DNA of 64,000 nucleotides, taken from an uncultured Candidatus Saccharibacteria bacterium (GTDB lineage Bacteria > Patescibacteriota > Minisyncoccia > Phycocordibacterales > CSBR16-119). Below, one piece after another: positions 1-64,000 of this stretch. Each line of letters begins with the position of its first letter. Position 1 is the first letter of the stretch. The DNA lies in the NCBI GenBank assembly GCA_964589975.1, contig CAZPVH010000004.1:10469-74468 (forward strand), written 5' to 3'. Made by a program: the position numbers and the translations under genes. The notes beneath the pieces were generated by a model. That model was not told the DNA's origin, did not search any database, and saw nothing but the letters and a program-made list of their open reading frames with translations.

Positions 1-7
1 TATTGCC

Positions 8-361
8 ATGAATACTGATACTTTAAGGGGTAAATTATTGGAAGAGCGTGCACAGATTGAAAAGGAAATGAACGACCTTGGCGTCAGGGACCCTGAAACA
101 GGTGACTGGAGTGTCATGGGTGAGCCTGACGGAGAAGAAGCTGATAAGAACGATATGGGTGATCGTGATGAGGAATTCGCTTCAAAAGCAGATACTCTCT
201 CTCAGCTCGAGCTTCGCTACAAAGACATAAATGACGCGCTTTCAAAGATAGAAATGAATGACGGCTCATTTGGAAAGTGCTCCGTCTGCGGTGCTAGCAT
301 AGAAGAAGACCGCCTTATGGCAAATTCGTCCGCCAAAACCTGCAAGGCGCATATGGAATAA
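8..361 (+). CDS. DksA/TraR-family C4-type zinc-finger protein
   Basis: 117 aa, acidic N-terminal coiled-coil region, C-terminal CxxC-(N17)-CxxC motif (CSVCGAS...CKAHME). ATG at position 8; the N-terminus may continue upstream of the window. Confidence 0.55.
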   Translation: MNTDTLRGKLLEERAQIEKEMNDLGVRDPETGDWSVMGEPDGEEADKNDMGDRDEEFASKADTLSQLELRYKDINDALSKIEMNDGSFGKCSVCGASIEEDRLMANSSAKTCKAHME

Positions 362-385
362 CGAACTTTAAACTCCCGGTAATGA

Positions 386-418
386 CTAAAAACCCTTATT
401 TTATAAGGGTTTTTAGTA
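386..418 (+). terminator. rho-independent terminator
   Basis: Stem AAAAACCCTTA/TAAGGGTTTTT followed by a T-run, directly after the DksA-like stop. Confidence 0.5.
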
Positions 419-447
419 TTGACTTTTAGACAAAAATGTGATACTAT
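419..447 (+). promoter_or_regulatory. sigma70-like promoter TTGACT-N17-TACTAT
   Basis: Canonical -35/-10 spacing about 20 nt upstream of the 466 start. Confidence 0.45.
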
Positions 448-465
448 GTACACAGACCAAAACCC

Positions 466-1077
466 TTGAAAATGAAGAACTTCCAGATACTGATCGGTTT
501 TGCCATGGTGTTCCTTCTCGGAATGCTGTTTGGCCAGAAACTAAGAACGAGCGGGGAGTCTATCGCTCAACCCACTGAAGCGAAGAAGGAATTGGCTGTC
601 GCTTCTCATGAGGACAAGATACTCTCAACGAGAGAAGTGACCGATAAGTCCACGAGCGATGATCCTTTTGAGAGCTATGAATTGCTCAACAAAAAGTTGG
701 AACGCGAGCTCATGTATTTGGCCGATTCCTCCGAGGGTGTATACAAGAGAGGCATGCGTCTCATGGAAGACAAGAAGGAGGCCGACATGAAGGCCGCTCT
801 CGCAGAAGCAAAAGCGTCTGACCCCGTGTCTTTCATTAAGTGGAACGATGCGGCCGATCATTCGAACTTCGCTGAGGCGCAAAAGATGGAGCGTTGCGTG
901 GCCTTCAAGAAATTCCGCGAATGGCGGAAATGGGAATACACGGTTTATCAGCCCTATAACGACTCCGCCTATCAAGTGCATTACAAGTTCGTTAACAGTG
1001 TTAAGAATCGGCATGCAAAGCTTCGTGCAAACATGCTTGATTCATTGGAAAAAGCGACAGGACACGCATGTCCCTAG
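466..1077 (+). CDS. hypothetical membrane-anchored protein
   Basis: 203 aa with an N-terminal TM helix (ILIGFAMVFLLGMLF). TTG start at 466; alternative ATG at 472. Confidence 0.5.
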   Translation: MKMKNFQILIGFAMVFLLGMLFGQKLRTSGESIAQPTEAKKELAVASHEDKILSTREVTDKSTSDDPFESYELLNKKLERELMYLADSSEGVYKRGMRLMEDKKEADMKAALAEAKASDPVSFIKWNDAADHSNFAEAQKMERCVAFKKFREWRKWEYTVYQPYNDSAYQVHYKFVNSVKNRHAKLRANMLDSLEKATGHACP

Positions 1078-1098
1078 CTCAATCCTGCGCAGAAATGA

Positions 1099-1130
1099 AA
1101 GGCCCCTCGTCAAGTGAGGGGCCTTTTTGT
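1099..1130. terminator. bidirectional intrinsic terminator
   Basis: GGCCCCTC-loop-GAGGGGCC stem with a T5 run; lies between the convergent genes 466..1077 (+) and 1132..1518 (-). Confidence 0.6.
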
Positions 1131-1131
1131 T

Positions 1132-1518
1132 TCAATGTTTTACGCGCTGGAACTTCTTATTAAGTGACCTGAAGAAGTCTTTCCCTGTGTCTGAAGCGCC
1201 ACCAGCGGTGAATAGACAAAGAAAGACAGAAGCCATACAGATCTTGGCTACGTTGACTGCCCAGGGAATGGTGTTCAGGTCACCAATTACCCAGAAGGCG
1301 CACGTCACGACCCAAGCCAGAATTCCGCCGGCTATAGCAGTCTCACGCAGATTCCGTTCAGAATGAAGTGCGGCCATGATCGCAGTTATCGTAACCAGTA
1401 CCGCGACAATATTCGCAACATGCGGCCAGGCGTAAAGCCATGAGGTATCCAAGGTAAGCCAGAGGACTGTTGTCAGCGTCTCGTAACGCATAAAGCGACG
1501 ATTGTCGGGTTTCGGCAT
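1132..1518 (-). CDS. hypothetical small integral membrane protein
   Basis: 128 aa with 3–4 predicted TM helices. Confidence 0.5.
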   Translation of the reverse strand: MPKPDNRRFMRYETLTTVLWLTLDTSWLYAWPHVANIVAVLVTITAIMAALHSERNLRETAIAGGILAWVVTCAFWVIGDLNTIPWAVNVAKICMASVFLCLFTAGGASDTGKDFFRSLNKKFQRVKH

Positions 1519-1643
1519 CGGTGGTTGGTTTTTTGCAATACTACAGTATTCTAGTTTTTTGTAAATGACCTTAAATATTCTTTTTCACAATTTTAATTTT
1601 TAAATACTTAATACTGTATACCTAATACTGTATACTTTTAAAC

Positions 1644-3149
1644 ATGTCATTCTCACGAGTGTATTCGGCTCAGGTGAATGTTCTCGATGGACAGCTCATC
1701 ACAGTCGAAACTGACCTCACAAAGAAAACTTTGCATAATTTCATGATTGTCGGCCTGGCAGACAAGGCCGTCGATGAGGCGCGCGACCGCGTTGGTTCGG
1801 CGATAAAGAATTCCGGCTATAAGTCCCCGAAACAATCTAATCAAAAAATTGTGGTCTCGCTCTCGCCAGCATCGGTGAAGAAAGAGGGATCATATTTCGA
1901 CCTTGCCATCGCGCTCGGCTACTTGCTCTCGAACGAAGAACTAAAATTTGATCCCGAAGGCAAGATCTTTATCGGCGAGCTCTCACTCGATGGGGAATTG
2001 AAACCGGTCAAAGGAATTCTCCCTCTTGCCAAATCCGCCAAGGAACTCGGATTCAAGGAAGTTTTTGTTCCAGCGGGTAACGCCAAGGAAGCAGCGCTAA
2101 TTGAAGGCCTCAGTATTTATCCGGTGAAAAACCTAAAGGAGGCAATAGACCACCTAAACGCGGAGAATAAGTTCTGTATAAATTGCCAAGAAGTGACACC
2201 GATCACTTACAAAGAAACTTTCGGAGGAAACGACTTCTCTGATATTCGGGGGCAAGAGCTCGCCAAAAGGGGACTCGAGATTGCCGCGGCCGGCGGGCAT
2301 AACATTGCCATGTATGGGCCGCCCGGAACGGGTAAGACTATGCTCGCCAGGGCATTTTCTGGAATCCTTCCCGGGCTTTCGAAAGATGATGTGCTCGAGG
2401 TTACCGCCATTCACTCTATCGCCGGCATACTTGAGGATTCTTTGGTGACGGAGAGACCTTTTCGAAGCCCGCATTCGACAAGTAGCTATGTTTCGGTAAT
2501 TGGCGGAGGAACATTTCCGAAGCCGGGCGAGGTGACGCTCGCGCACAAGGGCGTACTTTTCCTCGACGAGTTTCCGGAATTCGATAGACGAGTCCTCGAA
2601 TCTCTTCGTCAGCCCCTCGAAGACCGGGTTGTGCACATTTCCCGCGCCAAAGGCTCGGCGTCATATCCGACGAACTTTATTCTGGTCGCGGCCATGAACC
2701 CGCCACCAGCGAACGCGACAGCGGGAGACATTGTCAGGTATCGTCGGAAAATCTCGGGTCCCATTATGGACCGCATCGACCTATGGGTGAATGTTCTAAA
2801 TATTGATTACGACAAATTGGGGTCAAAAGTAAAAGAAGGCGAGGAAAGTTCTGTCATAAAGAAAAGAGTTCTTGCCGCCAGAAAAAAACAAGAAGAGCGA
2901 CTAAAGAATTCTAGAGCTAATACGAATTCAGAGATGGGCGTGAAGGATATTGATAAGCTGATTGAGATTTCAAAAGAAGTGAGAGATATATTAAACACAA
3001 CAGCCAAGAAGCTGAATCTTTCCGCTCGCGCGTATCATAGGGTAATAAAGCTTTCGCGCACAATTGCAGACCTAGACGGTACTGAGAATATTGAGATGAA
3101 GCATGTGCTGGAGGCCCTGCAGTATCGGCCTAAGCAAGAAGAATACTAA
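1644..3149 (+). CDS. comM: YifB/ComM family Mg-chelatase-like AAA+ ATPase
   Basis: N-terminal Lon-like domain; Walker A GPPGTGKTMLA; VLFLDEFPEF Walker B; conserved C-terminal region of the ComM/YifB family. Confidence 0.85.
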   Translation: MSFSRVYSAQVNVLDGQLITVETDLTKKTLHNFMIVGLADKAVDEARDRVGSAIKNSGYKSPKQSNQKIVVSLSPASVKKEGSYFDLAIALGYLLSNEELKFDPEGKIFIGELSLDGELKPVKGILPLAKSAKELGFKEVFVPAGNAKEAALIEGLSIYPVKNLKEAIDHLNAENKFCINCQEVTPITYKETFGGNDFSDIRGQELAKRGLEIAAAGGHNIAMYGPPGTGKTMLARAFSGILPGLSKDDVLEVTAIHSIAGILEDSLVTERPFRSPHSTSSYVSVIGGGTFPKPGEVTLAHKGVLFLDEFPEFDRRVLESLRQPLEDRVVHISRAKGSASYPTNFILVAAMNPPPANATAGDIVRYRRKISGPIMDRIDLWVNVLNIDYDKLGSKVKEGEESSVIKKRVLAARKKQEERLKNSRANTNSEMGVKDIDKLIEISKEVRDILNTTAKKLNLSARAYHRVIKLSRTIADLDGTENIEMKHVLEALQYRPKQEEY

Positions 3150-3176
3150 GGGCTCCGCTACTGCTCCGCTAAAAGA

Positions 3177-3208
3177 GAAAAGCCGCACCTTACGGCGCGG
3201 CTTTTCGA
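3177..3208. terminator. intrinsic terminator (bidirectional)
   Basis: AGCCGCACC-TTAC-GGCGCGGCT hairpin plus T-run between convergent genes. Confidence 0.5.
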
Positions 3209-3249
3209 TCCCGCAGGAGGAAGAGGAGTATGTTTTGCGGAGTACCCCT

Positions 3250-4344
3250 CTAGTACATTTTTTCTAGGATTCCGATTCCATTGATGCCGCTGTTGCCCGT
3301 GCGGATCTCGACGTGAAGGTGTGGTCCAGTGGAGCGTCCGGTTGAGCCAACGCCACCAATGACGTCGCCCTGCTTCACAGTCTGGCCTTGTTTGACAGAA
3401 ATGCTAGAGAGGTGAGCGTAGAGAGTCTGAGTGCCATTGTCGTGTCCGATGATGACGAGTCCGCCGTATCCGCCGTTGTAAGCAGTAGTAGGCTTCACCA
3501 CCATGACGCGACCACTCGCCATTGCCCAGACGGCTGTGCCCGTCTTCGCGCCGATGTCTATAGCTTTATATCGGTCATGAACGCCCTGAGTTTTTACGCC
3601 CTTGACTGGTTTGATGTAGTAGCCGTTTGGAGCTTCCTTTGACGGCGCGCCTTTTGTTGTCGGTTTCTTCGTTTCTGTCGGGGCCTCCATTTCTTCGCCG
3701 TTCGGGATGATGATCTCAGTTCCGACGGCCAAAGCTTCGCCTTCTTCTATACCATTGAAAAGAGAGATTTCGCGGGCGTCAGCTTTGTACTTCTTCGCGA
3801 TGCTTGCAAATGTGTCGCCCTTGGCAACCTTGTGCTTGATTCCGGAGATCGGGAGGATGATAAGCTCCTGGCCAGGTTTTACTGTGCCTTTAACGTCTAT
3901 ATCGTTCGCCCAGCGAATGGTGTTAGGCGAAATTCCGAACATTTCGGCGATCTGGCCCAAAGTGTCGCCCTCGCGGACCGTGTATATAGAGATGTCGTCC
4001 GGGGAAGCGGAAACGATCTTTTCAGCCTCCTTTGTATCAGCGACTGGAGTCGTGTTTGGAACCAGAGCCTCGTCGTCAGTCATTAGAGGGTCCGGGCCGC
4101 CAACGGCGCCTTTCGGATCAGGGCGAGCTTTGGAGTTCAAGAGGGTAAGGGTCTGGGAGTTATAGAGGTTTGTCTCCGGGGAATACAGGTTCTCCTGGTC
4201 AGATCGGGCGACGCTCTGGCTGGAGAGATATGGGAGAACGAAAAAAGCCGCAATAGCTGCCAAAGAAAAACAGGCTTTTTTCGTGAAAAGCCGATTTAAA
4301 AGAGGTTTTTTGATTCCTGCCCCTTTAGCATTGATGGAAGGCAC
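3250..4344 (-). CDS. LysM-domain peptidase M23 (cell-wall endopeptidase)
   Basis: Signal/TM N-terminus; two LysM motifs (YTVREGDTLGQIAEMFGISPNTI, HKVAKGDTFASIAKKYKAD); C-terminal M23 signature GHDNGTQTLYAHL...GSTGRSTGPHLHVE. Confidence 0.85.
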   Translation of the reverse strand: MPSINAKGAGIKKPLLNRLFTKKACFSLAAIAAFFVLPYLSSQSVARSDQENLYSPETNLYNSQTLTLLNSKARPDPKGAVGGPDPLMTDDEALVPNTTPVADTKEAEKIVSASPDDISIYTVREGDTLGQIAEMFGISPNTIRWANDIDVKGTVKPGQELIILPISGIKHKVAKGDTFASIAKKYKADAREISLFNGIEEGEALAVGTEIIIPNGEEMEAPTETKKPTTKGAPSKEAPNGYYIKPVKGVKTQGVHDRYKAIDIGAKTGTAVWAMASGRVMVVKPTTAYNGGYGGLVIIGHDNGTQTLYAHLSSISVKQGQTVKQGDVIGGVGSTGRSTGPHLHVEIRTGNSGINGIGILEKMY

Positions 4345-4596
4345 GGAATCTTGTGAGTTTTTTCTTATAAGCCTATGTTTAACCTTTGTCTTACCTTAGC
4401 ATCCTGTATTTCTGTCGCTCCGGGCTATAAAACAAAAATTTGAGCTATTTCTGACTCCTTGAGGACATCAGAGGTAACCCATGAGAACAATCCTATCGGA
4501 TAGCCCCGGGGGAGTCAACGCAAATGTGGATAACCTCAAAACCTTGACGACAGGTAAAGAAGTATTGTCCACTTGGCCTATTTCTAAAGGCTTTTA

Positions 4597-4611
4597 TGAT
4601 ATAATTTCCCC
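4597..4611 (+). promoter_or_regulatory. extended -10 promoter (TGaTATAAT) 6 nt upstream of the ATG (leaderless)
   Basis: TGATATAAT-TTCCCC-ATG; an identical module sits upstream of the gene at 22315. Confidence 0.45.
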
Positions 4612-7600
4612 ATGAATTTGGAATCTAGAAAAACCAAAGATTTGGGTGAGTTGGCCGATATTCTAAAAACGGCCGAAGCAGAGGATCGGCAGAAGGAGGG
4701 AGTAAGGGCGATGGAGGAGGTCCAAGCTCGGGCCAGAGAAGAAGCCGAAAAGGATAAAGCTGCAGAAAATGTACAGATCGATGTTTCAGGAGTTGAGCCG
4801 GAAGTTACCCAAGAATTCGAAAAGTCTCAAGAACAGCACGGAGGGTACAGATGGGAGAACGGTGACGGGAAGACTTTTCAGCCTCTTTTAAAACAAATAG
4901 ACCGTATCGCCTTGGAAGAACTCACTAAGGCCCAGATAAAGAAATATGCTGAAGAGATCGCCAAGGGGAATTATCCTTCTAAGGCAGGGTCCATAAAATT
5001 TTTTAATGAACACGAACAAGAGATAGACCGAGAGGTGCAGATCATAAAGGCAAAGGATAAGGAAGCAAATCTAAAGGAGACTATTTCAAATAATTTTCCA
5101 AATAGTGAGAAGCCTTCTGGGGCAACCGAGAAGAAGTCGAGTGGTGTTGGCCGCATGAGGTTCGACGGCACTGATCCTTATGGACTTCGGATAAATAAGC
5201 AGATCAGGTATTCCAAATCACCTGAAAATTCAGCCAAATCTGCAGAAACTACAGAATCAGCATTTGCAAGATGGGATGGGAAGCAAGAAAGGATTCATCT
5301 TGAGCCCGGTTCGCAAGTTCGGGCTGGTTCGATTGAGGCGGAGCGCGAACCTGTTGGCCGGCCGGAATCTTTTAAGTTGGACACAAAACCAGAAGGCCTA
5401 CCCAAAGAAGCTCCACGATTTGGAGAGGTGGAATCTCATGCCAGGGCTGGAGGAAAGACCATAATTAGTGAGAAAGCCCCTGCCGCGCCAACTGCTGCTC
5501 CGGAAAAGCCTAACGGGAAGGAACGAGTGGAGAAACCGGTTATTGAAAGGACAGAGGCACCTAAGCCTAATCCTGCGTCAGAAAGACTTCAAACGCCAGC
5601 TGCTGCATTTGAGGGGCGAACGGAAACGAAGTCTGAATCAAATAAGGAGCTTGACGGTCTTGTTCAATTCAATCTCGGAAAATTTGGCATTATTAACGGC
5701 AATGATACCGAAGAAGCTAAGGGCCTCAAGATGGCAGAACTTCGCCGTGAAATACCAGAGTTCTTTGCTCTCTCGTCAGCACAACAGCTCTATGCCCTTG
5801 AGAAGCTTAGTCAGAAAAAGTCACACAATCTAGATGTGGAGACCAAGCGAGCTATCAAAGACGCTGACGCCACTAATAAGAAGGGCGGAATATTCGGACG
5901 TATTGGACGAGGTCTCACCAGAACTGGACGCACTGCGACGCTTCGCAAAAAAACATTGGAAGAGATGAAAAAGGGCGGTCTTGCAAGCTATAAAGAAGAT
6001 CTTCAGGGAATTGCTGGATTCACGCTTGCTCGCGGCAAACAGATCGAGGTTGGAGAGAAGGGTATGGTTATAAAATTCGTTAATCGCGGTGAAGAGGTAG
6101 AAGGAAAGCATGGAAAAATCATAGACGCGTATAACCGCGCTGCCACAGCTTTGGCCGAAACGCCGTACGTTCACACAACAGGCGATCTTACGCCTCTTGA
6201 AATAGTGGCCAGAAATAAATTCAAAAAGGCGGAAAAGGCTTTTGAGGCGGCACGAGCAGAACTTATGGCGTTCGAAGGAAAGGGTCTTCCGCCAGAAGAG
6301 ATGAAAAAGAAAGTTCTTGAATTCTCAAACCTCGATGATGATATTCGTCTGAACCAGGCATACTCATATGATTCAAAAGATCTCTACGGCGATACAAGCA
6401 TTTGGAACAAGATGGGCCAGATCGCGAATGATTACAAGATAACCGAAAAGGGCGGTTACGCTCTATCCGGTTTCGCGGCACGAACAATGGGCAAATACGC
6501 TCTTGGACTCGGCGGCGGCGTAGTCGCGTCTTCATTTATGGGAGGACTCCGCGGCTGGATAAGCAAGCGTCAGGAATTCAAAGAACTTGCAGAGCGAAAA
6601 CGCTCGGGCGATGACGTTAAAGGCAAAGAAGCTGTCGGGGTTAAAGAGGTTATTGACGGCGCTAGCTATGCGGCAAAGATAGACAAGCTTATTGCCGAGA
6701 TAGAAAACGCAAAAAGTCCGAAGCGAGACGCGCTCATCCAGAGTTTGCAGAACCGAGTTATGATTGCGCGCGAGCGTGATGAAATGGGACTTGTAAACTT
6801 TGGCAAAGCTAACAAAGAATTGGCGGCGAAATATGACTTCTTCCGAGCGCTGAAGGCTGCCAATAGAATTCTTCTTGAAACTGATCCGGAGGTCATGAAG
6901 ACGGCTGATGCTGTGGCGGAAAGAATGCAGTCGCTCTATTTCAAAGATGAAATAAAAGATGTAGAAAAGAAAAAAGCGATCAAGGCATCAATCAAGCGTG
7001 GCGCTATAGCTGGGGCAGGATTCTTTGTCGGAGGCTTTATTGCAAACGACCTGGCTTTCCATAATGGCGAATGGACGAAAGGCGCTATCAAAGATGTATC
7101 TGACCTGAGCGAGAAGGCTCTTGGAGAGCTAAAAGAATTCGCCAAGGAAGCAAACGCAGCAGCGAATGTGCAGTTTGCGAAACTGGGAAGACTTGGCCTT
7201 GACGCTATAGACGGAAACAGCGCCATGAATCCTGAAGCTACAGGCATCAATAAGCCTAGTTTCCATAAAGTTGAAGTCATGCCGGAAATTCCACGGCTTG
7301 AGCAGACGTTTTCTATGGTGGGCGGACGAGGAGCGATTGGCGCTATCGATGAACTTCAGGAGAAACTTCTGGCTCGCTATGGCGAGAACATGCCGGAGAA
7401 TTTGAAAGCCTTTATGGCGGCCAAGCCGGAGAAGCTCGCGATTGATTGGGGCTTTTATCGCCCAGGCGAAGAGGCTGAGAGCGCCGCTGTTATGAAAGGC
7501 GCGAAGTTTGGTATTACAAACGAAGGCCAGATTACGTTTGAAGATCATGAGGGCAATGTTGTCAGACTTGGTGGCGGCGAGAAATTTGCCGGCCGAATGT

Positions 7601-8775
7601 ATGACGGTAGTCCAAAGGCGGCAGCTGCCATCGTTGACGAGACCCCGCGAGTTGATTTTGCTGACATTGAGGCGCAGCACCAGGCGACTGGCTGGGAACA
7701 TCAGAACGCTGGTACCGGCGAAATATTCTCAAGAGAAGTTCCTATGCAGCCTGGAATGGGCGGGGCGAATGCGGAGCTCATGGCTTCGACAAGCGGTGGT
7801 CCTGTCGGAGCTGAAACTATTGGCACCATCTCTGGCGTGCCGCCTGAAGGAATGTCAGTCGCGACCCCTGAAATACGGGGAACAGTGGTGGCCAAGTACG
7901 ACGACTTCGGTCGCGTGACTCGCATGGCGTGGGCGCCGCAGAGCAGGATTGATGAAGTCGTAAAATTCAAAGCGACTCCTGATAAATTCCTAGTTGATGA
8001 CCTGGAGCACTCAGGTCTTAAGTACCCGACTCGCTCTTTTGGCACATCAGAGCTTCGAAATACCGAGATGACAAAATACTGCATCTCATATCTTGAGTGG
8101 CGAAACATGCTGAAGTCAGGCGGTTTCCAGCCGGGATCACCGGAGTATAACTACATCACCGGTCAGATGAGACTAGTTGGCTCAGCTATCGAAGCCAAGT
8201 CGGGAGCAATCTTCCGTCCGATCCAAGAAGACGGGATTCTCCGAGGCCTCAAGGCTCCAAGAATAGAAAATATCCCGACAGCTCCAGCGAGTCCGATGCC
8301 ACCAGAGCCGGAAATGCCCAGCGCCAAGGCGCCGGCCCCGGTAGAAGATTTCACCGGTCGCCCAGGCTCATCTGAAGTATTGAAATTCCAGGATGGGAAT
8401 GGGGTAAAAGCCAAGCTTGAATTCTTGAAAGACGAGAACGGAAAGATATATGGCATCGGCAAGGAAAGCGGTATGAAAACGCCTTTTGATAATAATTCCG
8501 AGAAGTTCTTGGAAGATAATTGGAAAGACTTGGCAAAGGCCGAGGCTGAGGCCAAGGGCAAGGATCTTAGAATATTTGAGAAGCAGATAGAGCTCCGAGC
8601 AAAGAACTACGTCCAATACGAAACCCTGATCAAAAGCAGCTTCTTCAAAGATCTTCCGCCAGATGGTCAGGAAGTTATCAAGCAAGAATTGGCGAAAATA
8701 GTGAGTCGCTATGACAAATTCCTCAAAAATGAGCAATATGCCGATATCGCGGCATCTATAAAGGGCAGATCATAA
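4612..8775 (+). CDS. very large (1387 aa) acidic coiled-coil hypothetical protein
   Basis: Single uninterrupted ORF, highly charged K/E-rich, one internal hydrophobic Gly-rich segment, no recognisable catalytic motif. Confidence 0.6.
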   Translation: MNLESRKTKDLGELADILKTAEAEDRQKEGVRAMEEVQARAREEAEKDKAAENVQIDVSGVEPEVTQEFEKSQEQHGGYRWENGDGKTFQPLLKQIDRIALEELTKAQIKKYAEEIAKGNYPSKAGSIKFFNEHEQEIDREVQIIKAKDKEANLKETISNNFPNSEKPSGATEKKSSGVGRMRFDGTDPYGLRINKQIRYSKSPENSAKSAETTESAFARWDGKQERIHLEPGSQVRAGSIEAEREPVGRPESFKLDTKPEGLPKEAPRFGEVESHARAGGKTIISEKAPAAPTAAPEKPNGKERVEKPVIERTEAPKPNPASERLQTPAAAFEGRTETKSESNKELDGLVQFNLGKFGIINGNDTEEAKGLKMAELRREIPEFFALSSAQQLYALEKLSQKKSHNLDVETKRAIKDADATNKKGGIFGRIGRGLTRTGRTATLRKKTLEEMKKGGLASYKEDLQGIAGFTLARGKQIEVGEKGMVIKFVNRGEEVEGKHGKIIDAYNRAATALAETPYVHTTGDLTPLEIVARNKFKKAEKAFEAARAELMAFEGKGLPPEEMKKKVLEFSNLDDDIRLNQAYSYDSKDLYGDTSIWNKMGQIANDYKITEKGGYALSGFAARTMGKYALGLGGGVVASSFMGGLRGWISKRQEFKELAERKRSGDDVKGKEAVGVKEVIDGASYAAKIDKLIAEIENAKSPKRDALIQSLQNRVMIARERDEMGLVNFGKANKELAAKYDFFRALKAANRILLETDPEVMKTADAVAERMQSLYFKDEIKDVEKKKAIKASIKRGAIAGAGFFVGGFIANDLAFHNGEWTKGAIKDVSDLSEKALGELKEFAKEANAAANVQFAKLGRLGLDAIDGNSAMNPEATGINKPSFHKVEVMPEIPRLEQTFSMVGGRGAIGAIDELQEKLLARYGENMPENLKAFMAAKPEKLAIDWGFYRPGEEAESAAVMKGAKFGITNEGQITFEDHEGNVVRLGGGEKFAGRMYDGSPKAAAAIVDETPRVDFADIEAQHQATGWEHQNAGTGEIFSREVPMQPGMGGANAELMASTSGGPVGAETIGTISGVPPEGMSVATPEIRGTVVAKYDDFGRVTRMAWAPQSRIDEVVKFKATPDKFLVDDLEHSGLKYPTRSFGTSELRNTEMTKYCISYLEWRNMLKSGGFQPGSPEYNYITGQMRLVGSAIEAKSGAIFRPIQEDGILRGLKAPRIENIPTAPASPMPPEPEMPSAKAPAPVEDFTGRPGSSEVLKFQDGNGVKAKLEFLKDENGKIYGIGKESGMKTPFDNNSEKFLEDNWKDLAKAEAEAKGKDLRIFEKQIELRAKNYVQYETLIKSSFFKDLPPDGQEVIKQELAKIVSRYDKFLKNEQYADIAASIKGRS

Positions 8776-8795
8776 AGTCTCGTGATATAGTGTTG

Positions 8796-8926
8796 TGATG
8801 AATCCCGTTAGTGACCGCGGTCGCTAGCGAGAATTCGTTATCTGAATATGGAATTCTTACTTTATACAAATATTAGTACTATGGCAGTTTGCGGGACGAC
8901 CGCGACCTGTCACTAACGGGATGAAT
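8796..8926. repeat. MITE-like palindromic element (family 2) with about 24-bp terminal inverted repeats and GATGAAT/ATGAAT flanking direct repeat
   Basis: Left arm GAATCCCGTTAGTGACCGCGGTCG, right arm CGACCGCGACCTGTCACTAACGGGAT. The right arm ends at the ATG of the downstream helicase gene. Confidence 0.45.
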
Positions 8927-10858
8927 TACCTCGAAGGCCTAAACGATCGGCAGAAAGAGGCCGTCCTTCATAAGGACGGCCCTTTGCTCATTGTCGCTGG
9001 CGCGGGCGCGGGGAAGACAAAGACTATCACACACAGGATTGCGTACCTCATCGAGCAAGGTGTGCCGGGAGAACAAATTCTTGCCGTAACCTTCACAAAC
9101 AAAGCCGCCAAAGAGATGAATGAGCGCGTGCAAAGCTTGGTAGCACTGCCGGATTTCGCCGGGAGACCGACTATTTGTACATTTCACTCGCTGGGTGTCA
9201 GGATCCTTAAAGAAAACGCTAGAGCACTCGGACTTTCGCGATTTTTCCCAATCATGGATGACGATGACAGTATGTCTCTCATTAAAGAATCCATGAAAGA
9301 GCTCGGCATTGATCCGAAGACTGTTTCGCCTCGTTCGGTTCGCTCATTCATCTCGCGCTCGAAGAATGATTTTTTATCGGAGCAGGATTTCTCCGATCAG
9401 AATGTGAAGTCGTATCAGCAAGCCATCAATCTTTCTGTTTGGAAAAAATATGAAGAGAAGAAAAAAGCCGCAGGAGGACTTGATTTTGACGACCTCTTGC
9501 TCGAGACAACAAAGCTTCTTCAGAAGAATCCAGAAATACTCGCGGTATATCATGCTCGCTGGAGATACATTCATGTGGATGAGTATCAAGACACGAATAA
9601 AGTGCAGTATGTGCTGACGCAGCTCCTTGCCAAGGCGAGCCGGAACATCTGTGTGGTTGGTGATGGTGACCAAAATATTTACAGTTGGCGTGGTGCCGAC
9701 ATTGTAAACATCTTGAACTTCGAGAAGGACTATCCCGACGCTAAAGTGGTACTACTCGAGGAGAATTATCGCTCGACGAAGACGATACTTCACGCGGCGA
9801 ACTCAGTTATAAAGAAGAATAAAGAACGAAAAGAAAAGAATTTATTTACATCAAACGATGATGGTGACATGGTCTCACTTTTTGAAGCCTATAACGATAG
9901 AATCGAAGCTGAATTTGTGGCCGAGAAATGCGTCGAGCTCATGGATAAAGGAATTAAGCCGGAAGACATTGCCGTTCTTTATCGCGCGAACTTCCAGTCG
10001 CGTCTTCTGGAAGAAAAGATGCTCACATATTCCGTGCCTTATCAGGTACTTGGGGTTAAATTCTTTGATCGAAGAGAGGTGAAAGATGTTTTGTCGTACC
10101 TGCGGCTCGCGTTTAATCCGAATTCCTCTGTCGATATCCGCCGGGCAATATCTTTCCCAAAGCGCGGGCTCGGGAAAGTCGCTGTCGAGAAAATCCTTGC
10201 AGGAGAAAAGGATAAATTACCGATGAAGACACTTATAAAAGTGAATCAGTTTTTTGAATCTATCGAAAAGATGCGCGAATATGCCGAATCGCATCTTCCA
10301 TCAGAGACGTTGAAGTATGTCATCAAAGCTTCCGGCATAGAAGCGGAACTAAAAGCCGGGAAGTCTGACGACGATATCGACCGGCTTGAAAATGTCATGG
10401 AAATGGTTTCGTTCGCAGCTAAATATGACAGTTTTCCACCGATCGAGGGTATTGAAAAACTTATCGAAGAAGCGAGTCTTGCATCTGATCAGGATTCGCT
10501 CTCGTCCGAAGGCGAGGCGAAGAAAGAAAAGAATAAGCGTGGTGTGAAGCTTATGACCGTGCATGCCTCAAAGGGGCTCGAGTTTAAATACGTGTTCATC
10601 GTCGGACTTGAAGGCGAGCTTTTTCCGCATGTCCGCGACGACATGTCGGATATCGAAGAAGAGCGCCGCTTGTTTTACGTTGCCATTACGCGCGCTCGCG
10701 AGAAACTGTTCCTGACTTACGCCACGCTTCGCCAGCTTTTTGGTGAGACCAAACTCCAAATGCCGTCGCAGTTCCTAAATGATGTCCCGCAGGAAATACT
10801 TTTCCGCGAGGAAAGGGAGTCGAGCGGGTTTGGGAATAATGTGATATATCTAGATTGA
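8921..10858 (+). CDS. uvrD: UvrD/PcrA-family ATP-dependent DNA helicase
   Basis: GAGAGKTKT Walker A; helicase motifs TFHSLG, VDEYQDTN, VGDGDQNIYSWRGA, YRS; C-terminal motif VHASKGLEF...LFYVAITRA. Confidence 0.85.
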   Translation: MNYLEGLNDRQKEAVLHKDGPLLIVAGAGAGKTKTITHRIAYLIEQGVPGEQILAVTFTNKAAKEMNERVQSLVALPDFAGRPTICTFHSLGVRILKENARALGLSRFFPIMDDDDSMSLIKESMKELGIDPKTVSPRSVRSFISRSKNDFLSEQDFSDQNVKSYQQAINLSVWKKYEEKKKAAGGLDFDDLLLETTKLLQKNPEILAVYHARWRYIHVDEYQDTNKVQYVLTQLLAKASRNICVVGDGDQNIYSWRGADIVNILNFEKDYPDAKVVLLEENYRSTKTILHAANSVIKKNKERKEKNLFTSNDDGDMVSLFEAYNDRIEAEFVAEKCVELMDKGIKPEDIAVLYRANFQSRLLEEKMLTYSVPYQVLGVKFFDRREVKDVLSYLRLAFNPNSSVDIRRAISFPKRGLGKVAVEKILAGEKDKLPMKTLIKVNQFFESIEKMREYAESHLPSETLKYVIKASGIEAELKAGKSDDDIDRLENVMEMVSFAAKYDSFPPIEGIEKLIEEASLASDQDSLSSEGEAKKEKNKRGVKLMTVHASKGLEFKYVFIVGLEGELFPHVRDDMSDIEEERRLFYVAITRAREKLFLTYATLRQLFGETKLQMPSQFLNDVPQEILFREERESSGFGNNVIYLD

Positions 10859-10859
10859 C

Positions 10860-10944
10860 GCTCCGCAAAACATGAGATTTCCTCACCCTGCGGGAGCGCT
10901 TCACTAGGTCCTCGGGATTCGAAAATCTCATGTTTTGACTCCGC
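10860..10944. repeat. MITE-like palindromic intergenic element (family 1, short copy)
   Basis: 15-bp perfect TIR CAAAACATGAGATTT/AAATCTCATGTTTTG flanked by GCTCCGC / ACTCCGC; the internal CTGCGGG...CTCGGGATTCG motif is shared with the elements at about 22.1 kb and 43.8 kb. Confidence 0.5.
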
Positions 10945-10954
10945 TAAGAGTAAT

Positions 10955-11773
10955 TTGATTAATAGAATGATTATGCGACCAAAGAAATCACTCGGGCAGA
11001 ATTTTTTGAAGAGCGGAAAAGCGCTCGGGGATATTGTTCGTGCGGGGGAGGTGAGTGCCGATGATGTGGTGCTAGAAATTGGTCCGGGGAAGGGAGCGCT
11101 GACGGAGAAACTCCTCGAAACCGGCGCGAAAGTTTTCGCCGTCGAAAAAGATCGTGATTTGATTCCACTTCTCACAGAAAAATTCGCTACATACATTGCT
11201 TCCGGAAAACTAACCCTCATCGAAGCCGACATCCTCGACTTCAATCCTTTAAGCTATAAGCTAAAAGCTAACAGCTATAAGCTCATGGGCAACATCCCGT
11301 ACTACATCACGGGCGCCATCATCCGAAAATTCTTGGAGTCCGATTATCAACCATCGCTTGCCGTTTTTCTAGTCCAAAAAGAAGTCACGGAGAGAATCGT
11401 CGCGCGTGATGGGAAGGAATCGATCTTGTCGCTCTCAGTCAAAGCTTACGGCGAGCCAAAACTCGTGGCCAAAGTCCCAAAAAGATACTTTACTCCGGAA
11501 CCGAAGGTCGATTCAGCCGTGCTTTTAATCGACAATATAAGTAAAAAGAATTTTCGAAATCTCAAGGAGGACGACTTTTTCTTCTTGGTTAAAGCAGCTT
11601 TCGGCCAAAAGAGGAAGACAATGCTAAAAAACCTTACCGGAGCCGGGATTTCCAGGGAAAATCTGGTATTTCAGGCCGAAAATATGGGGCTTGATCCGAA
11701 AATAAGGGCCGAAGACCTAACCATTCAGCAATTTCTGTCTTTAACGAAGGCTCTTTTCCCGAATAAACAGTAG
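10955..11773 (+). CDS. rsmA: 16S rRNA (adenine1518/1519-N6)-dimethyltransferase RsmA/KsgA
   Basis: LGQNFL motif, SAM-binding VLEIGPGKGALT, conserved KsgA C-terminal domain; TTG start. Confidence 0.85.
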   Translation: MINRMIMRPKKSLGQNFLKSGKALGDIVRAGEVSADDVVLEIGPGKGALTEKLLETGAKVFAVEKDRDLIPLLTEKFATYIASGKLTLIEADILDFNPLSYKLKANSYKLMGNIPYYITGAIIRKFLESDYQPSLAVFLVQKEVTERIVARDGKESILSLSVKAYGEPKLVAKVPKRYFTPEPKVDSAVLLIDNISKKNFRNLKEDDFFFLVKAAFGQKRKTMLKNLTGAGISRENLVFQAENMGLDPKIRAEDLTIQQFLSLTKALFPNKQ

Positions 11774-11803
11774 CAAAAACGAGATCCTTGCTATGATAGC
11801 GGT

Positions 11804-12163
11804 ATGAAAGCATTGCGCTATTTATTTTTAATTGTTTTGATTGCGGCCCCCTTATTAACGCTTGCTGCAGTTCTCAGGCCCTTTGGCGGACGCATAGCAA
11901 CAGCGCCTACGCCAGGAGTCTCATGTCCGGCCGGTAAACAGCCCGGCAGTCCTTTTACTGTATTGCCGGTGACACCAATGCCGCCATGGCTAATGGTCGG
12001 AGACTATCATCCCATCTCTACAAAATACCAGCTTGTTCCAAGTGCTTGGATTCTCGGTTTATATATACCTACTCCTATCCCAGAGTGCGCCTCCAACTCT
12101 CTCCCGCCAGTGCCTGTAAGTGGTTTTAGGACGTATATGCACGGAACTTCTGTTTCTTATTAA
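11804..12163 (+). CDS. small secreted Pro-rich protein (possible pilin-like T4SS subunit)
   Basis: 119 aa with a signal peptide, 2 Cys and a Pro-rich mature part; TGcTATGAT-N6-ATG leaderless-type promoter. Confidence 0.45.
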   Translation: MKALRYLFLIVLIAAPLLTLAAVLRPFGGRIATAPTPGVSCPAGKQPGSPFTVLPVTPMPPWLMVGDYHPISTKYQLVPSAWILGLYIPTPIPECASNSLPPVPVSGFRTYMHGTSVSY

Positions 12164-12173
12164 GCAATACAAT

Positions 12174-13079
12174 ATGAACTCAAAGTATCTTCCCAGCAGA
12201 AAATTTGTCATCTTCATCGGCTCAGCCATTCTTCTCGGCGTCCTGATTTGGGTTGGCTCGATGGTCCTCGGGAAGAGCGCGACATATACGAAAAAAGAAA
12301 AAGACAACTCTGTTGCCGGCTCTAGCGAATCAGAGAATTTTTACACCATGGACTCGGACAAAGACGATATCTATGACTGGGAAGAGGGGCTTTGGGGCAC
12401 GGACCCGAACAAAGCCGACACGGACGGCGACGGGGTAAGTGATGGCGAGGATATAAAAGAAAGGAAGGAGGCAATCCAAGATAGAAATGACATAGAAGGG
12501 GAAATAGCGCTTTCTGAAGATTTGAATCAAACAGAAATATTTGCCCGGCAGCTATTTTCAGCTGCATCGCTCGCCAATCAAAGTGGCGGGTTGTCGCCAG
12601 AGTCGCTTAACAACTTTTCTGAGTCGTTTGGTAAATCGATCTCTGGTGCCAGCATTGCTGATCTCTACCGTCCATCTGACCTGAAACTCGGCCAAGTATC
12701 GGCTGCAGAATACAAGAAAGACTTATCGATGATTTTCAAGCCGTACCTGGATTCTAAGTTGTCGACTGAAAGCGCAATATATCTAATGTCTACCGGCAAT
12801 GTTTCGGCAGAAACGGATATTGAAAAGCTTGCCGAGCTGCATCATGGCATCTCTAACTCGCTCGCCTCACTCGAAGTGCCTTTTGCTGTAGCTGGACCGC
12901 ATCTTGCGATGGCCAATAATTCGGCCAAGATCTCGCTCGCTCTTCTGAATCTGAAGAATTTGGAGCAGGATCCAATACTTGCCATGATCGGCCTGCGACA
13001 GTACTTCGAATATTCGACGGAATATGAGAAAGCTTTATCTGATCTCTCCGCATATTTCAAAGCTAATGGTATAATTTAA
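12174..13079 (+). CDS. membrane-anchored protein with thrombospondin-type-3-like Ca-binding Asp repeat
   Basis: N-terminal TM helix and a DPNKADTDGDGVSDGEDIKE motif. Start moved to the internal ATG (MNSKY); the ORF-track start at 12120 overlaps the upstream gene. Confidence 0.55.
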   Translation: MNSKYLPSRKFVIFIGSAILLGVLIWVGSMVLGKSATYTKKEKDNSVAGSSESENFYTMDSDKDDIYDWEEGLWGTDPNKADTDGDGVSDGEDIKERKEAIQDRNDIEGEIALSEDLNQTEIFARQLFSAASLANQSGGLSPESLNNFSESFGKSISGASIADLYRPSDLKLGQVSAAEYKKDLSMIFKPYLDSKLSTESAIYLMSTGNVSAETDIEKLAELHHGISNSLASLEVPFAVAGPHLAMANNSAKISLALLNLKNLEQDPILAMIGLRQYFEYSTEYEKALSDLSAYFKANGII

Positions 13080-15356
13080 ATGTTTTTTATGACTGGACGC
13101 AAAGCTCTGAAAATAATCCTCTCGCTTTTCCTTATAGCAACAATCATGGCGCCAAACGCCCTGCCTTTTTCCGCGAAGTATGCTGCGGCCCAAAGCGCAA
13201 ATGGGGAGCTAAGCGGTTCAGCTGGGACGGGCTTCAATGCTGGGGGAATAATCGCTTCGGCCATCTCGTGTTCTGGTCTCATGGATAAACTGGCTAGTGC
13301 GCTCTCAAGCCTTTTTTCGGTCACCGAAGTTCCGGTCGGCGACGCAGGACTCCGAACAAAGGAGAACTGCATGGACGCTATCGTCCATCAACTCGTAGTT
13401 ATGATCCTCGACAAGATTACGCTTGCGACTGTTGACTGGATTAATAGCGGTTTCGAGGGTCAGCCGCTATATCTTTCTGATCCTGAAGATTTTTTCACAA
13501 ATATTGCCCAGGATGAAATCAATCGTGTTACTGGTTGGTATGGTTGCACGACTGGAAATGTGAATTGCGGCGAAGACTATCCTTTCGGTCAGATTGTCAT
13601 GAGTAATATCATATCGACAATTCAAAGTCAGCTGGCAGCCAATGTCAGATTTTCACTAAACCAGGTTTTGGCTCACGGAACATACGAAGAATACAAGTTT
13701 GATTTCAATGTCGGTGGCTGGGCCGGGTATACAGCCATGCTTCAGCCTAACAACAACATTTTCGGCAACAATTTACTTATTAACAAAGAACTCGGTCGCA
13801 GGATTGGCGGTACATCAATGACTATCAGTCAGAATTTCAAAGCCCAGGTTACTGAGTCCGGAGGTTTTTTGAATCAGCGACGTTGTGTCCTTACCGCTAC
13901 AAACGATCCTGGCGACTACTATATTCCTAAAGACGACGAGATGCATGTTCCTCCTGGAGGACCAATTCCGCAGGCGGTTTACAATGCCGCCAATATGAAC
14001 GGCCCGTACGACGTGCCGACCGAGACGCAACAAGCAACCCTTACCGAGTACACTCTTCGGAGCGAATGCAAAGAGTGGCGCACGACAACTCCCGGAAACA
14101 TCGTCTCGAGCAAAATTACCAGCGCTCTTAACATTTCTGATAACAAATTGATCCAAGCCGATGAAATTTCCGAGAGCCTCGGCCTCATCTTTGACGCGCT
14201 CATCAACCAGCTTGTGAATACCGGCCTTGAATCCCTGAGCTCCTTCGCTTCGAGCGACGGAGGCGGCGGAGGACTCAACAGCGTCTTGGTGGCCCAGGTC
14301 AACGGCGAGCAGCCAGGACAAGTGACGAACGGACAGGCTCCACCTCCGGCTATTGATGCCATTACCGGTACAGGTTACTCGCAAGAGCCGCTACTTTTGG
14401 TACAGCAGCAGTATATCCAGCTTGCTCAACAGGCTGTTCCACAGCTTGATACCCTTATGAAGAAAATACGGGCGCTTGATTATTGTGTTCCTGGACCTCA
14501 TCCTTCTTGGCTTGACGAAGCAGAGGAAAATTTCCAGAACGTGCTTCTGTCCGTACAGCCGTTTGTTTCAAGTAATCCTGATTCCGGCGATGCTGAAGAA
14601 GAAAATCAGTCCTATTATGCCGCTGCCATTAATACCATTACCGGAATCAATATCTCTGAAAGTCCCGCGATGCATAACCATACGCAGTTCACGGCGTTTA
14701 TGAATAACGTCTTTAACAAGTACGCGGCCAGGATGCAGGATACTGCTAACATGGGCTACAGCAGGTTCTTGGCGCCGCCGGCGACTCGAGTTTTCTTGCA
14801 GAACCTGATGGATGAAATGGAAACCTACCAGACGACCTATGATAATTTGAATGAATATTTGACCAACATTACTTCATATATGCCGCAACTGATACAAATT
14901 GACGCTGCGCTCAACGATTTGGCTGATGGAAATGGAGGCGTCTTGGACGAAGATGATCCGCAGGTCCAGGCGCAAATCTCTTTGTTTAATAGTATTTCCG
15001 ATCACTTTGCCACAGAGGCTCAGCTCGACTACCTGGAGGTTAATTATGTTCTATATCAGAACCGTGAGACAACGGTTAATAGTCATATAAACAGTTGCTT
15101 GGCCGAAACGGTGAACGTTCCGTATCAGCCGGATCAACGAGTCATGTATCCGACTCCGATCCTGCCAACATACCAGCAGAACGATGGCGCCGAAATACCT
15201 ACTAACATGCCGAATTTCGATGACGCTTTCCTTCCGGGTGTTGATTTTACAGACAACACTAACGGTGGAGATATCGATGTCTCGTTCGAAAATGTTCAAA
15301 TTATTGGTTCTGAGCCTCTTACCATCTTTGAAACGGTTCTGCAATCAGTCTATTAA
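13080..15356 (+). CDS. large secreted hypothetical protein (758 aa)
   Basis: Signal peptide; Gly/Asn/Gln-rich; lies in the T4SS-like cluster. Alternative start at 13089. Confidence 0.6.
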   Translation: MFFMTGRKALKIILSLFLIATIMAPNALPFSAKYAAAQSANGELSGSAGTGFNAGGIIASAISCSGLMDKLASALSSLFSVTEVPVGDAGLRTKENCMDAIVHQLVVMILDKITLATVDWINSGFEGQPLYLSDPEDFFTNIAQDEINRVTGWYGCTTGNVNCGEDYPFGQIVMSNIISTIQSQLAANVRFSLNQVLAHGTYEEYKFDFNVGGWAGYTAMLQPNNNIFGNNLLINKELGRRIGGTSMTISQNFKAQVTESGGFLNQRRCVLTATNDPGDYYIPKDDEMHVPPGGPIPQAVYNAANMNGPYDVPTETQQATLTEYTLRSECKEWRTTTPGNIVSSKITSALNISDNKLIQADEISESLGLIFDALINQLVNTGLESLSSFASSDGGGGGLNSVLVAQVNGEQPGQVTNGQAPPPAIDAITGTGYSQEPLLLVQQQYIQLAQQAVPQLDTLMKKIRALDYCVPGPHPSWLDEAEENFQNVLLSVQPFVSSNPDSGDAEEENQSYYAAAINTITGINISESPAMHNHTQFTAFMNNVFNKYAARMQDTANMGYSRFLAPPATRVFLQNLMDEMETYQTTYDNLNEYLTNITSYMPQLIQIDAALNDLADGNGGVLDEDDPQVQAQISLFNSISDHFATEAQLDYLEVNYVLYQNRETTVNSHINSCLAETVNVPYQPDQRVMYPTPILPTYQQNDGAEIPTNMPNFDDAFLPGVDFTDNTNGGDIDVSFENVQIIGSEPLTIFETVLQSVY

Positions 15357-15448
15357 GGATAAAAGGTCGGATTTGCACACATTAGAGCCCCGGAAACGGG
15401 GCTCTGGTGCTATAATCTCCATATGCTTGCGCCTTTTGCGCACGATTA

Positions 15449-17788
15449 ATGAAAAAGAAATTCGGCATTGCCATAATGTTTTTTTCGATTGTTCTTGGAA
15501 CTGTTTTTGTTCCGGCTTTTTCAGCATATGCTCAGGCCAATGTCGACACATCTGACTACAACGACTATGAAGCAAGGCTTCAGGATTGCGGGGTTCTGGG
15601 AGATTCCAACCTGACAGCCTGTCTTGTCGAGGCTTTGTATTACTTGGTGCTGACGCCTTCGGCTTGGTTCGCCCGCGTGACTGGTGAACTGTTCGATTAT
15701 TTCGTCCAGTATTCCCTCGACACGAATTCATACCGTGGGAATGACAATTTTATTGAACGCGGTTGGTCTATAGTTCGTGATATTGGAAACGTCCTATTTA
15801 TCTTTGCTCTTCTTTATATTGCCATCACGCACATACTCCAAGCTGGTACGTCAGGGACAAAGAAATTTCTAATCAATCTCATCATTGCGGCGCTGCTGAT
15901 TAACTTCTCGCTCTTTTTCTCTCGCGTCATCATAGATGGTGGGAATGTTCTGGCTCGCGCGTTCTATAACAACATAGAGATCCCGAATGACGACAACCTG
16001 CAGTATCACACTATCTCCCAGGGAATCGTGATGCATGTTAATCCGCAGCGCCTGCTTGGCTCCGAACTTTTTACGCCAAAATATTCGAGTGATCCTGATG
16101 TGCCAGAAGGAAAAGTCGATAACGGGTATGCGGCACTAATTCTCGGTATGGCCACAGCAGTCAATATTGTCATGGGGATCACGTTTCTCTCTGTTGCGCT
16201 TCTCTTCGTTGGTCGCGTTGTGGGACTATGGTTCTTGATGATCTTCTCGCCGTTTGCGCTGGCTTCTATTGCTGTTCCAAATTCCGGCAAGATCTTTGGT
16301 CAGTTTAGCTGGAGCGGCTGGATCGATCAGATATTGAAGCTTTCATTCATGGCGCCGGTCTTCCTGTTTTTCCTCTTTCTCCTCATCATGTTCCTCCAAA
16401 TCATTTTCCAGACGAACGTATCTGACGCTGACAAGACGACAGTGCAGTGGATTCTCGATGTTGTCATACCATTTGTCATGGTCATATTTATTCTCAATAA
16501 GGCAAAGAAAGTCGCGGCAGACATGGCTGGGGAAGCGGGCAGCGCGGTCAAGAGCGCGGTTGGTTCTGCCGCAGGGTTTGCTGTCAGCACTGTGGGTCTC
16601 GGTATTGGGGCTACAGCATACATTGGCCGTAATACTGTCGGTAGGCTCGCATCTTCGTCGATAAAACGTCAACAGTTCCAAGAACGAGTTGCTTTGAATA
16701 ATATGAAAGCCAAGGAGTCTGAGCGAAAAGCTGAACAAGCTACGAACGAAAAAGAACGGTTGGCTCATATTCGTGACGCAGAAAAAGCTCGAGCAGCTGC
16801 GGTAAGAAATGCGATGGTTGTCAATCGAATGGATAAATTTAGAAAGGGTAGCTGGGATATCAGGAAGACCGACTGGATGAAGAAACAAGGAGGCCTGGCC
16901 GGAGTTGCTTATGATGTTGGCGCGAAAGCGGGTGGCTGGTCAAAGTCTCTGGCAGGGGAGTTATTTGATTCAAAGACTAAACTTGATATCGGTAAAGCCA
17001 AAGACACGAGTCGTTCGAAATACGAGGAGGATCAGAAAAAGAAGGATCTTGAAAAGGCAAAACTTTATGATGTGCAGGATCGAGGTGATCTTGAAATGAT
17101 CAAATACGAAGCGCGCAAAGGCTTGAATGGCAAGACGGAAGCTATAGAACGCATTGATGAATACATAGAAGAAACTACTAATTCCAAGAAGATTACAGAA
17201 ACGGAAAGAGAGAGACGGCTTAAAGATGCAGAGAATTGGAAGAAGGCGCTGGTCGCTGCTGTCACTGATAAGGATGTTATAGATGTTATATCGGGTAAAA
17301 AAGCTCAAGAAATTGATAATCCTGCATATCAAGATCTGAAAGAATCGCTGGAAGAGAAGCAGACTCGCAGAAATGAACTGCAGGCAATAAAAAAACGCGA
17401 AGGAAGACTCTTGCCTGAAGAGGAAAGGGAGTTGAATGGACTAGATGGAGAAATAGCGGCAACTAATTTGGAATTGAAGAAAACGAAACAAAAGATAGCT
17501 GACCCTGACAACCCTGGTTATTCTGGCGTTGAAGATCACGCGAAAACAATAGCGGGACAAGCAAGAGACGGCTACGCCACCATTGTTGAGAATAAAAATA
17601 TTACCAACGATATATTTAATCTTGGGGTAGGAAAGAGGGAAGCTGCGGCCAGGGCTGATGAAATAAGACGAGGCGTAAAGCCAGATGACTGGAAAGACAA
17701 GTTCAAGAAACTAGCAAAAGAGGTTGGAATGGATGAAAAACCAAAAGATGAACCAAAGTCTGATGATGGAGGAGGTGATAAAAAATAA
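15449..17788 (+). CDS. VirB6/TrbL-like polytopic membrane protein with long charged coiled-coil C-terminus
   Basis: Signal peptide, at least 5 TM helices in the middle third, a Gly/Ala-rich segment, then about 350 aa of K/E-rich coiled coil. Confidence 0.5.
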   Translation: MKKKFGIAIMFFSIVLGTVFVPAFSAYAQANVDTSDYNDYEARLQDCGVLGDSNLTACLVEALYYLVLTPSAWFARVTGELFDYFVQYSLDTNSYRGNDNFIERGWSIVRDIGNVLFIFALLYIAITHILQAGTSGTKKFLINLIIAALLINFSLFFSRVIIDGGNVLARAFYNNIEIPNDDNLQYHTISQGIVMHVNPQRLLGSELFTPKYSSDPDVPEGKVDNGYAALILGMATAVNIVMGITFLSVALLFVGRVVGLWFLMIFSPFALASIAVPNSGKIFGQFSWSGWIDQILKLSFMAPVFLFFLFLLIMFLQIIFQTNVSDADKTTVQWILDVVIPFVMVIFILNKAKKVAADMAGEAGSAVKSAVGSAAGFAVSTVGLGIGATAYIGRNTVGRLASSSIKRQQFQERVALNNMKAKESERKAEQATNEKERLAHIRDAEKARAAAVRNAMVVNRMDKFRKGSWDIRKTDWMKKQGGLAGVAYDVGAKAGGWSKSLAGELFDSKTKLDIGKAKDTSRSKYEEDQKKKDLEKAKLYDVQDRGDLEMIKYEARKGLNGKTEAIERIDEYIEETTNSKKITETERERRLKDAENWKKALVAAVTDKDVIDVISGKKAQEIDNPAYQDLKESLEEKQTRRNELQAIKKREGRLLPEEERELNGLDGEIAATNLELKKTKQKIADPDNPGYSGVEDHAKTIAGQARDGYATIVENKNITNDIFNLGVGKREAAARADEIRRGVKPDDWKDKFKKLAKEVGMDEKPKDEPKSDDGGGDKK

Positions 17789-17797
17789 AATAAGATC

Positions 17798-18466
17798 ATG
17801 ACGGTAACATCACCTGACAAGTTAATAGAAGAACATTTGGCATCCCTGCCTGAGCCTATTAAAAAGGCCATCGCTTCTTTCGACTGGGCGAGGGAGGTCT
17901 TCGATATTGGTCGAAAGCATAACATGCATATCGATCGCATTGGCGAGCTTCAAACTGAAGTCATGCTTGTCGTATTGGGACTCATTTCTCCTCGGGATTT
18001 CCAGACTGAACTAATGGAGCGAATCGAGCCTAATCACGATATTGCTATAGAAGTTTCTGACGAGGTGAATAAACGCGTCTTTATCCGGATCCGGGAATTC
18101 ATGAAAAAGTATTATGAGGACGACGGCACGCCAAAAGCTGTGGCGGAACCACCCGACGCCATAAAATCCGCCGAGAAAAAGGTGCTTAATGGCGCGGGAA
18201 TTCGGCTTGAGGGCGACCCTGAGCCTGAACCAGCGAAAATCACCATGGGTCCCGCGTCCATTTCGTCCGAAGAAGATGGAATCATCTCGCTTGGATCGTA
18301 TGATGACTCTGATTCGGCAGCGCCAACTCCGAAAATAGATCCGATCGTGCAGAAAGTCGCGCAGACGATGGAGAAACAGGAAGTCAGACCGTCGCCAATC
18401 ACTGTCATCAAGGCCGAGAATGCGCCAAAAGGTTTTTTGGATCCGTATAGAGAAGTTGTTGAGTAA
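17798..18466 (+). CDS. hypothetical cytoplasmic protein
   Basis: 222 aa, acidic, no recognisable motifs. Confidence 0.5.
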   Translation: MTVTSPDKLIEEHLASLPEPIKKAIASFDWAREVFDIGRKHNMHIDRIGELQTEVMLVVLGLISPRDFQTELMERIEPNHDIAIEVSDEVNKRVFIRIREFMKKYYEDDGTPKAVAEPPDAIKSAEKKVLNGAGIRLEGDPEPEPAKITMGPASISSEEDGIISLGSYDDSDSAAPTPKIDPIVQKVAQTMEKQEVRPSPITVIKAENAPKGFLDPYREVVE

Positions 18467-18916
18467 GTAGAAAGTAGTAAGTCGTAAGTCGCACGAACGA
18501 TGAACGAGCAAATAAAAAGAGGGCACAAGGATCTTGTAGTATGGCAAAAGGCCATGGACTTGGTCGAGGAAATTTATAAGTTGATTAAAGAGCTTCCAAA
18601 GGATGAGAAGTTTAATCTGGTTTCACAGATAAGCAGATCAGCTGTATCTATACCCTCAAATATTGCCGAAGGGTATAGAAGGGGGTCTGATAAATCATTC
18701 AAACAATTTTTATTAATTGCCTTCGGTTCAAGCGCCGAACTTGAAACTCAAATTGAGCTGGTCAAGAGACTGGTTTTAGCCCCCAATTTTGATTTTAAAG
18801 CAGTTGATAATCTCTTGTCTGACACCATGAGATTACTGAACGCTTTCATAAAGAAACTAGGTTGATCAAAGAGTTATCCGTGCTACTTACGACTTCCGAC
18901 TTCCAACTTACTGCGT
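18461..18916. repeat. IVS-like hairpin element: heptamer-repeat inverted repeats enclosing the four-helix-bundle gene
   Basis: Left arm GTAAGTAG-AAAGTAG-TAAGTCG-TAAGTCG-CACG (18461–18499). Right arm CGTGCTACTTACGACTTCCGACTTCCAACTTAC (18879–18916). The proximal stem pairs about 17 of 20 nt. Confidence 0.5.
18500..18865 (+). CDS. four-helix-bundle protein (23S rRNA intervening-sequence protein family)
   Basis: 121 aa; WQKAMDL...ELPKDEKFNLVSQISRSAVSIPSNIAEGYRRGS...ELETQIELVKRL matches the TIGR02436-type family. Confidence 0.8.
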   Translation: MNEQIKRGHKDLVVWQKAMDLVEEIYKLIKELPKDEKFNLVSQISRSAVSIPSNIAEGYRRGSDKSFKQFLLIAFGSSAELETQIELVKRLVLAPNFDFKAVDNLLSDTMRLLNAFIKKLG

Positions 18917-18928
18917 TATAATTAACTC

Positions 18929-19345
18929 ATGCGTTTCCAGGTTCCCCAATTCATCGACATCGAAGACAAGATCTTCGGACCGTTCACGTTCAAGCAGTTC
19001 GTCTATTTGGCGGGCGGCGCCGGCGCGTCTTACGCCATTTTCAAGCTTTTGCCTATCTACATCTCCGTTTTGCTTATCTTGCCGATCCTTGGAGTCGCCA
19101 TGGCACTTACTTTTTACAAAGTGAACGGCAAGCCGTTCATTGATATCCTCCAAGCCTGGTTCATATACACCTTCAAATCGAAGCTTTTCATCTGGAAGCA
19201 GCGCAAGGTCGAGAAAAAGAAAGAAGTTGTAGAAAAGAAGCCAGAAGCTCATCCAATGTCGAACATTCCAAAGCTTACGGAGTCGCGTCTCTCAGATATT
19301 TCTTGGAGCCTAGATGTCCTAGACATGCAGCAGAAGGATAAATAA
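18929..19345 (+). CDS. PrgI/VirB3-like small membrane protein of Gram-positive-type T4SS
   Basis: 138 aa; FQVPQFIDIEDKIFGPFTFKQFVYLAGGAG plus two TM helices, typical of the PrgI family; TATAAT-N6-ATG promoter. Confidence 0.6.
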   Translation: MRFQVPQFIDIEDKIFGPFTFKQFVYLAGGAGASYAIFKLLPIYISVLLILPILGVAMALTFYKVNGKPFIDILQAWFIYTFKSKLFIWKQRKVEKKKEVVEKKPEAHPMSNIPKLTESRLSDISWSLDVLDMQQKDK

Positions 19346-19351
19346 TTTTTT

Positions 19352-19996
19352 ATGGCACTTAATGCAAGAGCATCACAGCAGTTCGTTCCGATAAAAGAGA
19401 TCCAAGATGGGATCGTCGTTTTGAAAGACGGCGGTCTTCGGGCAATTCTCATGGCTTCTTCCATTAACCTTTCTCTAAAATCGGAGGATGAGCAAACTGC
19501 GACGATCATGCAGTTCCAAAATTTCTTGAATACGCTCGATTTTTCCATACAGATCTCGGTGCAGTCGAGGAAATTCAATATCACAAACTATGTAGCCCTG
19601 CTTGAGGGTCGGGTTAGGGAGCAGACCGAGCCGCTTCTAAAGATTCAAACTGAAGAATATATTAAATTCATTAAGGATTTTACCGAAACGACCAACATTA
19701 TGACCAAGCACTTTTTCTTGGTCATACCCCTAATGCCACTCAAAGGTGCTGACGGTGGTCTAATGGACAAAGTGCTGCCGGCGAATAAAACAATGACGCG
19801 CGCAGAGAAGGAAGAGGCTTTTAGCGAGGAGCGCTCACAACTTGAACAGCGTATTGCCGTTGTTGAACAGGGACTTTCTCGCATTGGCGTCCGAACTCTT
19901 CAGCTCAAAACGGAGGATGAGGTCGAATTGTTTTATCGCGTCTTCAATCCGGGCGACGCCGAAAGTCCGATTGATATAACTAATCAAGACAAATAA
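19352..19996 (+). CDS. VirB4/TrbE-family conjugal-transfer ATPase, N-terminal domain fragment
   Basis: IPIKEIQDGIVVLKDGGLRAILMASSINLSLKSEDEQ is the typical N-terminus of Gram-positive VirB4 (PrgJ/TcpF/Orf16-like). It ends at a TAA in frame with the next ORF. Confidence 0.6.
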   Translation: MALNARASQQFVPIKEIQDGIVVLKDGGLRAILMASSINLSLKSEDEQTATIMQFQNFLNTLDFSIQISVQSRKFNITNYVALLEGRVREQTEPLLKIQTEEYIKFIKDFTETTNIMTKHFFLVIPLMPLKGADGGLMDKVLPANKTMTRAEKEEAFSEERSQLEQRIAVVEQGLSRIGVRTLQLKTEDEVELFYRVFNPGDAESPIDITNQDK

Positions 19997-19999
19997 TTT

Positions 20000-22072
20000 A
20001 TGGGACTTCTAGATCTCCTCTCGGGGAAAAAACCAAAGAATCCGAAGAAAGAAATCCTGCCGGTATTGCCGGAAGAGATTTATCAGGCTGCGACTTTGGA
20101 GCTTCAGGATATTTTGGCGCCGTCGGCTCTTAAAATATCGCCGAAGGCCCTGAATCTCGGCGACAAAATCGCCCGAACGTATTTCGTCATTTCATACCCA
20201 AGGTTCCTATCAGACAATTGGTTCACTCCAATCATAAACCTCGACAAGATCTTCGATATTGCGATCCACATCCATCCCTTGGATACGAACACCATTCTCC
20301 GAAAATTTCAAAAGAAAGTGGCTGAGGTTCAGAGTCAGGTTAATGTTAGAGAATCAAAAGGCCTTGTGCGTGATCCGGTTCTCGATACGGCGTATCAGGA
20401 TCTTGAAGCTCTTCGTGACTCTTTGCAACAGGCTCAAGACAAGATGTTCGACGTTGGACTCTACATCACCATTTACGCGGATTCCATGCCGGAGCTTTCG
20501 AAGATTGAGAATGAAATCAAGTCGATCCTGGAAGCCAAGCTTGTCTATATCAAGCCAGCGCTATTTCAGCAGGATGTTGGTTTCAATAGCGTGGCGCCGC
20601 TTGCGACAGACTTCTTGGCTGTTCATCAGAAGATGAATACCGAGCCTCTTTCATCCATCTTTCCATTCGTCTCTTTCGATCTTTCGTCCGACAAGGGAAT
20701 TCTTTACGGCATAAATCGTCACAACTCTTCTCTGGTTATTTTCGACCGCTTTTCGCTCGAAAACTATAACTCGGTCACGTTTGCCAAGTCCGGTTCGGGT
20801 AAATCATATTCAACCAAACTAGAGATTCTCCGAACGCTCATGTTCGACGCGGAAGTCATCGTGATCGACCCCGAGAGGGAATACGAATATCTCTCTGAGG
20901 CCATTGGTGGCCGGTATTTCAATATTTCGCTCTCGTCCGAACACCACATCAACCCTTTTGATTTGCCTATTCCGACCGCCGATGAGACGCCGGAAGACGT
21001 TCTTCGCGCCAACACTATCCAGCTGGTTGGAATGTTTCGTATCATGCTCGGGGGCCTCACTCCGGAGGAAGACGCGATTATCGACAAGGCTGTGACAGAG
21101 ACCTACGCTCTAAAAGACATCACGTCAGATTCGGATTTTGCAAACATAGAGCCGCCTCTCCTTTCTGATTTCGAAATGGTTCTCGGTGGAATTGAAGGCT
21201 CAGACTCAATCATGACTCGGCTAGCCAAATACACGAAGGGTTCCTGGAAAAATTTCATTAACCAGCCGACAAACGTTGATATTAACAAGCGTTTTATCGT
21301 TTTCTCTGTTCGCGACATGGAAGACGATTTGAAGCCGGTTGCGATGTATATCGTCACGCACTTTATCTGGAACGCCGTCAGGAAGAATCTCAAAAAGCGC
21401 CTGCTTATCGTTGATGAGGCCTGGTGGATGATGAAGAGCGAAGATACTGCTTCCTTCCTTTACAGTATCGCCAAGCGAGGACGAAAATACTTCCTCGGCC
21501 TCTCAACCATCACTCAGGACGTGAATGACTTCGTGGAGAGCCAGTACGGCATGGCTATTGTCACGAACTCTTCGATGCAGCTACTCCTCAAGCAGTCCAC
21601 GAGCTCGGCCGACGCTCTCCAAAAAGTCTTTAACCTGACGGACGAGGAAAAATATCTCCTGCTCGAATCGGAAGTCGGCGAGGGCATCTTCTTTGCGGGC
21701 TTGAAGCATGTTGCCATAAAGGTCATTGCCTCATACACCGAAGATCAGATCATTACTTCGGACCCATCCCAGGTTTTGGCGATCAAGAAGGCTAAAGAGC
21801 AATTCCGAGAAGACGAAAAGGAGTTCGTGCGTACGGAAGGCGAACGTTTGGCAGGGGCCATGAATATTGAAGAAAGGCCAGAACCGACGTCATCTCCGGT
21901 CGAAGAATCGCCGACTAGACCCGCACAAGTTGTGGCTGAGCCAGAAAATCCAATTCCTCCCGCAAAGTCTACGGGGCCGAGGCCTCAGACAGAAACAGAG
22001 AATCTGGCCGAAGAGAGCGAGGGGCTGTCTGACGAGATTGATGATTTGGAGAAGATGTTTAAAGAATATTAG
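20000..22072 (+). CDS. virB4: VirB4/TrbE-family type IV secretion ATPase (ATPase domain)
   Basis: Walker A FAKSGSGKS, Walker B LLIVDEAWWMM, conserved VirB4 C-terminal motifs; acidic C-terminal tail. Confidence 0.85.
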   Translation: MGLLDLLSGKKPKNPKKEILPVLPEEIYQAATLELQDILAPSALKISPKALNLGDKIARTYFVISYPRFLSDNWFTPIINLDKIFDIAIHIHPLDTNTILRKFQKKVAEVQSQVNVRESKGLVRDPVLDTAYQDLEALRDSLQQAQDKMFDVGLYITIYADSMPELSKIENEIKSILEAKLVYIKPALFQQDVGFNSVAPLATDFLAVHQKMNTEPLSSIFPFVSFDLSSDKGILYGINRHNSSLVIFDRFSLENYNSVTFAKSGSGKSYSTKLEILRTLMFDAEVIVIDPEREYEYLSEAIGGRYFNISLSSEHHINPFDLPIPTADETPEDVLRANTIQLVGMFRIMLGGLTPEEDAIIDKAVTETYALKDITSDSDFANIEPPLLSDFEMVLGGIEGSDSIMTRLAKYTKGSWKNFINQPTNVDINKRFIVFSVRDMEDDLKPVAMYIVTHFIWNAVRKNLKKRLLIVDEAWWMMKSEDTASFLYSIAKRGRKYFLGLSTITQDVNDFVESQYGMAIVTNSSMQLLLKQSTSSADALQKVFNLTDEEKYLLLESEVGEGIFFAGLKHVAIKVIASYTEDQIITSDPSQVLAIKKAKEQFREDEKEFVRTEGERLAGAMNIEERPEPTSSPVEESPTRPAQVVAEPENPIPPAKSTGPRPQTETENLAEESEGLSDEIDDLEKMFKEY

Positions 22073-22075
22073 GAA

Positions 22076-22245
22076 GCTCCGCAGAATGCTTATTTAGGAA
22101 TCCTCCGAGATGCGCGCCCTCCATCCCTCGTAGCCCTCGGAATGGAGAAAACTGGCGCGCCCCCTCACGAAAAAGCTCCTAAAAGGGAGCTTTTTCTGCG
22201 GGTTCGTTCTCGGATTCCTAAATAAGCACTCTGCTCCGCGGAGAG
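22076..22245. repeat. MITE-like palindromic intergenic element (family 1, long copy)
   Basis: 21-bp TIR AGAATGCTTATTTAGGAATCC / GGATTCCTAAATAAGCACTCT with nested GC-rich hairpins. Internal CTGCGGGTTCGTTCTCGGATTCC is conserved with the copy at about 43.8 kb. Flanked by direct GCTCCGC on both sides. Confidence 0.5.
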
Positions 22246-22314
22246 CGGAGAGGTCTCAATAGTTTTCCTACTAGCAGCTTATAACTTCGGACTCGGTTTT
22301 GATATAATATTCCC

Positions 22315-22899
22315 ATGAATCAAGACAATACGGACCCGAAGACTATCAACTCTGATGACCAGAATACGATGGCTGATGCGGGCGTCGACATAACCGGCGG
22401 ATCGGGGGAGAATATTGCCGAAGGCGAGAAGGAACAGGCGTCGGAAGTCATGGATATTGATAGTTCGGCAGATGATGCTACGGCTGAAAAGGCCGGCATA
22501 AAGTTCGTCCAAACCGACAAAACTGATTTATCCGCGATGGCTGAGGCCAAGCAGAAAGCAGCATCTGACTCAAGGGCTCTAGAAGCTGAGTTTAAGGCGG
22601 AGTTTCCGGATTTCAAGGGTCCGCTTAAACCAGAATCAGAAAATGCTGTTATGGGTAAAGTAACTTCGCTCGGAACACTCCTTGCTAAAATTCAGGAAAA
22701 GCTTGGCTTAAAGAAGACATCGGTCCGGGAAGAGCTTGGAAGTCTCAAAAAGATGAAGGATGCTATCGGAAAAGACATTGAAGAGATCAAGGAGCTTGAG
22801 AGTTCAGAGCAAAAGATTAAAGAAGAGATTGGCAAAATTGAGTCCATTAGGAAAGAGGTAGAAGATATAGAAGAGAAGCTCGGAGAAGATTTGAAGTAG
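22315..22899 (+). CDS. acidic coiled-coil hypothetical protein
   Basis: 194 aa, very acidic; preceded by the same TGATATAAT-N6-ATGAAT module as the gene at 4612. Confidence 0.55.
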   Translation: MNQDNTDPKTINSDDQNTMADAGVDITGGSGENIAEGEKEQASEVMDIDSSADDATAEKAGIKFVQTDKTDLSAMAEAKQKAASDSRALEAEFKAEFPDFKGPLKPESENAVMGKVTSLGTLLAKIQEKLGLKKTSVREELGSLKKMKDAIGKDIEEIKELESSEQKIKEEIGKIESIRKEVEDIEEKLGEDLK

Positions 22900-22911
22900 C
22901 AGCTATTTAAA

Positions 22912-23892
22912 ATGACAAATCGGGACTTTTATAAAATATTTTTTGTTGCCGTTTTAGTTCTTTTGCCGTTCTTTTCTTACGCCCAGGTACAAGTTGGTCG
23001 TCGCATTACGCTCGTGGCTTCGCCTCAAAGCCCTGGACCTGGAGAGTCGGTTGTCATCACAGTTTCATCCTCTGAAATAAATATAGATCTTTCCAACATC
23101 GAGTGGTCGGTTGACGGTAAGTCGGCCCAAAAAGGCAAGGGGATGAGAAACTTTTCTTTTACCGCTCCTGGAAATGGAAAATCAAGCACCGTGAGTGTTA
23201 AGGTCTCGCCTCCGACCGGTACCACCGCGAACGAGTCAATAACATTCTCGCCGGCTGATATGGATATCATTTGGGAGGCTGAAAATGCATATACCCCTCC
23301 ATTTTATAAAGGAAAGACGCTACCCTTGAAACAGGGCCAAGTAAAGATAGTGGCAATTCCGAACGTTAGGAGTCAAAGTGGAAATATGATGAAACCATCG
23401 GAGTTTGCCTTCAGCTGGAAGAAAGACGGCCAAAATATGCAGGGCCAGTCTGGCTTCGGCAAGACTAGCTTCTCGTACATGAGTCAGCTTCTTGAAGAGA
23501 CCAATAGGATTGATGTCTTGGCTTCTAACGGCTTGAAACAGGTTGGCGGAGGAATCATTATTTCATATTTCGAGCCAGACTTCGTATTTTATGAAGTAGA
23601 TACATTGCTTGGACCCAAATACCAAAGTGCGCTTCGTGATGGTTTTCGTCCTGAAAAATCGCAGTTAACGCTTGTTGCGGAGCCTTATTTCTTGCCAGCG
23701 AATTGGCAAATAGACCCAGGAACTACTTTTGAGTGGAAAGTAAATAATCAAAAAGTGGGCCCGAAAACGAAGAATACATTGGCTGTAAATGCTGCCTCTC
23801 AGACTAGTAGCTTCAATGTGAGTGTTACATATAATGAGGCTAAGAAACTTTTTCGCAAATTCTCCGAGACAATCAGCATAAATCCTAAATAA
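22912..23892 (+). CDS. secreted hypothetical protein
   Basis: 326 aa with a signal peptide (LLPFFSYAQ). Confidence 0.55.
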   Translation: MTNRDFYKIFFVAVLVLLPFFSYAQVQVGRRITLVASPQSPGPGESVVITVSSSEINIDLSNIEWSVDGKSAQKGKGMRNFSFTAPGNGKSSTVSVKVSPPTGTTANESITFSPADMDIIWEAENAYTPPFYKGKTLPLKQGQVKIVAIPNVRSQSGNMMKPSEFAFSWKKDGQNMQGQSGFGKTSFSYMSQLLEETNRIDVLASNGLKQVGGGIIISYFEPDFVFYEVDTLLGPKYQSALRDGFRPEKSQLTLVAEPYFLPANWQIDPGTTFEWKVNNQKVGPKTKNTLAVNAASQTSSFNVSVTYNEAKKLFRKFSETISINPK

Positions 23893-23893
23893 T

Positions 23894-25393
23894 ATGAGCA
23901 GATCTGCATACAAAAAAATAATTACAGTCGCATTCTTTTTCACCATCGCGGTTGTTTTTATGCCGAGCAAGGCAGACGCAGCGTGTGCAGTTAGTAGTGT
24001 TGCAATGCGTCCGAATGGTGTTCAGCCGACTCAGACAGGCGACACAGATCCGCCAACTCCGGATGATTTTCCAGGACCTAACAATCCGTATAGGAATGAG
24101 AATACGGGTTACGGGAATGAGGGTTATAATGACGACAATCCAAACTTTCCACCGTTTGTGTATGCGGATGTTAGTACCTCTGGCTGTACAAATGATTCTT
24201 TAATTTTTTCGGTAAAGACTCACGTCGAGGCTACTGACGGCGTTGAGGCAGTCCTAGAAGAGATTGTTGTCGTAACGACAAATTCCGATTACGTGTATAT
24301 GCCTGGCCATACGGCCCACAGTAGCTCTTTTACAGTAGCTTACCGCGCGGGTGATCGTTACTGTACAGCTGAAGATTCGGTTTTTGATTGTCAGATATTT
24401 CTTGAGATAAAAAACTCCGATGGTCAACTTTTGTTTTCAAAAGGCACCGCTCAACAGCCAACTCTTTTGTATGAATGTGAATTACCCTGCGGACCCACCG
24501 GCGCAAATTGGCTTTTTGTCGGAGTTCAGGATTTTGGAGTCTCGCTCGACGCGCCGATGGGTGTTGATTTAGGAGACTTTGATTACTTCACTGAGGGGTA
24601 CGACCAGTATCTGGCTCCGTTACCAGGATTCACTGCAACGACCACATCAACCCTAGGCGGTTTTCTGAAAGGTCTTTTCACCGTCCTCGTCATGGTCGCC
24701 GGCATACTGGCATTTATTATGCTTGTGCTTGGTGGTATTACTTATGCGACCGCCGACGCGATCAGCGGGAAAACCAGTGGCAAGGAAATGATGCTAAATG
24801 CGGTCTTGGGACTCATTATCGCTCTTGGAGCATGGGTGATTCTAAACAGCATAAATCCGAACCTGGCTTCAAACCTCTCGATAACCATTCCGAAAGCGAA
24901 CTTCATTCCACGTTACGAGCCTGAAACCGGAGTTGGTGAAAACGTTGAGACGATCACTCTGAACCTTGTTGGCGGCGGCACCACAACCATGACAGCCTGC
25001 GACGAAACGAAAATTGTGCCCATAACAGCCTTTGGTAAGACTTTCCGAATACATCAGGGCCTTGTTACAAATATTCAGGCTGTCGAACAGCAGTGGCTTG
25101 CTATGCCAGAAGATCAGCGCTATAAGATAACCTCGATCGGCGGTTATAATTGTCGAAAGGTTAAAGGTACTCAAACATGGTCGAGTCATGCTTTCGGTAC
25201 TGCAGTTGATATAAATCCGAACAAAAATCCTTTTACCAGCGGACCATTGGTAACCGATATGCCGCCAAGCTTTGTTCAGCTCTGGACAAGTCATGGGTGG
25301 GGCTGGGGAGGAGGTTGGGATAGTGTGAAAGACGCTATGCACTTCAGTAAATATCCGACAGCCGAAGATGGAGACGCTACAATTTCACCATAA
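23894..25393 (+). CDS. membrane-anchored peptidoglycan hydrolase, peptidase M15 (VanY/L-Ala-D-Glu peptidase-like) domain
   Basis: Signal peptide, long central hydrophobic segment, C-terminal SSHAFGTAVDINPN...DAMHFS zinc-binding H-x6-D...H motifs; functional analogue of VirB1/PrgK/TcpG. Confidence 0.65.
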   Translation: MSRSAYKKIITVAFFFTIAVVFMPSKADAACAVSSVAMRPNGVQPTQTGDTDPPTPDDFPGPNNPYRNENTGYGNEGYNDDNPNFPPFVYADVSTSGCTNDSLIFSVKTHVEATDGVEAVLEEIVVVTTNSDYVYMPGHTAHSSSFTVAYRAGDRYCTAEDSVFDCQIFLEIKNSDGQLLFSKGTAQQPTLLYECELPCGPTGANWLFVGVQDFGVSLDAPMGVDLGDFDYFTEGYDQYLAPLPGFTATTTSTLGGFLKGLFTVLVMVAGILAFIMLVLGGITYATADAISGKTSGKEMMLNAVLGLIIALGAWVILNSINPNLASNLSITIPKANFIPRYEPETGVGENVETITLNLVGGGTTTMTACDETKIVPITAFGKTFRIHQGLVTNIQAVEQQWLAMPEDQRYKITSIGGYNCRKVKGTQTWSSHAFGTAVDINPNKNPFTSGPLVTDMPPSFVQLWTSHGWGWGGGWDSVKDAMHFSKYPTAEDGDATISP

Positions 25394-27031
25394 TTGTTTA
25401 TGAGAAACTCAAAAGCATTCAAAATTCTAGCTTTCATCGCGCTCTTCCTCCTCATTATCTTTTCTTGGATTCTCTGGAAAGACGCGCAGGAAAAGAAAAT
25501 TCGCGAGACGCCTCGCAATTCCGGTATCGAGGACCCGTTTGGGGCAGGGGCGGTGGATACAGAGCTCCCAAGCTCCGGCAGCGCTAATCAAGGTACGGGT
25601 ACTACCGGCGGCCAGGATATTCCTGTCTCAAATCCGGTTCCTGATCAGTCGGTAACGGTCGTCGAAGATAGTCCTGCTCTCAGGCAGATTTCTGACAAGC
25701 CGGTTGCCGGCGCTACATTTGTCGTAGAAGAGCGAATAATTCCGGAAGAAGAGAGCGCAACGCCTGCCACAGGACTTATTGAGGTTTATGATTTCTCGGG
25801 GTATAAGACTATCCGTTTTGGTGACAAGGCTGATGAAATTATTGCCATCAAGACCGTACTCAATCGTCAAACGCCTTCGCCGGGACTTACAATAAACAAT
25901 GATTACGATACCGACATGAAGAACGCGACTGTCGATTTTCAGAATAGGTCTGGGTTGCCGGGAGATGGTGTGATTGGCCCGAAGACTTATCAGAAGCTCA
26001 ATTTGCTTCAGGGTATTACCGCTTTTACTTCCACAAAAAAGCCGGCTAACAAGGAATTTGTTCTGATGGCTCGGTTCGTCGATTCCGTAAGCGGCACAGT
26101 TCACGATAGAGCGGTTAGGAAAATGGAAGAAGAGAAAGCCGTGACGAAAACGAGCGTGCCGCGCGTAGTAGAAGCATTCTTTGATTCGACCGGCACAAAT
26201 ATCATCATGCGCTATCTCAAAGATAATATTATCGAAACATATCTCGCTAAACTTACTTTTCCAAAGATTGATCCAAACCTGACTCAAGAAGAGAAGGATA
26301 AGGTGTCTAAAGCCGCTCAAGTTTCCGGAGAGTTTCTTCCGGAAAACATCGAGACGGTTTCCATCTCGCGCGACAAGAAAAGCTTTTTCTATCTGAACCC
26401 TGTGGCGGGCGGTGTGGCCGGTATCACTTATAATTTTGCGACCAAAGCGAAGAAGCAAATTTTTGAAAGCCCTCTTTCAGAGTGGCTGGCTGATTGGGGA
26501 AGCGATGGAAAGATTTCTCTTACTACAAAGGCTTCAGGCTTAGTTCCAGGGTACTCGTATACTATAGATTCAAAGGTCGGTACCATGGCTAGACTTATCG
26601 GCGGCGAAAAAGGCCTGATGACACTTCTCTCGCCTGATGGTAAAAAACTACTTTACTCGACATTTGTGAACTCAAGTATTGAGACATTTATTTATGACCT
26701 TGCCGCTGGAAAATCAACAGGTATATCTCCGGCGGCGCTGCCAGAGAAGTGTGTATGGTCCAAGGATTCTAAAAATGTTTACTGCCTTGCGCCGATCAAG
26801 GCTATGTCCGGAAACATGCCTGACGATTGGTATAAGGGCAAGGTAACGTTTGACGATGCGCTCTGGGTCACGGATCTCATAAACTATAACGGCAACATTA
26901 TCTATGATTTCAAGGCGAAGTCCGGCCAAGGAATCGATGCTGTAAATCCAGTCATGAATGCAACGGAAGATTACATTCTATTCAAGAATAGGAAAGACGG
27001 GACGCTTTGGGGGTACGACTTGAATAAGTGA
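25394..27031 (+). CDS. membrane-anchored protein with peptidoglycan-binding domain and TolB-like beta-propeller region
   Basis: N-terminal TM helix; PG_binding_1-like motif DFQNRSGLPGDGVIGPKTYQKL; SPDGKKLLYS-type propeller repeats. Confidence 0.55.
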   Translation: MFMRNSKAFKILAFIALFLLIIFSWILWKDAQEKKIRETPRNSGIEDPFGAGAVDTELPSSGSANQGTGTTGGQDIPVSNPVPDQSVTVVEDSPALRQISDKPVAGATFVVEERIIPEEESATPATGLIEVYDFSGYKTIRFGDKADEIIAIKTVLNRQTPSPGLTINNDYDTDMKNATVDFQNRSGLPGDGVIGPKTYQKLNLLQGITAFTSTKKPANKEFVLMARFVDSVSGTVHDRAVRKMEEEKAVTKTSVPRVVEAFFDSTGTNIIMRYLKDNIIETYLAKLTFPKIDPNLTQEEKDKVSKAAQVSGEFLPENIETVSISRDKKSFFYLNPVAGGVAGITYNFATKAKKQIFESPLSEWLADWGSDGKISLTTKASGLVPGYSYTIDSKVGTMARLIGGEKGLMTLLSPDGKKLLYSTFVNSSIETFIYDLAAGKSTGISPAALPEKCVWSKDSKNVYCLAPIKAMSGNMPDDWYKGKVTFDDALWVTDLINYNGNIIYDFKAKSGQGIDAVNPVMNATEDYILFKNRKDGTLWGYDLNK

Positions 27032-27109
27032 TTAGATTCTATTGGTTAGAGAAAAAACGAGCCGACAGGCTCGTTTTTTCTCCATAAGTTATTAACTGAT
27101 CAACAGAAG

Positions 27110-27700
27110 CTACTTTTTCGTTTCAGGTTTCGTCATGATTTTGTCGACGACACCGTATTTTTTGGCCTCGTCAGCATCCATCCAGTAGTCACGGTCGACG
27201 TCTTTCTCGATCCGTTCGACTTTCTGTCCAGTGACTTTCGAGAGCATCCGATTAAGCTTGTCTTTAATTTTAAGAATATTCTGTGCTGTAATGGCAATGT
27301 CTGAGGCCTGGCCGGAAATACCGCCGAGAGGCTGGTGGATCATTACTTCGGCGTTAGGGAGAGCATAGCGCTTGCCTTTCTGTCCATGAGCCAGGAGGAG
27401 GGCTGCGCCTGAAGCCGCGATGCCGACACAGATCGTAGAGACATCAGGCTTCACGTGATTCATGGCGTCTATCATGGCCATGGTGCCGGAGACAGCTCCG
27501 CCCGGTGAATTTATGTAGAGGTAAATATCTTTCTTTGGGTCTTCAGATTCAAGAAAAAGAAGCTGGGCGATGATGGTGTTCGCTGTGCGGTCGTCGATCT
27601 CTCCGGTCAAGAAGATAATACGTTCGCGAAGAAGGCGAGAGTAAATATCGTACGCTCGCTCGCCGAATTGGGATTTTTCGATGACGGTTGGGATTAGCAT
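27110..27700 (-). CDS. clpP: ATP-dependent Clp protease proteolytic subunit
   Basis: Ser-His-Asp triad context [11 protein letters not shown] ... MIHQPLGG; full-length, 196 aa. Confidence 0.9.
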
Positions 27701-27736
27701 GTTGAGTGAATTAGATGATAATGGTTACAGTTTACA

Positions 27737-28756
27737 CTACTTCTGGCTTTCGAGGAATTTCATCACCTCTTCGTTTTCGAGGACGGATTCGATGTACGCG
27801 CGAGCGTTATTCTCATCTACGTCCTTATAGTTTTCCATAACTTTCTTCACCTCAGCGTTTACAGCGTCTGCCGGAGCTTTTATTTTCTCGGCCTTGGCAA
27901 TTTCAGCGACTACGAGCTGGAGCTTGGCGCGCTTTTCGGCGTTCTCTCGCCAATCCTTTCTCATGTCTTCAGGAGTCTTGCCAAGGTTTTTCATGTAGTC
28001 ATCGTACTTTAGTCCCATGCCTTCAATATCGGCTTTCATTTTGGATTCCATTTTCATGATTTCGGAATCAATTAGCACTTCTGGGACATCGATTGGGGTG
28101 TTTTCGATTATCTTTTCTATAATCTCGAGCCTTCTTTTGTCCTTGGCGCGGAACTCTTTCTCACTGCGGATATTCTCTGTGATCTTGGTTTTGAAATCCT
28201 GTAGACTTTCGAATCCGCCAAGCTTTTTTATGTATTCCTCATCAATCTCGGGAAGGGGTGCGTCAGCAGGAATCTCAGCGCCTTTGGCCTCTTCCTTTTG
28301 CTTCATCATTTGGACGTTCTTTAGTACGCCTTCGATCTCGGCGGGGGTAACTTCAGTTTTTATTTCATCTTTGTTAAAACTCTTGGCGATTGATTTATAA
28401 TCGGCAAGCTTTACTTCTGGAAGCGTCGCAACAGTAATGCTAAACCCGAGGGGATTGCCCTTGGCTAGCTTTGTAATATTTATGCGAGGATAGCCGATGG
28501 CGTCAATCTTGTGTTCAGTCAGAATTTTAGGATACTGCTTCGATAGTGCTGTCTGAGCCATTTCTTCGAGTATTGCCATTTCATTCACATTCTTCTCAAC
28601 AATATTTGCAGGAATGTGGCCTGGGCGGAAGCCGTCGACTTTGACGTGCTCTCCAAGGTGCTTCAGGGCGCCGGCGCGGAAAGACTCAAAAGTCTCCGCG
28701 TCAATTTCGCCTTTAATCTCAACCATACCTTTGTCTAGTTTTTTGATTTCAACCAT
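27737..28756 (-). CDS. tig: trigger factor
   Basis: N-terminal ribosome-binding domain (GFRPGHIP) and C-terminal chaperone domain. Start set at the internal ATG that abuts the ppa stop; the ORF track extends it to 28813. Confidence 0.8.
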   Translation of the reverse strand: MVEIKKLDKGMVEIKGEIDAETFESFRAGALKHLGEHVKVDGFRPGHIPANIVEKNVNEMAILEEMAQTALSKQYPKILTEHKIDAIGYPRINITKLAKGNPLGFSITVATLPEVKLADYKSIAKSFNKDEIKTEVTPAEIEGVLKNVQMMKQKEEAKGAEIPADAPLPEIDEEYIKKLGGFESLQDFKTKITENIRSEKEFRAKDKRRLEIIEKIIENTPIDVPEVLIDSEIMKMESKMKADIEGMGLKYDDYMKNLGKTPEDMRKDWRENAEKRAKLQLVVAEIAKAEKIKAPADAVNAEVKKVMENYKDVDENNARAYIESVLENEEVMKFLESQK

Positions 28757-28757
28757 A

Positions 28758-29300
28758 TTATTTATTTCCGAACTTTTCTTCATAGAGTTTGATCGACTTC
28801 TCGACGGCTGCAAGTGCGGCAGCCTTGTCAGAGATCTTGCCGATAGTCACGACTCCTTTCTCGCCCTTCTTGAGTTCCTTGTAAGTCTCGAAGAAGTGCA
28901 CATACTCCTTAAGATTGTGCTTGTTGATGTCAGAGAGATCTTTGGTATCTTCCCAGCGCTTATCATCAACCGGAACGCCGATTATCTTGTAATCAGATTC
29001 GCCGCCGTCGATCATTTCCATGACTGCTACCGGACGAACTTTAACCAACACGCCGACATTCAATGGAAAAGTTGTTAGGACAATAACATCAAGCGCGTCG
29101 CCGTCTTCCCAGAGCGTTTGCGGCACAAAGCCGTAGTCAAAAGGGTAGGGCGCAGAGCTGTAGTTTGCGCGATCGAGCGCGATAAGTCCGGTTTCTTTGT
29201 CGATCTCATACTTATTCGGAGAGTTCTTTGGGATTTCGATAATGACGTTCACTTCTTCCGGGATATTCTTTCCGCGCGTTACTTCATGCCATAGATTCAT
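28758..29300 (-). CDS. ppa: inorganic pyrophosphatase
   Basis: Family I PPase motifs (DGDALDVIVL, KIIGV) and Asp cluster. Confidence 0.9.
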   Translation of the reverse strand: MNLWHEVTRGKNIPEEVNVIIEIPKNSPNKYEIDKETGLIALDRANYSSAPYPFDYGFVPQTLWEDGDALDVIVLTTFPLNVGVLVKVRPVAVMEMIDGGESDYKIIGVPVDDKRWEDTKDLSDINKHNLKEYVHFFETYKELKKGEKGVVTIGKISDKAAALAAVEKSIKLYEEKFGNK

Positions 29301-29324
29301 ATGTTTTTCTGACTAATTTAATAA

Positions 29325-30626
29325 TTATTCAGCAGCCTTCTCCTCAGAGGATTCCTCTGTTGTTTCAGTTGGAGCTTCTTCTTTTGCCTCCTCGATAGCT
29401 TCCTCGATTATTTCTTCAGCAGATTCCGTCGGTTTCTCGTCGACAATCTCGTCGTCGGTGTCGGCTTTTGGCGCGCCTTTTCCTTTGATATCGATTCTGT
29501 AGCCGGTAAGCTTCGCTGCCAAACGGACATTTTGTCCACCTTTGCCGATAGCGAGCGAGAGCTGGTCTTCGGCGACTTCTATTTCAGCGATTTTTTCGTC
29601 TGCTTTGATGTTGATATCAAGTATTTTCGCAGGAGAGAGAGACGCCGCGACAAATTCAGCCGGGTCGGAGCTCCATTCAATGATGTCGATCTTCTCGCCT
29701 CCTAGCTCATTCATGACCGTTGTCACGCGAACACCTTTCTGGCCTACACATGAGCCGATTGGGTCGATAGAGTCGTCGTGTGACATGACTGCCATCTTTG
29801 AGCGACTACCTGCCTCGCGAGCGATTGATTTGATCTCAACAGTGCCGCTTGCGATTTCAGGAGACTCGATGGCAAAGAGCGACTCAAGGAATCTTGGGTG
29901 TGAACGGGAGAGGTCGAGGTTTACTCCGCGGCCGGTTTCTTCAACCGCCATGAGGTAAGCCTTGATGCGCTGGCCCTGCATGAATCGTTCGCCGAAGATC
30001 TGCTCTTCGCGCGGCAGGATTCCTGTTGCTCGGTGGAAATCAACGAATAGAACTCCGCGATCGATCTTCTGAACGGTTCCAGTAACAATCTCACCTTCTT
30101 TTCCGCCGTATTCTTCCATGACAGCACCGCGCTCCGCTTCGCGGATGCGCTGGATGATGACCTGCTTCGCGGTCTGAGCGGCAATTCGGCCGAAGTCATC
30201 CTTCATCTCGAGAGGGAAGACGATCTCTTCGCCGAGCTCAGAGCCCTTCTTTATCTTTTTAGCGTCTTCAAGGAGAATATGTTTCTCAGGATTGTAAACG
30301 GGAAGAGGCTCCGGTTCATTCGGATCTTTTTCCACCACCGGCTCAAAGCGCGAAGGGCGGCGCTCGTCGTCTCCAAAGTCTGCTTCTTCTCCCTCGGCCA
30401 GGAACCTTACCGTCGTATCATCAACGACTATTTTTACTTGATAAAACTCCATTCCGCCGGAATCCATATCGAGCTTTACTCTCACGATCTGGCCTTTCTT
30501 GCCGTAATCTTTTTTATAAGCCGCGGCCAAGGATTGCTCTATGGCGTCTACTATTTTGTCCCTAGGAATCTTGCGCTCCTCTTCCAGTTGCATAAGCGCT
30601 GATTTCAATGTCTTTAAGTCCAACAT
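29325..30626 (-). CDS. nusA: transcription termination/antitermination factor NusA
   Basis: N-terminal domain, S1 and two KH domains (GxxG motifs), acidic C-terminal tail. Confidence 0.9.
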   Translation of the reverse strand: MLDLKTLKSALMQLEEERKIPRDKIVDAIEQSLAAAYKKDYGKKGQIVRVKLDMDSGGMEFYQVKIVVDDTTVRFLAEGEEADFGDDERRPSRFEPVVEKDPNEPEPLPVYNPEKHILLEDAKKIKKGSELGEEIVFPLEMKDDFGRIAAQTAKQVIIQRIREAERGAVMEEYGGKEGEIVTGTVQKIDRGVLFVDFHRATGILPREEQIFGERFMQGQRIKAYLMAVEETGRGVNLDLSRSHPRFLESLFAIESPEIASGTVEIKSIAREAGSRSKMAVMSHDDSIDPIGSCVGQKGVRVTTVMNELGGEKIDIIEWSSDPAEFVAASLSPAKILDINIKADEKIAEIEVAEDQLSLAIGKGGQNVRLAAKLTGYRIDIKGKGAPKADTDDEIVDEKPTESAEEIIEEAIEEAKEEAPTETTEESSEEKAAE

Positions 30627-30754
30627 ATATTTAATTGTTACTCCTATTAAATTTTAAACCCTTAATAAAATAGCCCTGGAGGCCAGGACAATCACGCTTC
30701 TATAATAATATTCCACATCAAATAAGTCAAATGTTATGTGCGGCGTGATAAAAT

Positions 30755-33727
30755 ATGGCAATGAAAAAACTTTCAGATGAATTCGTGCTTTCGGTCGGGA
30801 TGCTCCTTACGGCGTTTTTGATTTTTCAAGCAGCTATTATCCCCGGGATGTACAACAAAGATCAAACAGCTGCAGTTTTTACATCTAAGAAAGATTCGTT
30901 TGAAATCAGTCCTTCCAAGTCAAACCCAAAAGTATTTAGTTTTGAATATAAATTTGAAACTTTAAAATCTGGCAAAGAAGCTTACTTTGATATACCGATT
31001 AGGAGGTTTGATGACAAAAGAACTTCTCTTGGCGCGGACAATGAGATTTTTGGCAACATAAGAGACGCATGGAACTATCCTGTCAGAGAAAATGCGTTCA
31101 TGAATGCTCGTGGTGGGGGAGAAAAAAGAGGCGGAGATGACCGCTCTGATGAAGATCCAGACGTTCTTGGGCAAGTGAACTGTCGAGCAAATACTGATAT
31201 TGATGGCTATTTTAAAGCTTATTTTGAGGATGTGGCGCTGGGGAATGGTGTCGGTTACGCGGATCAGATTTTTGGAGAGGCTAGGCGAAACGAAGTCTGT
31301 CAGGTTCTACAGGATATCTCAGAACTCATCAATCTTGATGAGACGGACGTAACTCCTGATATTATATTCATGGCAGACCCTGGAAATATTCCGCCAAATG
31401 CACTGGCAGGAGCTTCATCCTATTTTAACAATGCCTCGATTGGGCCGGACAACGGATTTCTACATCGCCACATCATCTCGGAGGAAGATCCAACGCCGGC
31501 AGACGGAATGTTTGATGCTTATGTTGTCACAAATTTTAATGGTATCAGCTGGGATGTTGATACGGATTTGAATCCTGGCACATATGACATGTATTCCGTC
31601 CTGTATCACGAAATATTACACGCCCTTGGTTTCAGGGGACTTCTACCTGCTGTTATAACTAATTCAGGTTCTACGTTCCATCACGATACATTTGACAGCT
31701 TCTCATTCAAGGATGATTCTTTAGCGGATCAGTTCATTGATCCGAGTGACTTTAGTCTTGATGTATTTAACGGAGCCCCATCGCCTTGGTTTGTTACAAA
31801 CGATGTTGTTTATAGGGGCACGAGGAATTTGGACGGGGCAGTTCCTGACGGCATCAGGCCTATTTATAGCCCGATTGGGTGGCAGCAGGGCTCGTCTCTG
31901 TCACACTTTGATATGGCGAGAGCGAATGGCGAGGTCTACGTTATGCATCCATCAATTGGCACCAATACCGAGCGTTCGATTCACGAGCATGAAAAGGAGG
32001 TTTTATGCCACCTAGGCTATGTGGTAGAGGGGGTGAGTGGCTGCGAAGACGCGACGCCTTGGGCCGAAAATGATGTCGCGGCCCTACAGACTGGAAGCGC
32101 GATTTGCATTGAACCGCTTTTAAATGATTTTTCTCTTGAAAATGGGACTGTCCGCCTCAATGAGGTTATTCCTATAGATATTCAAGCAGGGGATGTTATT
32201 GCGTACCATAGTACTGTTAACTGCACAGGTGCGCCGCTCCCGGATGCTGATTGGGCCAGGACCATATTATTTGAATCAACAAGCAATGATAGCGTAAGAC
32301 TTCTGGCTTATAGGGATAGAGATACTGCCTCGGATAGGTTGTCGAATCAGGCAATTATCAAGATTGTGGGAGATTGCAGCAATGATCCAGATGAATATGT
32401 CTGCAATGGAGATTTCGAGATGACAACTGCCCCAAATGACGCATTCATTTCCTGTCCGAACGGCTGGGACCCCTTCATTTCCGCGACTACTTACTGGTGT
32501 AACGCATACGACGATGGCGCCTATGTTCTTTCGGCAAATCAGCAGATGGACATAGTTGTTCCAGAGAACGATGATTATATTGCAGATGTTAATCCTTTGC
32601 CTTGGGCCTTCTCTAACAAGCTTCGTCAGCCACTCGTTGCCGGGGAAGATTACATTTTGTCTTTCGATATGTGGGGCCACATGGATTATATACCTCCGGC
32701 GCTCATAATCGGTTTAAATATGGAGCCATTGGTCGGCCACACCGCTGAAACATGGTATGCCGACGCGGAGTCTTTTCCCGATCAGACTATACCGGTAACC
32801 CAATTGGGAGAGCCGATTTCTCAAACCATCCTAAATGTCTGGTGGGATCATTACGAAATTCCATTCACGGCGAATGACAACTATGAATCTCTTATTTTTG
32901 GATCAGATATATACAAATTATTCCTAGACAATATATCTATCAAGCGAGCAGATATTTTTGAAGAAGGCGGATTAAATACAGTTCAGGGCAAGGTTTATTA
33001 TGATCTCAATTCAAACGGTCAGCTAGAGACAGGCGAGAGCGGGTTGAGCGGTATAACAGTTGGAATATTTCCGCTTGGTTCAACAATACCGCTTGCCACC
33101 ACAACGACAGAAGATGGTGTAAATCTCGGTGAATACGTGTTTGAAAATATGCCCGACAATGTATATAGAATGGTCCTCATGGATGAATCTGTTTTTCCAT
33201 CTGTTACCGAACCAGCGTCTAATAGCTTATTGCCGGGGTACAACCATGCAGTGCATACGTATATCGTCGATGGCGAGACGTCCGAAGGTAATGATTTTGG
33301 TGTCACGCTCGAGGTTGGTCAAATGCCGAATATTCATCTAAAGAAAGGGTTGGCGGATTCCTCGCTCTCTCTTATTGATCGCAATATTACATGGCAGATT
33401 GAGGCTACAAATACGGGAGAAATCGCTGCTCATAACGTTAATATTTCAGACCCTATTCCACTCGGACTTATATACTATAGCCACGTTACACCATCTCCAA
33501 ACATTTATAGCCCAGATACCCATATCTGGAATCTCCCGGTCGTTCAGTCGGGCCAGACGATCGTTCTCCAGATCACCATGAAAGTTCCGCTAGGAACTTG
33601 CGGCAAAAAAGACAATACGGCCAACCTGGTATCTCTAAATGAAGTCGATAGCGATCCAGCTGACAATGTCGCATCGGCGACAATCAAGCTTCGACCGTGC
33701 GGAAATCAAATTGAATCAGTGAAGTAG
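30755..33727 (+). CDS. large secreted protein with HExxH zinc-metallopeptidase-like motif, CnaB/SdrD-type and DUF11 repeat domains
   Basis: Signal peptide, YSVLYHEILHALGF, a CnaB-like segment (VQGKVYYDLNSNGQLETGESGLSGITVG) and a DUF11-like C-terminus. The true start is probably the ATG at 30761 (TGaTAAAAT-N6-ATG). Confidence 0.6.
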   Translation: MAMKKLSDEFVLSVGMLLTAFLIFQAAIIPGMYNKDQTAAVFTSKKDSFEISPSKSNPKVFSFEYKFETLKSGKEAYFDIPIRRFDDKRTSLGADNEIFGNIRDAWNYPVRENAFMNARGGGEKRGGDDRSDEDPDVLGQVNCRANTDIDGYFKAYFEDVALGNGVGYADQIFGEARRNEVCQVLQDISELINLDETDVTPDIIFMADPGNIPPNALAGASSYFNNASIGPDNGFLHRHIISEEDPTPADGMFDAYVVTNFNGISWDVDTDLNPGTYDMYSVLYHEILHALGFRGLLPAVITNSGSTFHHDTFDSFSFKDDSLADQFIDPSDFSLDVFNGAPSPWFVTNDVVYRGTRNLDGAVPDGIRPIYSPIGWQQGSSLSHFDMARANGEVYVMHPSIGTNTERSIHEHEKEVLCHLGYVVEGVSGCEDATPWAENDVAALQTGSAICIEPLLNDFSLENGTVRLNEVIPIDIQAGDVIAYHSTVNCTGAPLPDADWARTILFESTSNDSVRLLAYRDRDTASDRLSNQAIIKIVGDCSNDPDEYVCNGDFEMTTAPNDAFISCPNGWDPFISATTYWCNAYDDGAYVLSANQQMDIVVPENDDYIADVNPLPWAFSNKLRQPLVAGEDYILSFDMWGHMDYIPPALIIGLNMEPLVGHTAETWYADAESFPDQTIPVTQLGEPISQTILNVWWDHYEIPFTANDNYESLIFGSDIYKLFLDNISIKRADIFEEGGLNTVQGKVYYDLNSNGQLETGESGLSGITVGIFPLGSTIPLATTTTEDGVNLGEYVFENMPDNVYRMVLMDESVFPSVTEPASNSLLPGYNHAVHTYIVDGETSEGNDFGVTLEVGQMPNIHLKKGLADSSLSLIDRNITWQIEATNTGEIAAHNVNISDPIPLGLIYYSHVTPSPNIYSPDTHIWNLPVVQSGQTIVLQITMKVPLGTCGKKDNTANLVSLNEVDSDPADNVASATIKLRPCGNQIESVK

Positions 33728-33828
33728 ATTTTGTTGGTTATCCACAAAGATTATATATAGAATCACTCGGTACGCGGCTCAGGTGTTATGATAGTACTAT
33801 CAATTAGAACTAAGCTTGTTTTTTATTT

Positions 33829-34131
33829 ATGAATTCGCAAACGCAAATCAAAAAGAAGTCTCAATGGTTTCTGTATGCCCTTCTTGTAGTTTTGGTAATC
33901 ATCGTACTTATCATAATGATTGGTAAAAATAAGCAAGAAAAGATTTCGGATGATCGTCGCGATCAAATAATAGAGCTTCTGAGGGCTAGAAACACTGCAA
34001 ACTCAAACCTGACACCGGAACAGCAAGCCCAGGTTGTAGATAAACTTCGCGCAGGCAATAAAACCAACAAGAGCAATCTTAATGAGGAGCAAATGCAGCA
34101 GGTCATGGACTCGCTCCGATCGAGGCAATAA
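33829..34131 (+). CDS. small TM protein with internal duplicated LRARN/LRAGN motif
   Basis: 100 aa with an N-terminal TM helix and repeated Q-rich segments. Confidence 0.45.
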   Translation: MNSQTQIKKKSQWFLYALLVVLVIIVLIIMIGKNKQEKISDDRRDQIIELLRARNTANSNLTPEQQAQVVDKLRAGNKTNKSNLNEEQMQQVMDSLRSRQ

Positions 34132-34143
34132 TCTCATGACTTT

Positions 34144-36468
34144 ATGGTCCGTTTCCTTTTAAAAAGCAAGACCAGGAAAATCAGAACCTCCATTATCGCG
34201 GGGGCTCTGATTGTTTTCGGAGCTATTTTCTTTGGTTTCGGTGGCGCGCAGGCGGCTCCAAACTTTGATCCGATTCCTGCAGATTCTGAGCCAGGAGATA
34301 TTTCCGGATTTGCTTGGATGGGAACTGATATTAATAATCCGGGACAGAGTGAGGGAGGAGGGGGGTGGCTTAATATGAGTTGCAAAACTTCTTATTGCTA
34401 CGACTGGAATGGCAACGGCTCTTTAGAAGATAATGAAAAGTGGGGCGTCACCATAAATTTGAGCCACACGGCTTCTGCTGGAAGTTTCTCTGGCTATGCC
34501 TGGAGTTCAAATTACGGATGGCTGGCATTTAGGGGTCCAGGAATATCGAGATGCTGGACACAGCATCCAGGTATAACCACCGATGGAATGGTTCAGGCAG
34601 ACATATGGGGCGGTGGAAGTTTGATCGATGTTACGGGGTGGGCTCAATTCGTGGCTGGGGGAGATAATGATCTTGATGGTTGGGACGGTTGCGTTGCTTT
34701 TAGTGGTGCGAATCACGGCGTAAAGCTCAACATGGATACTGGGGATCTCGAGGGTTGGGCCTGGGGTGGTCCGGTTGTGGGTTGGATCAGTTTCCAGACG
34801 CCAGAATGTCCAGAGTGCAATACCAGCGTTAACCTAGGGGGAACTCCGCAGCTCACTTTCTGGGCAAGCCCAACAGTACTTACTCCCGGCATAACCAGCT
34901 CGACTCTCCATTGGACGTCAAATACTGTAAACGGGAATTACGTGGCTACGTGTACGGATTATAATAATACTAGTAATTACACCCATTGGAGAAGTGTCGG
35001 CATGCCGACCGTCACTAATGTAGGAGAAATCAGTACAAGTGAGGGCAATCTGCCTAATGGGACCCATCCGATAAATAACGTGACCCAGACTACTACGTAT
35101 AGTCTTACATGCCAAGACAGGTTCGGCGAGGATTTGCCGACCCAGTATGTGACGGTGACTGTACAAGTACCTGGCTGTACTGATCCATTGGCTCCAAACT
35201 ACAATCCGCTCGCGAACATTGATGATGGTAGTTGCGGAGGCGCCGGTACGCCAACTGTTACACTAAACGTTATTACAAATGGTTCTCCTGATAATACATT
35301 GCCAGAAGGCAGTAGTAACGCTACCGACTATCAAGTGAGTCCGCGATGGGTATTCACTAATAGAAACCAATTTGCTTCGGCATACTGTACTCAGTCATTC
35401 AAAGACGAGAACGGTGTGACACAGAACTTGAATGCATGGACCGGATCACAATTATCTAACCCAACGCTTGTTGGAAACAATCCATTCGATACTTCAGGTA
35501 ACAGCTGGGTTACAACGACAAATATCGCAACGTACGCGGATGACGCGCCGGTCGGTTCAGTGTTCACCTTTACTATCTCTTGTGTGGATCTTGGTGGGGT
35601 TACTCATTCTGCGAGTGATACGGTGATAATTGTTGCCGGACCAATCGATCCGCCAACACCGTCACTTGCGCTCTTCGCTGAGAATCCGACCATTATTATT
35701 GGTAGCGGTAATTATGACGAAAAGCTTTGGTGGTCATCTAACAATCCTAGCGAGCTTGAATCCTGTACAGGCGACTTCGTTCGAACTTCTCCTTCAGCGC
35801 AGAACCCGAACTTGGTTGGTTGGGAAACAGGTAATCTGCCTGAGCCGAACGTTAACCAAAATCCTGGCCACACCGCCCATCAAACTGCATTCAACACTTT
35901 GGCCGCAGGCGTAACATCTCCAGCGACATATAGATTTACCCTCACTTGTGACGATGATTTGCATCCTGGTGAAGAAGTTAGCGCTTCAACCAACATACAG
36001 TTTATTGATACTCCGGTCTCGACCGAGCCACCATTCGTTTCGCTATCTATTAAGACGCCTGATACGAACCCAGTCGGAGGCGGATCAGAGCAGATTCCAG
36101 CTGGTGGTATTGACCCATTCACCCTCAAGTGGTCAGCTCTCAATGTTCACGGATGTAAGGCAGCATCCGATCAGTACTTGCCAGGCGGCACATCTCCTGT
36201 AAGCAGCAATGCGAACTGGGACGGTCAACCTGTTCCTGACGATGGTGATCCTACAGACTCATCGATGGTAGAGAAAACCTTCCCTATACTGCCTCCGGAT
36301 AACATGAACACGATTTTCTTCATCACTGACTGTGTTCCTGATGATCCGACAACATTTGGAAGTGCGCCGTTACCTGATGTGTGGGTATGTATGTCGATCA
36401 CCGGACAAGCATTCCAGTCATGTAGTCCGTCTGGACCAGGTCGACCACCGGCTTACATAGAAATCTAA
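34144..36468 (+). CDS. large secreted hypothetical protein (774 aa)
   Basis: Signal peptide; Trp/Gly/Thr-rich predicted beta-rich domains; no catalytic motif recognised. Confidence 0.6.
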   Translation: MVRFLLKSKTRKIRTSIIAGALIVFGAIFFGFGGAQAAPNFDPIPADSEPGDISGFAWMGTDINNPGQSEGGGGWLNMSCKTSYCYDWNGNGSLEDNEKWGVTINLSHTASAGSFSGYAWSSNYGWLAFRGPGISRCWTQHPGITTDGMVQADIWGGGSLIDVTGWAQFVAGGDNDLDGWDGCVAFSGANHGVKLNMDTGDLEGWAWGGPVVGWISFQTPECPECNTSVNLGGTPQLTFWASPTVLTPGITSSTLHWTSNTVNGNYVATCTDYNNTSNYTHWRSVGMPTVTNVGEISTSEGNLPNGTHPINNVTQTTTYSLTCQDRFGEDLPTQYVTVTVQVPGCTDPLAPNYNPLANIDDGSCGGAGTPTVTLNVITNGSPDNTLPEGSSNATDYQVSPRWVFTNRNQFASAYCTQSFKDENGVTQNLNAWTGSQLSNPTLVGNNPFDTSGNSWVTTTNIATYADDAPVGSVFTFTISCVDLGGVTHSASDTVIIVAGPIDPPTPSLALFAENPTIIIGSGNYDEKLWWSSNNPSELESCTGDFVRTSPSAQNPNLVGWETGNLPEPNVNQNPGHTAHQTAFNTLAAGVTSPATYRFTLTCDDDLHPGEEVSASTNIQFIDTPVSTEPPFVSLSIKTPDTNPVGGGSEQIPAGGIDPFTLKWSALNVHGCKAASDQYLPGGTSPVSSNANWDGQPVPDDGDPTDSSMVEKTFPILPPDNMNTIFFITDCVPDDPTTFGSAPLPDVWVCMSITGQAFQSCSPSGPGRPPAYIEI

Positions 36469-36618
36469 AAGAAAAATCAAAAACTTCGCATTAGCGAAGT
36501 TTTTGATTGAGTGGGTTTTCCACAAACTGTATGACAAATGTCAACAGGGAAGAGCCATGAAGTGATATTATAGAAGAAGCTTTAGAAATTATTAGTCGCA
36601 TTATTTTTATTATTTGTT

Positions 36619-39600
36619 ATGTCATCTTTTAGAACCAAAGTCGCCGCCGCAGTTTTCACAATCGTCGCTCTCACATTCGGGCCATACGCGGCTCTCGCGC
36701 AGAACTCCTGGACTCCGCCGACACAGGCTCCGACCGGCGGCAACGTTCCGGCTCCGGTAAACGTCGGAATATCCGACCAGACCAAGCTTGGACCTTTGTC
36801 GATAAAGGGCGCTTTCAAGAGCCTCTCCACTTCTACGCTCTCTGGTGATGTTGTCACTCAGCCTGACACCAGTGGCTTTGGCTTCATGGCAAACTTTCTT
36901 GAGACATTCTTCTATAACAATGTCTATGTGGGAGATGCAACTCCTTTCAATGGTTCCGGTAATGAAATCCCGGTAGACTTCAATGTCTACGGTAAGTTCA
37001 AATATCAAACAGCAGATAATGCCGGCAATCCTGAGCCAGTAAATCCTGGTGACATTCTCGTGGCCAATGACGAGGGCTACACCGAATGGGCTGACCCATC
37101 AACTATTTCAGGTGGCGGTTCAGACCCAAGATTGCCAAATGGTACATCAAAAGGCGACACATTATATTGGGATCCGACCACTAGTAAATGGGTGGTAGCA
37201 TCAAATGTTCAAATAAGTCCAAATGTTTTTGAGTCTCTTCGAGCTACTGGCACAAATGGAGGACTTCATGTTTTGAATGACGGCTCAGTGGTTTCTGATT
37301 ACCGAGCTTCTTTTACCGGCGGACTCAAAGTAACTCTTCCGAGCGGCGCTCCGACACCTGGACAGGTTCTTGAAACATCAGACAACCAAGGAAACATAGC
37401 TTGGGGAGATGGACTACCTCCGGGAGGAAATAATGGTGATGTTTTGGTGTGGAACAGTACTACTAATCAATGGGAATCGACGACTTTCAATGTAACTGGA
37501 AGTCTTCCTCCGGGTAACTCAACCGGCCAGTCTCTTCGATGGACCGGTACTGCATGGCAGGTGACGGATGCTGTTAAGACTCCGAGCGATACAACTGTCC
37601 AGATTGGCGCCAACGCAAGCAACACCGCAGTCATGATTGGAAACACGGTCAACACGTCGTTCATGCAGATCAATTCCAACAGTTTAAATTTAAACCCTGA
37701 CGCTATCAGTATCCCTCTAAACGGCACAGCCGCTGCTGGTAAGGTTCTGGCCTCAAGTAATAACACTGGTGCCCTGGCTTGGACAGATGTCTCAAGTCTT
37801 CCCGGGGGACTTCCCGCAGGAACAACTGGTCAGACCCTTTGGCACAACGGCACATCATGGCAACCTACAAGCAAACTTATTTGGAACGGCGCAGGAGAAG
37901 TCTTAAAGTTTGAAGGATCGGGTCTTCTTTTGAAGGGGGAGGGCGGCGCACTCGACCCAGCTGAGGGACGATTCTTGCAGTCTAAAAATGATCAGGGGGA
38001 AGTAGTATGGAATAAATACTTTGTTTATAAAGACATACCTTATGTAGATGATGGTGTAGACAAGCATATCGACTCTATCGAGATTCTTGAAAGCAATGGT
38101 GATGATACCAGGACTTCTGGACTGGCTAACTATGGCGAATATACTTACCTTGCGAATCGTTTAGAAGTCGATGGTCTTACGTTCCTAAATAACGACACAG
38201 AGGTTAACGGCGAGTCTATATTAAATGGCAATACCACAATTTCTACTAGTGGAGACCTGTGGCTTGAGGGAATCGACGCCCTGCCACCGACACAGATGGA
38301 TCTTAATGGCAATCCTGTATCGATGAATTACAACCTAGAGTCTCTTTGTATAAATAGACAAGATTTCAAGGTCGTCCTCTGTGATCCAGGCGCGGGCAAA
38401 CCAAAGCCTCAAGTTATTGGAACATTTACAGAGACTTTTGGTCCTGGTTCTGGCACAGGCGTATCATTCCCAAGACCTAATCAGGCCCCAGGTCCTGTTG
38501 AGGTGAAAATGTGTGCTGCTGGCGGTGGTGGTGGTGGTGGTGGACGTGGATTTGAGATTGATCTTAATGAATATGGTCACGGTGGTGGTGGTGGTGGTGG
38601 TGGTGGTAAGGGGCAATGTTCGACAACTACAATAAATCCTGGTGATGGAGAAGAAATCACATGGACATCGATAGGCGCAGGTGGTTCTGGAGGAAGTCCG
38701 GGAAATATTGATGTGGTCTATGGTTACGGCGAGCCGTATCAGGTAAATGCTAATACTGCAGCTACAAGCGGTCAGCCTGGAGGAGGTACTCAGGTTTATT
38801 TTGAAGGAAATCTATTGGCTAGTCTAATGGGCGGATCAGGTGGTTATGCGGGCGGAAATGCTAGTACTAGCGGACAAGGTATCGGTGGAAGTGGTGGTTC
38901 GAGTGATTTAACAGTTGCTACTGTTTGGTGGCATAAGGGTGCCAACGGTCAAATAGACTCAGAGGGTGGCAATGGTGGTCATGGTGGTAAAGGAGAAGAT
39001 AATGCTTCTGGGCAGGGTGGTGAGGGTGGTGGTTCTGGTCAATTTCAAAGTGGCCAACAATTTGGTGGAAATGGAATGCAGGGAGCTGCTGGTTATGGCG
39101 GCGGTGGCGGTGGCGGCGCATCTGGAAAGTGGTACGATTACGCCTATACTTTAAGTAATCAGAATGATGATGATAACGCTTACGTTAGTCATGGAGGCTG
39201 GGGCGGAAATGGCGGAAGTGGTTATGTTGCTATTACCTACAACATATATCTTCCAGATCCGGAACCTATTACTGAACAGCTCTTTACAGAATCAGGCACG
39301 TTTAACATAAATGTTATTCCGACAAATGTTGTTGATGTTACTATCGAAGCTTGGGGAGGCGGCGGTGGCGGAGGACTTGCTCAAAACGCTGTTGGTGGTC
39401 TGTCCGGAAGCCACAATAGATACGGCGGCGGCGGAGGTTCTGGAGGCTATGCGAAGACGATTATTCCGAGAGCAAACCTCACAAATACTCTGAATGTAAT
39501 CGTTGGCGGAGGAGGAGCAGCCTCAGCTAATGGTGGACCAAGTAGTGTTGTCGGGGGCGGTCAGATTGTTACGGCATACGGTGGTGAGGGCGGAAAAGAC

Positions 39601-39861
39601 TCGATCCAGAACGCAGCATGTACAGCCGGAGGTAATGGAGGTACGAATAACTACGGACAGGATCAGGCGGTAGACGGAGGCGACGGAGGAGCTTGTGGAG
39701 TTCTCCAGGTCAACCCACCTGTTGTCGGGGCTGGCCAGGGTGGAGTCCAGTCTGTCGGTGGTTATGGCACAGGAGGCAACGGAGCTAAACTGTTCGGTTC
39801 AGGAGCTAGTCCTGTAGCGGCCCAGAGTGGTCAGGCCGGACGAGTTCTCATCTCTTGGTAA
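36619..39861 (+). CDS. giant secreted Gly-rich repeat protein (1080 aa)
   Basis: Signal peptide; N-terminal half has at least 6 degenerate G(D/Q)xL-x(8–12)-W repeats of about 38 aa; C-terminal half has poly-Gly runs and GGxGG repeats. Confidence 0.65.
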   Translation: MSSFRTKVAAAVFTIVALTFGPYAALAQNSWTPPTQAPTGGNVPAPVNVGISDQTKLGPLSIKGAFKSLSTSTLSGDVVTQPDTSGFGFMANFLETFFYNNVYVGDATPFNGSGNEIPVDFNVYGKFKYQTADNAGNPEPVNPGDILVANDEGYTEWADPSTISGGGSDPRLPNGTSKGDTLYWDPTTSKWVVASNVQISPNVFESLRATGTNGGLHVLNDGSVVSDYRASFTGGLKVTLPSGAPTPGQVLETSDNQGNIAWGDGLPPGGNNGDVLVWNSTTNQWESTTFNVTGSLPPGNSTGQSLRWTGTAWQVTDAVKTPSDTTVQIGANASNTAVMIGNTVNTSFMQINSNSLNLNPDAISIPLNGTAAAGKVLASSNNTGALAWTDVSSLPGGLPAGTTGQTLWHNGTSWQPTSKLIWNGAGEVLKFEGSGLLLKGEGGALDPAEGRFLQSKNDQGEVVWNKYFVYKDIPYVDDGVDKHIDSIEILESNGDDTRTSGLANYGEYTYLANRLEVDGLTFLNNDTEVNGESILNGNTTISTSGDLWLEGIDALPPTQMDLNGNPVSMNYNLESLCINRQDFKVVLCDPGAGKPKPQVIGTFTETFGPGSGTGVSFPRPNQAPGPVEVKMCAAGGGGGGGGRGFEIDLNEYGHGGGGGGGGGKGQCSTTTINPGDGEEITWTSIGAGGSGGSPGNIDVVYGYGEPYQVNANTAATSGQPGGGTQVYFEGNLLASLMGGSGGYAGGNASTSGQGIGGSGGSSDLTVATVWWHKGANGQIDSEGGNGGHGGKGEDNASGQGGEGGGSGQFQSGQQFGGNGMQGAAGYGGGGGGGASGKWYDYAYTLSNQNDDDNAYVSHGGWGGNGGSGYVAITYNIYLPDPEPITEQLFTESGTFNINVIPTNVVDVTIEAWGGGGGGGLAQNAVGGLSGSHNRYGGGGGSGGYAKTIIPRANLTNTLNVIVGGGGAASANGGPSSVVGGGQIVTAYGGEGGKDSIQNAACTAGGNGGTNNYGQDQAVDGGDGGACGVLQVNPPVVGAGQGGVQSVGGYGTGGNGAKLFGSGASPVAAQSGQAGRVLISW
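38521..38612 (+). repeat. (GGT)n microsatellites inside the Gly-rich gene
   Basis: Two runs of 7–8 GGT units encoding Gly8–Gly9. Confidence 0.7.
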
Positions 39862-39883
39862 ACAAAAATTATTAATAACAGCA

Positions 39884-39909
39884 AAAAACCCGGATATCCG
39901 GGTTTTTTG
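39884..39909 (+). terminator. intrinsic terminator
   Basis: AAAAAACCCGGATATCCGGGTTTTTTGC, a perfect hairpin with a T6 run. Confidence 0.7.
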
Positions 39910-39914
39910 CTACA

Positions 39915-40697
39915 ATGATGTGTATGAAAAAGGACAAGATTTTGATAGTTGGCAATTGGAAGGCGAATCCTGATAGTTTGCGCCTCGCCAAATCTATACT
40001 GAGCGGTTTGCAGAAAGCTTCGGCCAAATCAAAAAACATTGATGTGGTGGTCTGTCCGCCGGTCATCTACCTTGAAAGTCTCCGAAATCAGGCGAGAGGC
40101 ATATCTCTAGGCGCGCAGGATCTCTTCACCGAGCCGAACGGCGCTTTTACCGGTGAAGTCGGTTATGTGTCACTCCTTGAGACAAAGATCAAATATGCCA
40201 TCATTGGTCACTCAGAGCGACGTGAGGCTGGAGAGACAGATGAAGAAATCGGCAAGAAGATAAAAACCGCTCTTTCTGTCGGAATCAGTCCGATTCTATG
40301 CATAGGCGAGAAGTTCCGCGACAAGGACATGTCGTACCTGGGCGTCCTAAAGCAGCAGCTCTTGGTCGCTTTCAAGGAGGTGCCAAAGGCGAAGGTGCGG
40401 AATGTAATTGTAGCCTATGAGCCCGTTTGGGCTATCGGTAAAGGCGCTGAACGTGCAGCTAGGCCGGACGAGATCAAAGAAGTAGTTATATTTATTCGCC
40501 GAGTAGTAGGAGATATGTATAAAACAAGCGCTGTGCCGCCAATCAAGATTATATATGGTGCATCTGTTGATGGAAATAATGCTAAATATATTGTTGAAGA
40601 GAGTGGTGTAGGGGGGCTTCTGGTTGGTCGCGCGAGTTTAGCCCCGAAAGTTTGGGGTGAGATAGTCAAAGCATTGAGCCAAATAAAATATGATTAA
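39915..40697 (+). CDS. tpiA: triosephosphate isomerase
   Basis: VGNWKAN, catalytic AYEPVWAIGKG; the likely true start is the third ATG at 39924 (TACAAT-N7-ATG). Confidence 0.9.
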   Translation: MMCMKKDKILIVGNWKANPDSLRLAKSILSGLQKASAKSKNIDVVVCPPVIYLESLRNQARGISLGAQDLFTEPNGAFTGEVGYVSLLETKIKYAIIGHSERREAGETDEEIGKKIKTALSVGISPILCIGEKFRDKDMSYLGVLKQQLLVAFKEVPKAKVRNVIVAYEPVWAIGKGAERAARPDEIKEVVIFIRRVVGDMYKTSAVPPIKIIYGASVDGNNAKYIVEESGVGGLLVGRASLAPKVWGEIVKALSQIKYD

Positions 40698-41838
40698 GAA
40701 CCTGCAAGAAGTTAGGAATCTGAAGGATCGGCGCGTCTTAGTGCGTGTTGACTGGAACGTGCCTGTCGGTGATGATGGGCGTGTTGATGAAAGCGAAGCT
40801 TTTCGTGTAACCAAAAGTCTGGAGACCATAAAATATCTTAGGGATTCTGGAGCTAAAACTATTGTCATGAGTCATATTGGGCGGGGCAAGAAGGACTCAC
40901 TTTATCCGGTTGCAGAATATACAAAGAATCTTTTGCCGATTCGCTTTATCGCAACGTGGGACCACGAAGCAATTTTGGGCGCGGTTTCAAACATGTCTGG
41001 CGGAGATGTAATTCTGCTTGAGAATTTACGGCAGAATACTGGAGAAGAAGAGAATAGTGAGAAATTCGCAAGCTTCCTCTCGACTCTCGGAGATATGTAT
41101 GTAAATGAGGCGTTTGCAGTGTCTCATCGCGCGCACGCATCTCTGTCAGCAATCACACAGTATTTGCCTTCCTACGCCGGTCTTTGGCTACAGAAAGAAA
41201 TATCAAATCTCCAGAAAGTTATGCAAGAGCCCGAGCGGCCGTTTCTCTTTATCCTTGGCGGAGCGAAGTTTGATACAAAAATATCTCTTATTAGAAAATT
41301 TGAAGGCGTTGCCGACGAGATATTCATTGGGGGTGCTTTGGCGAATAATTTTTTTAAGCGCCTTGGGATGGAGATAGGGAAGTCTTTGGTGGATGATTCC
41401 GAGGACACGACCGAATTTTTTCACAAAGATCATGTGAGTATTCCGTTTGACGTTATAGTGAAACCGGAAAATAAAAGCATCGAACTTCCATTAATTCAAA
41501 AAACGGACACCATAGTTGATATTGGGGCTGAAACCCTTGTAGAGCTTAAAAAGAAAATTTCGAATGCTAAGACTATCCTCTGGAATGGGCCGCTTGGTTT
41601 ATACGAAGAAGGTTTTGACGGCTCAAGTAAGTCTATATTAGAAGCAATCGGTGAGTCAGGAGCTTTTTCTGTAATTGGAGGAGGGGATACGGTGAAGCTT
41701 GTGATGGAGCTTGGATTAGAAGACAAACTGTCATTTGTTTCAACCGGTGGAGGGGCTATGCTCGAGTTTCTGGGTGCAGGAACACTGCCTGGAATTCAAG
41801 CCCTCGATCAAGATGGTCAGATTTCCACAGACGAATAA
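40690..41838 (+). CDS. pgk: phosphoglycerate kinase
   Basis: RVDWNVP N-terminal motif and the PGK hinge and C-terminal nucleotide-binding motifs; 8-nt overlap with tpiA. Confidence 0.9.
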   Translation: MIKNLQEVRNLKDRRVLVRVDWNVPVGDDGRVDESEAFRVTKSLETIKYLRDSGAKTIVMSHIGRGKKDSLYPVAEYTKNLLPIRFIATWDHEAILGAVSNMSGGDVILLENLRQNTGEEENSEKFASFLSTLGDMYVNEAFAVSHRAHASLSAITQYLPSYAGLWLQKEISNLQKVMQEPERPFLFILGGAKFDTKISLIRKFEGVADEIFIGGALANNFFKRLGMEIGKSLVDDSEDTTEFFHKDHVSIPFDVIVKPENKSIELPLIQKTDTIVDIGAETLVELKKKISNAKTILWNGPLGLYEEGFDGSSKSILEAIGESGAFSVIGGGDTVKLVMELGLEDKLSFVSTGGGAMLEFLGAGTLPGIQALDQDGQISTDE

Positions 41839-41892
41839 TTTAAGTAGGTTTATAATGTAAGAAGCTTATTTTTAACAACAAGTCTATTTATT

Positions 41893-42630
41893 ATGAAAAA
41901 GAAGAATCTATTAACAGAACGTCGGATGCTCATTGGTCTCATCGCCCTCTTGTTTGTGATGGGCTTCATCCATACCATGGGAATTCTAACACTTACGAAC
42001 AAACTTGGTAGCCGCGTAGACTTATCGACGCAGACAGCCCAGGTCGCCACACTTAGTATCTGTTTGCAAATAACACCGGCATACAATATTACTACTACTG
42101 GAGAAATTCTCGGTTGGGATGGTGGCCCTGGTGTAGCTCAGCATATGTATTGGAACATTAAAAACCTTTGTTCTACCAATATTAGAATAATTAATGTTGC
42201 TAATTTGAACATATCAGAGCCAAATTTGTTCACTGTTCAAGCAAGAAATCAAAATGGCTCAATAGTTCCAATTTTAGGCTCAGGTTTATCAACCTACGGA
42301 ATAGGTGCTTATTATGAGTTTGTTAACTGTGCAACATGTAGTAACACATGGGTTCCTTCAACAGTACCAAATTCTAATTATCAAATATCTACCTCTGTTA
42401 TTCCTCCACAAGCGACGCGTTTAATTGATTTGTCTGCGGTTTACTCTAGGGGCGGCTCAGGTTCAGATGCTCCGATAAGAATTGCTCCTAAAGCTATAAA
42501 GTGGGTCATGGAAAGTTCTGTAGCTGATAACAATATTTCTGCAACTGATATATTGACCACTCAAGTTGGTACAACGAATGCTAATTATTGGGCACCGGAT
42601 TTCATCGATGCTGATAATTATGTTAACTAG
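41893..42630 (+). CDS. secreted hypothetical protein
   Basis: 245 aa with a signal peptide/TM helix; Thr/Asn-rich. Confidence 0.55.
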   Translation: MKKKNLLTERRMLIGLIALLFVMGFIHTMGILTLTNKLGSRVDLSTQTAQVATLSICLQITPAYNITTTGEILGWDGGPGVAQHMYWNIKNLCSTNIRIINVANLNISEPNLFTVQARNQNGSIVPILGSGLSTYGIGAYYEFVNCATCSNTWVPSTVPNSNYQISTSVIPPQATRLIDLSAVYSRGGSGSDAPIRIAPKAIKWVMESSVADNNISATDILTTQVGTTNANYWAPDFIDADNYVN

Positions 42631-42649
42631 GTATTAAAACAAATGACAA

Positions 42650-42682
42650 GGCCCTCTCGTTCGAGAGGGCCTTTCATTTTTA
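42650..42682. terminator. bidirectional intrinsic terminator
   Basis: AAGGCCCTCTCG-TTCG-AGAGGGCCTT between convergent genes. Confidence 0.65.
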
Positions 42683-42697
42683 CGCCTTAGGGGCGCT

Positions 42698-43711
42698 TTA
42701 GCGTTTTGTGATCGTGCGGGCTGTTCCGTCCTGGAACCGGACAACATAGTTGCCAGGGATGAAAGACGTTCCGTCGATTGCTCCGCTGTTGTCAGTTTGT
42801 CCGGTCCAGACAACGCGTCCATTCATGTCGGTTACAACTGCCGATTTCGAGACGGTTGTGACCCGGCACTTGTCGAAGAATGGATTCGGGTATGACTGGA
42901 AGCTGTTGGTGACAACTTCTTCCGTGCTCGTGCTCATGTCGCCTGCCAGGAAGCAGTCGGACTCAGTGGTTACAATGACCGCGGAGAACGATGTGCCAAA
43001 GCCGATGTCAGCGAGACCGTTCTCACTATGGAGCAGTCGAAGCTCGATCTTGAGATCGGTGGGGAGGCCATCGTAGATGAAGCTGAAGCTGTAGTGGTCC
43101 GATGTGTTCCAGTACTGCTCTTGCTGTTGCGATTCCAGGACTTCGAGCGTTGCGCAGTTGATCAGTCGGGCTTCCACGAAGGAGCGTTTCTGTCCGCAGT
43201 CATTGTAGACCGTGGATGCGATATTCCAATCGAGAGCGTGAACCTGACAGCAAACCTGTCCAACGATGGCAGTCGGTGCTTCCTCGAAGTCGAAGATGAC
43301 CGGAGTATTGTAGACCTGAGCCCAGGTTTCTGAGCCGTTGGTATTAGTGCCAGCGCACCAGACGTATTGACCGTTTTCGATCGTGAAGAGATCGAGAACT
43401 ACCGAAGCGAACTCGTAGCTCGCATTTGGCACCATCGGTACGTATGTCACCGACATGGTGTCCAGTCCCGGGGAGTCGATGAAGTAGTTGGTCGTGGTCG
43501 GCTGACCATTGATGGTCGCTACGACAACTTTCGGGTTGTTATCCGACCATTCGGTGCTGAAGACGACGAGAACTTCACCGGCTTTGTAGCAGATAGGGCC
43601 GATGTTTTGGCCGGCTTGGCACTGCCAGTCGAGTATGTCGACCGAAGAGGCAAGGGAAGTTCCCACGCTAACACTGGCGCAAAACGCTAAAGTGACGAAG
43701 AGCTTGTTCAT
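42698..43711 (-). CDS. secreted protein with T9SS-type (Por_Secre_tail-like) C-terminal sorting domain
   Basis: Signal peptide; C-terminal 70 aa SYPNPFFDKCRVTT...VTDMNGRVVWTG...GNYVVRFQDGTARTITKR match the type A T9SS CTD consensus (YPNPF, DxxGRxV, GxYxV, K-rich end). Confidence 0.55.
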   Translation of the reverse strand: MNKLFVTLAFCASVSVGTSLASSVDILDWQCQAGQNIGPICYKAGEVLVVFSTEWSDNNPKVVVATINGQPTTTNYFIDSPGLDTMSVTYVPMVPNASYEFASVVLDLFTIENGQYVWCAGTNTNGSETWAQVYNTPVIFDFEEAPTAIVGQVCCQVHALDWNIASTVYNDCGQKRSFVEARLINCATLEVLESQQQEQYWNTSDHYSFSFIYDGLPTDLKIELRLLHSENGLADIGFGTSFSAVIVTTESDCFLAGDMSTSTEEVVTNSFQSYPNPFFDKCRVTTVSKSAVVTDMNGRVVWTGQTDNSGAIDGTSFIPGNYVVRFQDGTARTITKR

Positions 43712-43769
43712 GGGTTATGGTTGTTTTTCTGAATATTACCATGAAAGCCTATAAAAGTCAAATTGGGCT

Positions 43770-43930
43770 CCCCAGAATGTGTTATTTGGGATTCTGCGAG
43801 ACGCCCGCCAGCCTTCCTCCGAGCACTCGGAAGGCTCATGAAGCACTAGTAGGCGGGCGCCCTCACGGCCTGTGCGCAGGCCTGCGGGTTCGTTCTCGAA
43901 TCCCAAAAAACACATTCTGCTTCGCTGGAA
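43770..43930. repeat. MITE-like palindromic intergenic element (family 1, long copy)
   Basis: 20-bp TIR GAATGTGTTATTTGGGATTC / GAATCCCAAAAAACACATTC; internal CTGCGGGTTCGTTCTCGAATCCC; about 80% identity over both ends to the copy at about 22.1 kb. Confidence 0.5.
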
Positions 43931-43939
43931 GGGGGGAGA

Positions 43940-44344
43940 TTAGAGATTAGCCTTTATTTTTTCAGCAAATTCAGACATTTCACCGGTTGAGTCATATGAT
44001 ACTTCCGGGCGAGTTGATATGTGCACCTCGCTTTCGTTGTAGCGTGGGATGAGATGGATATGGAAATGTGGTACCTCATTACCAACAACGCCAATTTGGA
44101 CATAATCGCATGGTATTCCTGAACGCATCGCATTTATAATCTCCTTGGCTTTGATGAAAATTTCTCCTACGAGCTCGTCGGGGGCTTCATGAATCCATGT
44201 GTAATGTGCCTTTGGTATTAATAGGGTGTGACCTTTTGTAACTGGGTGAATGTCCAAAAATGCCAAGAATTTTTCATCCTCGTAAACCTTTGTCGCAGGG
44301 ATCTCCCCATCGATTATCTTCTCGAATATCGTTTTCATAGTCAC
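43940..44344 (-). CDS. HIT-family (histidine triad) nucleotide hydrolase
   Basis: HxHxHxx motif HFHIHLIP; 134 aa. Confidence 0.85.
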   Translation of the reverse strand: MTMKTIFEKIIDGEIPATKVYEDEKFLAFLDIHPVTKGHTLLIPKAHYTWIHEAPDELVGEIFIKAKEIINAMRSGIPCDYVQIGVVGNEVPHFHIHLIPRYNESEVHISTRPEVSYDSTGEMSEFAEKIKANL

Positions 44345-44370
44345 ATTTTATCACATGTTATACTTGGCAA

Positions 44371-46071
44371 ATGTCTTTAAAGGAAATCCCCACCGAAATT
44401 GAAAATGAGCTCGTAAAATACCCGCCTCTCACGAGGCGTCTATTGTGGAATAGGGGAATAACTTCTGCGGATGAAGCGGAAGAGTTTATGAATCCTTCTT
44501 ACGAGCAGCATATTCATGATCCTTTTCTCATGAAGAGTCTCGAAAGGGGTGTTGATCAGATTTACACGGCTATAAAAGCTGACCAGAAGATTTGTATCTT
44601 TGCGGACTATGACTGCGACGGAATTCCTGGAGCTGTGATGTGGGATGATTTCTTTAAGAAAATCAATTTTACAAATTACCAGATATATATTCCTGATAGA
44701 CATAAAGAAGGGTACGGACTCGGCATGGAATCTATCAAAGAGATTTATGAAGCTGGCGCGAAGCTTCTCATCACACTTGATCTCGGGATTACCGCCGTAG
44801 AAGAAGTCGAATATGCGAAAACTTTGGGACTCCCTATAATTATTACTGATCACCACCTTCCTCAGGAAAAATTACCAGATACCTTGATTATTAATCCCAA
44901 ACAAAAGGGTGATACTTATCCGGATAACATGCTATGTGGTTCGGGCGTAGCTTTTAAAGTAATCCAAGGCTTTATCAAGAAGTATGGAGATGAATTTCAG
45001 ATTCCGGCAGGGTTCGATAAGTGGTTGCTCGACATGGCAGGACTTGCAACGCTCGCAGATATGGTGCCACTACGACATGAAAATAGGGCTATCGCCCACT
45101 TCGGACTTAAGGTTCTCAGAAAAACTCGCCGCCCGGGACTACTTCGGCTCCTCCGGAAAGTAAATGTCGACCCGCAGAATTTGCAGGAAGACGATGTTAC
45201 TTTTTCTATATGCCCGAAACTTAACGCCGCGAGTCGAATGGACTCGCCCATGCGCGCATTTGAACTCCTGGCCGCTCCCGAAGAATCTTCGGCGGCGCTT
45301 CACGCAGATCACCTCATAAAGATAAATGACGAGCGAAAACTTCTTGTCGCGCACATCATGAAGTCAGTTAAGAAAACTTTTAGTCATGAATCGAGAAGCC
45401 AGAAAGCAGTAATTGTTATCGGTGATCCGACATGGCGCGTTGGGGTCCTTGGGCTCGTGGCGGGTAAGATTGTCGACGAATACAAGCGCCCAGCATTCGT
45501 TTGGGGGCTCGAAGGCGGAACGGTGATCAAGGGATCATGTCGTTCGGACGGGACTATGAACTTGGTGGAGATGATGGCGCATTTGCCCGACGGCAGCCTT
45601 CTTGATTTCGGCGGACATGCAGGCGCCGGGGGGTTCTCGGTCACACACGAAGGGATTCATTTTTTGGAAGAGCGCCTCATTGAAGCGCATGGAAAGACGA
45701 AGAAAATTATTATTGATTCTGAAGAAAAAAACTTTGACGACAAACTATCGCTAGACGATGTGAATGCGCGAACCTTTATGGAAATTGATAAGCTCGCGCC
45801 ATTCGGGGTAGGGAATCCGAAGCCGGTATTTATGTTCGAAAACATTTTGATCGACGAAGTAAAGATCTTTGGCAAAGCCAAGGATCATTTAGAGCTCGCC
45901 TTCAAAGACTCACGTGGCGGACGAGTAAAAGCGATCGCCTTTTTTAAGAAACCTGAGGATTACGGAGACAAAATCTCGGTAGGAAAGAAAATAAATCTCC
46001 TCGCCAACATTGAAAAATCTATCTTTGGCTGGAAACAGGAAATCCGTCTTCGGATATCAGACATATCCTAA
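44371..46071 (+). CDS. recJ: single-stranded-DNA-specific exonuclease RecJ
   Basis: DHH motifs (DYDCDGI, ITDHH), DHHA1 domain with GGHAGAGG, C-terminal OB-fold region. Confidence 0.85.
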   Translation: MSLKEIPTEIENELVKYPPLTRRLLWNRGITSADEAEEFMNPSYEQHIHDPFLMKSLERGVDQIYTAIKADQKICIFADYDCDGIPGAVMWDDFFKKINFTNYQIYIPDRHKEGYGLGMESIKEIYEAGAKLLITLDLGITAVEEVEYAKTLGLPIIITDHHLPQEKLPDTLIINPKQKGDTYPDNMLCGSGVAFKVIQGFIKKYGDEFQIPAGFDKWLLDMAGLATLADMVPLRHENRAIAHFGLKVLRKTRRPGLLRLLRKVNVDPQNLQEDDVTFSICPKLNAASRMDSPMRAFELLAAPEESSAALHADHLIKINDERKLLVAHIMKSVKKTFSHESRSQKAVIVIGDPTWRVGVLGLVAGKIVDEYKRPAFVWGLEGGTVIKGSCRSDGTMNLVEMMAHLPDGSLLDFGGHAGAGGFSVTHEGIHFLEERLIEAHGKTKKIIIDSEEKNFDDKLSLDDVNARTFMEIDKLAPFGVGNPKPVFMFENILIDEVKIFGKAKDHLELAFKDSRGGRVKAIAFFKKPEDYGDKISVGKKINLLANIEKSIFGWKQEIRLRISDIS

Positions 46072-46106
46072 AGATTTGGTGATAGAATAAGAAAAAACAA
46101 ACGCAA

Positions 46107-46478
46107 ATGAGGATTATTTTGCTCGCTCTTTCGCTTAGTATCGCGATGAGCGTATCTGCCCAGCTTACTTTCGGGTATCCGGAAGATCGAGACACGATTC
46201 TGCCTTCGTTCGGAACTTTGGCAGAAAACTCGGTTTACGAATATTTGAAGACTTCGCCCGCCTTACCGGAAGGGTGGACAATCCTTTCTGTTTCACCGGT
46301 CACGATAAAGATGTGGTCTGTTCATGCCGGTTGGGACATCATCTCGCTCGATCCGGCCGAGGGAGGGGCCAGAGGATTTCTTTATGATTTTAGCTGGAAC
46401 GCCACAGAACTCCCGGATTCGACAATCGAATCTCGTCTCGTGGAAATCCTTGTTCACAAAGAGAAAAGCCCCCGCTAG
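46107..46478 (+). CDS. small secreted hypothetical protein
   Basis: 123 aa with a signal peptide. Confidence 0.5.
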   Translation: MRIILLALSLSIAMSVSAQLTFGYPEDRDTILPSFGTLAENSVYEYLKTSPALPEGWTILSVSPVTIKMWSVHAGWDIISLDPAEGGARGFLYDFSWNATELPDSTIESRLVEILVHKEKSPR

Positions 46479-46492
46479 GGGGCCTTTCATTA
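46466..46492. terminator. bidirectional intrinsic terminator
   Basis: GCCCCCGCTAGGGGGC hairpin; overlaps the rplT 3' end on the opposite strand. Confidence 0.6.
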
Positions 46493-46837
46493 TTTAGTGA
46501 CTGAGTCGAAGATTCTCTTGAAAGCTTCAGGATGATTCTTGGCGATGTCTGCTAAAACCTTTCGATCGAGTCCAACTTTTTTCTTGTTGAGGGCCTCGAT
46601 GAAGCGAGAGTATGTCATGCCGAGAGGTCGGACAGCGGCGTTAATCTTTGCTTGCCAGAGAGCGCGAGCGTCAGCCTTCTTGTCCTTTCGGTGGGCGAAA
46701 GCGTGGGCTCCGGCATGTTTGATGGCAACCTTTGCCTCGCGCTCCTTTGTTGATCGTCCAAAACGATAGCCTTTGACTTTCGCCAAGACATTCTTGCGCC
46801 TCTTCAGGGAAATTGTTCCTCGTTTTACTCTTGCCAT
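46490..46837 (-). CDS. rplT: 50S ribosomal protein L20
   Basis: MARVKRG...KRRKNVLAKVKGYRF, full L20 signature. Confidence 0.92.
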   Translation of the reverse strand: MARVKRGTISLKRRKNVLAKVKGYRFGRSTKEREAKVAIKHAGAHAFAHRKDKKADARALWQAKINAAVRPLGMTYSRFIEALNKKKVGLDRKVLADIAKNHPEAFKRIFDSVTK

Positions 46838-46840
46838 ATA

Positions 46841-47074
46841 TTATTTGCTAGCTTCTGTACTGGTAACCTTTGGCTTTCTGATGCGGATGTTCGTGTGAGG
46901 GAAGTATCGGGCGCGATCCTTGTTTGAAAGGCGGAAGTCGATACCTACTTTGCCCTGGAGCTGCTTGCGGCGCTTCTGCTTTGCATTGAAATGGTTAAAG
47001 CCCGGCTTTCGCGCTTTGAGCTTGCCGTTCTTTGTCACCTTTATTCTTTTTGTTAGTGATTTCTTCGTTTTCAT
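46841..47074 (-). CDS. rpmI: 50S ribosomal protein L35
   Basis: 77 aa, basic; conserved infC-rpmI-rplT order. Confidence 0.88.
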   Translation of the reverse strand: MKTKKSLTKRIKVTKNGKLKARKPGFNHFNAKQKRRKQLQGKVGIDFRLSNKDRARYFPHTNIRIRKPKVTSTEASK

Positions 47075-47080
47075 AAAATA

Positions 47081-47599
47081 TTATTGATTCTTCTTTGTGA
47101 GGTCTCTTTCGAGCGTCGCCGCAACTCCTCGTGGGCTCGGCTTTACCGCTTCGGCGATTTTGAAATTCGTGGTGATGAGCTCAAGGATTCTTTCTAGGCG
47201 CTCCTTCTTGAAATTCATTTCGCTGTACTTTGCGCGTCCTACGAGATAGAGCTCAACTTTGACCCGGTGACCTTCCTCGAGCCACTCGGATGCTTTTCTC
47301 GCCTTGAGAGCCAGGTCGGCCGGTCCGGTCGCGATCTTTATTTGGATCGATTTCGTCTCGGTCTTGTGGGCTTTCGCCTTCACTTCCTTGGCCTTCTTTT
47401 TTTGCTCGTACTCGAATTTACCATAATCCATTATTTTTGCAATGGGCGGCACGGCATTTGGAGAAATCTCGATAAGATCGAGTCCTCGTTCCTCGGCGAG
47501 AGCAATAGCGTCGCGGGTTTTAATGACCGTAGACGATTCGCCATCGACAAGCCTGACTTCGAGTGAGCGTATTTCGTTATTTATTCTGTTTCGTATCAA
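47081..47599 (-). CDS. infC: translation initiation factor IF-3
   Basis: INxEIR N-terminus, EVRLIDxxG and the IF3 C-terminal domain. Confidence 0.9.
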   Translation of the reverse strand: MIRNRINNEIRSLEVRLVDGESSTVIKTRDAIALAEERGLDLIEISPNAVPPIAKIMDYGKFEYEQKKKAKEVKAKAHKTETKSIQIKIATGPADLALKARKASEWLEEGHRVKVELYLVGRAKYSEMNFKKERLERILELITTNFKIAEAVKPSPRGVAATLERDLTKKNQ

Positions 47600-47730
47600 A
47601 TTGATGTAGCAATAAGCAAAAGATTATTGGTGAGGCGATTGTAGCTTGAAAAATAAGGGAAGTCAATGAGAATCAGCGATATTATTGACAAATTAAAAAT
47701 TAAAGGTAATGTTCGAACAAAACAGATCCA

Positions 47731-48246
47731 ATGAAAAAGACGATTTTCGGAATCATCGCCATACTGGCGATCGGTTGCACTACCGCCCCAACGGACGTAT
47801 TGCAGAGCAATGCTTTGCCAAAGACACCTGATGCTGATCAGGCTTCTCGTGTGATGGGCCCGCATGGTTGCGGTCCGCTCGGTAACGCCAAGGTGGAGCA
47901 GTATTCGGACGATGCCCGCATCATTGAGACCATTGGCTGTATGGCTCGCGCAGTGCCACTGAATGATAAATGGCATGACACAATCTATGTGAACGTTTGC
48001 GATATGTATTGGCCAGAAGATGAGGCGCTGCCTGATCTGAGTCCCGGCGCAACGATTCACATATGCGCCATGCGTTATGTGAAGGAAGACGAGAGAGGAC
48101 ATGAATTAGAAAGCAAGACGCCTTGGGAATACGTACTTTGGTACAGTATCCCGGGCCCGCTTGCTGCCACTGACAAGAAATTCGATATCAAGCTGGAGTC
48201 GGCCAAAAGCTTGGTGGCCCCGATCGATTCGATCACTTTCCGATGA
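47731..48246 (+). CDS. hypothetical lipoprotein
   Basis: Signal peptide with lipobox LAIGC; Cys-rich mature protein. Confidence 0.6.
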   Translation: MKKTIFGIIAILAIGCTTAPTDVLQSNALPKTPDADQASRVMGPHGCGPLGNAKVEQYSDDARIIETIGCMARAVPLNDKWHDTIYVNVCDMYWPEDEALPDLSPGATIHICAMRYVKEDERGHELESKTPWEYVLWYSIPGPLAATDKKFDIKLESAKSLVAPIDSITFR

Positions 48247-48265
48247 CCACCCGTTCCTTTCTTGA

Positions 48266-48290
48266 AAGCCCCGCGTGAGCGGGGCTTTTT
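48266..48290 (+). terminator. intrinsic terminator
   Basis: AAAGCCCCGC-GTGA-GCGGGGCTTTTT. Confidence 0.7.
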
Positions 48291-48499
48291 CGCTCCTAAA
48301 TACTTGACTCCACGAAACTTCTCATATAGTATGACCGTAACGCCGAAGTGAAGACTCCTGTCGTATGTCCCGCCAGTCTGGTGGGCTCAATTTTTCAGGA
48401 CTTTGCTCGGACTATTATAAAAATTAGGATGTTGACTGCTTTAATCCCTTTTGCGCGTTCTCGCGGACGGAGGTTAGGACAGCCAACCAATGTAATTAT

Positions 48500-49702
48500 A
48501 TGGCAGAAGTATTTGATAGAAGTAAGCCGCACGTAAACATTGGTACTATCGGTCACGTTGACCATGGTAAGACCACTCTTACGGCGTCTATTTTGCATGT
48601 TTTAGACATGAATAAGGCCGCTGGCTACGGAGCCCGCGTCGAGGGAATCGATGGTATTGATAACGCGCCTGAGGAAAAGGCTCGTGGTATTACTATCGCC
48701 CTTCACCACTCAGAGTACTGGACACCAAACAGGCACTACGCCCACATCGATGCCCCAGGACACGCTGACTACATTAAGAACATGATCACCGGTGCCGCTC
48801 AGATGGACGGCGCGATCCTCGTCGTGGCTGCTACAGACGGCGCCATGCCACAGACTCGCGAACACGTTCTCCTTGCAAAGCAGGTTGGTGTTCCAAAGAT
48901 GATTGTCTTCTTGAACAAAGTAGACATGGTTGATGACAAGGACATGGTTGATCTAGTCGAAGAAGAAATCCGAGAGCTTCTCACGAAGAACGGTTTCGAC
49001 GGCGCAAACACTCCGGTTATCAAGGGGTCAGGTCTCAAGGCTCTTGAAGCCAAGGATCCTTCTGATGAATGGGCTCAGAAAGTTTTGGAGCTCATGAACA
49101 CAGTTGATACATACATCCCGAATCCAGTTCGAGACACTGAGAAGCCATTCCTTATGCCTATCGAGGATATCTTCTCAATTGAAGGCCGCGGAACTGTTGT
49201 TACCGGTAAAATCGAACGAGGTATTGTAAAGGTTGGCGAGGACGTCGAGATTGTTGGTATCAAGCCAACAGCAAAGACGACTGTCACAGGAATTGAGATG
49301 TTCAACAAGCAGCTTTCAGAGGGTATGGCTGGCGACAACGCTGGTATCCTCCTCCGAGGCGCGAAGAAGGAAGACGTTCACCGAGGTCAGGTCCTCGCGA
49401 AAGTTGGTTCAGTTACTCCACACACTGATTTCGAGTGCGAAGTCTACATCTTGAAGAAAGAAGAAGGCGGCCGACACACTCCATTCTTCAAAGGCTACAA
49501 ACCTCAGTTCTACATCCGAACAACTGACGTCACTGGTGATGTTACTATCCCAGAGGGAACAGAGATGGTTATGCCTGGAGATACAGTTAAGCTAACGGTT
49601 TCTCTCGTAGCGCCGGTCGCTATGGAAGACCAGATGCGTTTCGCTATCCGTGAGGGTGGTAAGACTGTCGGTGCCGGAGTCGTTACAAAGATCATCAAAT
49701 AA
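48500..49702 (+). CDS. tuf: elongation factor Tu
   Basis: [25 protein letters not shown]-type motifs; 400 aa. Confidence 0.97.
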
Positions 49703-49727
49703 TACGACCCACTTATAGCTCATTAAT

Positions 49728-50078
49728 ATGGCAACCAAAAAAGCACAATCAAAAACAGCTAAAAAAACAGACTCTGTGATGTTACGGATCCGGGTCAGGG
49801 CTTACGAGAATAAGATTCTTGATAATTCTGTTAAACAGATTATCGATACCGCGCTTCGTCATGATGCAGGTATCCTCGGCCCTGTTCCGCTTCCAACAGA
49901 GATTAAGAAATACACGGTGAACGCCAGCCCTTTCGTTTACAAAGATGCGCGAGAACAATTCGAGATACGAACGCACAAGCGACTCATCGATATCTTGAAC
50001 CCATCTGCGAAGACGATAGAAGCACTCACGAACTTGAACCTCCCATCCGGAGTAGAGATCGACGTGAAGATGGTCTAA
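49728..50078 (+). CDS. rpsJ: 30S ribosomal protein S10
   Basis: [12 protein letters not shown]...GPVPLPT signature; has an N-terminal K-rich extension. Confidence 0.95.
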
Positions 50079-50143
50079 CTGTATAGCTACAATGCCCTTT
50101 TAAAAGAGACGCCTTGTCAGGCGCTCTTGGGTAACTTAACTAT

Positions 50144-50764
50144 ATGATCAAATTTATATTAGGAAAAAAACTGAATATGACGCAGTTCTTCGACGAAGAC
50201 GGCAAGGTTTTCCCTGCAACTCTCGTTGAGGCTGGCCCAGTCAAAGTCATCCAGGTGAAAACGCCGGAAACTGACGGATATAATGCTATCCAGTTTGGAT
50301 ACGGCGAGATAAAGGAGTCTCGGCTCAATAAATCAACCAAAGGCCATCTAAAAGGTCTCGGAAATTTCCGACACCTCAAAGAATATCGCCTCTCTGAGAC
50401 AAACGATATGAAGGTCGGCGATACGCTTGATGCGGCAACATTCACACCGGGAGATACCATCACAGTAGAAGGCGTCTCAAAAGGAAAAGGATTCCAGGGT
50501 GTTGTTAAGCGCCACGGTTTCAAGGGTGGACGACGCTCTCACGGCCAGAAGCACTCTGAGCGTGAAGCTGGAACCATTTCCGGAGGTGGCGGACGAGCCG
50601 GAGGCCGAGTGGCCAAGGGTATTCGCATGGCCGGCCGCATGGGCGGCGACATTGTCACGGTGAAGAACTTGAAGGTTCTCGCTATTGATGCAGAAAACAA
50701 TCAGATGCTCGTAAAGGGCGCGATCCCGGGTCGACGGGGGACATTGGTAACTATTACCGGCTAG
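50144..50764 (+). CDS. rplC: 50S ribosomal protein L3
   Basis: KLNMTQFFDEDGKV, FQGVVKRHGFKGG. Confidence 0.95.
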   Translation: MIKFILGKKLNMTQFFDEDGKVFPATLVEAGPVKVIQVKTPETDGYNAIQFGYGEIKESRLNKSTKGHLKGLGNFRHLKEYRLSETNDMKVGDTLDAATFTPGDTITVEGVSKGKGFQGVVKRHGFKGGRRSHGQKHSEREAGTISGGGGRAGGRVAKGIRMAGRMGGDIVTVKNLKVLAIDAENNQMLVKGAIPGRRGTLVTITG

Positions 50765-50775
50765 AGATTAGATAT

Positions 50776-50812
50776 GGATCCCGTTAGAGGCCGCGATCGC
50801 GGACGATAACGG
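50776..50812. repeat. short palindromic element related to family 2 (collapsed TIR-only copy)
   Basis: ATCCCGTTAGAGGCCGCGATCGCGGACGATAACGG shares the ATCCCGTTAG..CCGCG..TCGC arm with the element at 8796–8926. Confidence 0.35.
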
Positions 50813-50822
50813 AAAAAAATTT

Positions 50823-51560
50823 ATGAAAACACAAAACTCACAAAAGAATACTGAAGTTTCAGAAACCTCAAGATCGCGATCTGCCTCTAACGGGATGGAA
50901 GCAACCATCTACAACAAAGAAGGAAAAGCAGCAGGGAAAATAGAATTGCCAGCGGATATCTTTGGTCTCTCTTGGAATGCCGACTTGGTTCACCAGGTCA
51001 TGACTTCGATGAACCAGAACGCGCGAGCGAACACAGCTTCGACTAAAGATCGATCTGAGGTCTCGGGTACTGGCGCGAAGCCTTGGAAGCAGAAGGGAAC
51101 AGGCCGCGCGCGACATGGTTCACGCCGTTCTCCAATCTGGGTCAAAGGAGGCGTGGCTCATGGTCCGAATCCTGACCGAAACTACACAAAGAAGATCAAC
51201 AAGAAGATGAGCGCCAAAGCTCTCTTTACCGCAATATCAAAGAAGATGAAAGACGGAGAGGTTCTTTTCGTCGATACGCTCTCGATGGGAGAGATGAAAA
51301 CGAAGGAAGCTGCAAAGGCACTCATGGCTCTTGGTGGCATTACCGGCTTCGAGCGCCTCCAAGGCTCAAAGAAAGTTGTTGCGCACATCGCAACCGCGAA
51401 GCGCGAAGATAATACCGCAAAGAGCTTCAACAACATTCCGTTCGTCGAAGTTGGCGAGATCCGAAACATCAATCTTCTCGACGTCATCAATCATCGTTAC
51501 CTTATCATTGAAAGCCCAAAGGAGTCTGTCGAATTCCTGGCCTCTAAGCTAGCAAAATAA
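50823..51560 (+). CDS. rplD: 50S ribosomal protein L4
   Basis: PWKQKGTGRARHGS...GGVAHGP; N-terminal 24-aa extension. The start could be the internal ATG at about 50895. Confidence 0.92.
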   Translation: MKTQNSQKNTEVSETSRSRSASNGMEATIYNKEGKAAGKIELPADIFGLSWNADLVHQVMTSMNQNARANTASTKDRSEVSGTGAKPWKQKGTGRARHGSRRSPIWVKGGVAHGPNPDRNYTKKINKKMSAKALFTAISKKMKDGEVLFVDTLSMGEMKTKEAAKALMALGGITGFERLQGSKKVVAHIATAKREDNTAKSFNNIPFVEVGEIRNINLLDVINHRYLIIESPKESVEFLASKLAK

Positions 51561-51561
51561 T

Positions 51562-51969
51562 ATGGGAATCTTTTCTAAGAAGACAGACGAAAAAGAAGCA
51601 AAGAAGCCAGCGGCTAAAAAGGCGACAAAGAAGACAGAAGACAAGGTTGTCTCTGCAGAACCAAAAGCTTCGAAGCCTCTCAAGGCAGAGGCAATGGACT
51701 TTGCTGGAGTTCTCCGAAATCCTAGGATCACGGAAAAGGCGGCCCATATCTCTGACCAGAATGTTTACACTTTCGATGTTGCGCCAGGCGCTTCAAAGAT
51801 TGAGATTATGAAAGCCATCAAGGCCATCTACAAGCTCTCTCCGATAAAGGTTAACGTTTCCGCTATTCCGACCAAGCGCGTCTTCCGAGCGAAGCACATT
51901 GGCGTGAAGCGCGGTGGCCGAAAGGCTTACGTCTACCTCCGAAAGGGAGACAAGATAGAATTTATTTAA
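51562..51969 (+). CDS. rplW: 50S ribosomal protein L23
   Basis: L23 core (VLRNPRITEKA...YTFDV...) with a K/A-rich N-terminal extension. Confidence 0.92.
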   Translation: MGIFSKKTDEKEAKKPAAKKATKKTEDKVVSAEPKASKPLKAEAMDFAGVLRNPRITEKAAHISDQNVYTFDVAPGASKIEIMKAIKAIYKLSPIKVNVSAIPTKRVFRAKHIGVKRGGRKAYVYLRKGDKIEFI

Positions 51970-52022
51970 TTAATTAGCAGTCTGAGAACCATCACTGTTA
52001 CTCACTATAGATTGCAAATACC

Positions 52023-52877
52023 ATGAAGAAATATAAACCAACATCAGCAGGAAGGCGCGGCATGACGGTAGTAACCTACCGCGGCGTCCTTTCTAAATCA
52101 AAGCGCCATAAGCGCTTGTCAGTCGGCAAGAAGGGCCAGGGTGGCCGAAACAATCAGGGCCGCATCACCGTTCCTCACCAGGGCGGCGGCCACAAGCAGG
52201 CCTACCGACAGGTAGACTTCCTCTACAACAAGCAGGATATCCCGGCGAAATTCACGACGGTGGAATACGATCCGAATCGAAACGCTTTCATCTCACTCGC
52301 GGTTTACGCGGATGGAGAAAAGCGCTATGTCGTCTTCCCGAAAGGCGCAAAAATCGGTGACAAATTTATCGTCGGCAAGAACGTAGATGTGAAGACCGGA
52401 AATCGTCTGCCGCTCGTTGCGATTCCAGTCGGTACTTTTGTCTACAACGTTGAGATCAAAACGAACGGTGGCGCCAAGCTTGCTCGTTCTGCCGGATCAT
52501 TCCTCCAGGTCGTCGCTCACGACGAAGGCAAGACGTTCCTCAAGATGCCATCGACCGAAGTCCGCAAGGTTCCTTCAACTGCATGGGCATGCGTCGGCGA
52601 AGTTTCAAACTCTGAGTGGAAGCTTACAAACTTCGGTAAGGCTGGACGGTCTCGCTGGAAGGGCATTCGTCCGACTGTTCGCGGTTCTGCCATGAGCCCA
52701 GTCGATCACCCACACGGAGGAGGCGAGGGCCGACAGGGAATCGGTCTACGCCGAGGACCAAAGACTCGTCACGGAAAGCTTGCGTATGGCGTCAAAACCC
52801 GAAAGTCAAAGAAATACTCAAACAACCAGATCGTTACTCGCCGAAAGACGAAGCGAAATCAGCAGACGGTTGTCTAA
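52023..52877 (+). CDS. rplB: 50S ribosomal protein L2
   Basis: GRNNQGRITV...HQGGGHKQ..., SPVDHPHGGGEG. Confidence 0.96.
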   Translation: MKKYKPTSAGRRGMTVVTYRGVLSKSKRHKRLSVGKKGQGGRNNQGRITVPHQGGGHKQAYRQVDFLYNKQDIPAKFTTVEYDPNRNAFISLAVYADGEKRYVVFPKGAKIGDKFIVGKNVDVKTGNRLPLVAIPVGTFVYNVEIKTNGGAKLARSAGSFLQVVAHDEGKTFLKMPSTEVRKVPSTAWACVGEVSNSEWKLTNFGKAGRSRWKGIRPTVRGSAMSPVDHPHGGGEGRQGIGLRRGPKTRHGKLAYGVKTRKSKKYSNNQIVTRRKTKRNQQTVV

Positions 52878-52913
52878 TAGGTAACAGGAAACAGGTTACA
52901 GGTTACAGAAAAG

Positions 52914-52939
52914 AAAGCGCCCCGCAAGGGGCGTTTTCC
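52914..52939 (+). terminator. intrinsic terminator after rplB
   Basis: AAAGCGCCCCGCAAGGGGCGTTTTCC; its position interrupts the usual rplB-rpsS cotranscription. Confidence 0.65.
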
Positions 52940-52966
52940 CATTCCTACATTTGTTATAATCCTCAC

Positions 52967-53590
52967 ATGAAACTCAATTTCAAATATGACCAAGAGAAAG
53001 ATGTAGAGAACTTCATCAAATCTGCCAAATCCGTAAACAGCAAGAAGCCGACAGGCGTCATGCAGAAATATATTGATATTTACGGAGAGAGCTTTGAGAC
53101 AGAAAAACTAAACGAATTCATTACGGAAATGTTAAATGGTGTAGATGTAAACCAAATCATTTCAGATATTACGGCGAAGTGGTCAGCCATGGAAGATGAA
53201 TTCATCATGCGCTCAGAAAAGATCTTCGGCTGCAAATATCAGGTGGAGGAAGTGACGGTATTCCTTACGACGAATTCCAGATGTACATATAATACGCTTG
53301 AGAAATATTTTTTCGTGAGCATTCCACGGGCAGATGTAGCGCATGTGACGATCATGCATGAGCTTTTACATTTCTATACGAAAGAAGCATTCGAGGATTT
53401 CATACCAAAAGAAAAATACAATGATATAAAAGAAGCGCTTACGGTCTTACTAAACGTAGAATATGCTGACCTGATGGGGGATAAAAAAGACGAAGGATAT
53501 CCTCAGCATACGCAAATGCGCCAGAAAATCATCGACTTGTGGTTAGAAGGCAAAAATATGAAGGAAATAGTGGCTATTTTGGCCGGTTAA
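52967..53590 (+). CDS. hypothetical protein with HExxH motif (putative zinc-dependent hydrolase)
   Basis: 207 aa, VTIMHELLHFYTKEAF; TGtTATAAT-N6-ATG leaderless-type promoter. Confidence 0.5.
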   Translation: MKLNFKYDQEKDVENFIKSAKSVNSKKPTGVMQKYIDIYGESFETEKLNEFITEMLNGVDVNQIISDITAKWSAMEDEFIMRSEKIFGCKYQVEEVTVFLTTNSRCTYNTLEKYFFVSIPRADVAHVTIMHELLHFYTKEAFEDFIPKEKYNDIKEALTVLLNVEYADLMGDKKDEGYPQHTQMRQKIIDLWLEGKNMKEIVAILAG

Positions 53591-53595
53591 TTTTC

Positions 53596-53624
53596 TTGAC
53601 TTATACTTATAAATATGGTATGAT
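53596..53624 (+). promoter_or_regulatory. sigma70-like promoter TTGACT-N17-TATGAT with about 75-nt hairpin-containing leader
   Basis: Canonical spacing; the leader contains TTTGGTTGGTTG...CAACCAACTAAA inverted repeat. Confidence 0.4.
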
Positions 53625-53701
53625 ATAATTAGATAGGGGTTTGGTTGGTTGCTATAGGAGGTTTAATAAGCCTTTTATAACAACCAACTAAATCTTGAAA
53701 A

Positions 53702-53953
53702 ATGACTGGCTACGAAGTCTGCATGGTAGTCCTTGCCCTGTGTGTCGCTTTTCTTGGCCTCACTCTCTTTCTCTACATCAAGACAGGTGACGGTGGCAAC
53801 TGGGAATGGTTTTTTAGTAAGTCATACAGAAAGGAATTTGAATGGCAGAGGCACAAATGGGAGCGTTTTCGCTACCTTAGTCAGGACTATGAAGGTGAGG
53901 AAGTCCCTCCTACAGTAAAGAGCGCGAATGACGATAACGATGACTGCGACTAG
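53702..53953 (+). CDS. small membrane protein, Trp-rich with acidic tail
   Basis: 83 aa with one TM helix and C-terminal NDDNDDCD. Confidence 0.45.
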   Translation: MTGYEVCMVVLALCVAFLGLTLFLYIKTGDGGNWEWFFSKSYRKEFEWQRHKWERFRYLSQDYEGEEVPPTVKSANDDNDDCD

Positions 53954-53999
53954 GAAAGGTGGCCGGTTTGGGTGAATAACTCAGACCGGCTTTTCGTTT

Positions 54000-54491
54000 A
54001 TGTCATATGCTAAAATAATTACCATGATGACGCGACGCCAAAAAGTCTGGAGGAACAGAATCATTGTCTTTTTCATTTTTCCGCTAGCCGTAATCCTGCC
54101 TATTGTTTTGATAGACAAGAAGCCTGTAGATGAGAGAGGGGTTGAGGTCCCAGAAGGTCTTGAGCTAAATGAACAGGGGTTTTTGGTTGAAAAAACTGAT
54201 GGAGGTCCAACCGTGGAAGAAGAAACGGCTTGGGCTACTGCGGAGAATGGTTTACCAGCAGGTTGGGCTATTTGGTCTGATGAGATTAGCGGAAGGCCAG
54301 TAGAGAAGTATGCACCGGTAAAAGACATGCCAAGTTTTGTTGTAAAAATAGAGGCTACCATTACTGACAAACTTGTTCGTCCTTACGAGTGTGTTGGTCC
54401 AGATGATGTGGTGTTCTGTGTCGTAGGGAATAATCCTGACGTCCTGCGTTATTTTAAAGTCCTTAAGTACTATTACGAACCAGAAGAATAA
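54000..54491 (+). CDS. membrane-anchored hypothetical protein
   Basis: 163 aa with an N-terminal TM helix. Confidence 0.5.
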   Translation: MSYAKIITMMTRRQKVWRNRIIVFFIFPLAVILPIVLIDKKPVDERGVEVPEGLELNEQGFLVEKTDGGPTVEEETAWATAENGLPAGWAIWSDEISGRPVEKYAPVKDMPSFVVKIEATITDKLVRPYECVGPDDVVFCVVGNNPDVLRYFKVLKYYYEPEE

Positions 54492-54501
54492 AGACTCGGG
54501 G

Positions 54502-55005
54502 TTGACGGATACCTTGCTTGATGATAGAAAGGAATTAAACAAGCACTCAAACAAAAGAAGAATGAAGAAAGTATTAGGCATCGACTGCGGGAATGTGATC
54601 CTCTGTCAGATGAACGGCACTCCGGTACAGGGAAGTGTCGAAGCTATCCGGTCCATCGTAGATTCCGGAATGTTCCACGACATCTGGCTGGTGTCGAAGT
54701 GCGGCCCGCGCGTGCAATCGCTTACCCGCGAATGGCTCGCGAATCTTGATTTCTGGAAGCGAACCGGCATAAAGGGTAGCAATATCGAATTCTGCCTGAA
54801 GTTCTGGGAAAAGGGACCGATCTGCGAGCGCCTCGGCGTAACGCATTTCATCGATGATCGGCCGAAAGTACTGAACTGTCTGACTACGGTCGGAACGCTC
54901 TATGCTTTCAATCCTGAACCACGCTCATTGTCGGACTATCAGCGTCCGAACCCCATGATCGTTGTACGCTCATGGGATGAACTCTTGAAGGATCTATTCA
55001 AATAG
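54502..55005 (+). CDS. HAD-superfamily-like hydrolase (5'(3')-deoxyribonucleotidase-like)
   Basis: VLGIDCGNVI (degenerate motif I) and THFIDDRPKV (motif IV-like); low confidence. Confidence 0.4.
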   Translation: MTDTLLDDRKELNKHSNKRRMKKVLGIDCGNVILCQMNGTPVQGSVEAIRSIVDSGMFHDIWLVSKCGPRVQSLTREWLANLDFWKRTGIKGSNIEFCLKFWEKGPICERLGVTHFIDDRPKVLNCLTTVGTLYAFNPEPRSLSDYQRPNPMIVVRSWDELLKDLFK

Positions 55006-55013
55006 ATCAAAAA

Positions 55014-55040
55014 CCACCGGCCATTGGCCGGTTTTGTGTT
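55014..55040 (+). terminator. intrinsic terminator
   Basis: CCGGCCATTGGCCGG palindrome plus a T-rich tail. Confidence 0.6.
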
Positions 55041-55091
55041 TTCATTGCAATTAATTAAGCAGCAGAGTAGACTTTTTTCAAAACTGAACCA

Positions 55092-55514
55092 ATGGCAAAA
55101 AAGAAAACTCCACGCATGACATATTCGTTCATGGTAGAGGCAACTAAGACAGGCTTTTCGGCTCATTCACTGCAATACGGCGCTGTTGTCGCAACAACAG
55201 GCGATACATTGGAGCAGCTCCGAACAAATGCCGCCGCGGCGATCAATCTGACTGGTAAAGCCAAAGGAACGGTGTCTGCCTGGGATATTTGCCTCAGTAT
55301 GGATGTGCGAACCTTTTTCAAGGGTAACAGGATCCTGAAGGTAGGACCTCTGGCGAAGCGGATCAATATGGACTCTACGCTTCTCTCTCAGTATGTGAGC
55401 GGCAAGAAGAAACCATCCGAAGCACAGATTGCGAGGATTACAGCCGGTATCAGAGAAATAGCCACTGAACTCTCAACGATCTCGTTTCTGGTTCCACAGA
55501 AGAAGCCTGGGTAA
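55092..55514 (+). CDS. HicB-like antitoxin-fold protein with C-terminal XRE-type HTH (orphan; no hicA nearby)
   Basis: N-terminal UPF0150/HicB-like segment TYSFMVEATKTGFSAHSLQYGAVVATTGDTLEQL; C-terminal INMDSTLLSQYVSGKKKPSEAQIARI, an HTH. Confidence 0.45.
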   Translation: MAKKKTPRMTYSFMVEATKTGFSAHSLQYGAVVATTGDTLEQLRTNAAAAINLTGKAKGTVSAWDICLSMDVRTFFKGNRILKVGPLAKRINMDSTLLSQYVSGKKKPSEAQIARITAGIREIATELSTISFLVPQKKPG

Positions 55515-55530
55515 CAACCCGGGCTTTCTG

Positions 55531-55559
55531 TTTGACATATAAAACCCTATCTGCTAGTA
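55531..55559 (+). promoter_or_regulatory. sigma70-like promoter TTGACA-N17-TAGTAT restoring transcription of rpsS-...-rplE
   Basis: 25 of 29 nt identical to the promoter at 59922–59949 (shared AAAACCCTATCTGCTA core). Confidence 0.6.
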
Positions 55560-55565
55560 TCCTCT

Positions 55566-55660
55566 CATTCGGCCTTTTGGCCCGAATTTTTTTGAAAAGT
55601 AAATATTGAGATGGCGGTGAGCCCGAAGGCGACTTCGGAACCACGACCTAGCCATGTATA
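55566..55660 (+). promoter_or_regulatory. leader region with terminator-like hairpin plus T7 run and a 17-codon uORF (possible attenuator)
   Basis: ATTCGGCC-TTTT-GGCCCGAAT followed by TTTTTTT; downstream ATG GCG GTG AGC ... TAT TGA (MAVSPKATSEPRPSHVY) contains a second hairpin CCGAAG-GCGA-CTTCGG. Confidence 0.3.
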
Positions 55661-55677
55661 TTGATTTTCGTACTTAA

Positions 55678-56040
55678 ATGACACGATCACTTAAAAAAGG
55701 TCCATACGTAGATATAAAGCTATTGAAAAAAATAGCTGGAAAGAAGCCCCAAGCAACTGGGGTTATTAACACGTGGGCGCGCGCGTCCCAGATCGCTCCT
55801 GAAATGGTCGGGTTCGTTTTTGGCGTGCACAACGGCCGCGAGCACATCAAAGTCCTTGTTTCTGAAGACATGGTCGGACACAGGCTCGGCGAATTTTCTC
55901 CGACCCGTAAGTTCCACCGACATGGCGGTAAGCTAATGAAGGAGCTTGAGCAGAAGAAGAAAGAGGGCGAGGTCGCTGCCGCGCAGGCTGCAAAGGCTGC
56001 CGCTGACGCTGGGTCATCTAAGACGCCAGCTAAGAAATAA
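55678..56040 (+). CDS. rpsS: 30S ribosomal protein S19
   Basis: SLKKGPYVD...HNGREH...GHRLGEF, plus a K/A-rich C-terminal extension. Confidence 0.95.
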
Positions 56041-56042
56041 TT

Positions 56043-56495
56043 ATGAAAGCCATACTTAAAAACTATCGGCAGTCTCCACGGAAGGTTCGCCTGGTGGCTA
56101 GATCTGTGCGCGGAAAGACTCCGGCGCAGGCTCTCATGATTCTTGATTTCATGCCAAAGCGTGCTGCTGAACCAATAATGAAACTCATCGTTTCAGCTGT
56201 TGCGAATGCTAAAGTAAATAACAACGTAGACGTTGCCGACCTTATCATCAAAGGCATTGAGATAAATGGTGGTGTAACCCTCAAGCGTTTCCGACCGCGA
56301 GCACGAGGCTCTGCATACCGCATCAACAAACGCACCAGCCACATCGTGGTGACTTTGGACAAGAAGCCTGGAAAGGGTGGCGTTGTCGCCGAGGCTCCAA
56401 AGGCTGAGGCTAAAGTCGCGAAGCCAGCAGCAGCAAAAAAAGCTGCGCCGAAAAAGGCGGCGGTAAAGAAAGCGGTTAAGAAAAAGGCCGAATAA
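56043..56495 (+). CDS. rplV: 50S ribosomal protein L22
   Basis: L22 core plus an AKP/KKA-rich C-terminal extension. Confidence 0.93.
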   Translation: MKAILKNYRQSPRKVRLVARSVRGKTPAQALMILDFMPKRAAEPIMKLIVSAVANAKVNNNVDVADLIIKGIEINGGVTLKRFRPRARGSAYRINKRTSHIVVTLDKKPGKGGVVAEAPKAEAKVAKPAAAKKAAPKKAAVKKAVKKKAE

Positions 56496-56499
56496 TTTT

Positions 56500-57186
56500 A
56501 TGTCAAAGAAAGTAAACCCATATTCACATAGACTAGTAGTTCTCCGAGATTGGAAATCTCGCTGGTTTTCTACGGGCAAGAAATTCGCCGAGACTCTAAA
56601 GGCGGATATCCTCATCCGAGACTTCTTGAAGAAGAAGCTTCGCGCCGCTTACATTTCATCTGTTGAGATTGAGCGTTCTCGAAAGGGAGCTAGAATCATC
56701 ATCAAGACTTCACGACCTGGCGTCATCATTGGCCGCTCTGGCGAAGGCGCAAAGAAGCTCCGCGAGGATATATTGAAAATGATGAAGAAGGCTGGTCTTC
56801 CAGTTCTCGAGGAGATGAAGATCGATATTCAGGAAGTTACAAATCCTGACGCAGACGCTCAGATCGTTGCGTATTCTATTGTCGAAGGCCTAGAGAAGCG
56901 ACTTCCGTTCAAGCGTGTTATCAAAATGACTCTTGAAAAGGTCATGGCGTCGCGCGAGGTAAAGGGTGCTCGAATTGTCGTCTCCGGACGATTGAACGGC
57001 GCTGATATGGCTCGTCGAGAGGAAGTTAAGCAGGGCTCGATCCCTCTTCAGACTCTCCGCGCCGATGTCGACTTTGCTCGAGAGCGAGCAGTTCTCTCAT
57101 ACGGAACTCTCGGTATCCGCGTTTGGATTTACCGAGGAGAAGTCTTCGAGAAAGATCGCGCTAATTCAGCCGCTAGGAATAAATAA
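56500..57186 (+). CDS. rpsC: 30S ribosomal protein S3
   Basis: KH domain and the S3 C-terminal domain (GRLNGADMAR). Confidence 0.95.
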   Translation: MSKKVNPYSHRLVVLRDWKSRWFSTGKKFAETLKADILIRDFLKKKLRAAYISSVEIERSRKGARIIIKTSRPGVIIGRSGEGAKKLREDILKMMKKAGLPVLEEMKIDIQEVTNPDADAQIVAYSIVEGLEKRLPFKRVIKMTLEKVMASREVKGARIVVSGRLNGADMARREEVKQGSIPLQTLRADVDFARERAVLSYGTLGIRVWIYRGEVFEKDRANSAARNK

Positions 57187-57196
57187 CTAAACTTTT

Positions 57197-57622
57197 ATGC
57201 TTTTCCCTAAGAAAGTAAAATTTAGAAAGTGGCAGACAGGCCGGAAAAATCCGGAGAAATTGAAGCGCCCAGATACGCGCGGAAACTCTGTCGACTTCGG
57301 ATCATATGGTCTCAAAGCTGAGTCCATGGCTCGAGTCACTTCTGCTCAGATCGAGTCTGCTCGAAAGGCTATGGTTCGCCACCTCACAAAGGAGGGTAAG
57401 ACCTGGATTCGAATTTTCCCTGATCGTCCTATAACGGCCAAGGCCGCAGAGGTGGGTATGGGTAAGGGTAAAGGAGACCTGAAGGGCTACTGTTTCGAAG
57501 TTCACCCAGGCCGCATCATTTTCGAAGCTGACGGCGCTACACCTGAACTCTGCAAAGAAGCTCTCAGGAAAGCCGGAACGAAATTGCCGTGCAAGACCCG
57601 CGTAGTTGCGAGAAATAAATAA
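57197..57622 (+). CDS. rplP: 50S ribosomal protein L16
   Basis: KKVKFRKWQTGR..., RMGKGKG. Confidence 0.95.
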   Translation: MLFPKKVKFRKWQTGRKNPEKLKRPDTRGNSVDFGSYGLKAESMARVTSAQIESARKAMVRHLTKEGKTWIRIFPDRPITAKAAEVGMGKGKGDLKGYCFEVHPGRIIFEADGATPELCKEALRKAGTKLPCKTRVVARNK

Positions 57623-57631
57623 AACTGTAAT

Positions 57632-57817
57632 ATGGCAAATATTGACCTAAAATCAAAGAAAGTCGAGGATCTCGTAAAGGAGATGAATGAAGCGGCTCTG
57701 GATCTACAGAAATCCCGCTTTAACGTCGCCGGCACGAAGAGCCAGAGAGCGAACCCATCAAAGCTCAGGAAGACGATCGCTCGGATAAAGACCGAGCTTC
57801 GCTCCCGAAATAAATAA
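57632..57817 (+). CDS. rpmC: 50S ribosomal protein L29
   Basis: 61 aa, coiled-coil, conserved position. Confidence 0.9.
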   Translation: MANIDLKSKKVEDLVKEMNEAALDLQKSRFNVAGTKSQRANPSKLRKTIARIKTELRSRNK

Positions 57818-57822
57818 ACTAT

Positions 57823-58071
57823 ATGGAAACAACGAACAAAAAACCAAAGACACTCCAGGGTACAGTCGTGAAAGACGGTAATGATAAGACTGTGGTCGTT
57901 TCCGTGCCTCGCTTCGTTAAGCACCCTAAATACCAGAAGTTCTTCAAGAAGGACAAGCGCTACCAGGCTCACGATGAGGCTAACGCTTACAAAGTGGGGG
58001 ACAAGGTAGAGATGGTAGAAGGAAAGCCGAAGTCTAGGACCAAGCGCTTTACCGTAACTAAAAAGATTTAA
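57823..58071 (+). CDS. rpsQ: 30S ribosomal protein S17
   Basis: GTVVKDGNDKTVVV...KYQKFFKKDKRYQAHDE. Confidence 0.93.
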   Translation: METTNKKPKTLQGTVVKDGNDKTVVVSVPRFVKHPKYQKFFKKDKRYQAHDEANAYKVGDKVEMVEGKPKSRTKRFTVTKKI

Positions 58072-58074
58072 TTT

Positions 58075-58446
58075 ATGTTGCAAGACGGATCAAATGTAAA
58101 AATCGCGGATAACGGAGGCGGAACAGACGCCAGGATCTTCAAAGTTCTTGGCGGTTCTAAACGCCGCTACGCCGAAATCGGCGACTTGGTCGTGATCGCG
58201 GTCAAGAAGGCTCAGCCTCGAAAGATGATCAAGAAGAAAGACGTTCATCACGCTATCGTCGTCCGCCAGCAGAAGCCATTTCGGCGAAAGGACGGATCAT
58301 ATATCTCTTTTGACGACAATGCAGTGGTCATCATCGAAAAGGGCAAGTTTGAGCCAAAGGCTGGACGCATCTTCGGTCCTATTCCTAGAGAGATCGGCGA
58401 GCTCGGTTATCAGAAGATCGTGTCATTAGCCCCTGAGGTTCTATAA
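58075..58446 (+). CDS. rplN: 50S ribosomal protein L14
   Basis: MLQDGSNVKIADNGG...IGDLVVIAVKKA. Confidence 0.95.
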   Translation: MLQDGSNVKIADNGGGTDARIFKVLGGSKRRYAEIGDLVVIAVKKAQPRKMIKKKDVHHAIVVRQQKPFRRKDGSYISFDDNAVVIIEKGKFEPKAGRIFGPIPREIGELGYQKIVSLAPEVL

Positions 58447-58450
58447 TTTT

Positions 58451-58666
58451 ATGAAAATCAAGAAAGGCGACAATGTAAAAGTCCTCACGGGAGGAGACAA
58501 AGGAAAGACTGGCAAGGTCACGCAGGTTTTGCGCGAGGAAAACCGCGTCGTTGTCGAGGGCGTAAATGTCCGAAAGGTCCACAAGAAGAAGACAGCCGGA
58601 AAAGCTGGCTCAATCATCGAAGTCGCCATGCCAATCAACGCTTCTAATGTCGCCGTCGTAAAATAA
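58451..58666 (+). CDS. rplX: 50S ribosomal protein L24 (short form)
   Basis: KOW motif IKKGDNVKVLTGGDKGKTGKV; 71 aa. Confidence 0.88.
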   Translation: MKIKKGDNVKVLTGGDKGKTGKVTQVLREENRVVVEGVNVRKVHKKKTAGKAGSIIEVAMPINASNVAVVK

Positions 58667-58677
58667 TTTTTAATACC

Positions 58678-59217
58678 ATGGAAACAACAAAGCAAAAACT
58701 AGCAAAAGCCTACGAAGTTCTGAAGCCTAAGTTCGGCTACAAGAATTCTTTGTCATCCCCAAGACTTCTAAAGGTCGTTGTTTCTTCCGGCACAGGCTCA
58801 AAGATGAAGAACGACAAGAACAAGAATGAATTCATCGCCGGCCGCCTCGGTAAAATCACCGGCCAGAAACCATCGCCTCGCCAGGCTAAGCAGTCCATTG
58901 CTTCCTTTAAGCTCCGACAGGGAGAAGTTATCGGCCAGATGGTCACGCTTCGCGGCGAGCGCATGTATGCCTTCGTCGATAAGCTCATCAACATTGCTTT
59001 CCCCCGAACGAAAGACTTCCGCGGACTCGAGTCAAAGGGAATCGATGACGTTGGAAACCTGACAATCGGCATCAAAGAGCACACGATCTTCCCGGAAACA
59101 GGGGACGAAGAGCTCAAGGATGTCTTCAGCCTCGCCATCACTTTTGTCACTACTGCGAAAAATAAAGAAGAAGCAAAAGCGTTCTTCGATTATCTCGGAA
59201 TCCCGTTTAAGAAATAA
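58678..59217 (+). CDS. rplE: 50S ribosomal protein L5
   Basis: PRLLKVVVSSGTG...FKLRQGEVIG...GIKEHTIFPE. Confidence 0.95.
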   Translation: METTKQKLAKAYEVLKPKFGYKNSLSSPRLLKVVVSSGTGSKMKNDKNKNEFIAGRLGKITGQKPSPRQAKQSIASFKLRQGEVIGQMVTLRGERMYAFVDKLINIAFPRTKDFRGLESKGIDDVGNLTIGIKEHTIFPETGDEELKDVFSLAITFVTTAKNKEEAKAFFDYLGIPFKK

Positions 59218-59229
59218 ATTTAATGAAAC

Positions 59230-59265
59230 AAAAGCTCTCGTTTGACGAGGGCTTTTGTTTTTTGG
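59230..59265 (+). terminator. intrinsic terminator after rplE
   Basis: AGCTCTCGT-TTG-ACGAGGGCT hairpin plus a T-rich run; breaks the usual rplE-rpsN linkage. Confidence 0.6.
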
Positions 59266-59634
59266 GCGATTGGTGTAAGGTGGGGCAAAACTTTATCCAT
59301 GGAAAAGCTACAAGAAGTCCTTGAACACCTGACTCGGATCAAAGAAGTTCGTCGCCGCAACAGTCCCTTTGGTCTTCCACCCGGAGAGTCTCCCAAATTC
59401 TTTAGCAACGAAGAAGGGCAACTGAATGAAAGGTTGGAAAGACATATCGGTGCTCTAGCCGAACATCTAAGTGACTTTGTAGCCCTGCGGAACCAGCTTG
59501 GCAGAGAATCATATGAAAAAGTTCTTGCCGATACGAAGAAGACCTTGGTTAACCTTGTCTGTGACGCTATTTGGATGGTCCATGGCTATGATGTGACAGC
59601 CGAAGAGATCTTTGCCGCCATTCCAGAGAAATGA
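59242..59634 (+). CDS. hypothetical protein inserted between rplE and rpsN
   Basis: 130 aa (or 111 aa from the ATG at 59301); helical, no confident family assignment. Confidence 0.45.
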   Translation: MTRAFVFWAIGVRWGKTLSMEKLQEVLEHLTRIKEVRRRNSPFGLPPGESPKFFSNEEGQLNERLERHIGALAEHLSDFVALRNQLGRESYEKVLADTKKTLVNLVCDAIWMVHGYDVTAEEIFAAIPEK

Positions 59635-59646
59635 AGCCCGCAGCAG

Positions 59647-59680
59647 AAAGCCCGTTCGCGGGCTTTCTTGTTTTTAGAAA
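59647..59680 (+). terminator. intrinsic terminator
   Basis: AAAGCCCG-TTCG-CGGGCTTT, a perfect 8-bp stem with a UUCG loop, plus CTTGTTTTT. Confidence 0.7.
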
Positions 59681-59685
59681 TAAGT

Positions 59686-59895
59686 GTGATAATCTCTCTC
59701 CTAGAAGCTTCAACAACTCTGCCCTGAATAAACCTACCAAAACAGGAAATAAAAGGGATAACAGAGGGCGCAAGGATGTGCCATGAGTTGGAAGGTTTAG
59801 ACCCTTCGGACTCTACGTCCAAACAGTTCTCTAGGTACAAATTGTAGCTTGGGCTTTAGGGGCGCTTTTGGGCGCCCCTTCTCTTTTTCCTTGCC
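59686..59895 (+). ncRNA. candidate small RNA (about 200 nt) with its own extended -10 promoter and terminator
   Basis: TGTGATAAT at 59685–59693; C-UUCG-G tetraloop hairpin; terminal hairpin GGGGCGC-TTTTGG-GCGCCCC followed by TTCTCTTTTT; no ORF longer than 30 codons. Confidence 0.25.
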
Positions 59896-59921
59896 CGTCC
59901 GTAGACTCTGGCGTAGGCGGG

Positions 59922-59949
59922 TTGACATAAAATCCCTATCTGCTAATAT
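59922..59949 (+). promoter_or_regulatory. sigma70-like promoter TTGACA-N16-TAATAT restoring transcription of rpsN-...-secY
   Basis: Near-duplicate of the promoter at 55531–55559. Confidence 0.6.
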
Positions 59950-60038
59950 GCCCTTGTCCCGTTCAATCCCCGTATCTCCTTCTTGGCCCAAAGGACCCGG
60001 AAGCAAATATAGGCGATATTAGCGGGGCGTTAAAAAAT

Positions 60039-60308
60039 ATGGCTAAAAAATCAGTTACAGCGCGAAATAACAAGCGCATCAAACTTCATGCAAAGTACGC
60101 CAAAAAGAGGGCGGAACTTAAGGCTGCCGGAGACTACGAAGGCCTCCAGAAGCTTCCAAAGAACTCCTCTCCATCACGCCTGAAGAACCGATGCGGTATC
60201 ACCAGCCGTCCGCGAGGCTATATGCGTGATTTTGGACTTTCTCGCATCAAGTTCCGAGAGCTCGCGTCAGTCGGCGAGATTCCGGGCGTAAGGAAGTCAT
60301 CCTGGTAA
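60039..60308 (+). CDS. rpsN: 30S ribosomal protein S14 (long, non-zinc type)
   Basis: 89 aa, [28 protein letters not shown]. Confidence 0.93.
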
Positions 60309-60314
60309 TTCTAT

Positions 60315-60704
60315 ATGGATAAGATTGCAAACATGCTCATAATGCTGAAGAACGCGGGAATTGCCGGCAAGCCTCTTGTTGTTGTTCCTCATTCAGCTCT
60401 AAAGGAAGCCATCGGACAGTGCCTAGTGAAGGGTAAATTTGTCGAGAAGGTTTCAAAGAAGACTCTCGAAGGAAACAAGGCGGTTCTTGAAATCACTCTC
60501 CTCCGCACAGGACGCGAGCCTCGTATTACACAGGTAGAGCGAATCTCAAAGCCTTCAAAGCGAGTGTATATCAAAGCAAAAGACATTAAGCCTGTCCGCC
60601 AGGGATACGGCATGATGGTGCTTTCGACTCCGAAAGGCGTTTTGATCGCGGACGATGCTCGCAAAGAATTGGTCGGCGGTGAAGCTCTATTCCGAATCTG
60701 GTAA
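60315..60704 (+). CDS. rpsH: 30S ribosomal protein S8
   Basis: DKIANMLIMLKNA...GMMVLSTPKGV. Confidence 0.95.
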   Translation: MDKIANMLIMLKNAGIAGKPLVVVPHSALKEAIGQCLVKGKFVEKVSKKTLEGNKAVLEITLLRTGREPRITQVERISKPSKRVYIKAKDIKPVRQGYGMMVLSTPKGVLIADDARKELVGGEALFRIW

Positions 60705-60714
60705 TCATAAATAT

Positions 60715-61251
60715 ATGTCACGAGTTGGTAAACAAATCCTAAAGGTTCCCGCTGGCGTCGAGCTATCACTCGCCGGAGGCAATTTGACTGTCAAAGGTCC
60801 GAAAGCTACTCTCGCGCGCCCATTCAAAACAAACATCATTGATATAAAGATCGATAATGGCGAAGTTTCTTTTGTTCCAAAGAACGAAGAGAATTCCACG
60901 AAGGCTCTCTGGGGAACATACGCTTCTCATGTTCGAAACATGATCAAAGGCGTTACTGACGGATACGAAAAGAAGCTCGAACTCGAAGGAGTCGGCTTCA
61001 AGTCTGAAGTTCAGGGTACGAACCTAAAGTTCGCACTCGGCTTCTCTCATCCGGTTATCATGCCGATCCCAGAAGGCCTCAAAGTTACTGCGGAAAAGAA
61101 CCTCATCACGGTGAGCGGAGCGGACAAGGAGCTTGTCGGCGAATTCAGCGCAAATGTCCGAGGCAAGAAGCCGCCTGAGCCGTACAAAGGGAAGGGTATC
61201 CATTACCAGGGCGAATACATCCGCCGCAAGCAGGGCAAGAAAGCCGTCTAA
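60715..61251 (+). CDS. rplF: 50S ribosomal protein L6
   Basis: MSRVGKQILKVPAGV...; start set at the internal ATG after the rpsH stop, because the ORF-track start at 60655 overlaps rpsH. Confidence 0.93.
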   Translation: MSRVGKQILKVPAGVELSLAGGNLTVKGPKATLARPFKTNIIDIKIDNGEVSFVPKNEENSTKALWGTYASHVRNMIKGVTDGYEKKLELEGVGFKSEVQGTNLKFALGFSHPVIMPIPEGLKVTAEKNLITVSGADKELVGEFSANVRGKKPPEPYKGKGIHYQGEYIRRKQGKKAV

Positions 61252-61260
61252 AATAATTTT

Positions 61261-61611
61261 ATGCAAGCTAGAAAACAAAGGCAATCAAGGCGAGACAGAA
61301 TCAAGCGAAAGATCCGCTCAAAGGTGGCTGGTTCGGCTATGCGACCACGTCTTTCGGTGTACCGCTCAAACAAGAATATCTACGCTCAGATCATCAACGA
61401 TGAGACTGGCACGACTATTGTTTCCGCTTCTGATATCAAGACAAAGACTGGTACCAAGCGAGACAGGGCTATCGAGGTTGGTAAAATTATTGCCAAGCTC
61501 GCAAAGGATGCTGGCGTGACCGCGATCGTTTTCGACAGGAACGGCTTTAATTACACAGGTCGGATCAAGCTTTTGGCAGACAGCGCCCGCGAGGGAGGTT
61601 TAACCTTTTAA
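61261..61611 (+). CDS. rplR: 50S ribosomal protein L18
   Basis: RPRLSVYRSNKNIYAQIIND... Confidence 0.93.
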   Translation: MQARKQRQSRRDRIKRKIRSKVAGSAMRPRLSVYRSNKNIYAQIINDETGTTIVSASDIKTKTGTKRDRAIEVGKIIAKLAKDAGVTAIVFDRNGFNYTGRIKLLADSAREGGLTF

Positions 61612-61619
61612 TCAATTAT

Positions 61620-62225
61620 ATGGACGAAGTAAAACCAACAACATCAACAGCATCAGAAGGGCAGAAGCCGGCGTCTTCGTATCGAGGAGGCGGAAAGTCT
61701 TTTGACCGTGGAGGTTCGCGAGGCGGACGACGCCCAGTCGAGCGCCGCGAGAAGCCTGAATTCGACCAGAAAATTCTCTCAATCCGACGTGTTACCCGTG
61801 TTGTTTCCGGCGGACGACGATTCTCATTCTCCGTCACTATGCTTGTTGGAGACAAGAAAGGCCGAGTGGGTCTTGGACTTGGGAAATCTGCGGACACAAC
61901 TCTTGCTATTAATAAGGCTGTGGCATCTGGCAAGAAGCACATGATCACGGTCCGAACGACTCCTGATATGTCTATCTCTCACTCAGTCGAAGGAAAGTTC
62001 AAGGCTTCTCGCGTCATGCTCATGCCAAACAAAGGCAAGGGTCTCGTTGTCGGCGGTGCTATCCGCGACATCATCGTCCTCGCCGGGCTCAAGAACATTA
62101 CAGGCAAGATCTTCTCCCGCTCAAAGACTCATCTCAATAACGCCAAGGCCGCAATGAATGCCCTTCAAGATCTCAAAGCGCCAAAGAAAGTAAAGGTCGC
62201 TGCGCCGGCTGAAGTAGCAGAGTAA
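61620..62225 (+). CDS. rpsE: 30S ribosomal protein S5
   Basis: S5 dsRBD and C-terminal domain (RVTRVVSGGRRFSF, GLGLGKS) with an R/G-rich N-terminal extension. Confidence 0.95.
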   Translation: MDEVKPTTSTASEGQKPASSYRGGGKSFDRGGSRGGRRPVERREKPEFDQKILSIRRVTRVVSGGRRFSFSVTMLVGDKKGRVGLGLGKSADTTLAINKAVASGKKHMITVRTTPDMSISHSVEGKFKASRVMLMPNKGKGLVVGGAIRDIIVLAGLKNITGKIFSRSKTHLNNAKAAMNALQDLKAPKKVKVAAPAEVAE

Positions 62226-62234
62226 TAAAATTTT

Positions 62235-62684
62235 ATGCAAACTAATAATCTAGTTCGAAAAACGAAGAACAAGAAGACAAAGCTCATCGGCCGAGGCGGC
62301 AAGAGGGGCAAGACTTCTGGACGCGGAACAAAAGGACAGTGGGCTCACGGCAGCCACGGCGTCCGTCCTGAGATGCGAGACATCGTCAAGAAGTTCCCGA
62401 AACTCCGCGGACACGGAAAGAACCGCGGACGCACGGTTAATTCTTCTGTCGTTCGCGAGACTCCAATCAATCTTTCCACGCTTGAAGAGAACTTCAAAGC
62501 AGGGGACAAGGTCACCTTGGACGCGCTACTTGAGAAGAAGCTCGTGAATAAATCCGGTGGCAAGAATCCGTCAGTAAAGATCTTGGCCGGTGGTGAAATA
62601 TCTAAGAAGCTTTCAGTCATCGGCTTCAGCATGTCGGCCGCAGCGCGAGCCGCTATCGAAAAAGCCGGCGGCGAGGTAAAATAA
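62235..62684 (+). CDS. rplO: 50S ribosomal protein L15
   Basis: GRGGKRGKTSGRGTKGQ...; directly follows rpsE with no L30 gene between them. Confidence 0.93.
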   Translation: MQTNNLVRKTKNKKTKLIGRGGKRGKTSGRGTKGQWAHGSHGVRPEMRDIVKKFPKLRGHGKNRGRTVNSSVVRETPINLSTLEENFKAGDKVTLDALLEKKLVNKSGGKNPSVKILAGGEISKKLSVIGFSMSAAARAAIEKAGGEVK

Positions 62685-62688
62685 ACCC

Positions 62689-63957
62689 ATGTCTTTTTGG
62701 CAAAAACTTAAAATAGTATTCACAGATAAATACATCAGGAGAAAGATAATCTTCGTTCTTCTTATTTTGGCGGTCTTCCGTCTCTTGGCGGCAATTCCGA
62801 TTCCAGGAGTTGATGCATTTCGTCTTCAGGGATTTTTGGACTCTAACCAGTTCCTGGGACTACTCAACATCTTTTCTGGGGGCGGACTTTCAGCGCTTTC
62901 CATTGTCATGATGGGCGTTGGTCCATACATCACATCTTCCATCATTATGCAGCTTTTGACGTTGATGTCTCCGCGTCTCAAGTCTATGTATCACGAAGAA
63001 GGAGCCGAAGGGCGACTTCGTTTTTCACAGTACGCTCGTTACTTGACCGTTCCATTGTCTCTAATCCAGGCATACGCACTGCTCGCCATATTGGCAAGCC
63101 AAGGAGTCTTGGAGCCACTTTCAGCCTACGATAAAGCCATCGCCATGATTGTTGTTACGGCTGGATCAATGCTTCTTGTATGGCTTGGTGAGCTCATAAC
63201 AGAAAGGGGAATTGGCAACGGTGTGTCGGTGCTTATCTTTGCAGGTATTGTCGCAGCTCTGCCAGCCTCCATCAGTCAGCTCGCTTTCACATATGATCCG
63301 TCACAGCTCGTAATGTACATTGGTTTCTTGGCTGTTACTGTTGTGCTCATCGCCGGTATTGTTGTTATTACTGAGGCGGAGAGACTTCTTCCAATCACTC
63401 ATACGAAACAGGCTAGAGCAGGCGGGGCTATGACTTCTCAGTCTTCATATCTTCCGCTTCGCATAAATCAGGCCGGTGTGATGCCAGTTATCTTCGCTCT
63501 TTCAGTTCTAATGTTCCCGCAGCTTATAGCTAATTTCTTTGTTAATTCTTCTCACGCTTGGCTTCAGTCTGTAAGTCAGGGGCTCACATGGTTCCTCGCA
63601 GAGCAGTGGCTCTACGCGGCGGTTTACTTCCTCCTCGTATTCCTCTTTACTTACTTCTACACGGCGGTGACTTTTGACCCGGAAGCTGTGGCGACGAATC
63701 TTCAGAAGAACGGCGCTTTCGTTCCAGGTATCAGACCGGGACAATCAACGACAGAATATATTGGCAAGATTGTGAGTCGGATCACTTTTATGGGCGCGAT
63801 CTTCTTGGGTGTCATAGCAGTTCTACCAATCGTTATGCAGCAGCTTACGGGTCTTCAGACTCTTGCGATTGGAGGCACGGCAGTGCTCATCGTTGTCTCA
63901 GTTATCCTTGATATCTTGAAGAAGGTAGAAGGCCAAGTGTCAATGCGTCAATACTAG
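62689..63957 (+). CDS. secY: preprotein translocase subunit SecY
   Basis: 422 aa with 10 TM helices and conserved SecY motifs (GIGNGVS, plug region). Confidence 0.95.
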   Translation: MSFWQKLKIVFTDKYIRRKIIFVLLILAVFRLLAAIPIPGVDAFRLQGFLDSNQFLGLLNIFSGGGLSALSIVMMGVGPYITSSIIMQLLTLMSPRLKSMYHEEGAEGRLRFSQYARYLTVPLSLIQAYALLAILASQGVLEPLSAYDKAIAMIVVTAGSMLLVWLGELITERGIGNGVSVLIFAGIVAALPASISQLAFTYDPSQLVMYIGFLAVTVVLIAGIVVITEAERLLPITHTKQARAGGAMTSQSSYLPLRINQAGVMPVIFALSVLMFPQLIANFFVNSSHAWLQSVSQGLTWFLAEQWLYAAVYFLLVFLFTYFYTAVTFDPEAVATNLQKNGAFVPGIRPGQSTTEYIGKIVSRITFMGAIFLGVIAVLPIVMQQLTGLQTLAIGGTAVLIVVSVILDILKKVEGQVSMRQY

Positions 63958-63965
63958 AATATGAA

Positions 63966-64000
63966 AAGTAAAGCGCCCGCTTCAAACGCGGGCGCTTTAC
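63966..64000 (+). terminator. intrinsic terminator (truncated by window end)
   Basis: AAAGCGCCCGC-TTCAAA-CGCGGGCGCTTT. Confidence 0.55.

Follow-up and report, generated by a model that had tools for sequence, protein, structure and literature searches.

The rplB/rpsS junction of this bacterium is probably an old inter-operon spacer, whose contents form a gene-by-gene mosaic and which carries a conserved promoter and RNA leader. In the window, the whole 64-kb stretch of DNA analysed here, the gene order is tuf, rpsJ, rplC, rplD, rplW, rplB, five open reading frames (c1–c5), rpsS and rplV onward (Table 1). rplB and rpsS lie 2.8 kb apart, compared with 16 bp in E. coli, and the interval holds the five open reading frames, four terminator-like hairpins and three promoter-like sites. 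rplB itself is 84–89% identical to that of the nearest relatives, and the upstream flank (recJ, rplT, infC, tuf) is syntenic in the relatives compared. An earlier note on this sequence had described an rplB–rpsS linkage broken by five non-ribosomal genes, and these are present; it had also taken the break for an unusual insertion into one operon, and in this respect the break proves to be the rule in the clade, where rpsS is always the first gene of a separate transcription unit.

Table 1. Features at and around the rplB/rpsS junction (window coordinates).
Feature	Position	Strand	Remarks
rplB (L2)	52023..52877	+	ORF and translation; last gene of the unit tuf-rpsJ-rplC-rplD-rplW-rplB
Bidirectional terminator-like hairpin 3′ of rplB	52914..52937	.	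AAAG-CGCCCC-GCAA-GGGGCG-TTTT; A-tract/GC hairpin/T-tract
Extended −10 for c1, TGtTATAAT	52952..52960	+	Sequence read directly; function inferred
c1, 207 aa, HExxH protein	52967..53590	+	Gluzincin-like predicted fold; large uncharacterised family, mainly CPR bacteria
Promoter-like site for c2, TTGACT-N17-TATGAT	53596..53624	+	TG upstream; consensus scan
c2, 83 aa, single-pass membrane protein	53702..53953	+	N-terminal transmembrane segment
Terminator 3′ of c2	53961..53991	+	13-bp stem then TTTCGTTT; consensus scan
c3, 163 aa, N-terminal transmembrane anchor	54000..54491	+	Rare family
c4, 147 aa, capless HAD-fold protein	54562..55005	+	Probable ATG start at 54562; alternative TTG start at 54502 gives 167 aa
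Bidirectional terminator-like hairpin 3′ of c4	55016..55032	.	Consensus scan
c5, 140 aa, HicB-like domain and XRE-type HTH	55092..55514	+	132 aa if the start is the ATG at 55116
Terminator-like hairpin 3′ of c5	55505..55533	+	GCCTGGG-TAACAA-CCCGGGC then TTTCTGTTT; sequence read directly
rpsS promoter, TTGACA-N17-(TGc)TAGTAT	55532..55560	+	Consensus scan; orthologous in 17 related leaders
5′-proximal hairpin and U7	55568..55593	+	UUCGGCC/GGCCCGAA; starts around +1/+2 of the rpsS mRNA
Structured RNA core of the rpsS leader	55609..55656	+	P1 AUGGC/GCCAU; P1b GGU/ACC; P2 variable hairpin; overlaps the claimed uORF
rpsS (S19)	55678..56040	+	First gene of the unit rpsS-rplV-rpsC-rplP-rpmC-rpsQ-rplN-rplX-rplE

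We surveyed the junction in 80 related loci of Paceibacteria, a group with tiny genomes, and measured the rplB–rpsS gap in 49 of them. Its median is 973 bp; it exceeds 100 bp in 48 and 500 bp in 34 of the 49, and in 11 further loci among the 80 rpsS is not found within 3 kb or more. The rplE/rpsN gap exceeds 100 bp in 25 of 30 loci and the rpsJ/rplC gap in 29 of 62, and all remaining ribosomal junctions of the related loci have medians of 5–18 bp. A TTGACN-N16-18-TANNNT motif precedes rpsS in 37 of 49 loci and rpsN in 23 of 30; in the same census, it was found upstream of none of rplV, rpsC, rplN, rplE, rplB and rplD. One relative (L003) represents an `empty site', a 219-bp gap with a terminator, a promoter and the leader only. 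The arrangement resembles the E. coli-type S10 (rpsJ to rpsQ) and spc (rplN to rpmJ) operons in gene order and, for most junctions, in tight spacing. However, the E. coli boundary between rpsQ and rplN (164 bp) is fused here at 3 bp, and rplB/rpsS and rplE/rpsN have become boundaries, each with a promoter of its own, joined in many relatives by a third at rpsJ/rplC; the non-ribosomal genes at these new boundaries span from 0 to over 8 kb. In place of one or two continuous operons, the S10–spc cluster of the Paceibacteria lineage would comprise three units, each with a separate promoter (tuf/rpsJ to rplB, rpsS to rplE, and rpsN onward), which makes an old spacer of the rplB/rpsS junction.

The transcription signals inside the gap are consensus matches or were read from the sequence, and the consensus scans are weakly specific (28 terminators where 17.1 were expected, and 20 promoters where 13.4 were). 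The left bound of the spacer would be the conserved bidirectional terminator 3′ of rplB; an equivalent GC hairpin lies directly 3′ of rplB in L003–L006. With a T-run of just four residues, the terminator of the window may leak, and transcription may run on into the cassette and rpsS. The ATG of c1 lies 7 nt 3′ of the extended −10, so its mRNA is probably leaderless, and the start of c3 lies 9 nt past the stem of the c2 terminator. Each of the five genes had been credited with its own promoter or terminator. All are indeed bounded by transcription signals, but c3 lacks a separate promoter, and these unrelated accessory genes may form about four small units: c1, c2, c3 with c4, and c5.

At least 141 homologues of c1 were found, with a Pfam domain in none, and His131, Glu132, His135 and Glu156 are invariant in the family. 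The AlphaFold2 model of c1 (pLDDT 97) gives weak Foldseek matches against the PDB (E ≥ 0.18), nearly all of them gluzincin metallopeptidases, which suggests a gluzincin-like HExxH protein. No Pfam entry matches the c1 family, so ImmA/IrrE (Peptidase_M78) was rejected as well. c2 and c3 each have an N-terminal transmembrane segment, in line with their earlier description as small membrane proteins. c2 has no assignable family; in L081, a c2-like 73-aa transmembrane ORF follows c1. The c3 family has only 16 representatives among 1.84 billion proteins, and homologues with 59–63% identity occupy the same rplB/rpsS junction in L082 and L149.

The HAD-like nature of c4 is borne out by its AlphaFold2 model (pLDDT 97), which matches 3bwv, GmhB and KdsC in Foldseek; the top match is 3bwv, a deoxyribonucleotidase-like HAD (E 2.3e-5, TM 0.71), and Pfam and NCBIfam give no match. 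c4 shares with the capless (C0) HAD phosphatases (5′(3′)-deoxyribonucleotidase-like, GmhB, KdsC) the Rossmannoid HAD fold, the nucleophile Asp (D8-x-G10), the motif II Ser (S45), the motif III Lys (K84) and the motif IV Asp-Asp (D98-D99). It differs from them in motif I, where the general acid/base at Asp+2 is replaced by an invariant Gly. Homologues with 66–75% identity lie at unrelated loci of other genomes, and c4 may be a small HAD-fold enzyme. c5 has the architecture of HicB in HicAB type II toxin–antitoxin modules (an N-terminal HicB-like domain and a C-terminal XRE-type HTH), although its Pfam scores are below thresholds. Its homologues carry the HicB annotation, and one from Algoriphagus (∼41% identity) lies 3 nt downstream of a HicA gene. 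In contrast to these modules, c5 has no adjoining HicA, and a search of the whole window gave no significant match to HicA. The homologue directly 5′ of rpsS in L149 (76% identity) also lacks HicA. c5 is an orphan, as the earlier note had it, and would be a HicB-type antitoxin-like regulator whose partner was lost.

The contents of the spacer differ in every relative examined, so that no single gene content is shared by all of them. Among 205 proteins compared (199 gap ORFs and six window proteins), 127 are singletons, and the Pfam census of the gaps shows a mixed set of families (DAG kinase, M3 and M16 peptidases, purC, PhoH, PIN, YafQ/RelB, sigma-70 and others). The gap of L082 holds c1, c3 and four other genes; that of L081 family-A, purC, c1 and the c2-like ORF; that of L149 c3, gene Y and c5; that of L002 three other genes and purC; and those of L004 and L005 family-A only. 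c1, c3 and c5 are therefore common to some relatives at the same junction, with 58–76% identity and in differing combinations. c1 and c3 would be the older residents, and c1–c5 would have come and stayed one at a time instead of as a single mobile cassette.

These observations bear on the reading proposed in the earlier note, in which a foreign cassette of accessory or defence-type genes recently entered an intact S10 operon in one event, with a new rpsS promoter and with c1 and c5 as a regulatory pair. It can draw on the absence of any tblastn match for the five proteins in the 80 loci first examined, on the low GC of c1 (0.388; the mean of the window is 0.473) and the differing composition of the five genes, and on the Bacteroidota HicB proteins that are, very close ones aside, the nearest relatives of c5. 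We consider this reading largely refuted and unlikely, as the break is clade-wide, c1, c3 and c5 recur between rplB and rpsS in L081, L082 and L149, and the rpsS promoter and leader are orthologous in relatives. No mobility genes were found among the cassette genes, no integrase or transposase among the 25 gap Pfam families listed, no repeats flanking the cassette and no tRNA gene. As for a regulatory or defence pair, c1 and c5 stand three genes apart and occur independently in relatives, c1 homologues lie in unrelated contexts, and PADLOC gave no credible defence-system match.

Chromosomal integration hotspots and genomic islets carry variable accessory genes between conserved core genes. The spacer resembles them in an accessory set that varies among relatives, in its conserved core flanks and in the empty site of L003. 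It differs in having no integrase, transposase, tRNA or flanking repeats detected, in gene turnover one gene at a time and in flanking core genes that are halves of a normally single operon; turnover above that of other intergenic regions is not demonstrated here. Because the relatives compared are distant (∼77–86% amino-acid identity over ribosomal proteins), their differing contents could be ordinary long-term flux in an intergenic neighbourhood, and the case for an exceptional turnover hotspot is weak. Nor did a crude block-identity comparison of the flanks, which showed no incongruence, give any sign of recombination there, and this too speaks against the favoured reading.

It is also improbable that the gap genes serve the ribosome or translation (assembly, maturation, quality control) and are placed for co-regulation with ribosomal proteins. 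c1 lies directly 3′ of rplB in two genomes, one homologue elsewhere starts where an aminoacyl-tRNA synthetase gene stops and another overlaps a 2′-5′ RNA ligase gene, and the position between ribosomal operons persists in relatives. Nevertheless, the gap contents are almost wholly different among relatives, the gap genes have insulating terminators and promoters of their own, other c1-family neighbourhoods (FtsW/GrpB, RecG) are unrelated to translation, and c4 homologues are found at other loci.

The right bound of the spacer would be the conserved rpsS promoter, the 5′ hairpin with its U-run and the structured RNA leader. Both the TTGACA-N17-TAGTAT promoter and the terminator-like hairpin reported before rpsS are present, and the promoter is not fresh, since promoter, 5′ hairpin and downstream RNA core are orthologous in 17 other sequences; the relatives with the orthologous promoter and leader include the empty site L003. 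The hairpin occurs in 17 of 17 related leaders in two stem variants with compensatory changes between them, followed by a U-run of at least five in 16. In the core, invariant strands enclose a covarying hairpin. Its covariance model scores 56 bits at the window core and finds 18 true matches in 1.15 Mb, all immediately 5′ of rpsS. No Rfam 15 family matches the core, and the resemblance of the leader to 23S rRNA nt 676–695 is not beyond chance under shuffling. The rpsS leader is a conserved, previously undescribed RNA.

The same segment had been read as a 17-codon uORF, and very little speaks for leader-peptide attenuation, in which a short ORF (MAV…), with no protein-binding structured RNA, would control the terminator-like hairpin. 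The hairpin is present in the leader, and ATG-GCG-GTG is invariant, so the short ORF always starts there. But the hairpin and its U-run lie upstream of the ORF, not downstream, and ORF translation therefore cannot control them. The 17-codon ORF exists in the window, but it is not conserved as an ORF: its length ranges from 5 to 26 codons in related leaders, and the reading frame through the invariant 3′ core can be any of the three. The variable middle segment (P2) shows compensatory changes in all six pairs, with covariation that none of 500 shuffles reaches. Finally, an assembly or binning chimera hardly deserves credence: seven of the 80 related contigs stop less than 700 bp past rplB and the region is therefore hard to assemble, but an independent assembly (Logan contig L148) is 100% identical across 53553–64000, from c2 through secY, c1 lies on the same 96.5-kb NCBI contig (P0001), and dozens of unrelated assemblies have the same architecture.

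Autoregulatory leaders of ribosomal protein operons include the E. coli S10 leader, which is bound by L4, and a candidate L2 leader upstream of rplB-rpsS-rplV-rpsC in Alphaproteobacteria (PMC7247131, PMC3616713). Like these, the rpsS leader is a conserved structured 5′ UTR element of a multi-gene ribosomal protein operon, with invariant strands (unpaired or paired) round a covarying hairpin and a terminator-like hairpin in the same leader. Unlike them, it has another sequence and structure, is located 5′ of rpsS, a gene normally without a leader, and carries its terminator-like hairpin 5′ of the conserved core, without overlap. The leader RNA may be bound by a ribosomal protein of its own operon and so serve autoregulation, and the 5′ hairpin with its U-run may act as an attenuator or mRNA stabiliser. 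In the old inter-operon spacer that we favour, gene turnover would proceed through ordinary recombination and deletion, without a dedicated element, and genes could settle there without polar effects because the transcription of neither ribosomal unit must cross it.

The S10–spc cluster is a standard example of conserved gene order, and in E. coli rpsS follows rplB at a distance of 16 bp. In the window the two genes are 2800 bp apart and separated by five non-ribosomal genes (c1–c5, the cassette), as the earlier note had described. A contiguous S10 operon of the E. coli type has rpsS within tens of base pairs of rplB and no promoter or terminator between the two, whereas the gap in the window carries a terminator-like hairpin and a conserved promoter of predicted sigma-70 type. 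Conversely, the rpsQ–rplN junction, a unit boundary in E. coli, is fused in the window, with 3 bp between the genes. The rplB–rpsS arrangement is not an assembly artefact, since an independent Logan contig (L148) shows 100% identity with the window from 53553 to the window end. No recognisable Shine–Dalgarno sequence is present in any cluster gene (window 48500-63957); the start codons are preceded by A/T-rich DNA, for example aataatttt-ATG.

Genes and sequence features of the ribosomal protein cluster (+ strand) and its interruptions, in window coordinates
Feature	Position	Strand	Description
Lipoprotein-like ORF	47731-48246		171 aa, between infC and tuf
tuf unit promoter and hairpin	48304-48385		TTGACT-N17-TAGTAT, then terminator-like hairpin and T-run 37 nt on (48369-48385)
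tuf	48500-49702	+	upstream unit: tuf, rpsJ, rplC, rplD, rplW, rplB
rplB	52023-52877	+	end of upstream unit
Short tandem repeat	52880-52910		ACAGGTTACAGGTTACAG, directly 3' of rplB stop codon
GC hairpin	52914-52937		after rplB, A- and T-tracts at its sides
Extended -10	52952-52960		TGtTATAAT, ends 7 nt before c1 ATG
c1	52967-53590
c2	53702-53953		promoter-like TTGACT-N17-TATGAT 5', strong hairpin 3'
c3	54000-54491
c4	54562-55005		or from TTG at 54502; strong hairpin 3'
c5	55092-55514		hairpin and T-run 3'
rpsS promoter	55532-55560		TTGACA-N17-TAGTAT
Leader RNA segments	within 55566-55690		GGUGA and ACGACCUA
5' hairpin of rpsS leader	55568-55593		followed by T7; 3' of rpsS promoter
Core of rpsS leader	55609-55656		structured RNA
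rpsS	55678-56040	+	middle unit: rpsS, rplV, rpsC, rplP, rpmC, rpsQ, rplN, rplX, rplE (to 59217)
Second interruption	59218-60038		821 bp, between rplE and rpsN
Terminator	59231-59265		after rplE
ORF without family	59299-59634		111 aa
Terminator-like hairpins	59645-59668, 59858-59879
rpsN promoter	59922-59949		spacer nearly identical to that of rpsS promoter
rpsN leader	about 59965-60026		conserved, structured
rpsN	from 60039	+	downstream unit: rpsN, rpsH, rplF, rplR, rpsE, rplO, secY

For the comparison with related genomes, one genome per species was scanned with the rplB protein. This gave 80 loci, all of them patescibacterial and of the Paceibacteria type (labels Nomurabacteria, Kaiserbacteria, Campbellbacteria or Paceibacterota), and the nearest of them show 84–89% rplB identity. 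Among the 49 loci with both genes, the rplB–rpsS distance exceeds 100 bp in 48 and 500 bp in 34 (median 973 bp, range 95–5613 bp); rpsS is absent within 3 kb or more of rplB in 11 further loci. Two other junctions are also frequently open. The rplE–rpsN distance exceeds 100 bp in 25 and 500 bp in 14 of 30 loci, and the corresponding counts for rpsJ–rplC are 29 and 20 of 62. Every other consecutive junction has a median of 5–18 bp. A strict promoter pattern (TTGACN-N16-18-TANNNT, searched up to 200 nt upstream of a gene) precedes rpsS in 37 of the 49 loci and rpsN in 23 of the 30, with zero occurrences upstream of rplV, rpsC, rplN, rplE, rplB and rplD in the same loci. The long gaps and this promoter census thus divide the cluster into separate units, from tuf/rpsJ to rplB, from rpsS to rplE and from rpsN onward. 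The rplB–rpsS break is a property of the clade and not of the window genome alone, and this clade-wide re-partitioning of the S10–spc cluster at three fixed junctions is new. The cassette had been taken for an unusual insertion of recent date, a view that does not agree with the gap lengths in relatives or with the presence of c1, c3 and c5 at the same junction there. Seven of the 80 related contigs (L001, L025, L027, L052, L064, L068, L079) end less than 700 bp past rplB, and such frequent ends suggest that assemblies often break at this junction.

The transcription signals proposed earlier for the cassette region are present. Consensus scans gave promoter and terminator counts modestly above shuffled expectation, so a single site is weak evidence, and conservation across relatives is stronger evidence than the individual matches. 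The extended -10 of c1 is so close to the ATG that a leaderless c1 mRNA is implied. All of these start and stop sites of transcription are predicted from sequence. The promoter–hairpin layout of the tuf unit resembles that of the rpsS leader. Near relatives keep rplT, infC and tuf but have no counterpart of the lipoprotein-like ORF between infC and tuf, whose position is another variable slot.

The cargo in the gaps at the split junctions varies and can exceed 8 kb. Pooling 199 gap ORFs of relatives with six window proteins gives 205 proteins, 127 of which are singletons. The Pfam census of the gap proteins is heterogeneous and includes peptidoglycan-binding domains, DUF2103, DAG kinase, M3 and M16 peptidases and TrmB as well as purC, PhoH, PIN, YafQ/RelB and sigma-70 families. 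Membrane or secreted proteins are not enriched among them (29% versus 44% in the control set, p = 0.11). Genes of the cassette recur in relatives singly and in differing combinations. For example, the rplB–rpsS gap of locus L082 holds c1 (58%), a 138-aa gene, c3 (59%), a gene of the recurrent family-A, a 157-aa gene and the recurrent gene Y, and that of L081 holds family-A, purC, c1 (67%) and a c2-like transmembrane ORF. In L149 the order is c3 (63%), gene Y and c5 (76%). The gap of L002 contains three other genes and purC, those of L004 and L005 contain family-A alone, that of L006 contains one unrelated gene and that of L003 contains no genes. Synteny therefore favours neither of two simple histories, since the break is common to the clade, which argues against a recent insertion, and the gap content differs by relative, which argues against an old and uniform gene set. 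In Kaiserbacteria-like relatives (L054, L058–L063, L069, L073–L078), 12 small proteins of about 105–160 aa form one family encoded on the reverse strand in the rplB–rpsS gap.

A mobile element that moves as a unit does not explain the cassette, since the same gene set is not seen elsewhere and sharing is gene by gene. Integrase, recombinase or transposase genes are absent from the 25 families listed in the census of relatives' gaps, and none is matched among c1–c5 in Pfam, NCBIfam or PHROGs. Flanking direct or inverted repeats are at chance level (12–19 nt), with none at the cassette borders, and the 64-kb window has no tRNA gene that could act as an attachment site. The composition of the cassette is uneven, with a GC content of 0.388 in c1 and a GC3 of 0.64 in c4. 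The gap varies more than the DNA around it, because the upstream neighbourhood of recJ, rplT, infC and tuf is conserved in the same relatives. The near relatives share about 77–86% amino-acid identity over ribosomal proteins, and a crude test of amino-acid identities in the upstream versus the downstream block found no incongruence that would signal recombination. Given such distant relatives and no recombination signal in the flanks, we therefore describe the gap as a permissive inter-operon slot and not as a proven high-rate hotspot; the rate and mechanism of gene turnover can only be inferred.

The proteins c1–c5 appear to be ordinary accessory genes' products, and no match to them in Pfam, NCBIfam, PHROGs or PADLOC passed the curated thresholds. 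Exact-sequence contig look-ups with c1 and the 140-aa c5 returned no record, and a homologue search led to the source contig and to a second, independent contig. First, c1 belongs to a family of at least 141 proteins of about 210 aa that have no Pfam domain and come mainly from CPR genomes. In 39 sequences, the motif MHELxHFYT, with H131, E132 and H135, is invariant, as is E156, 21 residues downstream. Gluzincins (clan MA) combine HExxH with a downstream glutamate as third zinc ligand, and c1 shows the same motif, which makes E156 a putative third ligand. A thermolysin-like catalytic fold is possible for c1: its very confident model (pLDDT 97) has top Foldseek matches that are all gluzincins (M1 aminopeptidases, selecase, abylysin, ArdC), at weak scores (E at least 0.18, TM 0.24–0.38). 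The family shows no consistent neighbourhood. Elsewhere its genes lie 3' of aminoacyl-tRNA synthetase genes, 5' of a 2'-5' RNA ligase (with RecG) or beside ftsW (with GrpB). Second, c2 is a small single-pass membrane protein, and c3 has an N-terminal anchor followed by a C-terminal domain so rare that 1.84 billion proteins yielded only 16 cluster representatives with it.

The HAD-like character of c4 is borne out by a capless HAD fold (model pLDDT 97) that matches 3bwv (Foldseek E 2.3e-5, TM 0.71), GmhB (4pnh) and KdsC/YrbI. The nucleophile D8 is invariant, and motifs II, III and IV are represented by S45, K84 and D98-D99. Unlike the DxD of canonical HAD motif I, c4 lacks the Asp at +2 and has an invariant glycine (G10) in that position. 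The sole notable match in family searches is phrog_420, of unknown function (E 3.8e-6), and homologues with 66–75% identity occur at unrelated loci of other genomes. Lastly, c5 probably combines a HicB-like domain with an XRE-type HTH, in agreement with the earlier assignment. On its own, c5 matches only HTH_31 in Pfam, below cutoff (E 0.006). Among 21 family members, HicB_lk_antitox is matched by five (best E 0.0011) and HTH_3 by 12, and the family profile matches PDB entry 2yzt (E 0.003); PDB sequence and profile searches with c1 and c5 gave nothing else useful. Homologues of c5 are named HicB in their source databases, and the closest ones outside its own lineage are Bacteroidota HicB proteins encoded right 3' of HicA. 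In a HicAB module, HicA adjoins HicB, as with the Algoriphagus homologue, whereas c5 has no adjacent HicA. The 86-nt region upstream of c5 holds a terminator and nothing else, and tblastn with Algoriphagus HicA found no HicA near the cassette.

The HExxH and HTH proteins had also been compared with stress- or defence-type pairs. In ImmA/IrrE–XRE pairs, an M78 HExxH protease adjoins its HTH partner and the two co-occur, whereas c1, which has no Pfam match, is separated from c5 by three genes and is present without c5 in L081, L082 and other contexts. PADLOC defence-system models gave no credible match to the cassette proteins (best E 0.0011–0.024). Nothing links c1 and c5 functionally, and the idea of a defence pair finds no support.

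To characterize the region upstream of rpsS, we compared the leaders of near relatives (L002–L006, L008, L081, L082) and of nine metagenomic contigs; the latter come from a pattern scan with 60 matches, of which nine were true leaders and 51 had arisen by chance in coding DNA of high GC content. All share one layout. The promoter has a -35 TTGAC(A/T), a 17-nt spacer and a -10 TAGTAT. A hairpin with T5-7 starts 7–8 nt past the -10, and an A-rich spacer then leads to the core, in which GAUGGCGGUGA and ACACGACCUAGCCAUG enclose a variable hairpin. The rpsS ATG lies 13–57 nt past the core. In the empty site of L003, the 219-bp gap consists of the rplB terminator, the conserved promoter and the leader, and nothing else. 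The rpsS promoter and leader are ancestral, so the promoter is not the fresh one that had been supposed.

In 1.15 Mb of sequence, 18 true copies of the core were detected with a covariance model. Each locus has a single copy, and every copy lies 5' of rpsS and 3' of the conserved promoter. A search with this model found no diverged copies in L009–L080, and the core occurs in the near clade only. The inner, variable hairpin, P2, shows compensatory changes in all six pairs, with 92% of cells paired compared with at most 54% for slid controls. Its covariation score of 0.226, compared with 0.105 for shuffles, was not reached by any of 500 shuffles and also exceeds all slid controls. The core strands at the sides of the variable hairpin are invariant, and the pairings P1 and P1b are uninformative on covariation for this reason. 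A search of Rfam 15 with the leader region gave no match. The conserved RNA leader 5' of rpsS is thus a new, undescribed element. The start codon of the 17-codon uORF in the earlier note is the core's invariant AUG. Across leaders this ORF is 5–26 codons long, the invariant 3' strand of the core can lie in frame 0, 1 or 2 depending on the sequence, the ORF overlaps the covarying RNA hairpin and it is located downstream of the terminator-like hairpin. It is therefore not a classical leader peptide.

The 5' hairpin, with a free energy of -8.2 kcal/mol, has U7 directly after it. All 17/17 related leaders have an equivalent, 16 of them with a U-run of at least five, and the stems are of two types, UUCGGCC/GGCCyGAA and UCCAG/CUGGA, whose differences are compensatory. 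Since more distant Nomurabacteria-like leaders also have the hairpin with its U-run, it is older than the core, and it could serve as an attenuator or to stabilise the mRNA 5' end; no conserved antiterminator pairing for 55568-55593 was identified.

Autoregulatory ribosomal-protein leaders are located in the 5' UTRs of ribosomal protein operons and have a covariation-supported secondary structure. The rpsS leader shares both features, and its core is a candidate protein-binding site of this type. Our literature search on a split S10 operon in CPR/Patescibacteria or on an rpsS leader found nothing relevant; the closest published item we found, from Alphaproteobacteria, is a candidate L2 leader that precedes rplB-rpsS-rplV-rpsC (PMC7247131). 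We also aligned the leader locally to E. coli 16S, 23S and 5S rRNA with shuffle controls. The core 3' strand GACCUAGCCAUG matches 23S nt 684-695 (H32/H33 junction) at 11 of 12 positions, and CGGUGAUCUAGCCAUG is placed at 23S nt 676-695. This strand was equalled in 35/500 shuffles and the combined query was not significant, so resemblance to E. coli 23S is not beyond chance. The idea of 16S helix 11 and S17 as a model for the leader gained no support from the alignment to E. coli rRNA.

The gap between rplE and rpsN ranges from 138 to 2409 bp across relatives. In the window it ends in a second conserved structured leader, 5' of rpsN, for which RNAalifold on the window and five relatives predicts 19 pairs, with compensatory changes in nine. 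Its sequence is conserved around AAUCC...CUCCUU-hairpin-AAG...GAUAUU, with no Rfam match, and it may be a binding site for S8 or S14. Other conserved elements are seen 5' of rpsS in distant relatives (L047, L059, L061–L063, L071, L073, L080; also L011–L049). Kaiserbacteria-like loci have a long stem enclosing ...GGCCGUUAC... before rpsS, and Nomurabacteria-like loci have the promoter and then, immediately 5' of the rpsS ATG, a short hairpin (AGCUC-N4-6-GAGCU) with a U-run.

In a joint reading, Paceibacteria would have rebuilt this cluster, the most conserved one in bacteria, into three independent units, and each new unit would have gained an autoregulatory RNA leader specific to its lineage. 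These would be the rpsS leader, the second one at rpsN and different ones in Kaiserbacteria-like and Nomurabacteria-like subclades. As an rRNA mimic, the rpsS leader would be bound by a protein that its operon encodes (L22, S17, S19 or L5, for example). With near-universal ribosomal genes as homology arms, the insulated gaps would be a main landing site for accessory-gene exchange in Paceibacteria, which are poor in mobile elements. Taken as a whole, we hold this reading to be possible but rather doubtful.

The S10–spc cluster is the backbone of ribosomal-protein phylogenies and of contig binning for uncultured bacteria, and its three-junction split with variable cargo affects contig assembly and the use of synteny-based markers. 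The split is also a natural experiment in operon re-partitioning. The c1 family, a large and confidently foldable HExxH family without annotation, may merit study in its own right. To our knowledge, essentially nothing is known about regulation in CPR bacteria. The leaders of rpsS and rpsN are candidates for cis-regulatory RNAs of ribosomal protein synthesis and would be some of the first such candidates in this group.

Follow-up and report, generated by a model that had tools for sequence, protein, structure and literature searches.

In Escherichia coli, the S8 operator of the spc operon lies at the start of rplE and has been solved as a crystal structure (PDB entry 1S03); in it, A80-A81-G82-U83-C84 stands opposite G6-A7-A8-A9-C10-U11 of rplE (sequence verified; numbering of PMC4176348). 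This operator structure has been reported to be confined to Gammaproteobacteria (PMC3616713), and a 2024 review describes spc gene regulation in B. subtilis and elsewhere as unknown, with no progress from phylogenetic studies (PMC10931766). The S8 site itself combines a helix, broken by a conserved asymmetric loop, with a (G597–C643)–U641 base triple and an invariant A642; SELEX with S8 accepted 597/641/643 combinations isosteric with this triple, and an S8 aptamer complex contains an A–U pair at the 597–643 position (PMC4176348). Word searches of Eckert and Weinberg (2020; PMC7247131), where candidate rRNA-mimicking leaders are presented, found neither Parcubacteria nor rpsN nor uS8, and no description of ribosomal leaders in the candidate phyla radiation was found in the literature searched. 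The junction between rplE and rpsN that is analysed here is, in our judgement, probably an ancestral operon boundary of the Paceibacteria clade rather than a recent accident, tolerant of insertions and equipped with a putative S8 autoregulatory operator.

The features listed below were located in the window (the whole 64 kb stretch of DNA that was analysed).

55532..55560, + strand: rpsS promoter (promoter scan); relatives have a promoter at the same place, with the consensus TTGACtTTATTTTTAnATTTGCTAGTAT
58678..59217, + strand: rplE (L5), from the ORF list; Pfam Ribosomal_L5 and L5_C on the identical public gene call
59226..59266, + strand: intrinsic terminator after rplE; 16 nt arms, 94% complementary, followed by a T-run
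59299..59634, + strand: orphan cargo ORF; 111 aa from the ATG at 59299 (public gene call)
59645..59676, + strand: intrinsic terminator after the orphan ORF; 10 bp stem at 59645–59668 followed by TGTTTTT
59677..59891, + strand: lineage-specific non-coding insert (the proposed small RNA); no coding signal, no Rfam family and no similarity found
59892..59921, + strand: short conserved element directly 5′ of the rpsN −35 hexamer; 90% identity over 30 nt with L004/L005
59922..59949, + strand: rpsN promoter; −35 TTGACA at 59922–59927, TG at 59941–59942, −10 TAATAT at 59944–59949
59957..60027, + strand: conserved rpsN hairpin leader with a core like that of the S8 site in helix 21; covariance model R1, 61.4 bits, E = 9e-11
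60039–60308, + strand: rpsN, from the ORF list; Pfam S14
60315–60704, + strand: rpsH, from the ORF list; Pfam S8

The ribosomal cluster is split between rplE and rpsN, as the first-pass annotation had described: rplE is the final gene of the rpsS–rplE transcription unit, and rpsN and rpsH (60039..60704), the latter of which encodes S8, are the opening genes of a downstream unit with its own promoter 5′ of rpsN, which is kept in about 50 related loci. The layout reported for the gap was likewise recovered. The terminator after rplE consists of an inverted repeat (59226–59241/59245–59260) and a T-run; its 3′ half, GGGCTTTTGTTT, is seen again after rplE in L006 and L007, and the Rfam matches at this terminator were sub-threshold and all to terminator stems. 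The orphan ORF, which reads as 130 aa from a TTG start at 59242 (59242–59634), is followed by a terminator of its own, and the segment behind it (59669–59895) contains no coding ORF, with negative codon scores in all six frames, and ends in a strong terminator (59858–59879; 9 bp stem with 7 G–C pairs, then TCTCTTTTTC). The terminator between the ORF and this segment recurs as near-identical GAAAGCCCGTTCGCGGGCTTTCTTGTT in L005 and in a related version in L006, each time 3′ of an unrelated ORF; judged from these copies, it is common to relatives that carry different cargo genes. A tRNA and tmRNA scan found none.

The hairpin leader of rpsN is the only match to model R1 in the window. In related loci the model never matched more than once; every match was on the + strand and preceded rpsN, and the 51 full-length ones scored 40–82 bits, some of them from outside the seed alignment. 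All 49 leader-bearing loci that reach rpsN have the leader before this gene, and rpsH follows rpsN wherever both were located. In the alignment of the 51 sequences 87.9% of cells were paired, compared with 67.1 ± 0.9% after shuffling, and 23 of the 25 stem pairs showed changes on both sides; when the partners were slid by 1–3 columns pairing was 35–50%, and an alignment made with MAFFT only gave the same covariation picture. A regular expression for the leader motif also matched at 28937, within coding sequence; the covariance model did not find this site, and it was discarded. Between the end of the stem and the AUG there are 12 nt here and 10–35 nt in most genomes; simple occlusion is not universal, because the stem ends more than 60 nt (up to 135 nt) before the AUG in eight of the 49 loci.

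The invariant core of the leader reads xRAUC/GAUAUy, with the U and A unpaired, and corresponds to the S8 site in helix 21 of 16S rRNA; its positions are given here in E. coli 16S numbering. In the window the 5′ side is formed by C59964 (595), A59965–U60020 (596–644) and A59966–U60019 (597–643), the inner pairs by U59967–A60016 (598–640) and C59968–G60015 (599–639), and the unpaired positions by U60017 (641) and A60018 (642). The 598–640 pair is U–A in 51 of 51 sequences and the 599–639 pair is C–G in 50 of 51; position 641 is U in 50 and position 642 is A in all 51, both being unpaired between two covarying helices. The pair 596–644 (GC 32, AU 17, CG 2) and the pair 597–643 (AU 48, GC 3) show not a single unpaired case, and the equivalent of A595, in the S8 site a conserved purine that forms a base triple with the 596–644 pair, is variable (U 24, A 16, C 6, G 4). 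The continuous AUC/GAU register of the core proposed by RNAalifold was rejected: only the S8-like register gives perfect covariation at 596–644. The leaders of L027, L040 and L068 carry exactly AGUC/GAUACU or CGUC/GAUACG, which are the E. coli form (helix 21 sequence verified) and the Thermus form. The C596–G644 pair of the Thermus form is quoted in PMC4176348.

The S8 encoded in the window is a normal one: its full length can be aligned with S8 proteins of known structure, and the RVY and LSTPKGV motifs are conserved. From the core we infer that S8 is the ligand of the leader and that its binding represses translation. The leader could instead be real but bind another protein (L6, L18, S5, L15 or S14), or it could be a protein-free 5′ hairpin or pause site, and we consider this unlikely, although several observations speak for it. 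The leader also contains UCUCC opposite AAGAA, a second and almost invariant element that bears no relation to the S8 site and may be where the ligand really binds; the 597–643 pair is mostly A–U, compared with G–C in the rRNA site of the literature, and position 595 varies. The leader model also gave no match to E. coli 16S rRNA, and thus misses helix 21 there, even with filters off; homology of the whole leader to helix 21 was rejected on this ground, and the likeness is one of an approximately 11 nt core. Within that core, however, the most conserved nucleotides of the leader coincide one for one with U598, C599, G639, A640, U641 and A642 of the S8 core, the two flanking pairs covary with zero mismatches in 51 sequences, and the exact rRNA sequence occurs in three lineages. 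S14 in particular is a less likely ligand: the leader is kept unchanged both in genomes with a 61 aa CxxC-type S14 and in those with an 89 aa one-Cys S14, which argues against S14.

The rpsN promoter (TTGACA-16-TAATAT with the TG extension) matches the hexamers at 10 of 12 positions in the promoter scan, and 50 loci have a promoter of the same type immediately 5′ of the leader, with 70–100% conservation per position (consensus ATCTGCTAGTAT). Its likeness to the rpsS promoter, noted in the first-pass annotation as 25 of 29 positions, is real: about 26 of 29 columns are identical with one gap, and the exact 16-mer CCCTATCTGCTANTAT is common to the two promoters and occurs at only these two sites in the window. 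The accompanying suggestion, that a promoter module had been copied and pasted to rescue the downstream genes, conflicts with the presence of the rpsN promoter in relatives without any insertion; promoter and leader are present in the 20 of 52 loci in which the leader follows the rplE stop at less than 150 nt, and rpsS too has a clade-wide promoter of its own. Both promoters fit the clade-wide consensus TTGAC-N17-ATyTGCTAGTAT, and their resemblance appears to reflect mainly this shared ribosomal promoter consensus (ATyTGCTAGTAT). A recent origin of either promoter as a copy of the other, whether duplication or gene conversion produced it once insertions had split the cluster, seems improbable to us. 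The spacer and −10 region of the window's pair share 18 of 23 positions, the highest value among 22 within-genome pairs (the others share 9–17) and one that only 5% of 8106 cross-genome promoter pairs reach (mean 12.6 ± 2.9), and the rpsS promoter of the window, with a spacer unlike the usual rpsS one (TTTATTTTTAnATTT), resembles the rpsN type; some of this similarity may go beyond the consensus, for example through gene conversion. Set against this, promoters stand at both of these places throughout the clade, also in genomes that lack cargo, twelve of the shared positions are those of the clade consensus of the rpsN promoter, CCyTATCTG spacers are also found in rpsN promoters of other genomes (e.g. 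L013 and L019) and the leaders downstream of the two promoters are unrelated.

A second alternative concerns the non-coding insert, of which 59685–59889 had been put forward as an independently transcribed, lineage-specific small RNA running from an extended −10 box to the terminator at 59858–59879. We regard this as very improbable. The segment shows no coding signal, the extended −10-like sequence TGTGATAAT is indeed present at 59685–59693 and a strong terminator follows approximately 190 nt downstream on the same strand; as a promoter, however, the box has no −35 element and the pattern TGNKATAAT occurs near chance frequency (seven in the window versus 3.5 ± 2.1 expected). The predicted fold is somewhat more stable than those of shuffled sequences (z = −2.5 with the terminator and −2.2 without), yet only modestly so, and a fold of nearly equal stability is predicted for the opposite strand (z = −1.6). 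The C-UUCG-G hairpin claimed at 59804–59809 has one closing pair only and no stem beyond it (the next pair would be C59803/A59810), and the minimum-free-energy fold places these bases in a different helix. The covariance search proposed in the first-pass annotation, carried out with Rfam 15 on the whole window, gave zero matches at the gathering score; between 59150 and 60100, with E-values up to 10, Rfam returned sub-threshold matches only, mostly to terminator stems and none within the leader hairpin. Searches of 59669–59921 by blastn and tblastx against 165 related loci retrieved the same strain only, plus a 30 nt promoter-proximal piece; the segment had no similarity in phage or plasmid records, and exact-pattern scans of viral contigs found neither the segment nor the leader. 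In the closest available relatives (L004/L005, with an identical S14 protein and approximately 81% nucleotide identity over rpsN–rplF) 35 unrelated bases stand where the 220 nt segment would be, between a retained terminator on one flank and a retained promoter and leader on the other, while L006 has about 100 nt in its place, again with both flanks retained. The segment is thus unconserved in close relatives in which rplE and rpsN are still split, an outcome that the first-pass annotation had itself named as speaking against a small RNA, and no small-RNA annotation of the 200 nt stretch is warranted on present evidence. The approximately 220 nt piece, unconserved and without coding signal, most probably represents filler or a scar left behind by the turnover of cargo.

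The orphan ORF that shares the gap retrieved only itself among 5.8 billion clusters and, by phmmer, among 1.84 billion representatives, and it belongs to no family in Pfam, PHROG or PADLOC. Its codon signal is weak (0.047 in frame versus 0.043 antisense), and a single-sequence AlphaFold2 model of low confidence is all-helical (pLDDT 62.7).

Across related loci rplE and rpsN lie anywhere from less than 100 nt to over 3 kb apart. Where the leader model matched (52 loci), the rplE stop and the leader are separated by less than 150 nt in 20, by 150–500 nt in six and by at least 500 nt in 26, and the cargo in the gap is heterogeneous (adk, gmk, truB, HTH proteins, Gp49 and others). The rplB|rpsS and rplE|rpsN boundaries are both clade-wide and have repeatedly been filled with unrelated genes, with gaps of 5 to more than 3000 nt. 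The orf207 family is one example: it occupies one of the two gaps here and the other one in L086.

Taking the junction as an ancestral boundary with an S8 operator, the following mechanism is proposed. rplE would close its transcription unit, in this lineage with a terminator behind it, and rpsN–rpsH–rplF…secY would be transcribed from their own strong promoter (TTGACA-16-TGCTAATAT, 59922–59949). The transcript would start at approximately 59956, at the foot of the ∼70 nt hairpin leader (59957–60027), the internal loop of which would mimic the S8 core with its U–A and C–G pairs, two Watson–Crick pairs and unpaired U-A dinucleotide. Free S8, encoded two genes downstream, would bind this mimic whenever it exceeded the available 16S rRNA; the hairpin would thereby be stabilized and initiation would be reduced at rpsN and, via coupling, at the downstream genes. 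The terminator of the ∼220 nt piece would shield the leader from read-through. Inserted DNA would be non-polar because the boundary already possesses a terminator, a promoter and an operator, and the gap would therefore have become a variable slot, filled in this genome by the orphan 111 aa ORF and the ∼220 nt non-coding piece with its own terminator.

In its widest form, the proposal is that the leader is an independently arisen Paceibacteria S8 operator with a second UCUCC/AAGAA element and that the rplB|rpsS and rplE|rpsN junctions are non-polar landing sites; we hold the chances of this to be evenly balanced. If this holds, the leader would be the first RNA for S8 autoregulation to come from outside Gammaproteobacteria, and the candidate phyla radiation would gain its first described ribosomal-protein leader; the same rRNA mimic would have been reinvented convergently at another point of the operon, and the combination of terminator, promoter and leader would let unrelated genes insert, be exchanged and be lost at two junctions of the most conserved gene cluster of bacteria. 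How the synthesis of spc-operon ribosomal proteins is balanced outside Gammaproteobacteria is an acknowledged gap (PMC10931766), and a compact, strongly covarying RNA with an S8-like core before rpsN–rpsH, in an uncultivated genome-reduced phylum, offers a concrete testable case. The boundary model would also explain the interruption of a normally inviolable gene cluster in this clade, which matters for annotation and for marker-gene phylogenomics, both of which rely on a syntenic ribosomal block.

Compared with the described systems, the locus stands closest in logic to the E. coli spc operator. In both cases the element lies on the mRNA that encodes S8 and has a core that imitates 16S helix 21, and the expected outcome here would be the same, with surplus S8 repressing translation of rpsN–rpsH and the downstream genes. 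The two show no sequence homology, and no Rfam match links them. The E. coli operator spans the rplE start codon within a longer operon, whereas the leader lies in the 5′ UTR of rpsN on a separate transcript; the former is built from permuted, long-range strands and the latter is a simple hairpin with the strand order of the rRNA, in which 597–643 is mostly A–U rather than G–C and the invariant UCUCC/AAGAA element is additional. With helix 21 itself (595–599, 639–644) the leader shares a helix interrupted by an asymmetric loop, the U598–A640 and C599–G639 pairs, the unpaired N641-A642 and Watson–Crick pairs at 596–644 and 597–643; it differs in that 595 is not conserved, 597–643 is usually A–U and the surrounding helices are unrelated. 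The cluster boundaries resemble the internal promoters and breaks of the S10–spc–alpha cluster, in which extra promoters or terminators subdivide a long conserved cluster, but unlike the known breaks they are clade-wide and repeatedly filled with unrelated genes, an arrangement of which a limited literature search found no description. Like the rRNA-mimicking leaders of L1, L10, L20, S4 and S15 and the candidates of Eckert and Weinberg (2020; PMC7247131), the rpsN leader has a covarying structure, lies consistently 5′ of ribosomal protein genes and carries conserved nucleotides that resemble the rRNA site.

The window carries the tuf–rpsJ…secY ribosomal cluster of a member of the Patescibacteria, class Paceibacteria (Parcubacteria). 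In the species-level genome set the nearest L5 proteins reached 88% identity at best and mostly 62–70%, and the MAGs that encode them are variously labelled Patescibacteria, Paceibacterota, Nomurabacteria or, wrongly, Saccharibacteria. The window sequence is also present in public assemblies. The cluster is interrupted twice, at rplB–rpsS and at rplE–rpsN. The interesting object in the second interval is the rpsN leader together with the clade-wide, insertion-tolerant operon boundary around it. The interval contains the following features.

59217: end of rplE
59226–59241/59245–59260: inverted repeat of the rplE terminator (16 nt, 94% complementary), with T-run
59242 and 59299: TTG and ATG starts of the cargo ORF (a putative non-ribosomal gene in the gap)
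59645–59668: terminator of the cargo ORF
59669–59895: segment without coding signal in any frame
59685–59693: extended −10 pattern TGTGATAAT
59858–59879: terminator at the 3′ end of the segment
59892–59921: pre-promoter element, 30 nt
59922–59949: rpsN promoter, TTGACA-16-TAATAT with TG extension
59957–60027 (+): leader hairpin
60039–60308: rpsN
60315–60704: rpsH, encoding S8

In a survey of 80 metagenome contigs and as many species-level genomes, rplE and rpsN were anything from nearly adjacent to over 3 kb apart. Of the 52 leader-bearing loci, 20 had less than 150 nt separating the leader from the rplE stop, six had 150–500 nt and 26 had at least 500 nt. Larger gaps were filled by unrelated genes (adenylate/guanylate kinases, TruB, HTH, Gp49-like and many without a family), and minimal gaps consisted of the promoter alone, several of these loci adding a short terminator after rplE. 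The rplB–rpsS junction behaved alike: its gaps measured 5–3368 nt, and rpsS too is preceded by a clade-wide promoter. In distant relatives (L5 identity of ∼55% or less) rplE and rpsN were adjacent and these boundary elements were absent. As the promoters are clade-wide and also occur at minimal gaps, both predate the insertions in this genome. The first-pass annotation had read the rpsN promoter as a copy of the rpsS promoter pasted in to rescue the downstream genes, which reverses cause and effect: insertions are tolerated because the boundary was already transcriptionally autonomous.

The promoter match on which that reading was built was reproduced (∼26 of 29 aligned columns against the rpsS promoter at 55532–55560), and an exact 16-mer is common to the two and found nowhere else in the window. 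The bulk of the similarity is, however, shared consensus: both promoter families follow TTGAC-N-ATyTGCTAGTAT, with 12 positions 50–100% conserved. In the spacer and −10 region the two promoters of the window are identical at 18 of 23 positions, compared with a cross-genome mean of 12.6 ± 2.9; a value of 18 is attained by 5% of the cross-genome pairs, and the remaining 21 within-genome pairs have 9–17 positions in common. A little extra similarity may therefore exist, for which gene conversion is a possible source. The G+C-rich, partly self-complementary pre-promoter element lies directly upstream of the −35 hexamer; it is 90% identical in L004 and L005, the nearest available relatives, and absent in L006, a related locus with 88% L5 identity.

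The rplB–rpsS junction (52878–55677) is a second variable slot, in the window holding four non-ribosomal ORFs at 52967–55514 (orf207, orf163, orf167 and the HTH-like orf140). orf207 (52967–53590) bears an HELLH motif and has a 43%-identical homologue at 10161–10799 of the related locus L086. The family lies in the rplB–rpsS gap in the window and in the rplE–rpsN gap in L086, and the same cargo family therefore occurs in either slot. Extended −10 motifs TGTTATAAT and TGATATAAT lie upstream of cargo genes at 52952–52960 and 53621–53629; the former ends 7 nt upstream of the orf207 ATG, a spacing that suggests a leaderless mRNA. Before rpsS, the clade-wide promoter TTGACtTTATTTTTAnATTTGCTAGTAT was found in most relatives (loci L009–L165), and downstream of it a mini-hairpin GAGCUC-N4-GAGCUU with a U-rich tract just precedes the AUG in 47 of 107 loci. 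The rpsS 5′ UTR of the window (55561–55677) and L086 (∼6385–6500) begins with a terminator-like hairpin and U7 (55568–55593), right after the predicted transcription start, and then contains the conserved stretch GAGAUGGCGGUGA-[hairpin]-ACACGACCUAGCCAUG. Between the two loci, covariation is seen in both hairpins. No other of the 107 loci has this leader, a candidate attenuator or second leader for a ribosomal protein.

The terminator reported after rplE was confirmed; it is simple in the window, and long inverted repeats are inserted into it in the related loci L006 (3541–3700) and L007 (3541–3666), both of which keep its 3′ half GGGCTTTTGTTT. The 130-aa orphan ORF is present from the TTG, but the likelier start is the ATG (111 aa), which is also the public gene call. 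The predicted 111-aa product is a genuine orphan: its sole match was itself, both among 5.8 billion protein clusters and when 1.84 billion representatives were scanned in full with phmmer, and Pfam, PHROG and PADLOC gave none. Its codon-usage signal is weak, no better than that of the antisense frame, and a single-sequence model was helical with low confidence (pLDDT 62.7). The terminator reported for this ORF is also present, and is conserved (window 59632–59676, L005 217–258, L006 ∼5700–5735) although the ORFs are unrelated. Identity between the window and L005 starts exactly at the stop codon (TGAAGCCCGCA…), so the cargo ORF looks like a gene replacement with the flank retained.

For the segment that follows, an independently transcribed small RNA of ∼200 nt had been proposed. 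Absence of coding signal and the 3′ terminator were confirmed, and the fold was modestly better than that of shuffled sequences (z = −2.5, or −2.2 when the terminator is left out; −1.6 for the opposite strand). The extended −10 is there in the sequence, but it has no −35 element and its pattern class is near chance (seven in the window, 3.5 ± 2.1 expected). The C-UUCG-G hairpin (59804–59809) did not hold, having a single closing pair and bases placed in another helix by the predicted folds; nothing in Rfam reached the gathering score, and raising the E-value limit to 10 gave sub-threshold matches alone. Searches at nucleotide and translated level showed no similarity to 72,556 plasmid records, 50,697 phage records or the 165 related loci, nor did an exact 24-nt pattern match the viral contig collection. 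In L004 and L005, which have an S14 identical to that of the window and ∼81% nucleotide identity over rpsN–rplF, the upstream gene differs, the same terminator GAAAGCCCGTTCGCGGGCTTTCTTGTT is conserved from the stop codon on, and 35 unrelated bases are followed by the same pre-promoter element, promoter and leader. L006 has a related terminator, ∼100 unrelated bases, and then promoter and leader. With both flanks kept and the middle unrelated, the ∼220 nt at 59677–59891 are a lineage-specific insertion, and this lack of conservation between retained flanks in close relatives tells against the small-RNA reading. An expressed strain-specific RNA is possible; the absence of signal points rather to a filler sequence or to a scar left by cargo turnover, the terminator of which would insulate the downstream unit.

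Downstream of the promoter the rpsN 5′ UTR is alignable across the clade. Its predicted structure is one long hairpin in which the outer stem is separated from a 6-bp helix by an asymmetric core loop; an internal element of invariant sequence (UCUCC facing AAGAA) then leads to a second helix with a variable tip. When 41 sequences were aligned with MAFFT, standard pairs made up 86% of the pair cells (67% when shuffled), both sides changed in 21 of 25 pairs, and sliding the partners by 1–3 columns reduced pairing to 36–48%; with 51 sequences the values were 87.9%, 67.1% and 23 of 25. A covariance model built from the 41-sequence alignment gave exactly one full-length plus-strand match per locus (40–82 bits), always directly upstream of rpsN, and also matched a dozen loci outside its build set; its one match in the 64 kb window was at 59945–60040 (61.4 bits, E = 9e-11). 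The distance from the end of the outer stem to the AUG has a median of 24 nt (range 10–135; 12 in the window). The starts of rplX, rplE, rpsN and rpsH (55670–62700) are A/U-rich upstream with no recognisable Shine–Dalgarno motif. UUUCUCCUU opposite AAG-A-A (59974–59982 and 60003–60008; alignment columns 30–38 and 88–93) is almost invariant (47–51 of 51 sequences), C/A mismatches included; this conservation exceeds pairing needs, and UUUCUCCUU resembles an anti-Shine–Dalgarno.

On its 5′ strand the core has the invariant nucleotides U and C, on its 3′ strand G, A, U and A; the U-A dinucleotide is unpaired, and the two flanking pairs are never mismatched in 51 sequences. In E. coli 16S numbering, 598–640 is U–A in 51 of 51 leaders, 599–639 C–G in 50, 641 U in 50 and 642 A in all; 596–644 is GC (32), AU (17) or CG (two), 597–643 is AU (48) or GC (three), and 595 is not conserved. 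The E. coli helix 21 sequence (…UAAGUC…/…GAUACU…) was checked against E. coli genomes. Three leader lineages (L027, L040 and L068) read exactly AGUC/GAUACU, the E. coli helix 21 form, or CGUC/GAUACG, the Thermus form; the remainder have A–U at 597–643. C596–G644 is described for Thermus (PMC4176348). The S8 site of helix 21 is an asymmetric loop of conserved nucleotides with a (G597–C643)–U641 triple, a 595–(596–644) triple and an invariant A642 that stacks on a Ser-Thr-Ser peptide (PMC4176348). The leader core shares the asymmetric loop and the invariant A642 and may form comparable triples. S8 selects 597/641/643 combinations isosteric with the natural triple, and an A–U pair with a U occurs in the B. 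anthracis S8–aptamer complex (PMC4176348), so that A–U at 597–643 is plausibly acceptable to S8. A continuous AUC/GAU core helix (RNAalifold) was rejected on the perfect GC/AU/CG covariation of the 596–644 columns, which only the S8-like register explains. The likeness covers ∼11 nucleotides only, and the whole-leader model did not match E. coli 16S rRNA.

The S8 gene is the second gene of the rpsN transcript; its product in the window can be aligned over its full length to S8 proteins of solved structure and retains both the RVY and the LSTPKGV motif. S14 as the ligand is disfavoured because the leader is unchanged with a 61-aa zinc-ribbon S14 and with the 89-aa one-cysteine type of the window. 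The 89-aa, one-cysteine S14 is encoded by L086, L008 and the window, as well as by L005, where the protein is identical to that of the window; the nine other relatives translated have the 61-aa CxxC…CxxC form. Established are the clade-wide promoter, the covarying hairpin at the 5′ end of the rpsN–rpsH mRNA, its S8-site-like core and its start-codon proximity. If the E. coli spc operator is a guide, surplus S8 would bind the leader mimic and stabilise the hairpin beside an AU-rich initiation region without a Shine–Dalgarno motif; rpsN initiation would fall, and that of downstream genes too through coupling. In the minority of genomes with the hairpin more than 60 nt from the AUG, control would have to work differently, for example through RNA decay or an additional structure.

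The leader has no alignable sequence in common with any Rfam family. A word search turned up neither Parcubacteria nor rpsN nor uS8 in the catalogue of new ribosomal leaders published in 2020 (PMC7247131), and a 2024 review gives the regulation of spc genes in other bacteria as unknown (PMC10931766). Closest among known systems is the S8 operator of E. coli, located at the rplE start; its structure is reported to be restricted to Gammaproteobacteria (PMC3616713). There the mimic is assembled from A80–C84 and G6–U11 of rplE (numbering of PMC4176348; the operator sequence was verified), whereas the leader of the window lies in the rpsN 5′ UTR, is a plain hairpin with its strands in rRNA order, and differs in the 597–643 pair and in carrying an extra invariant element. 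The leader thus probably acts like an S8 operator, but outside the E. coli family.
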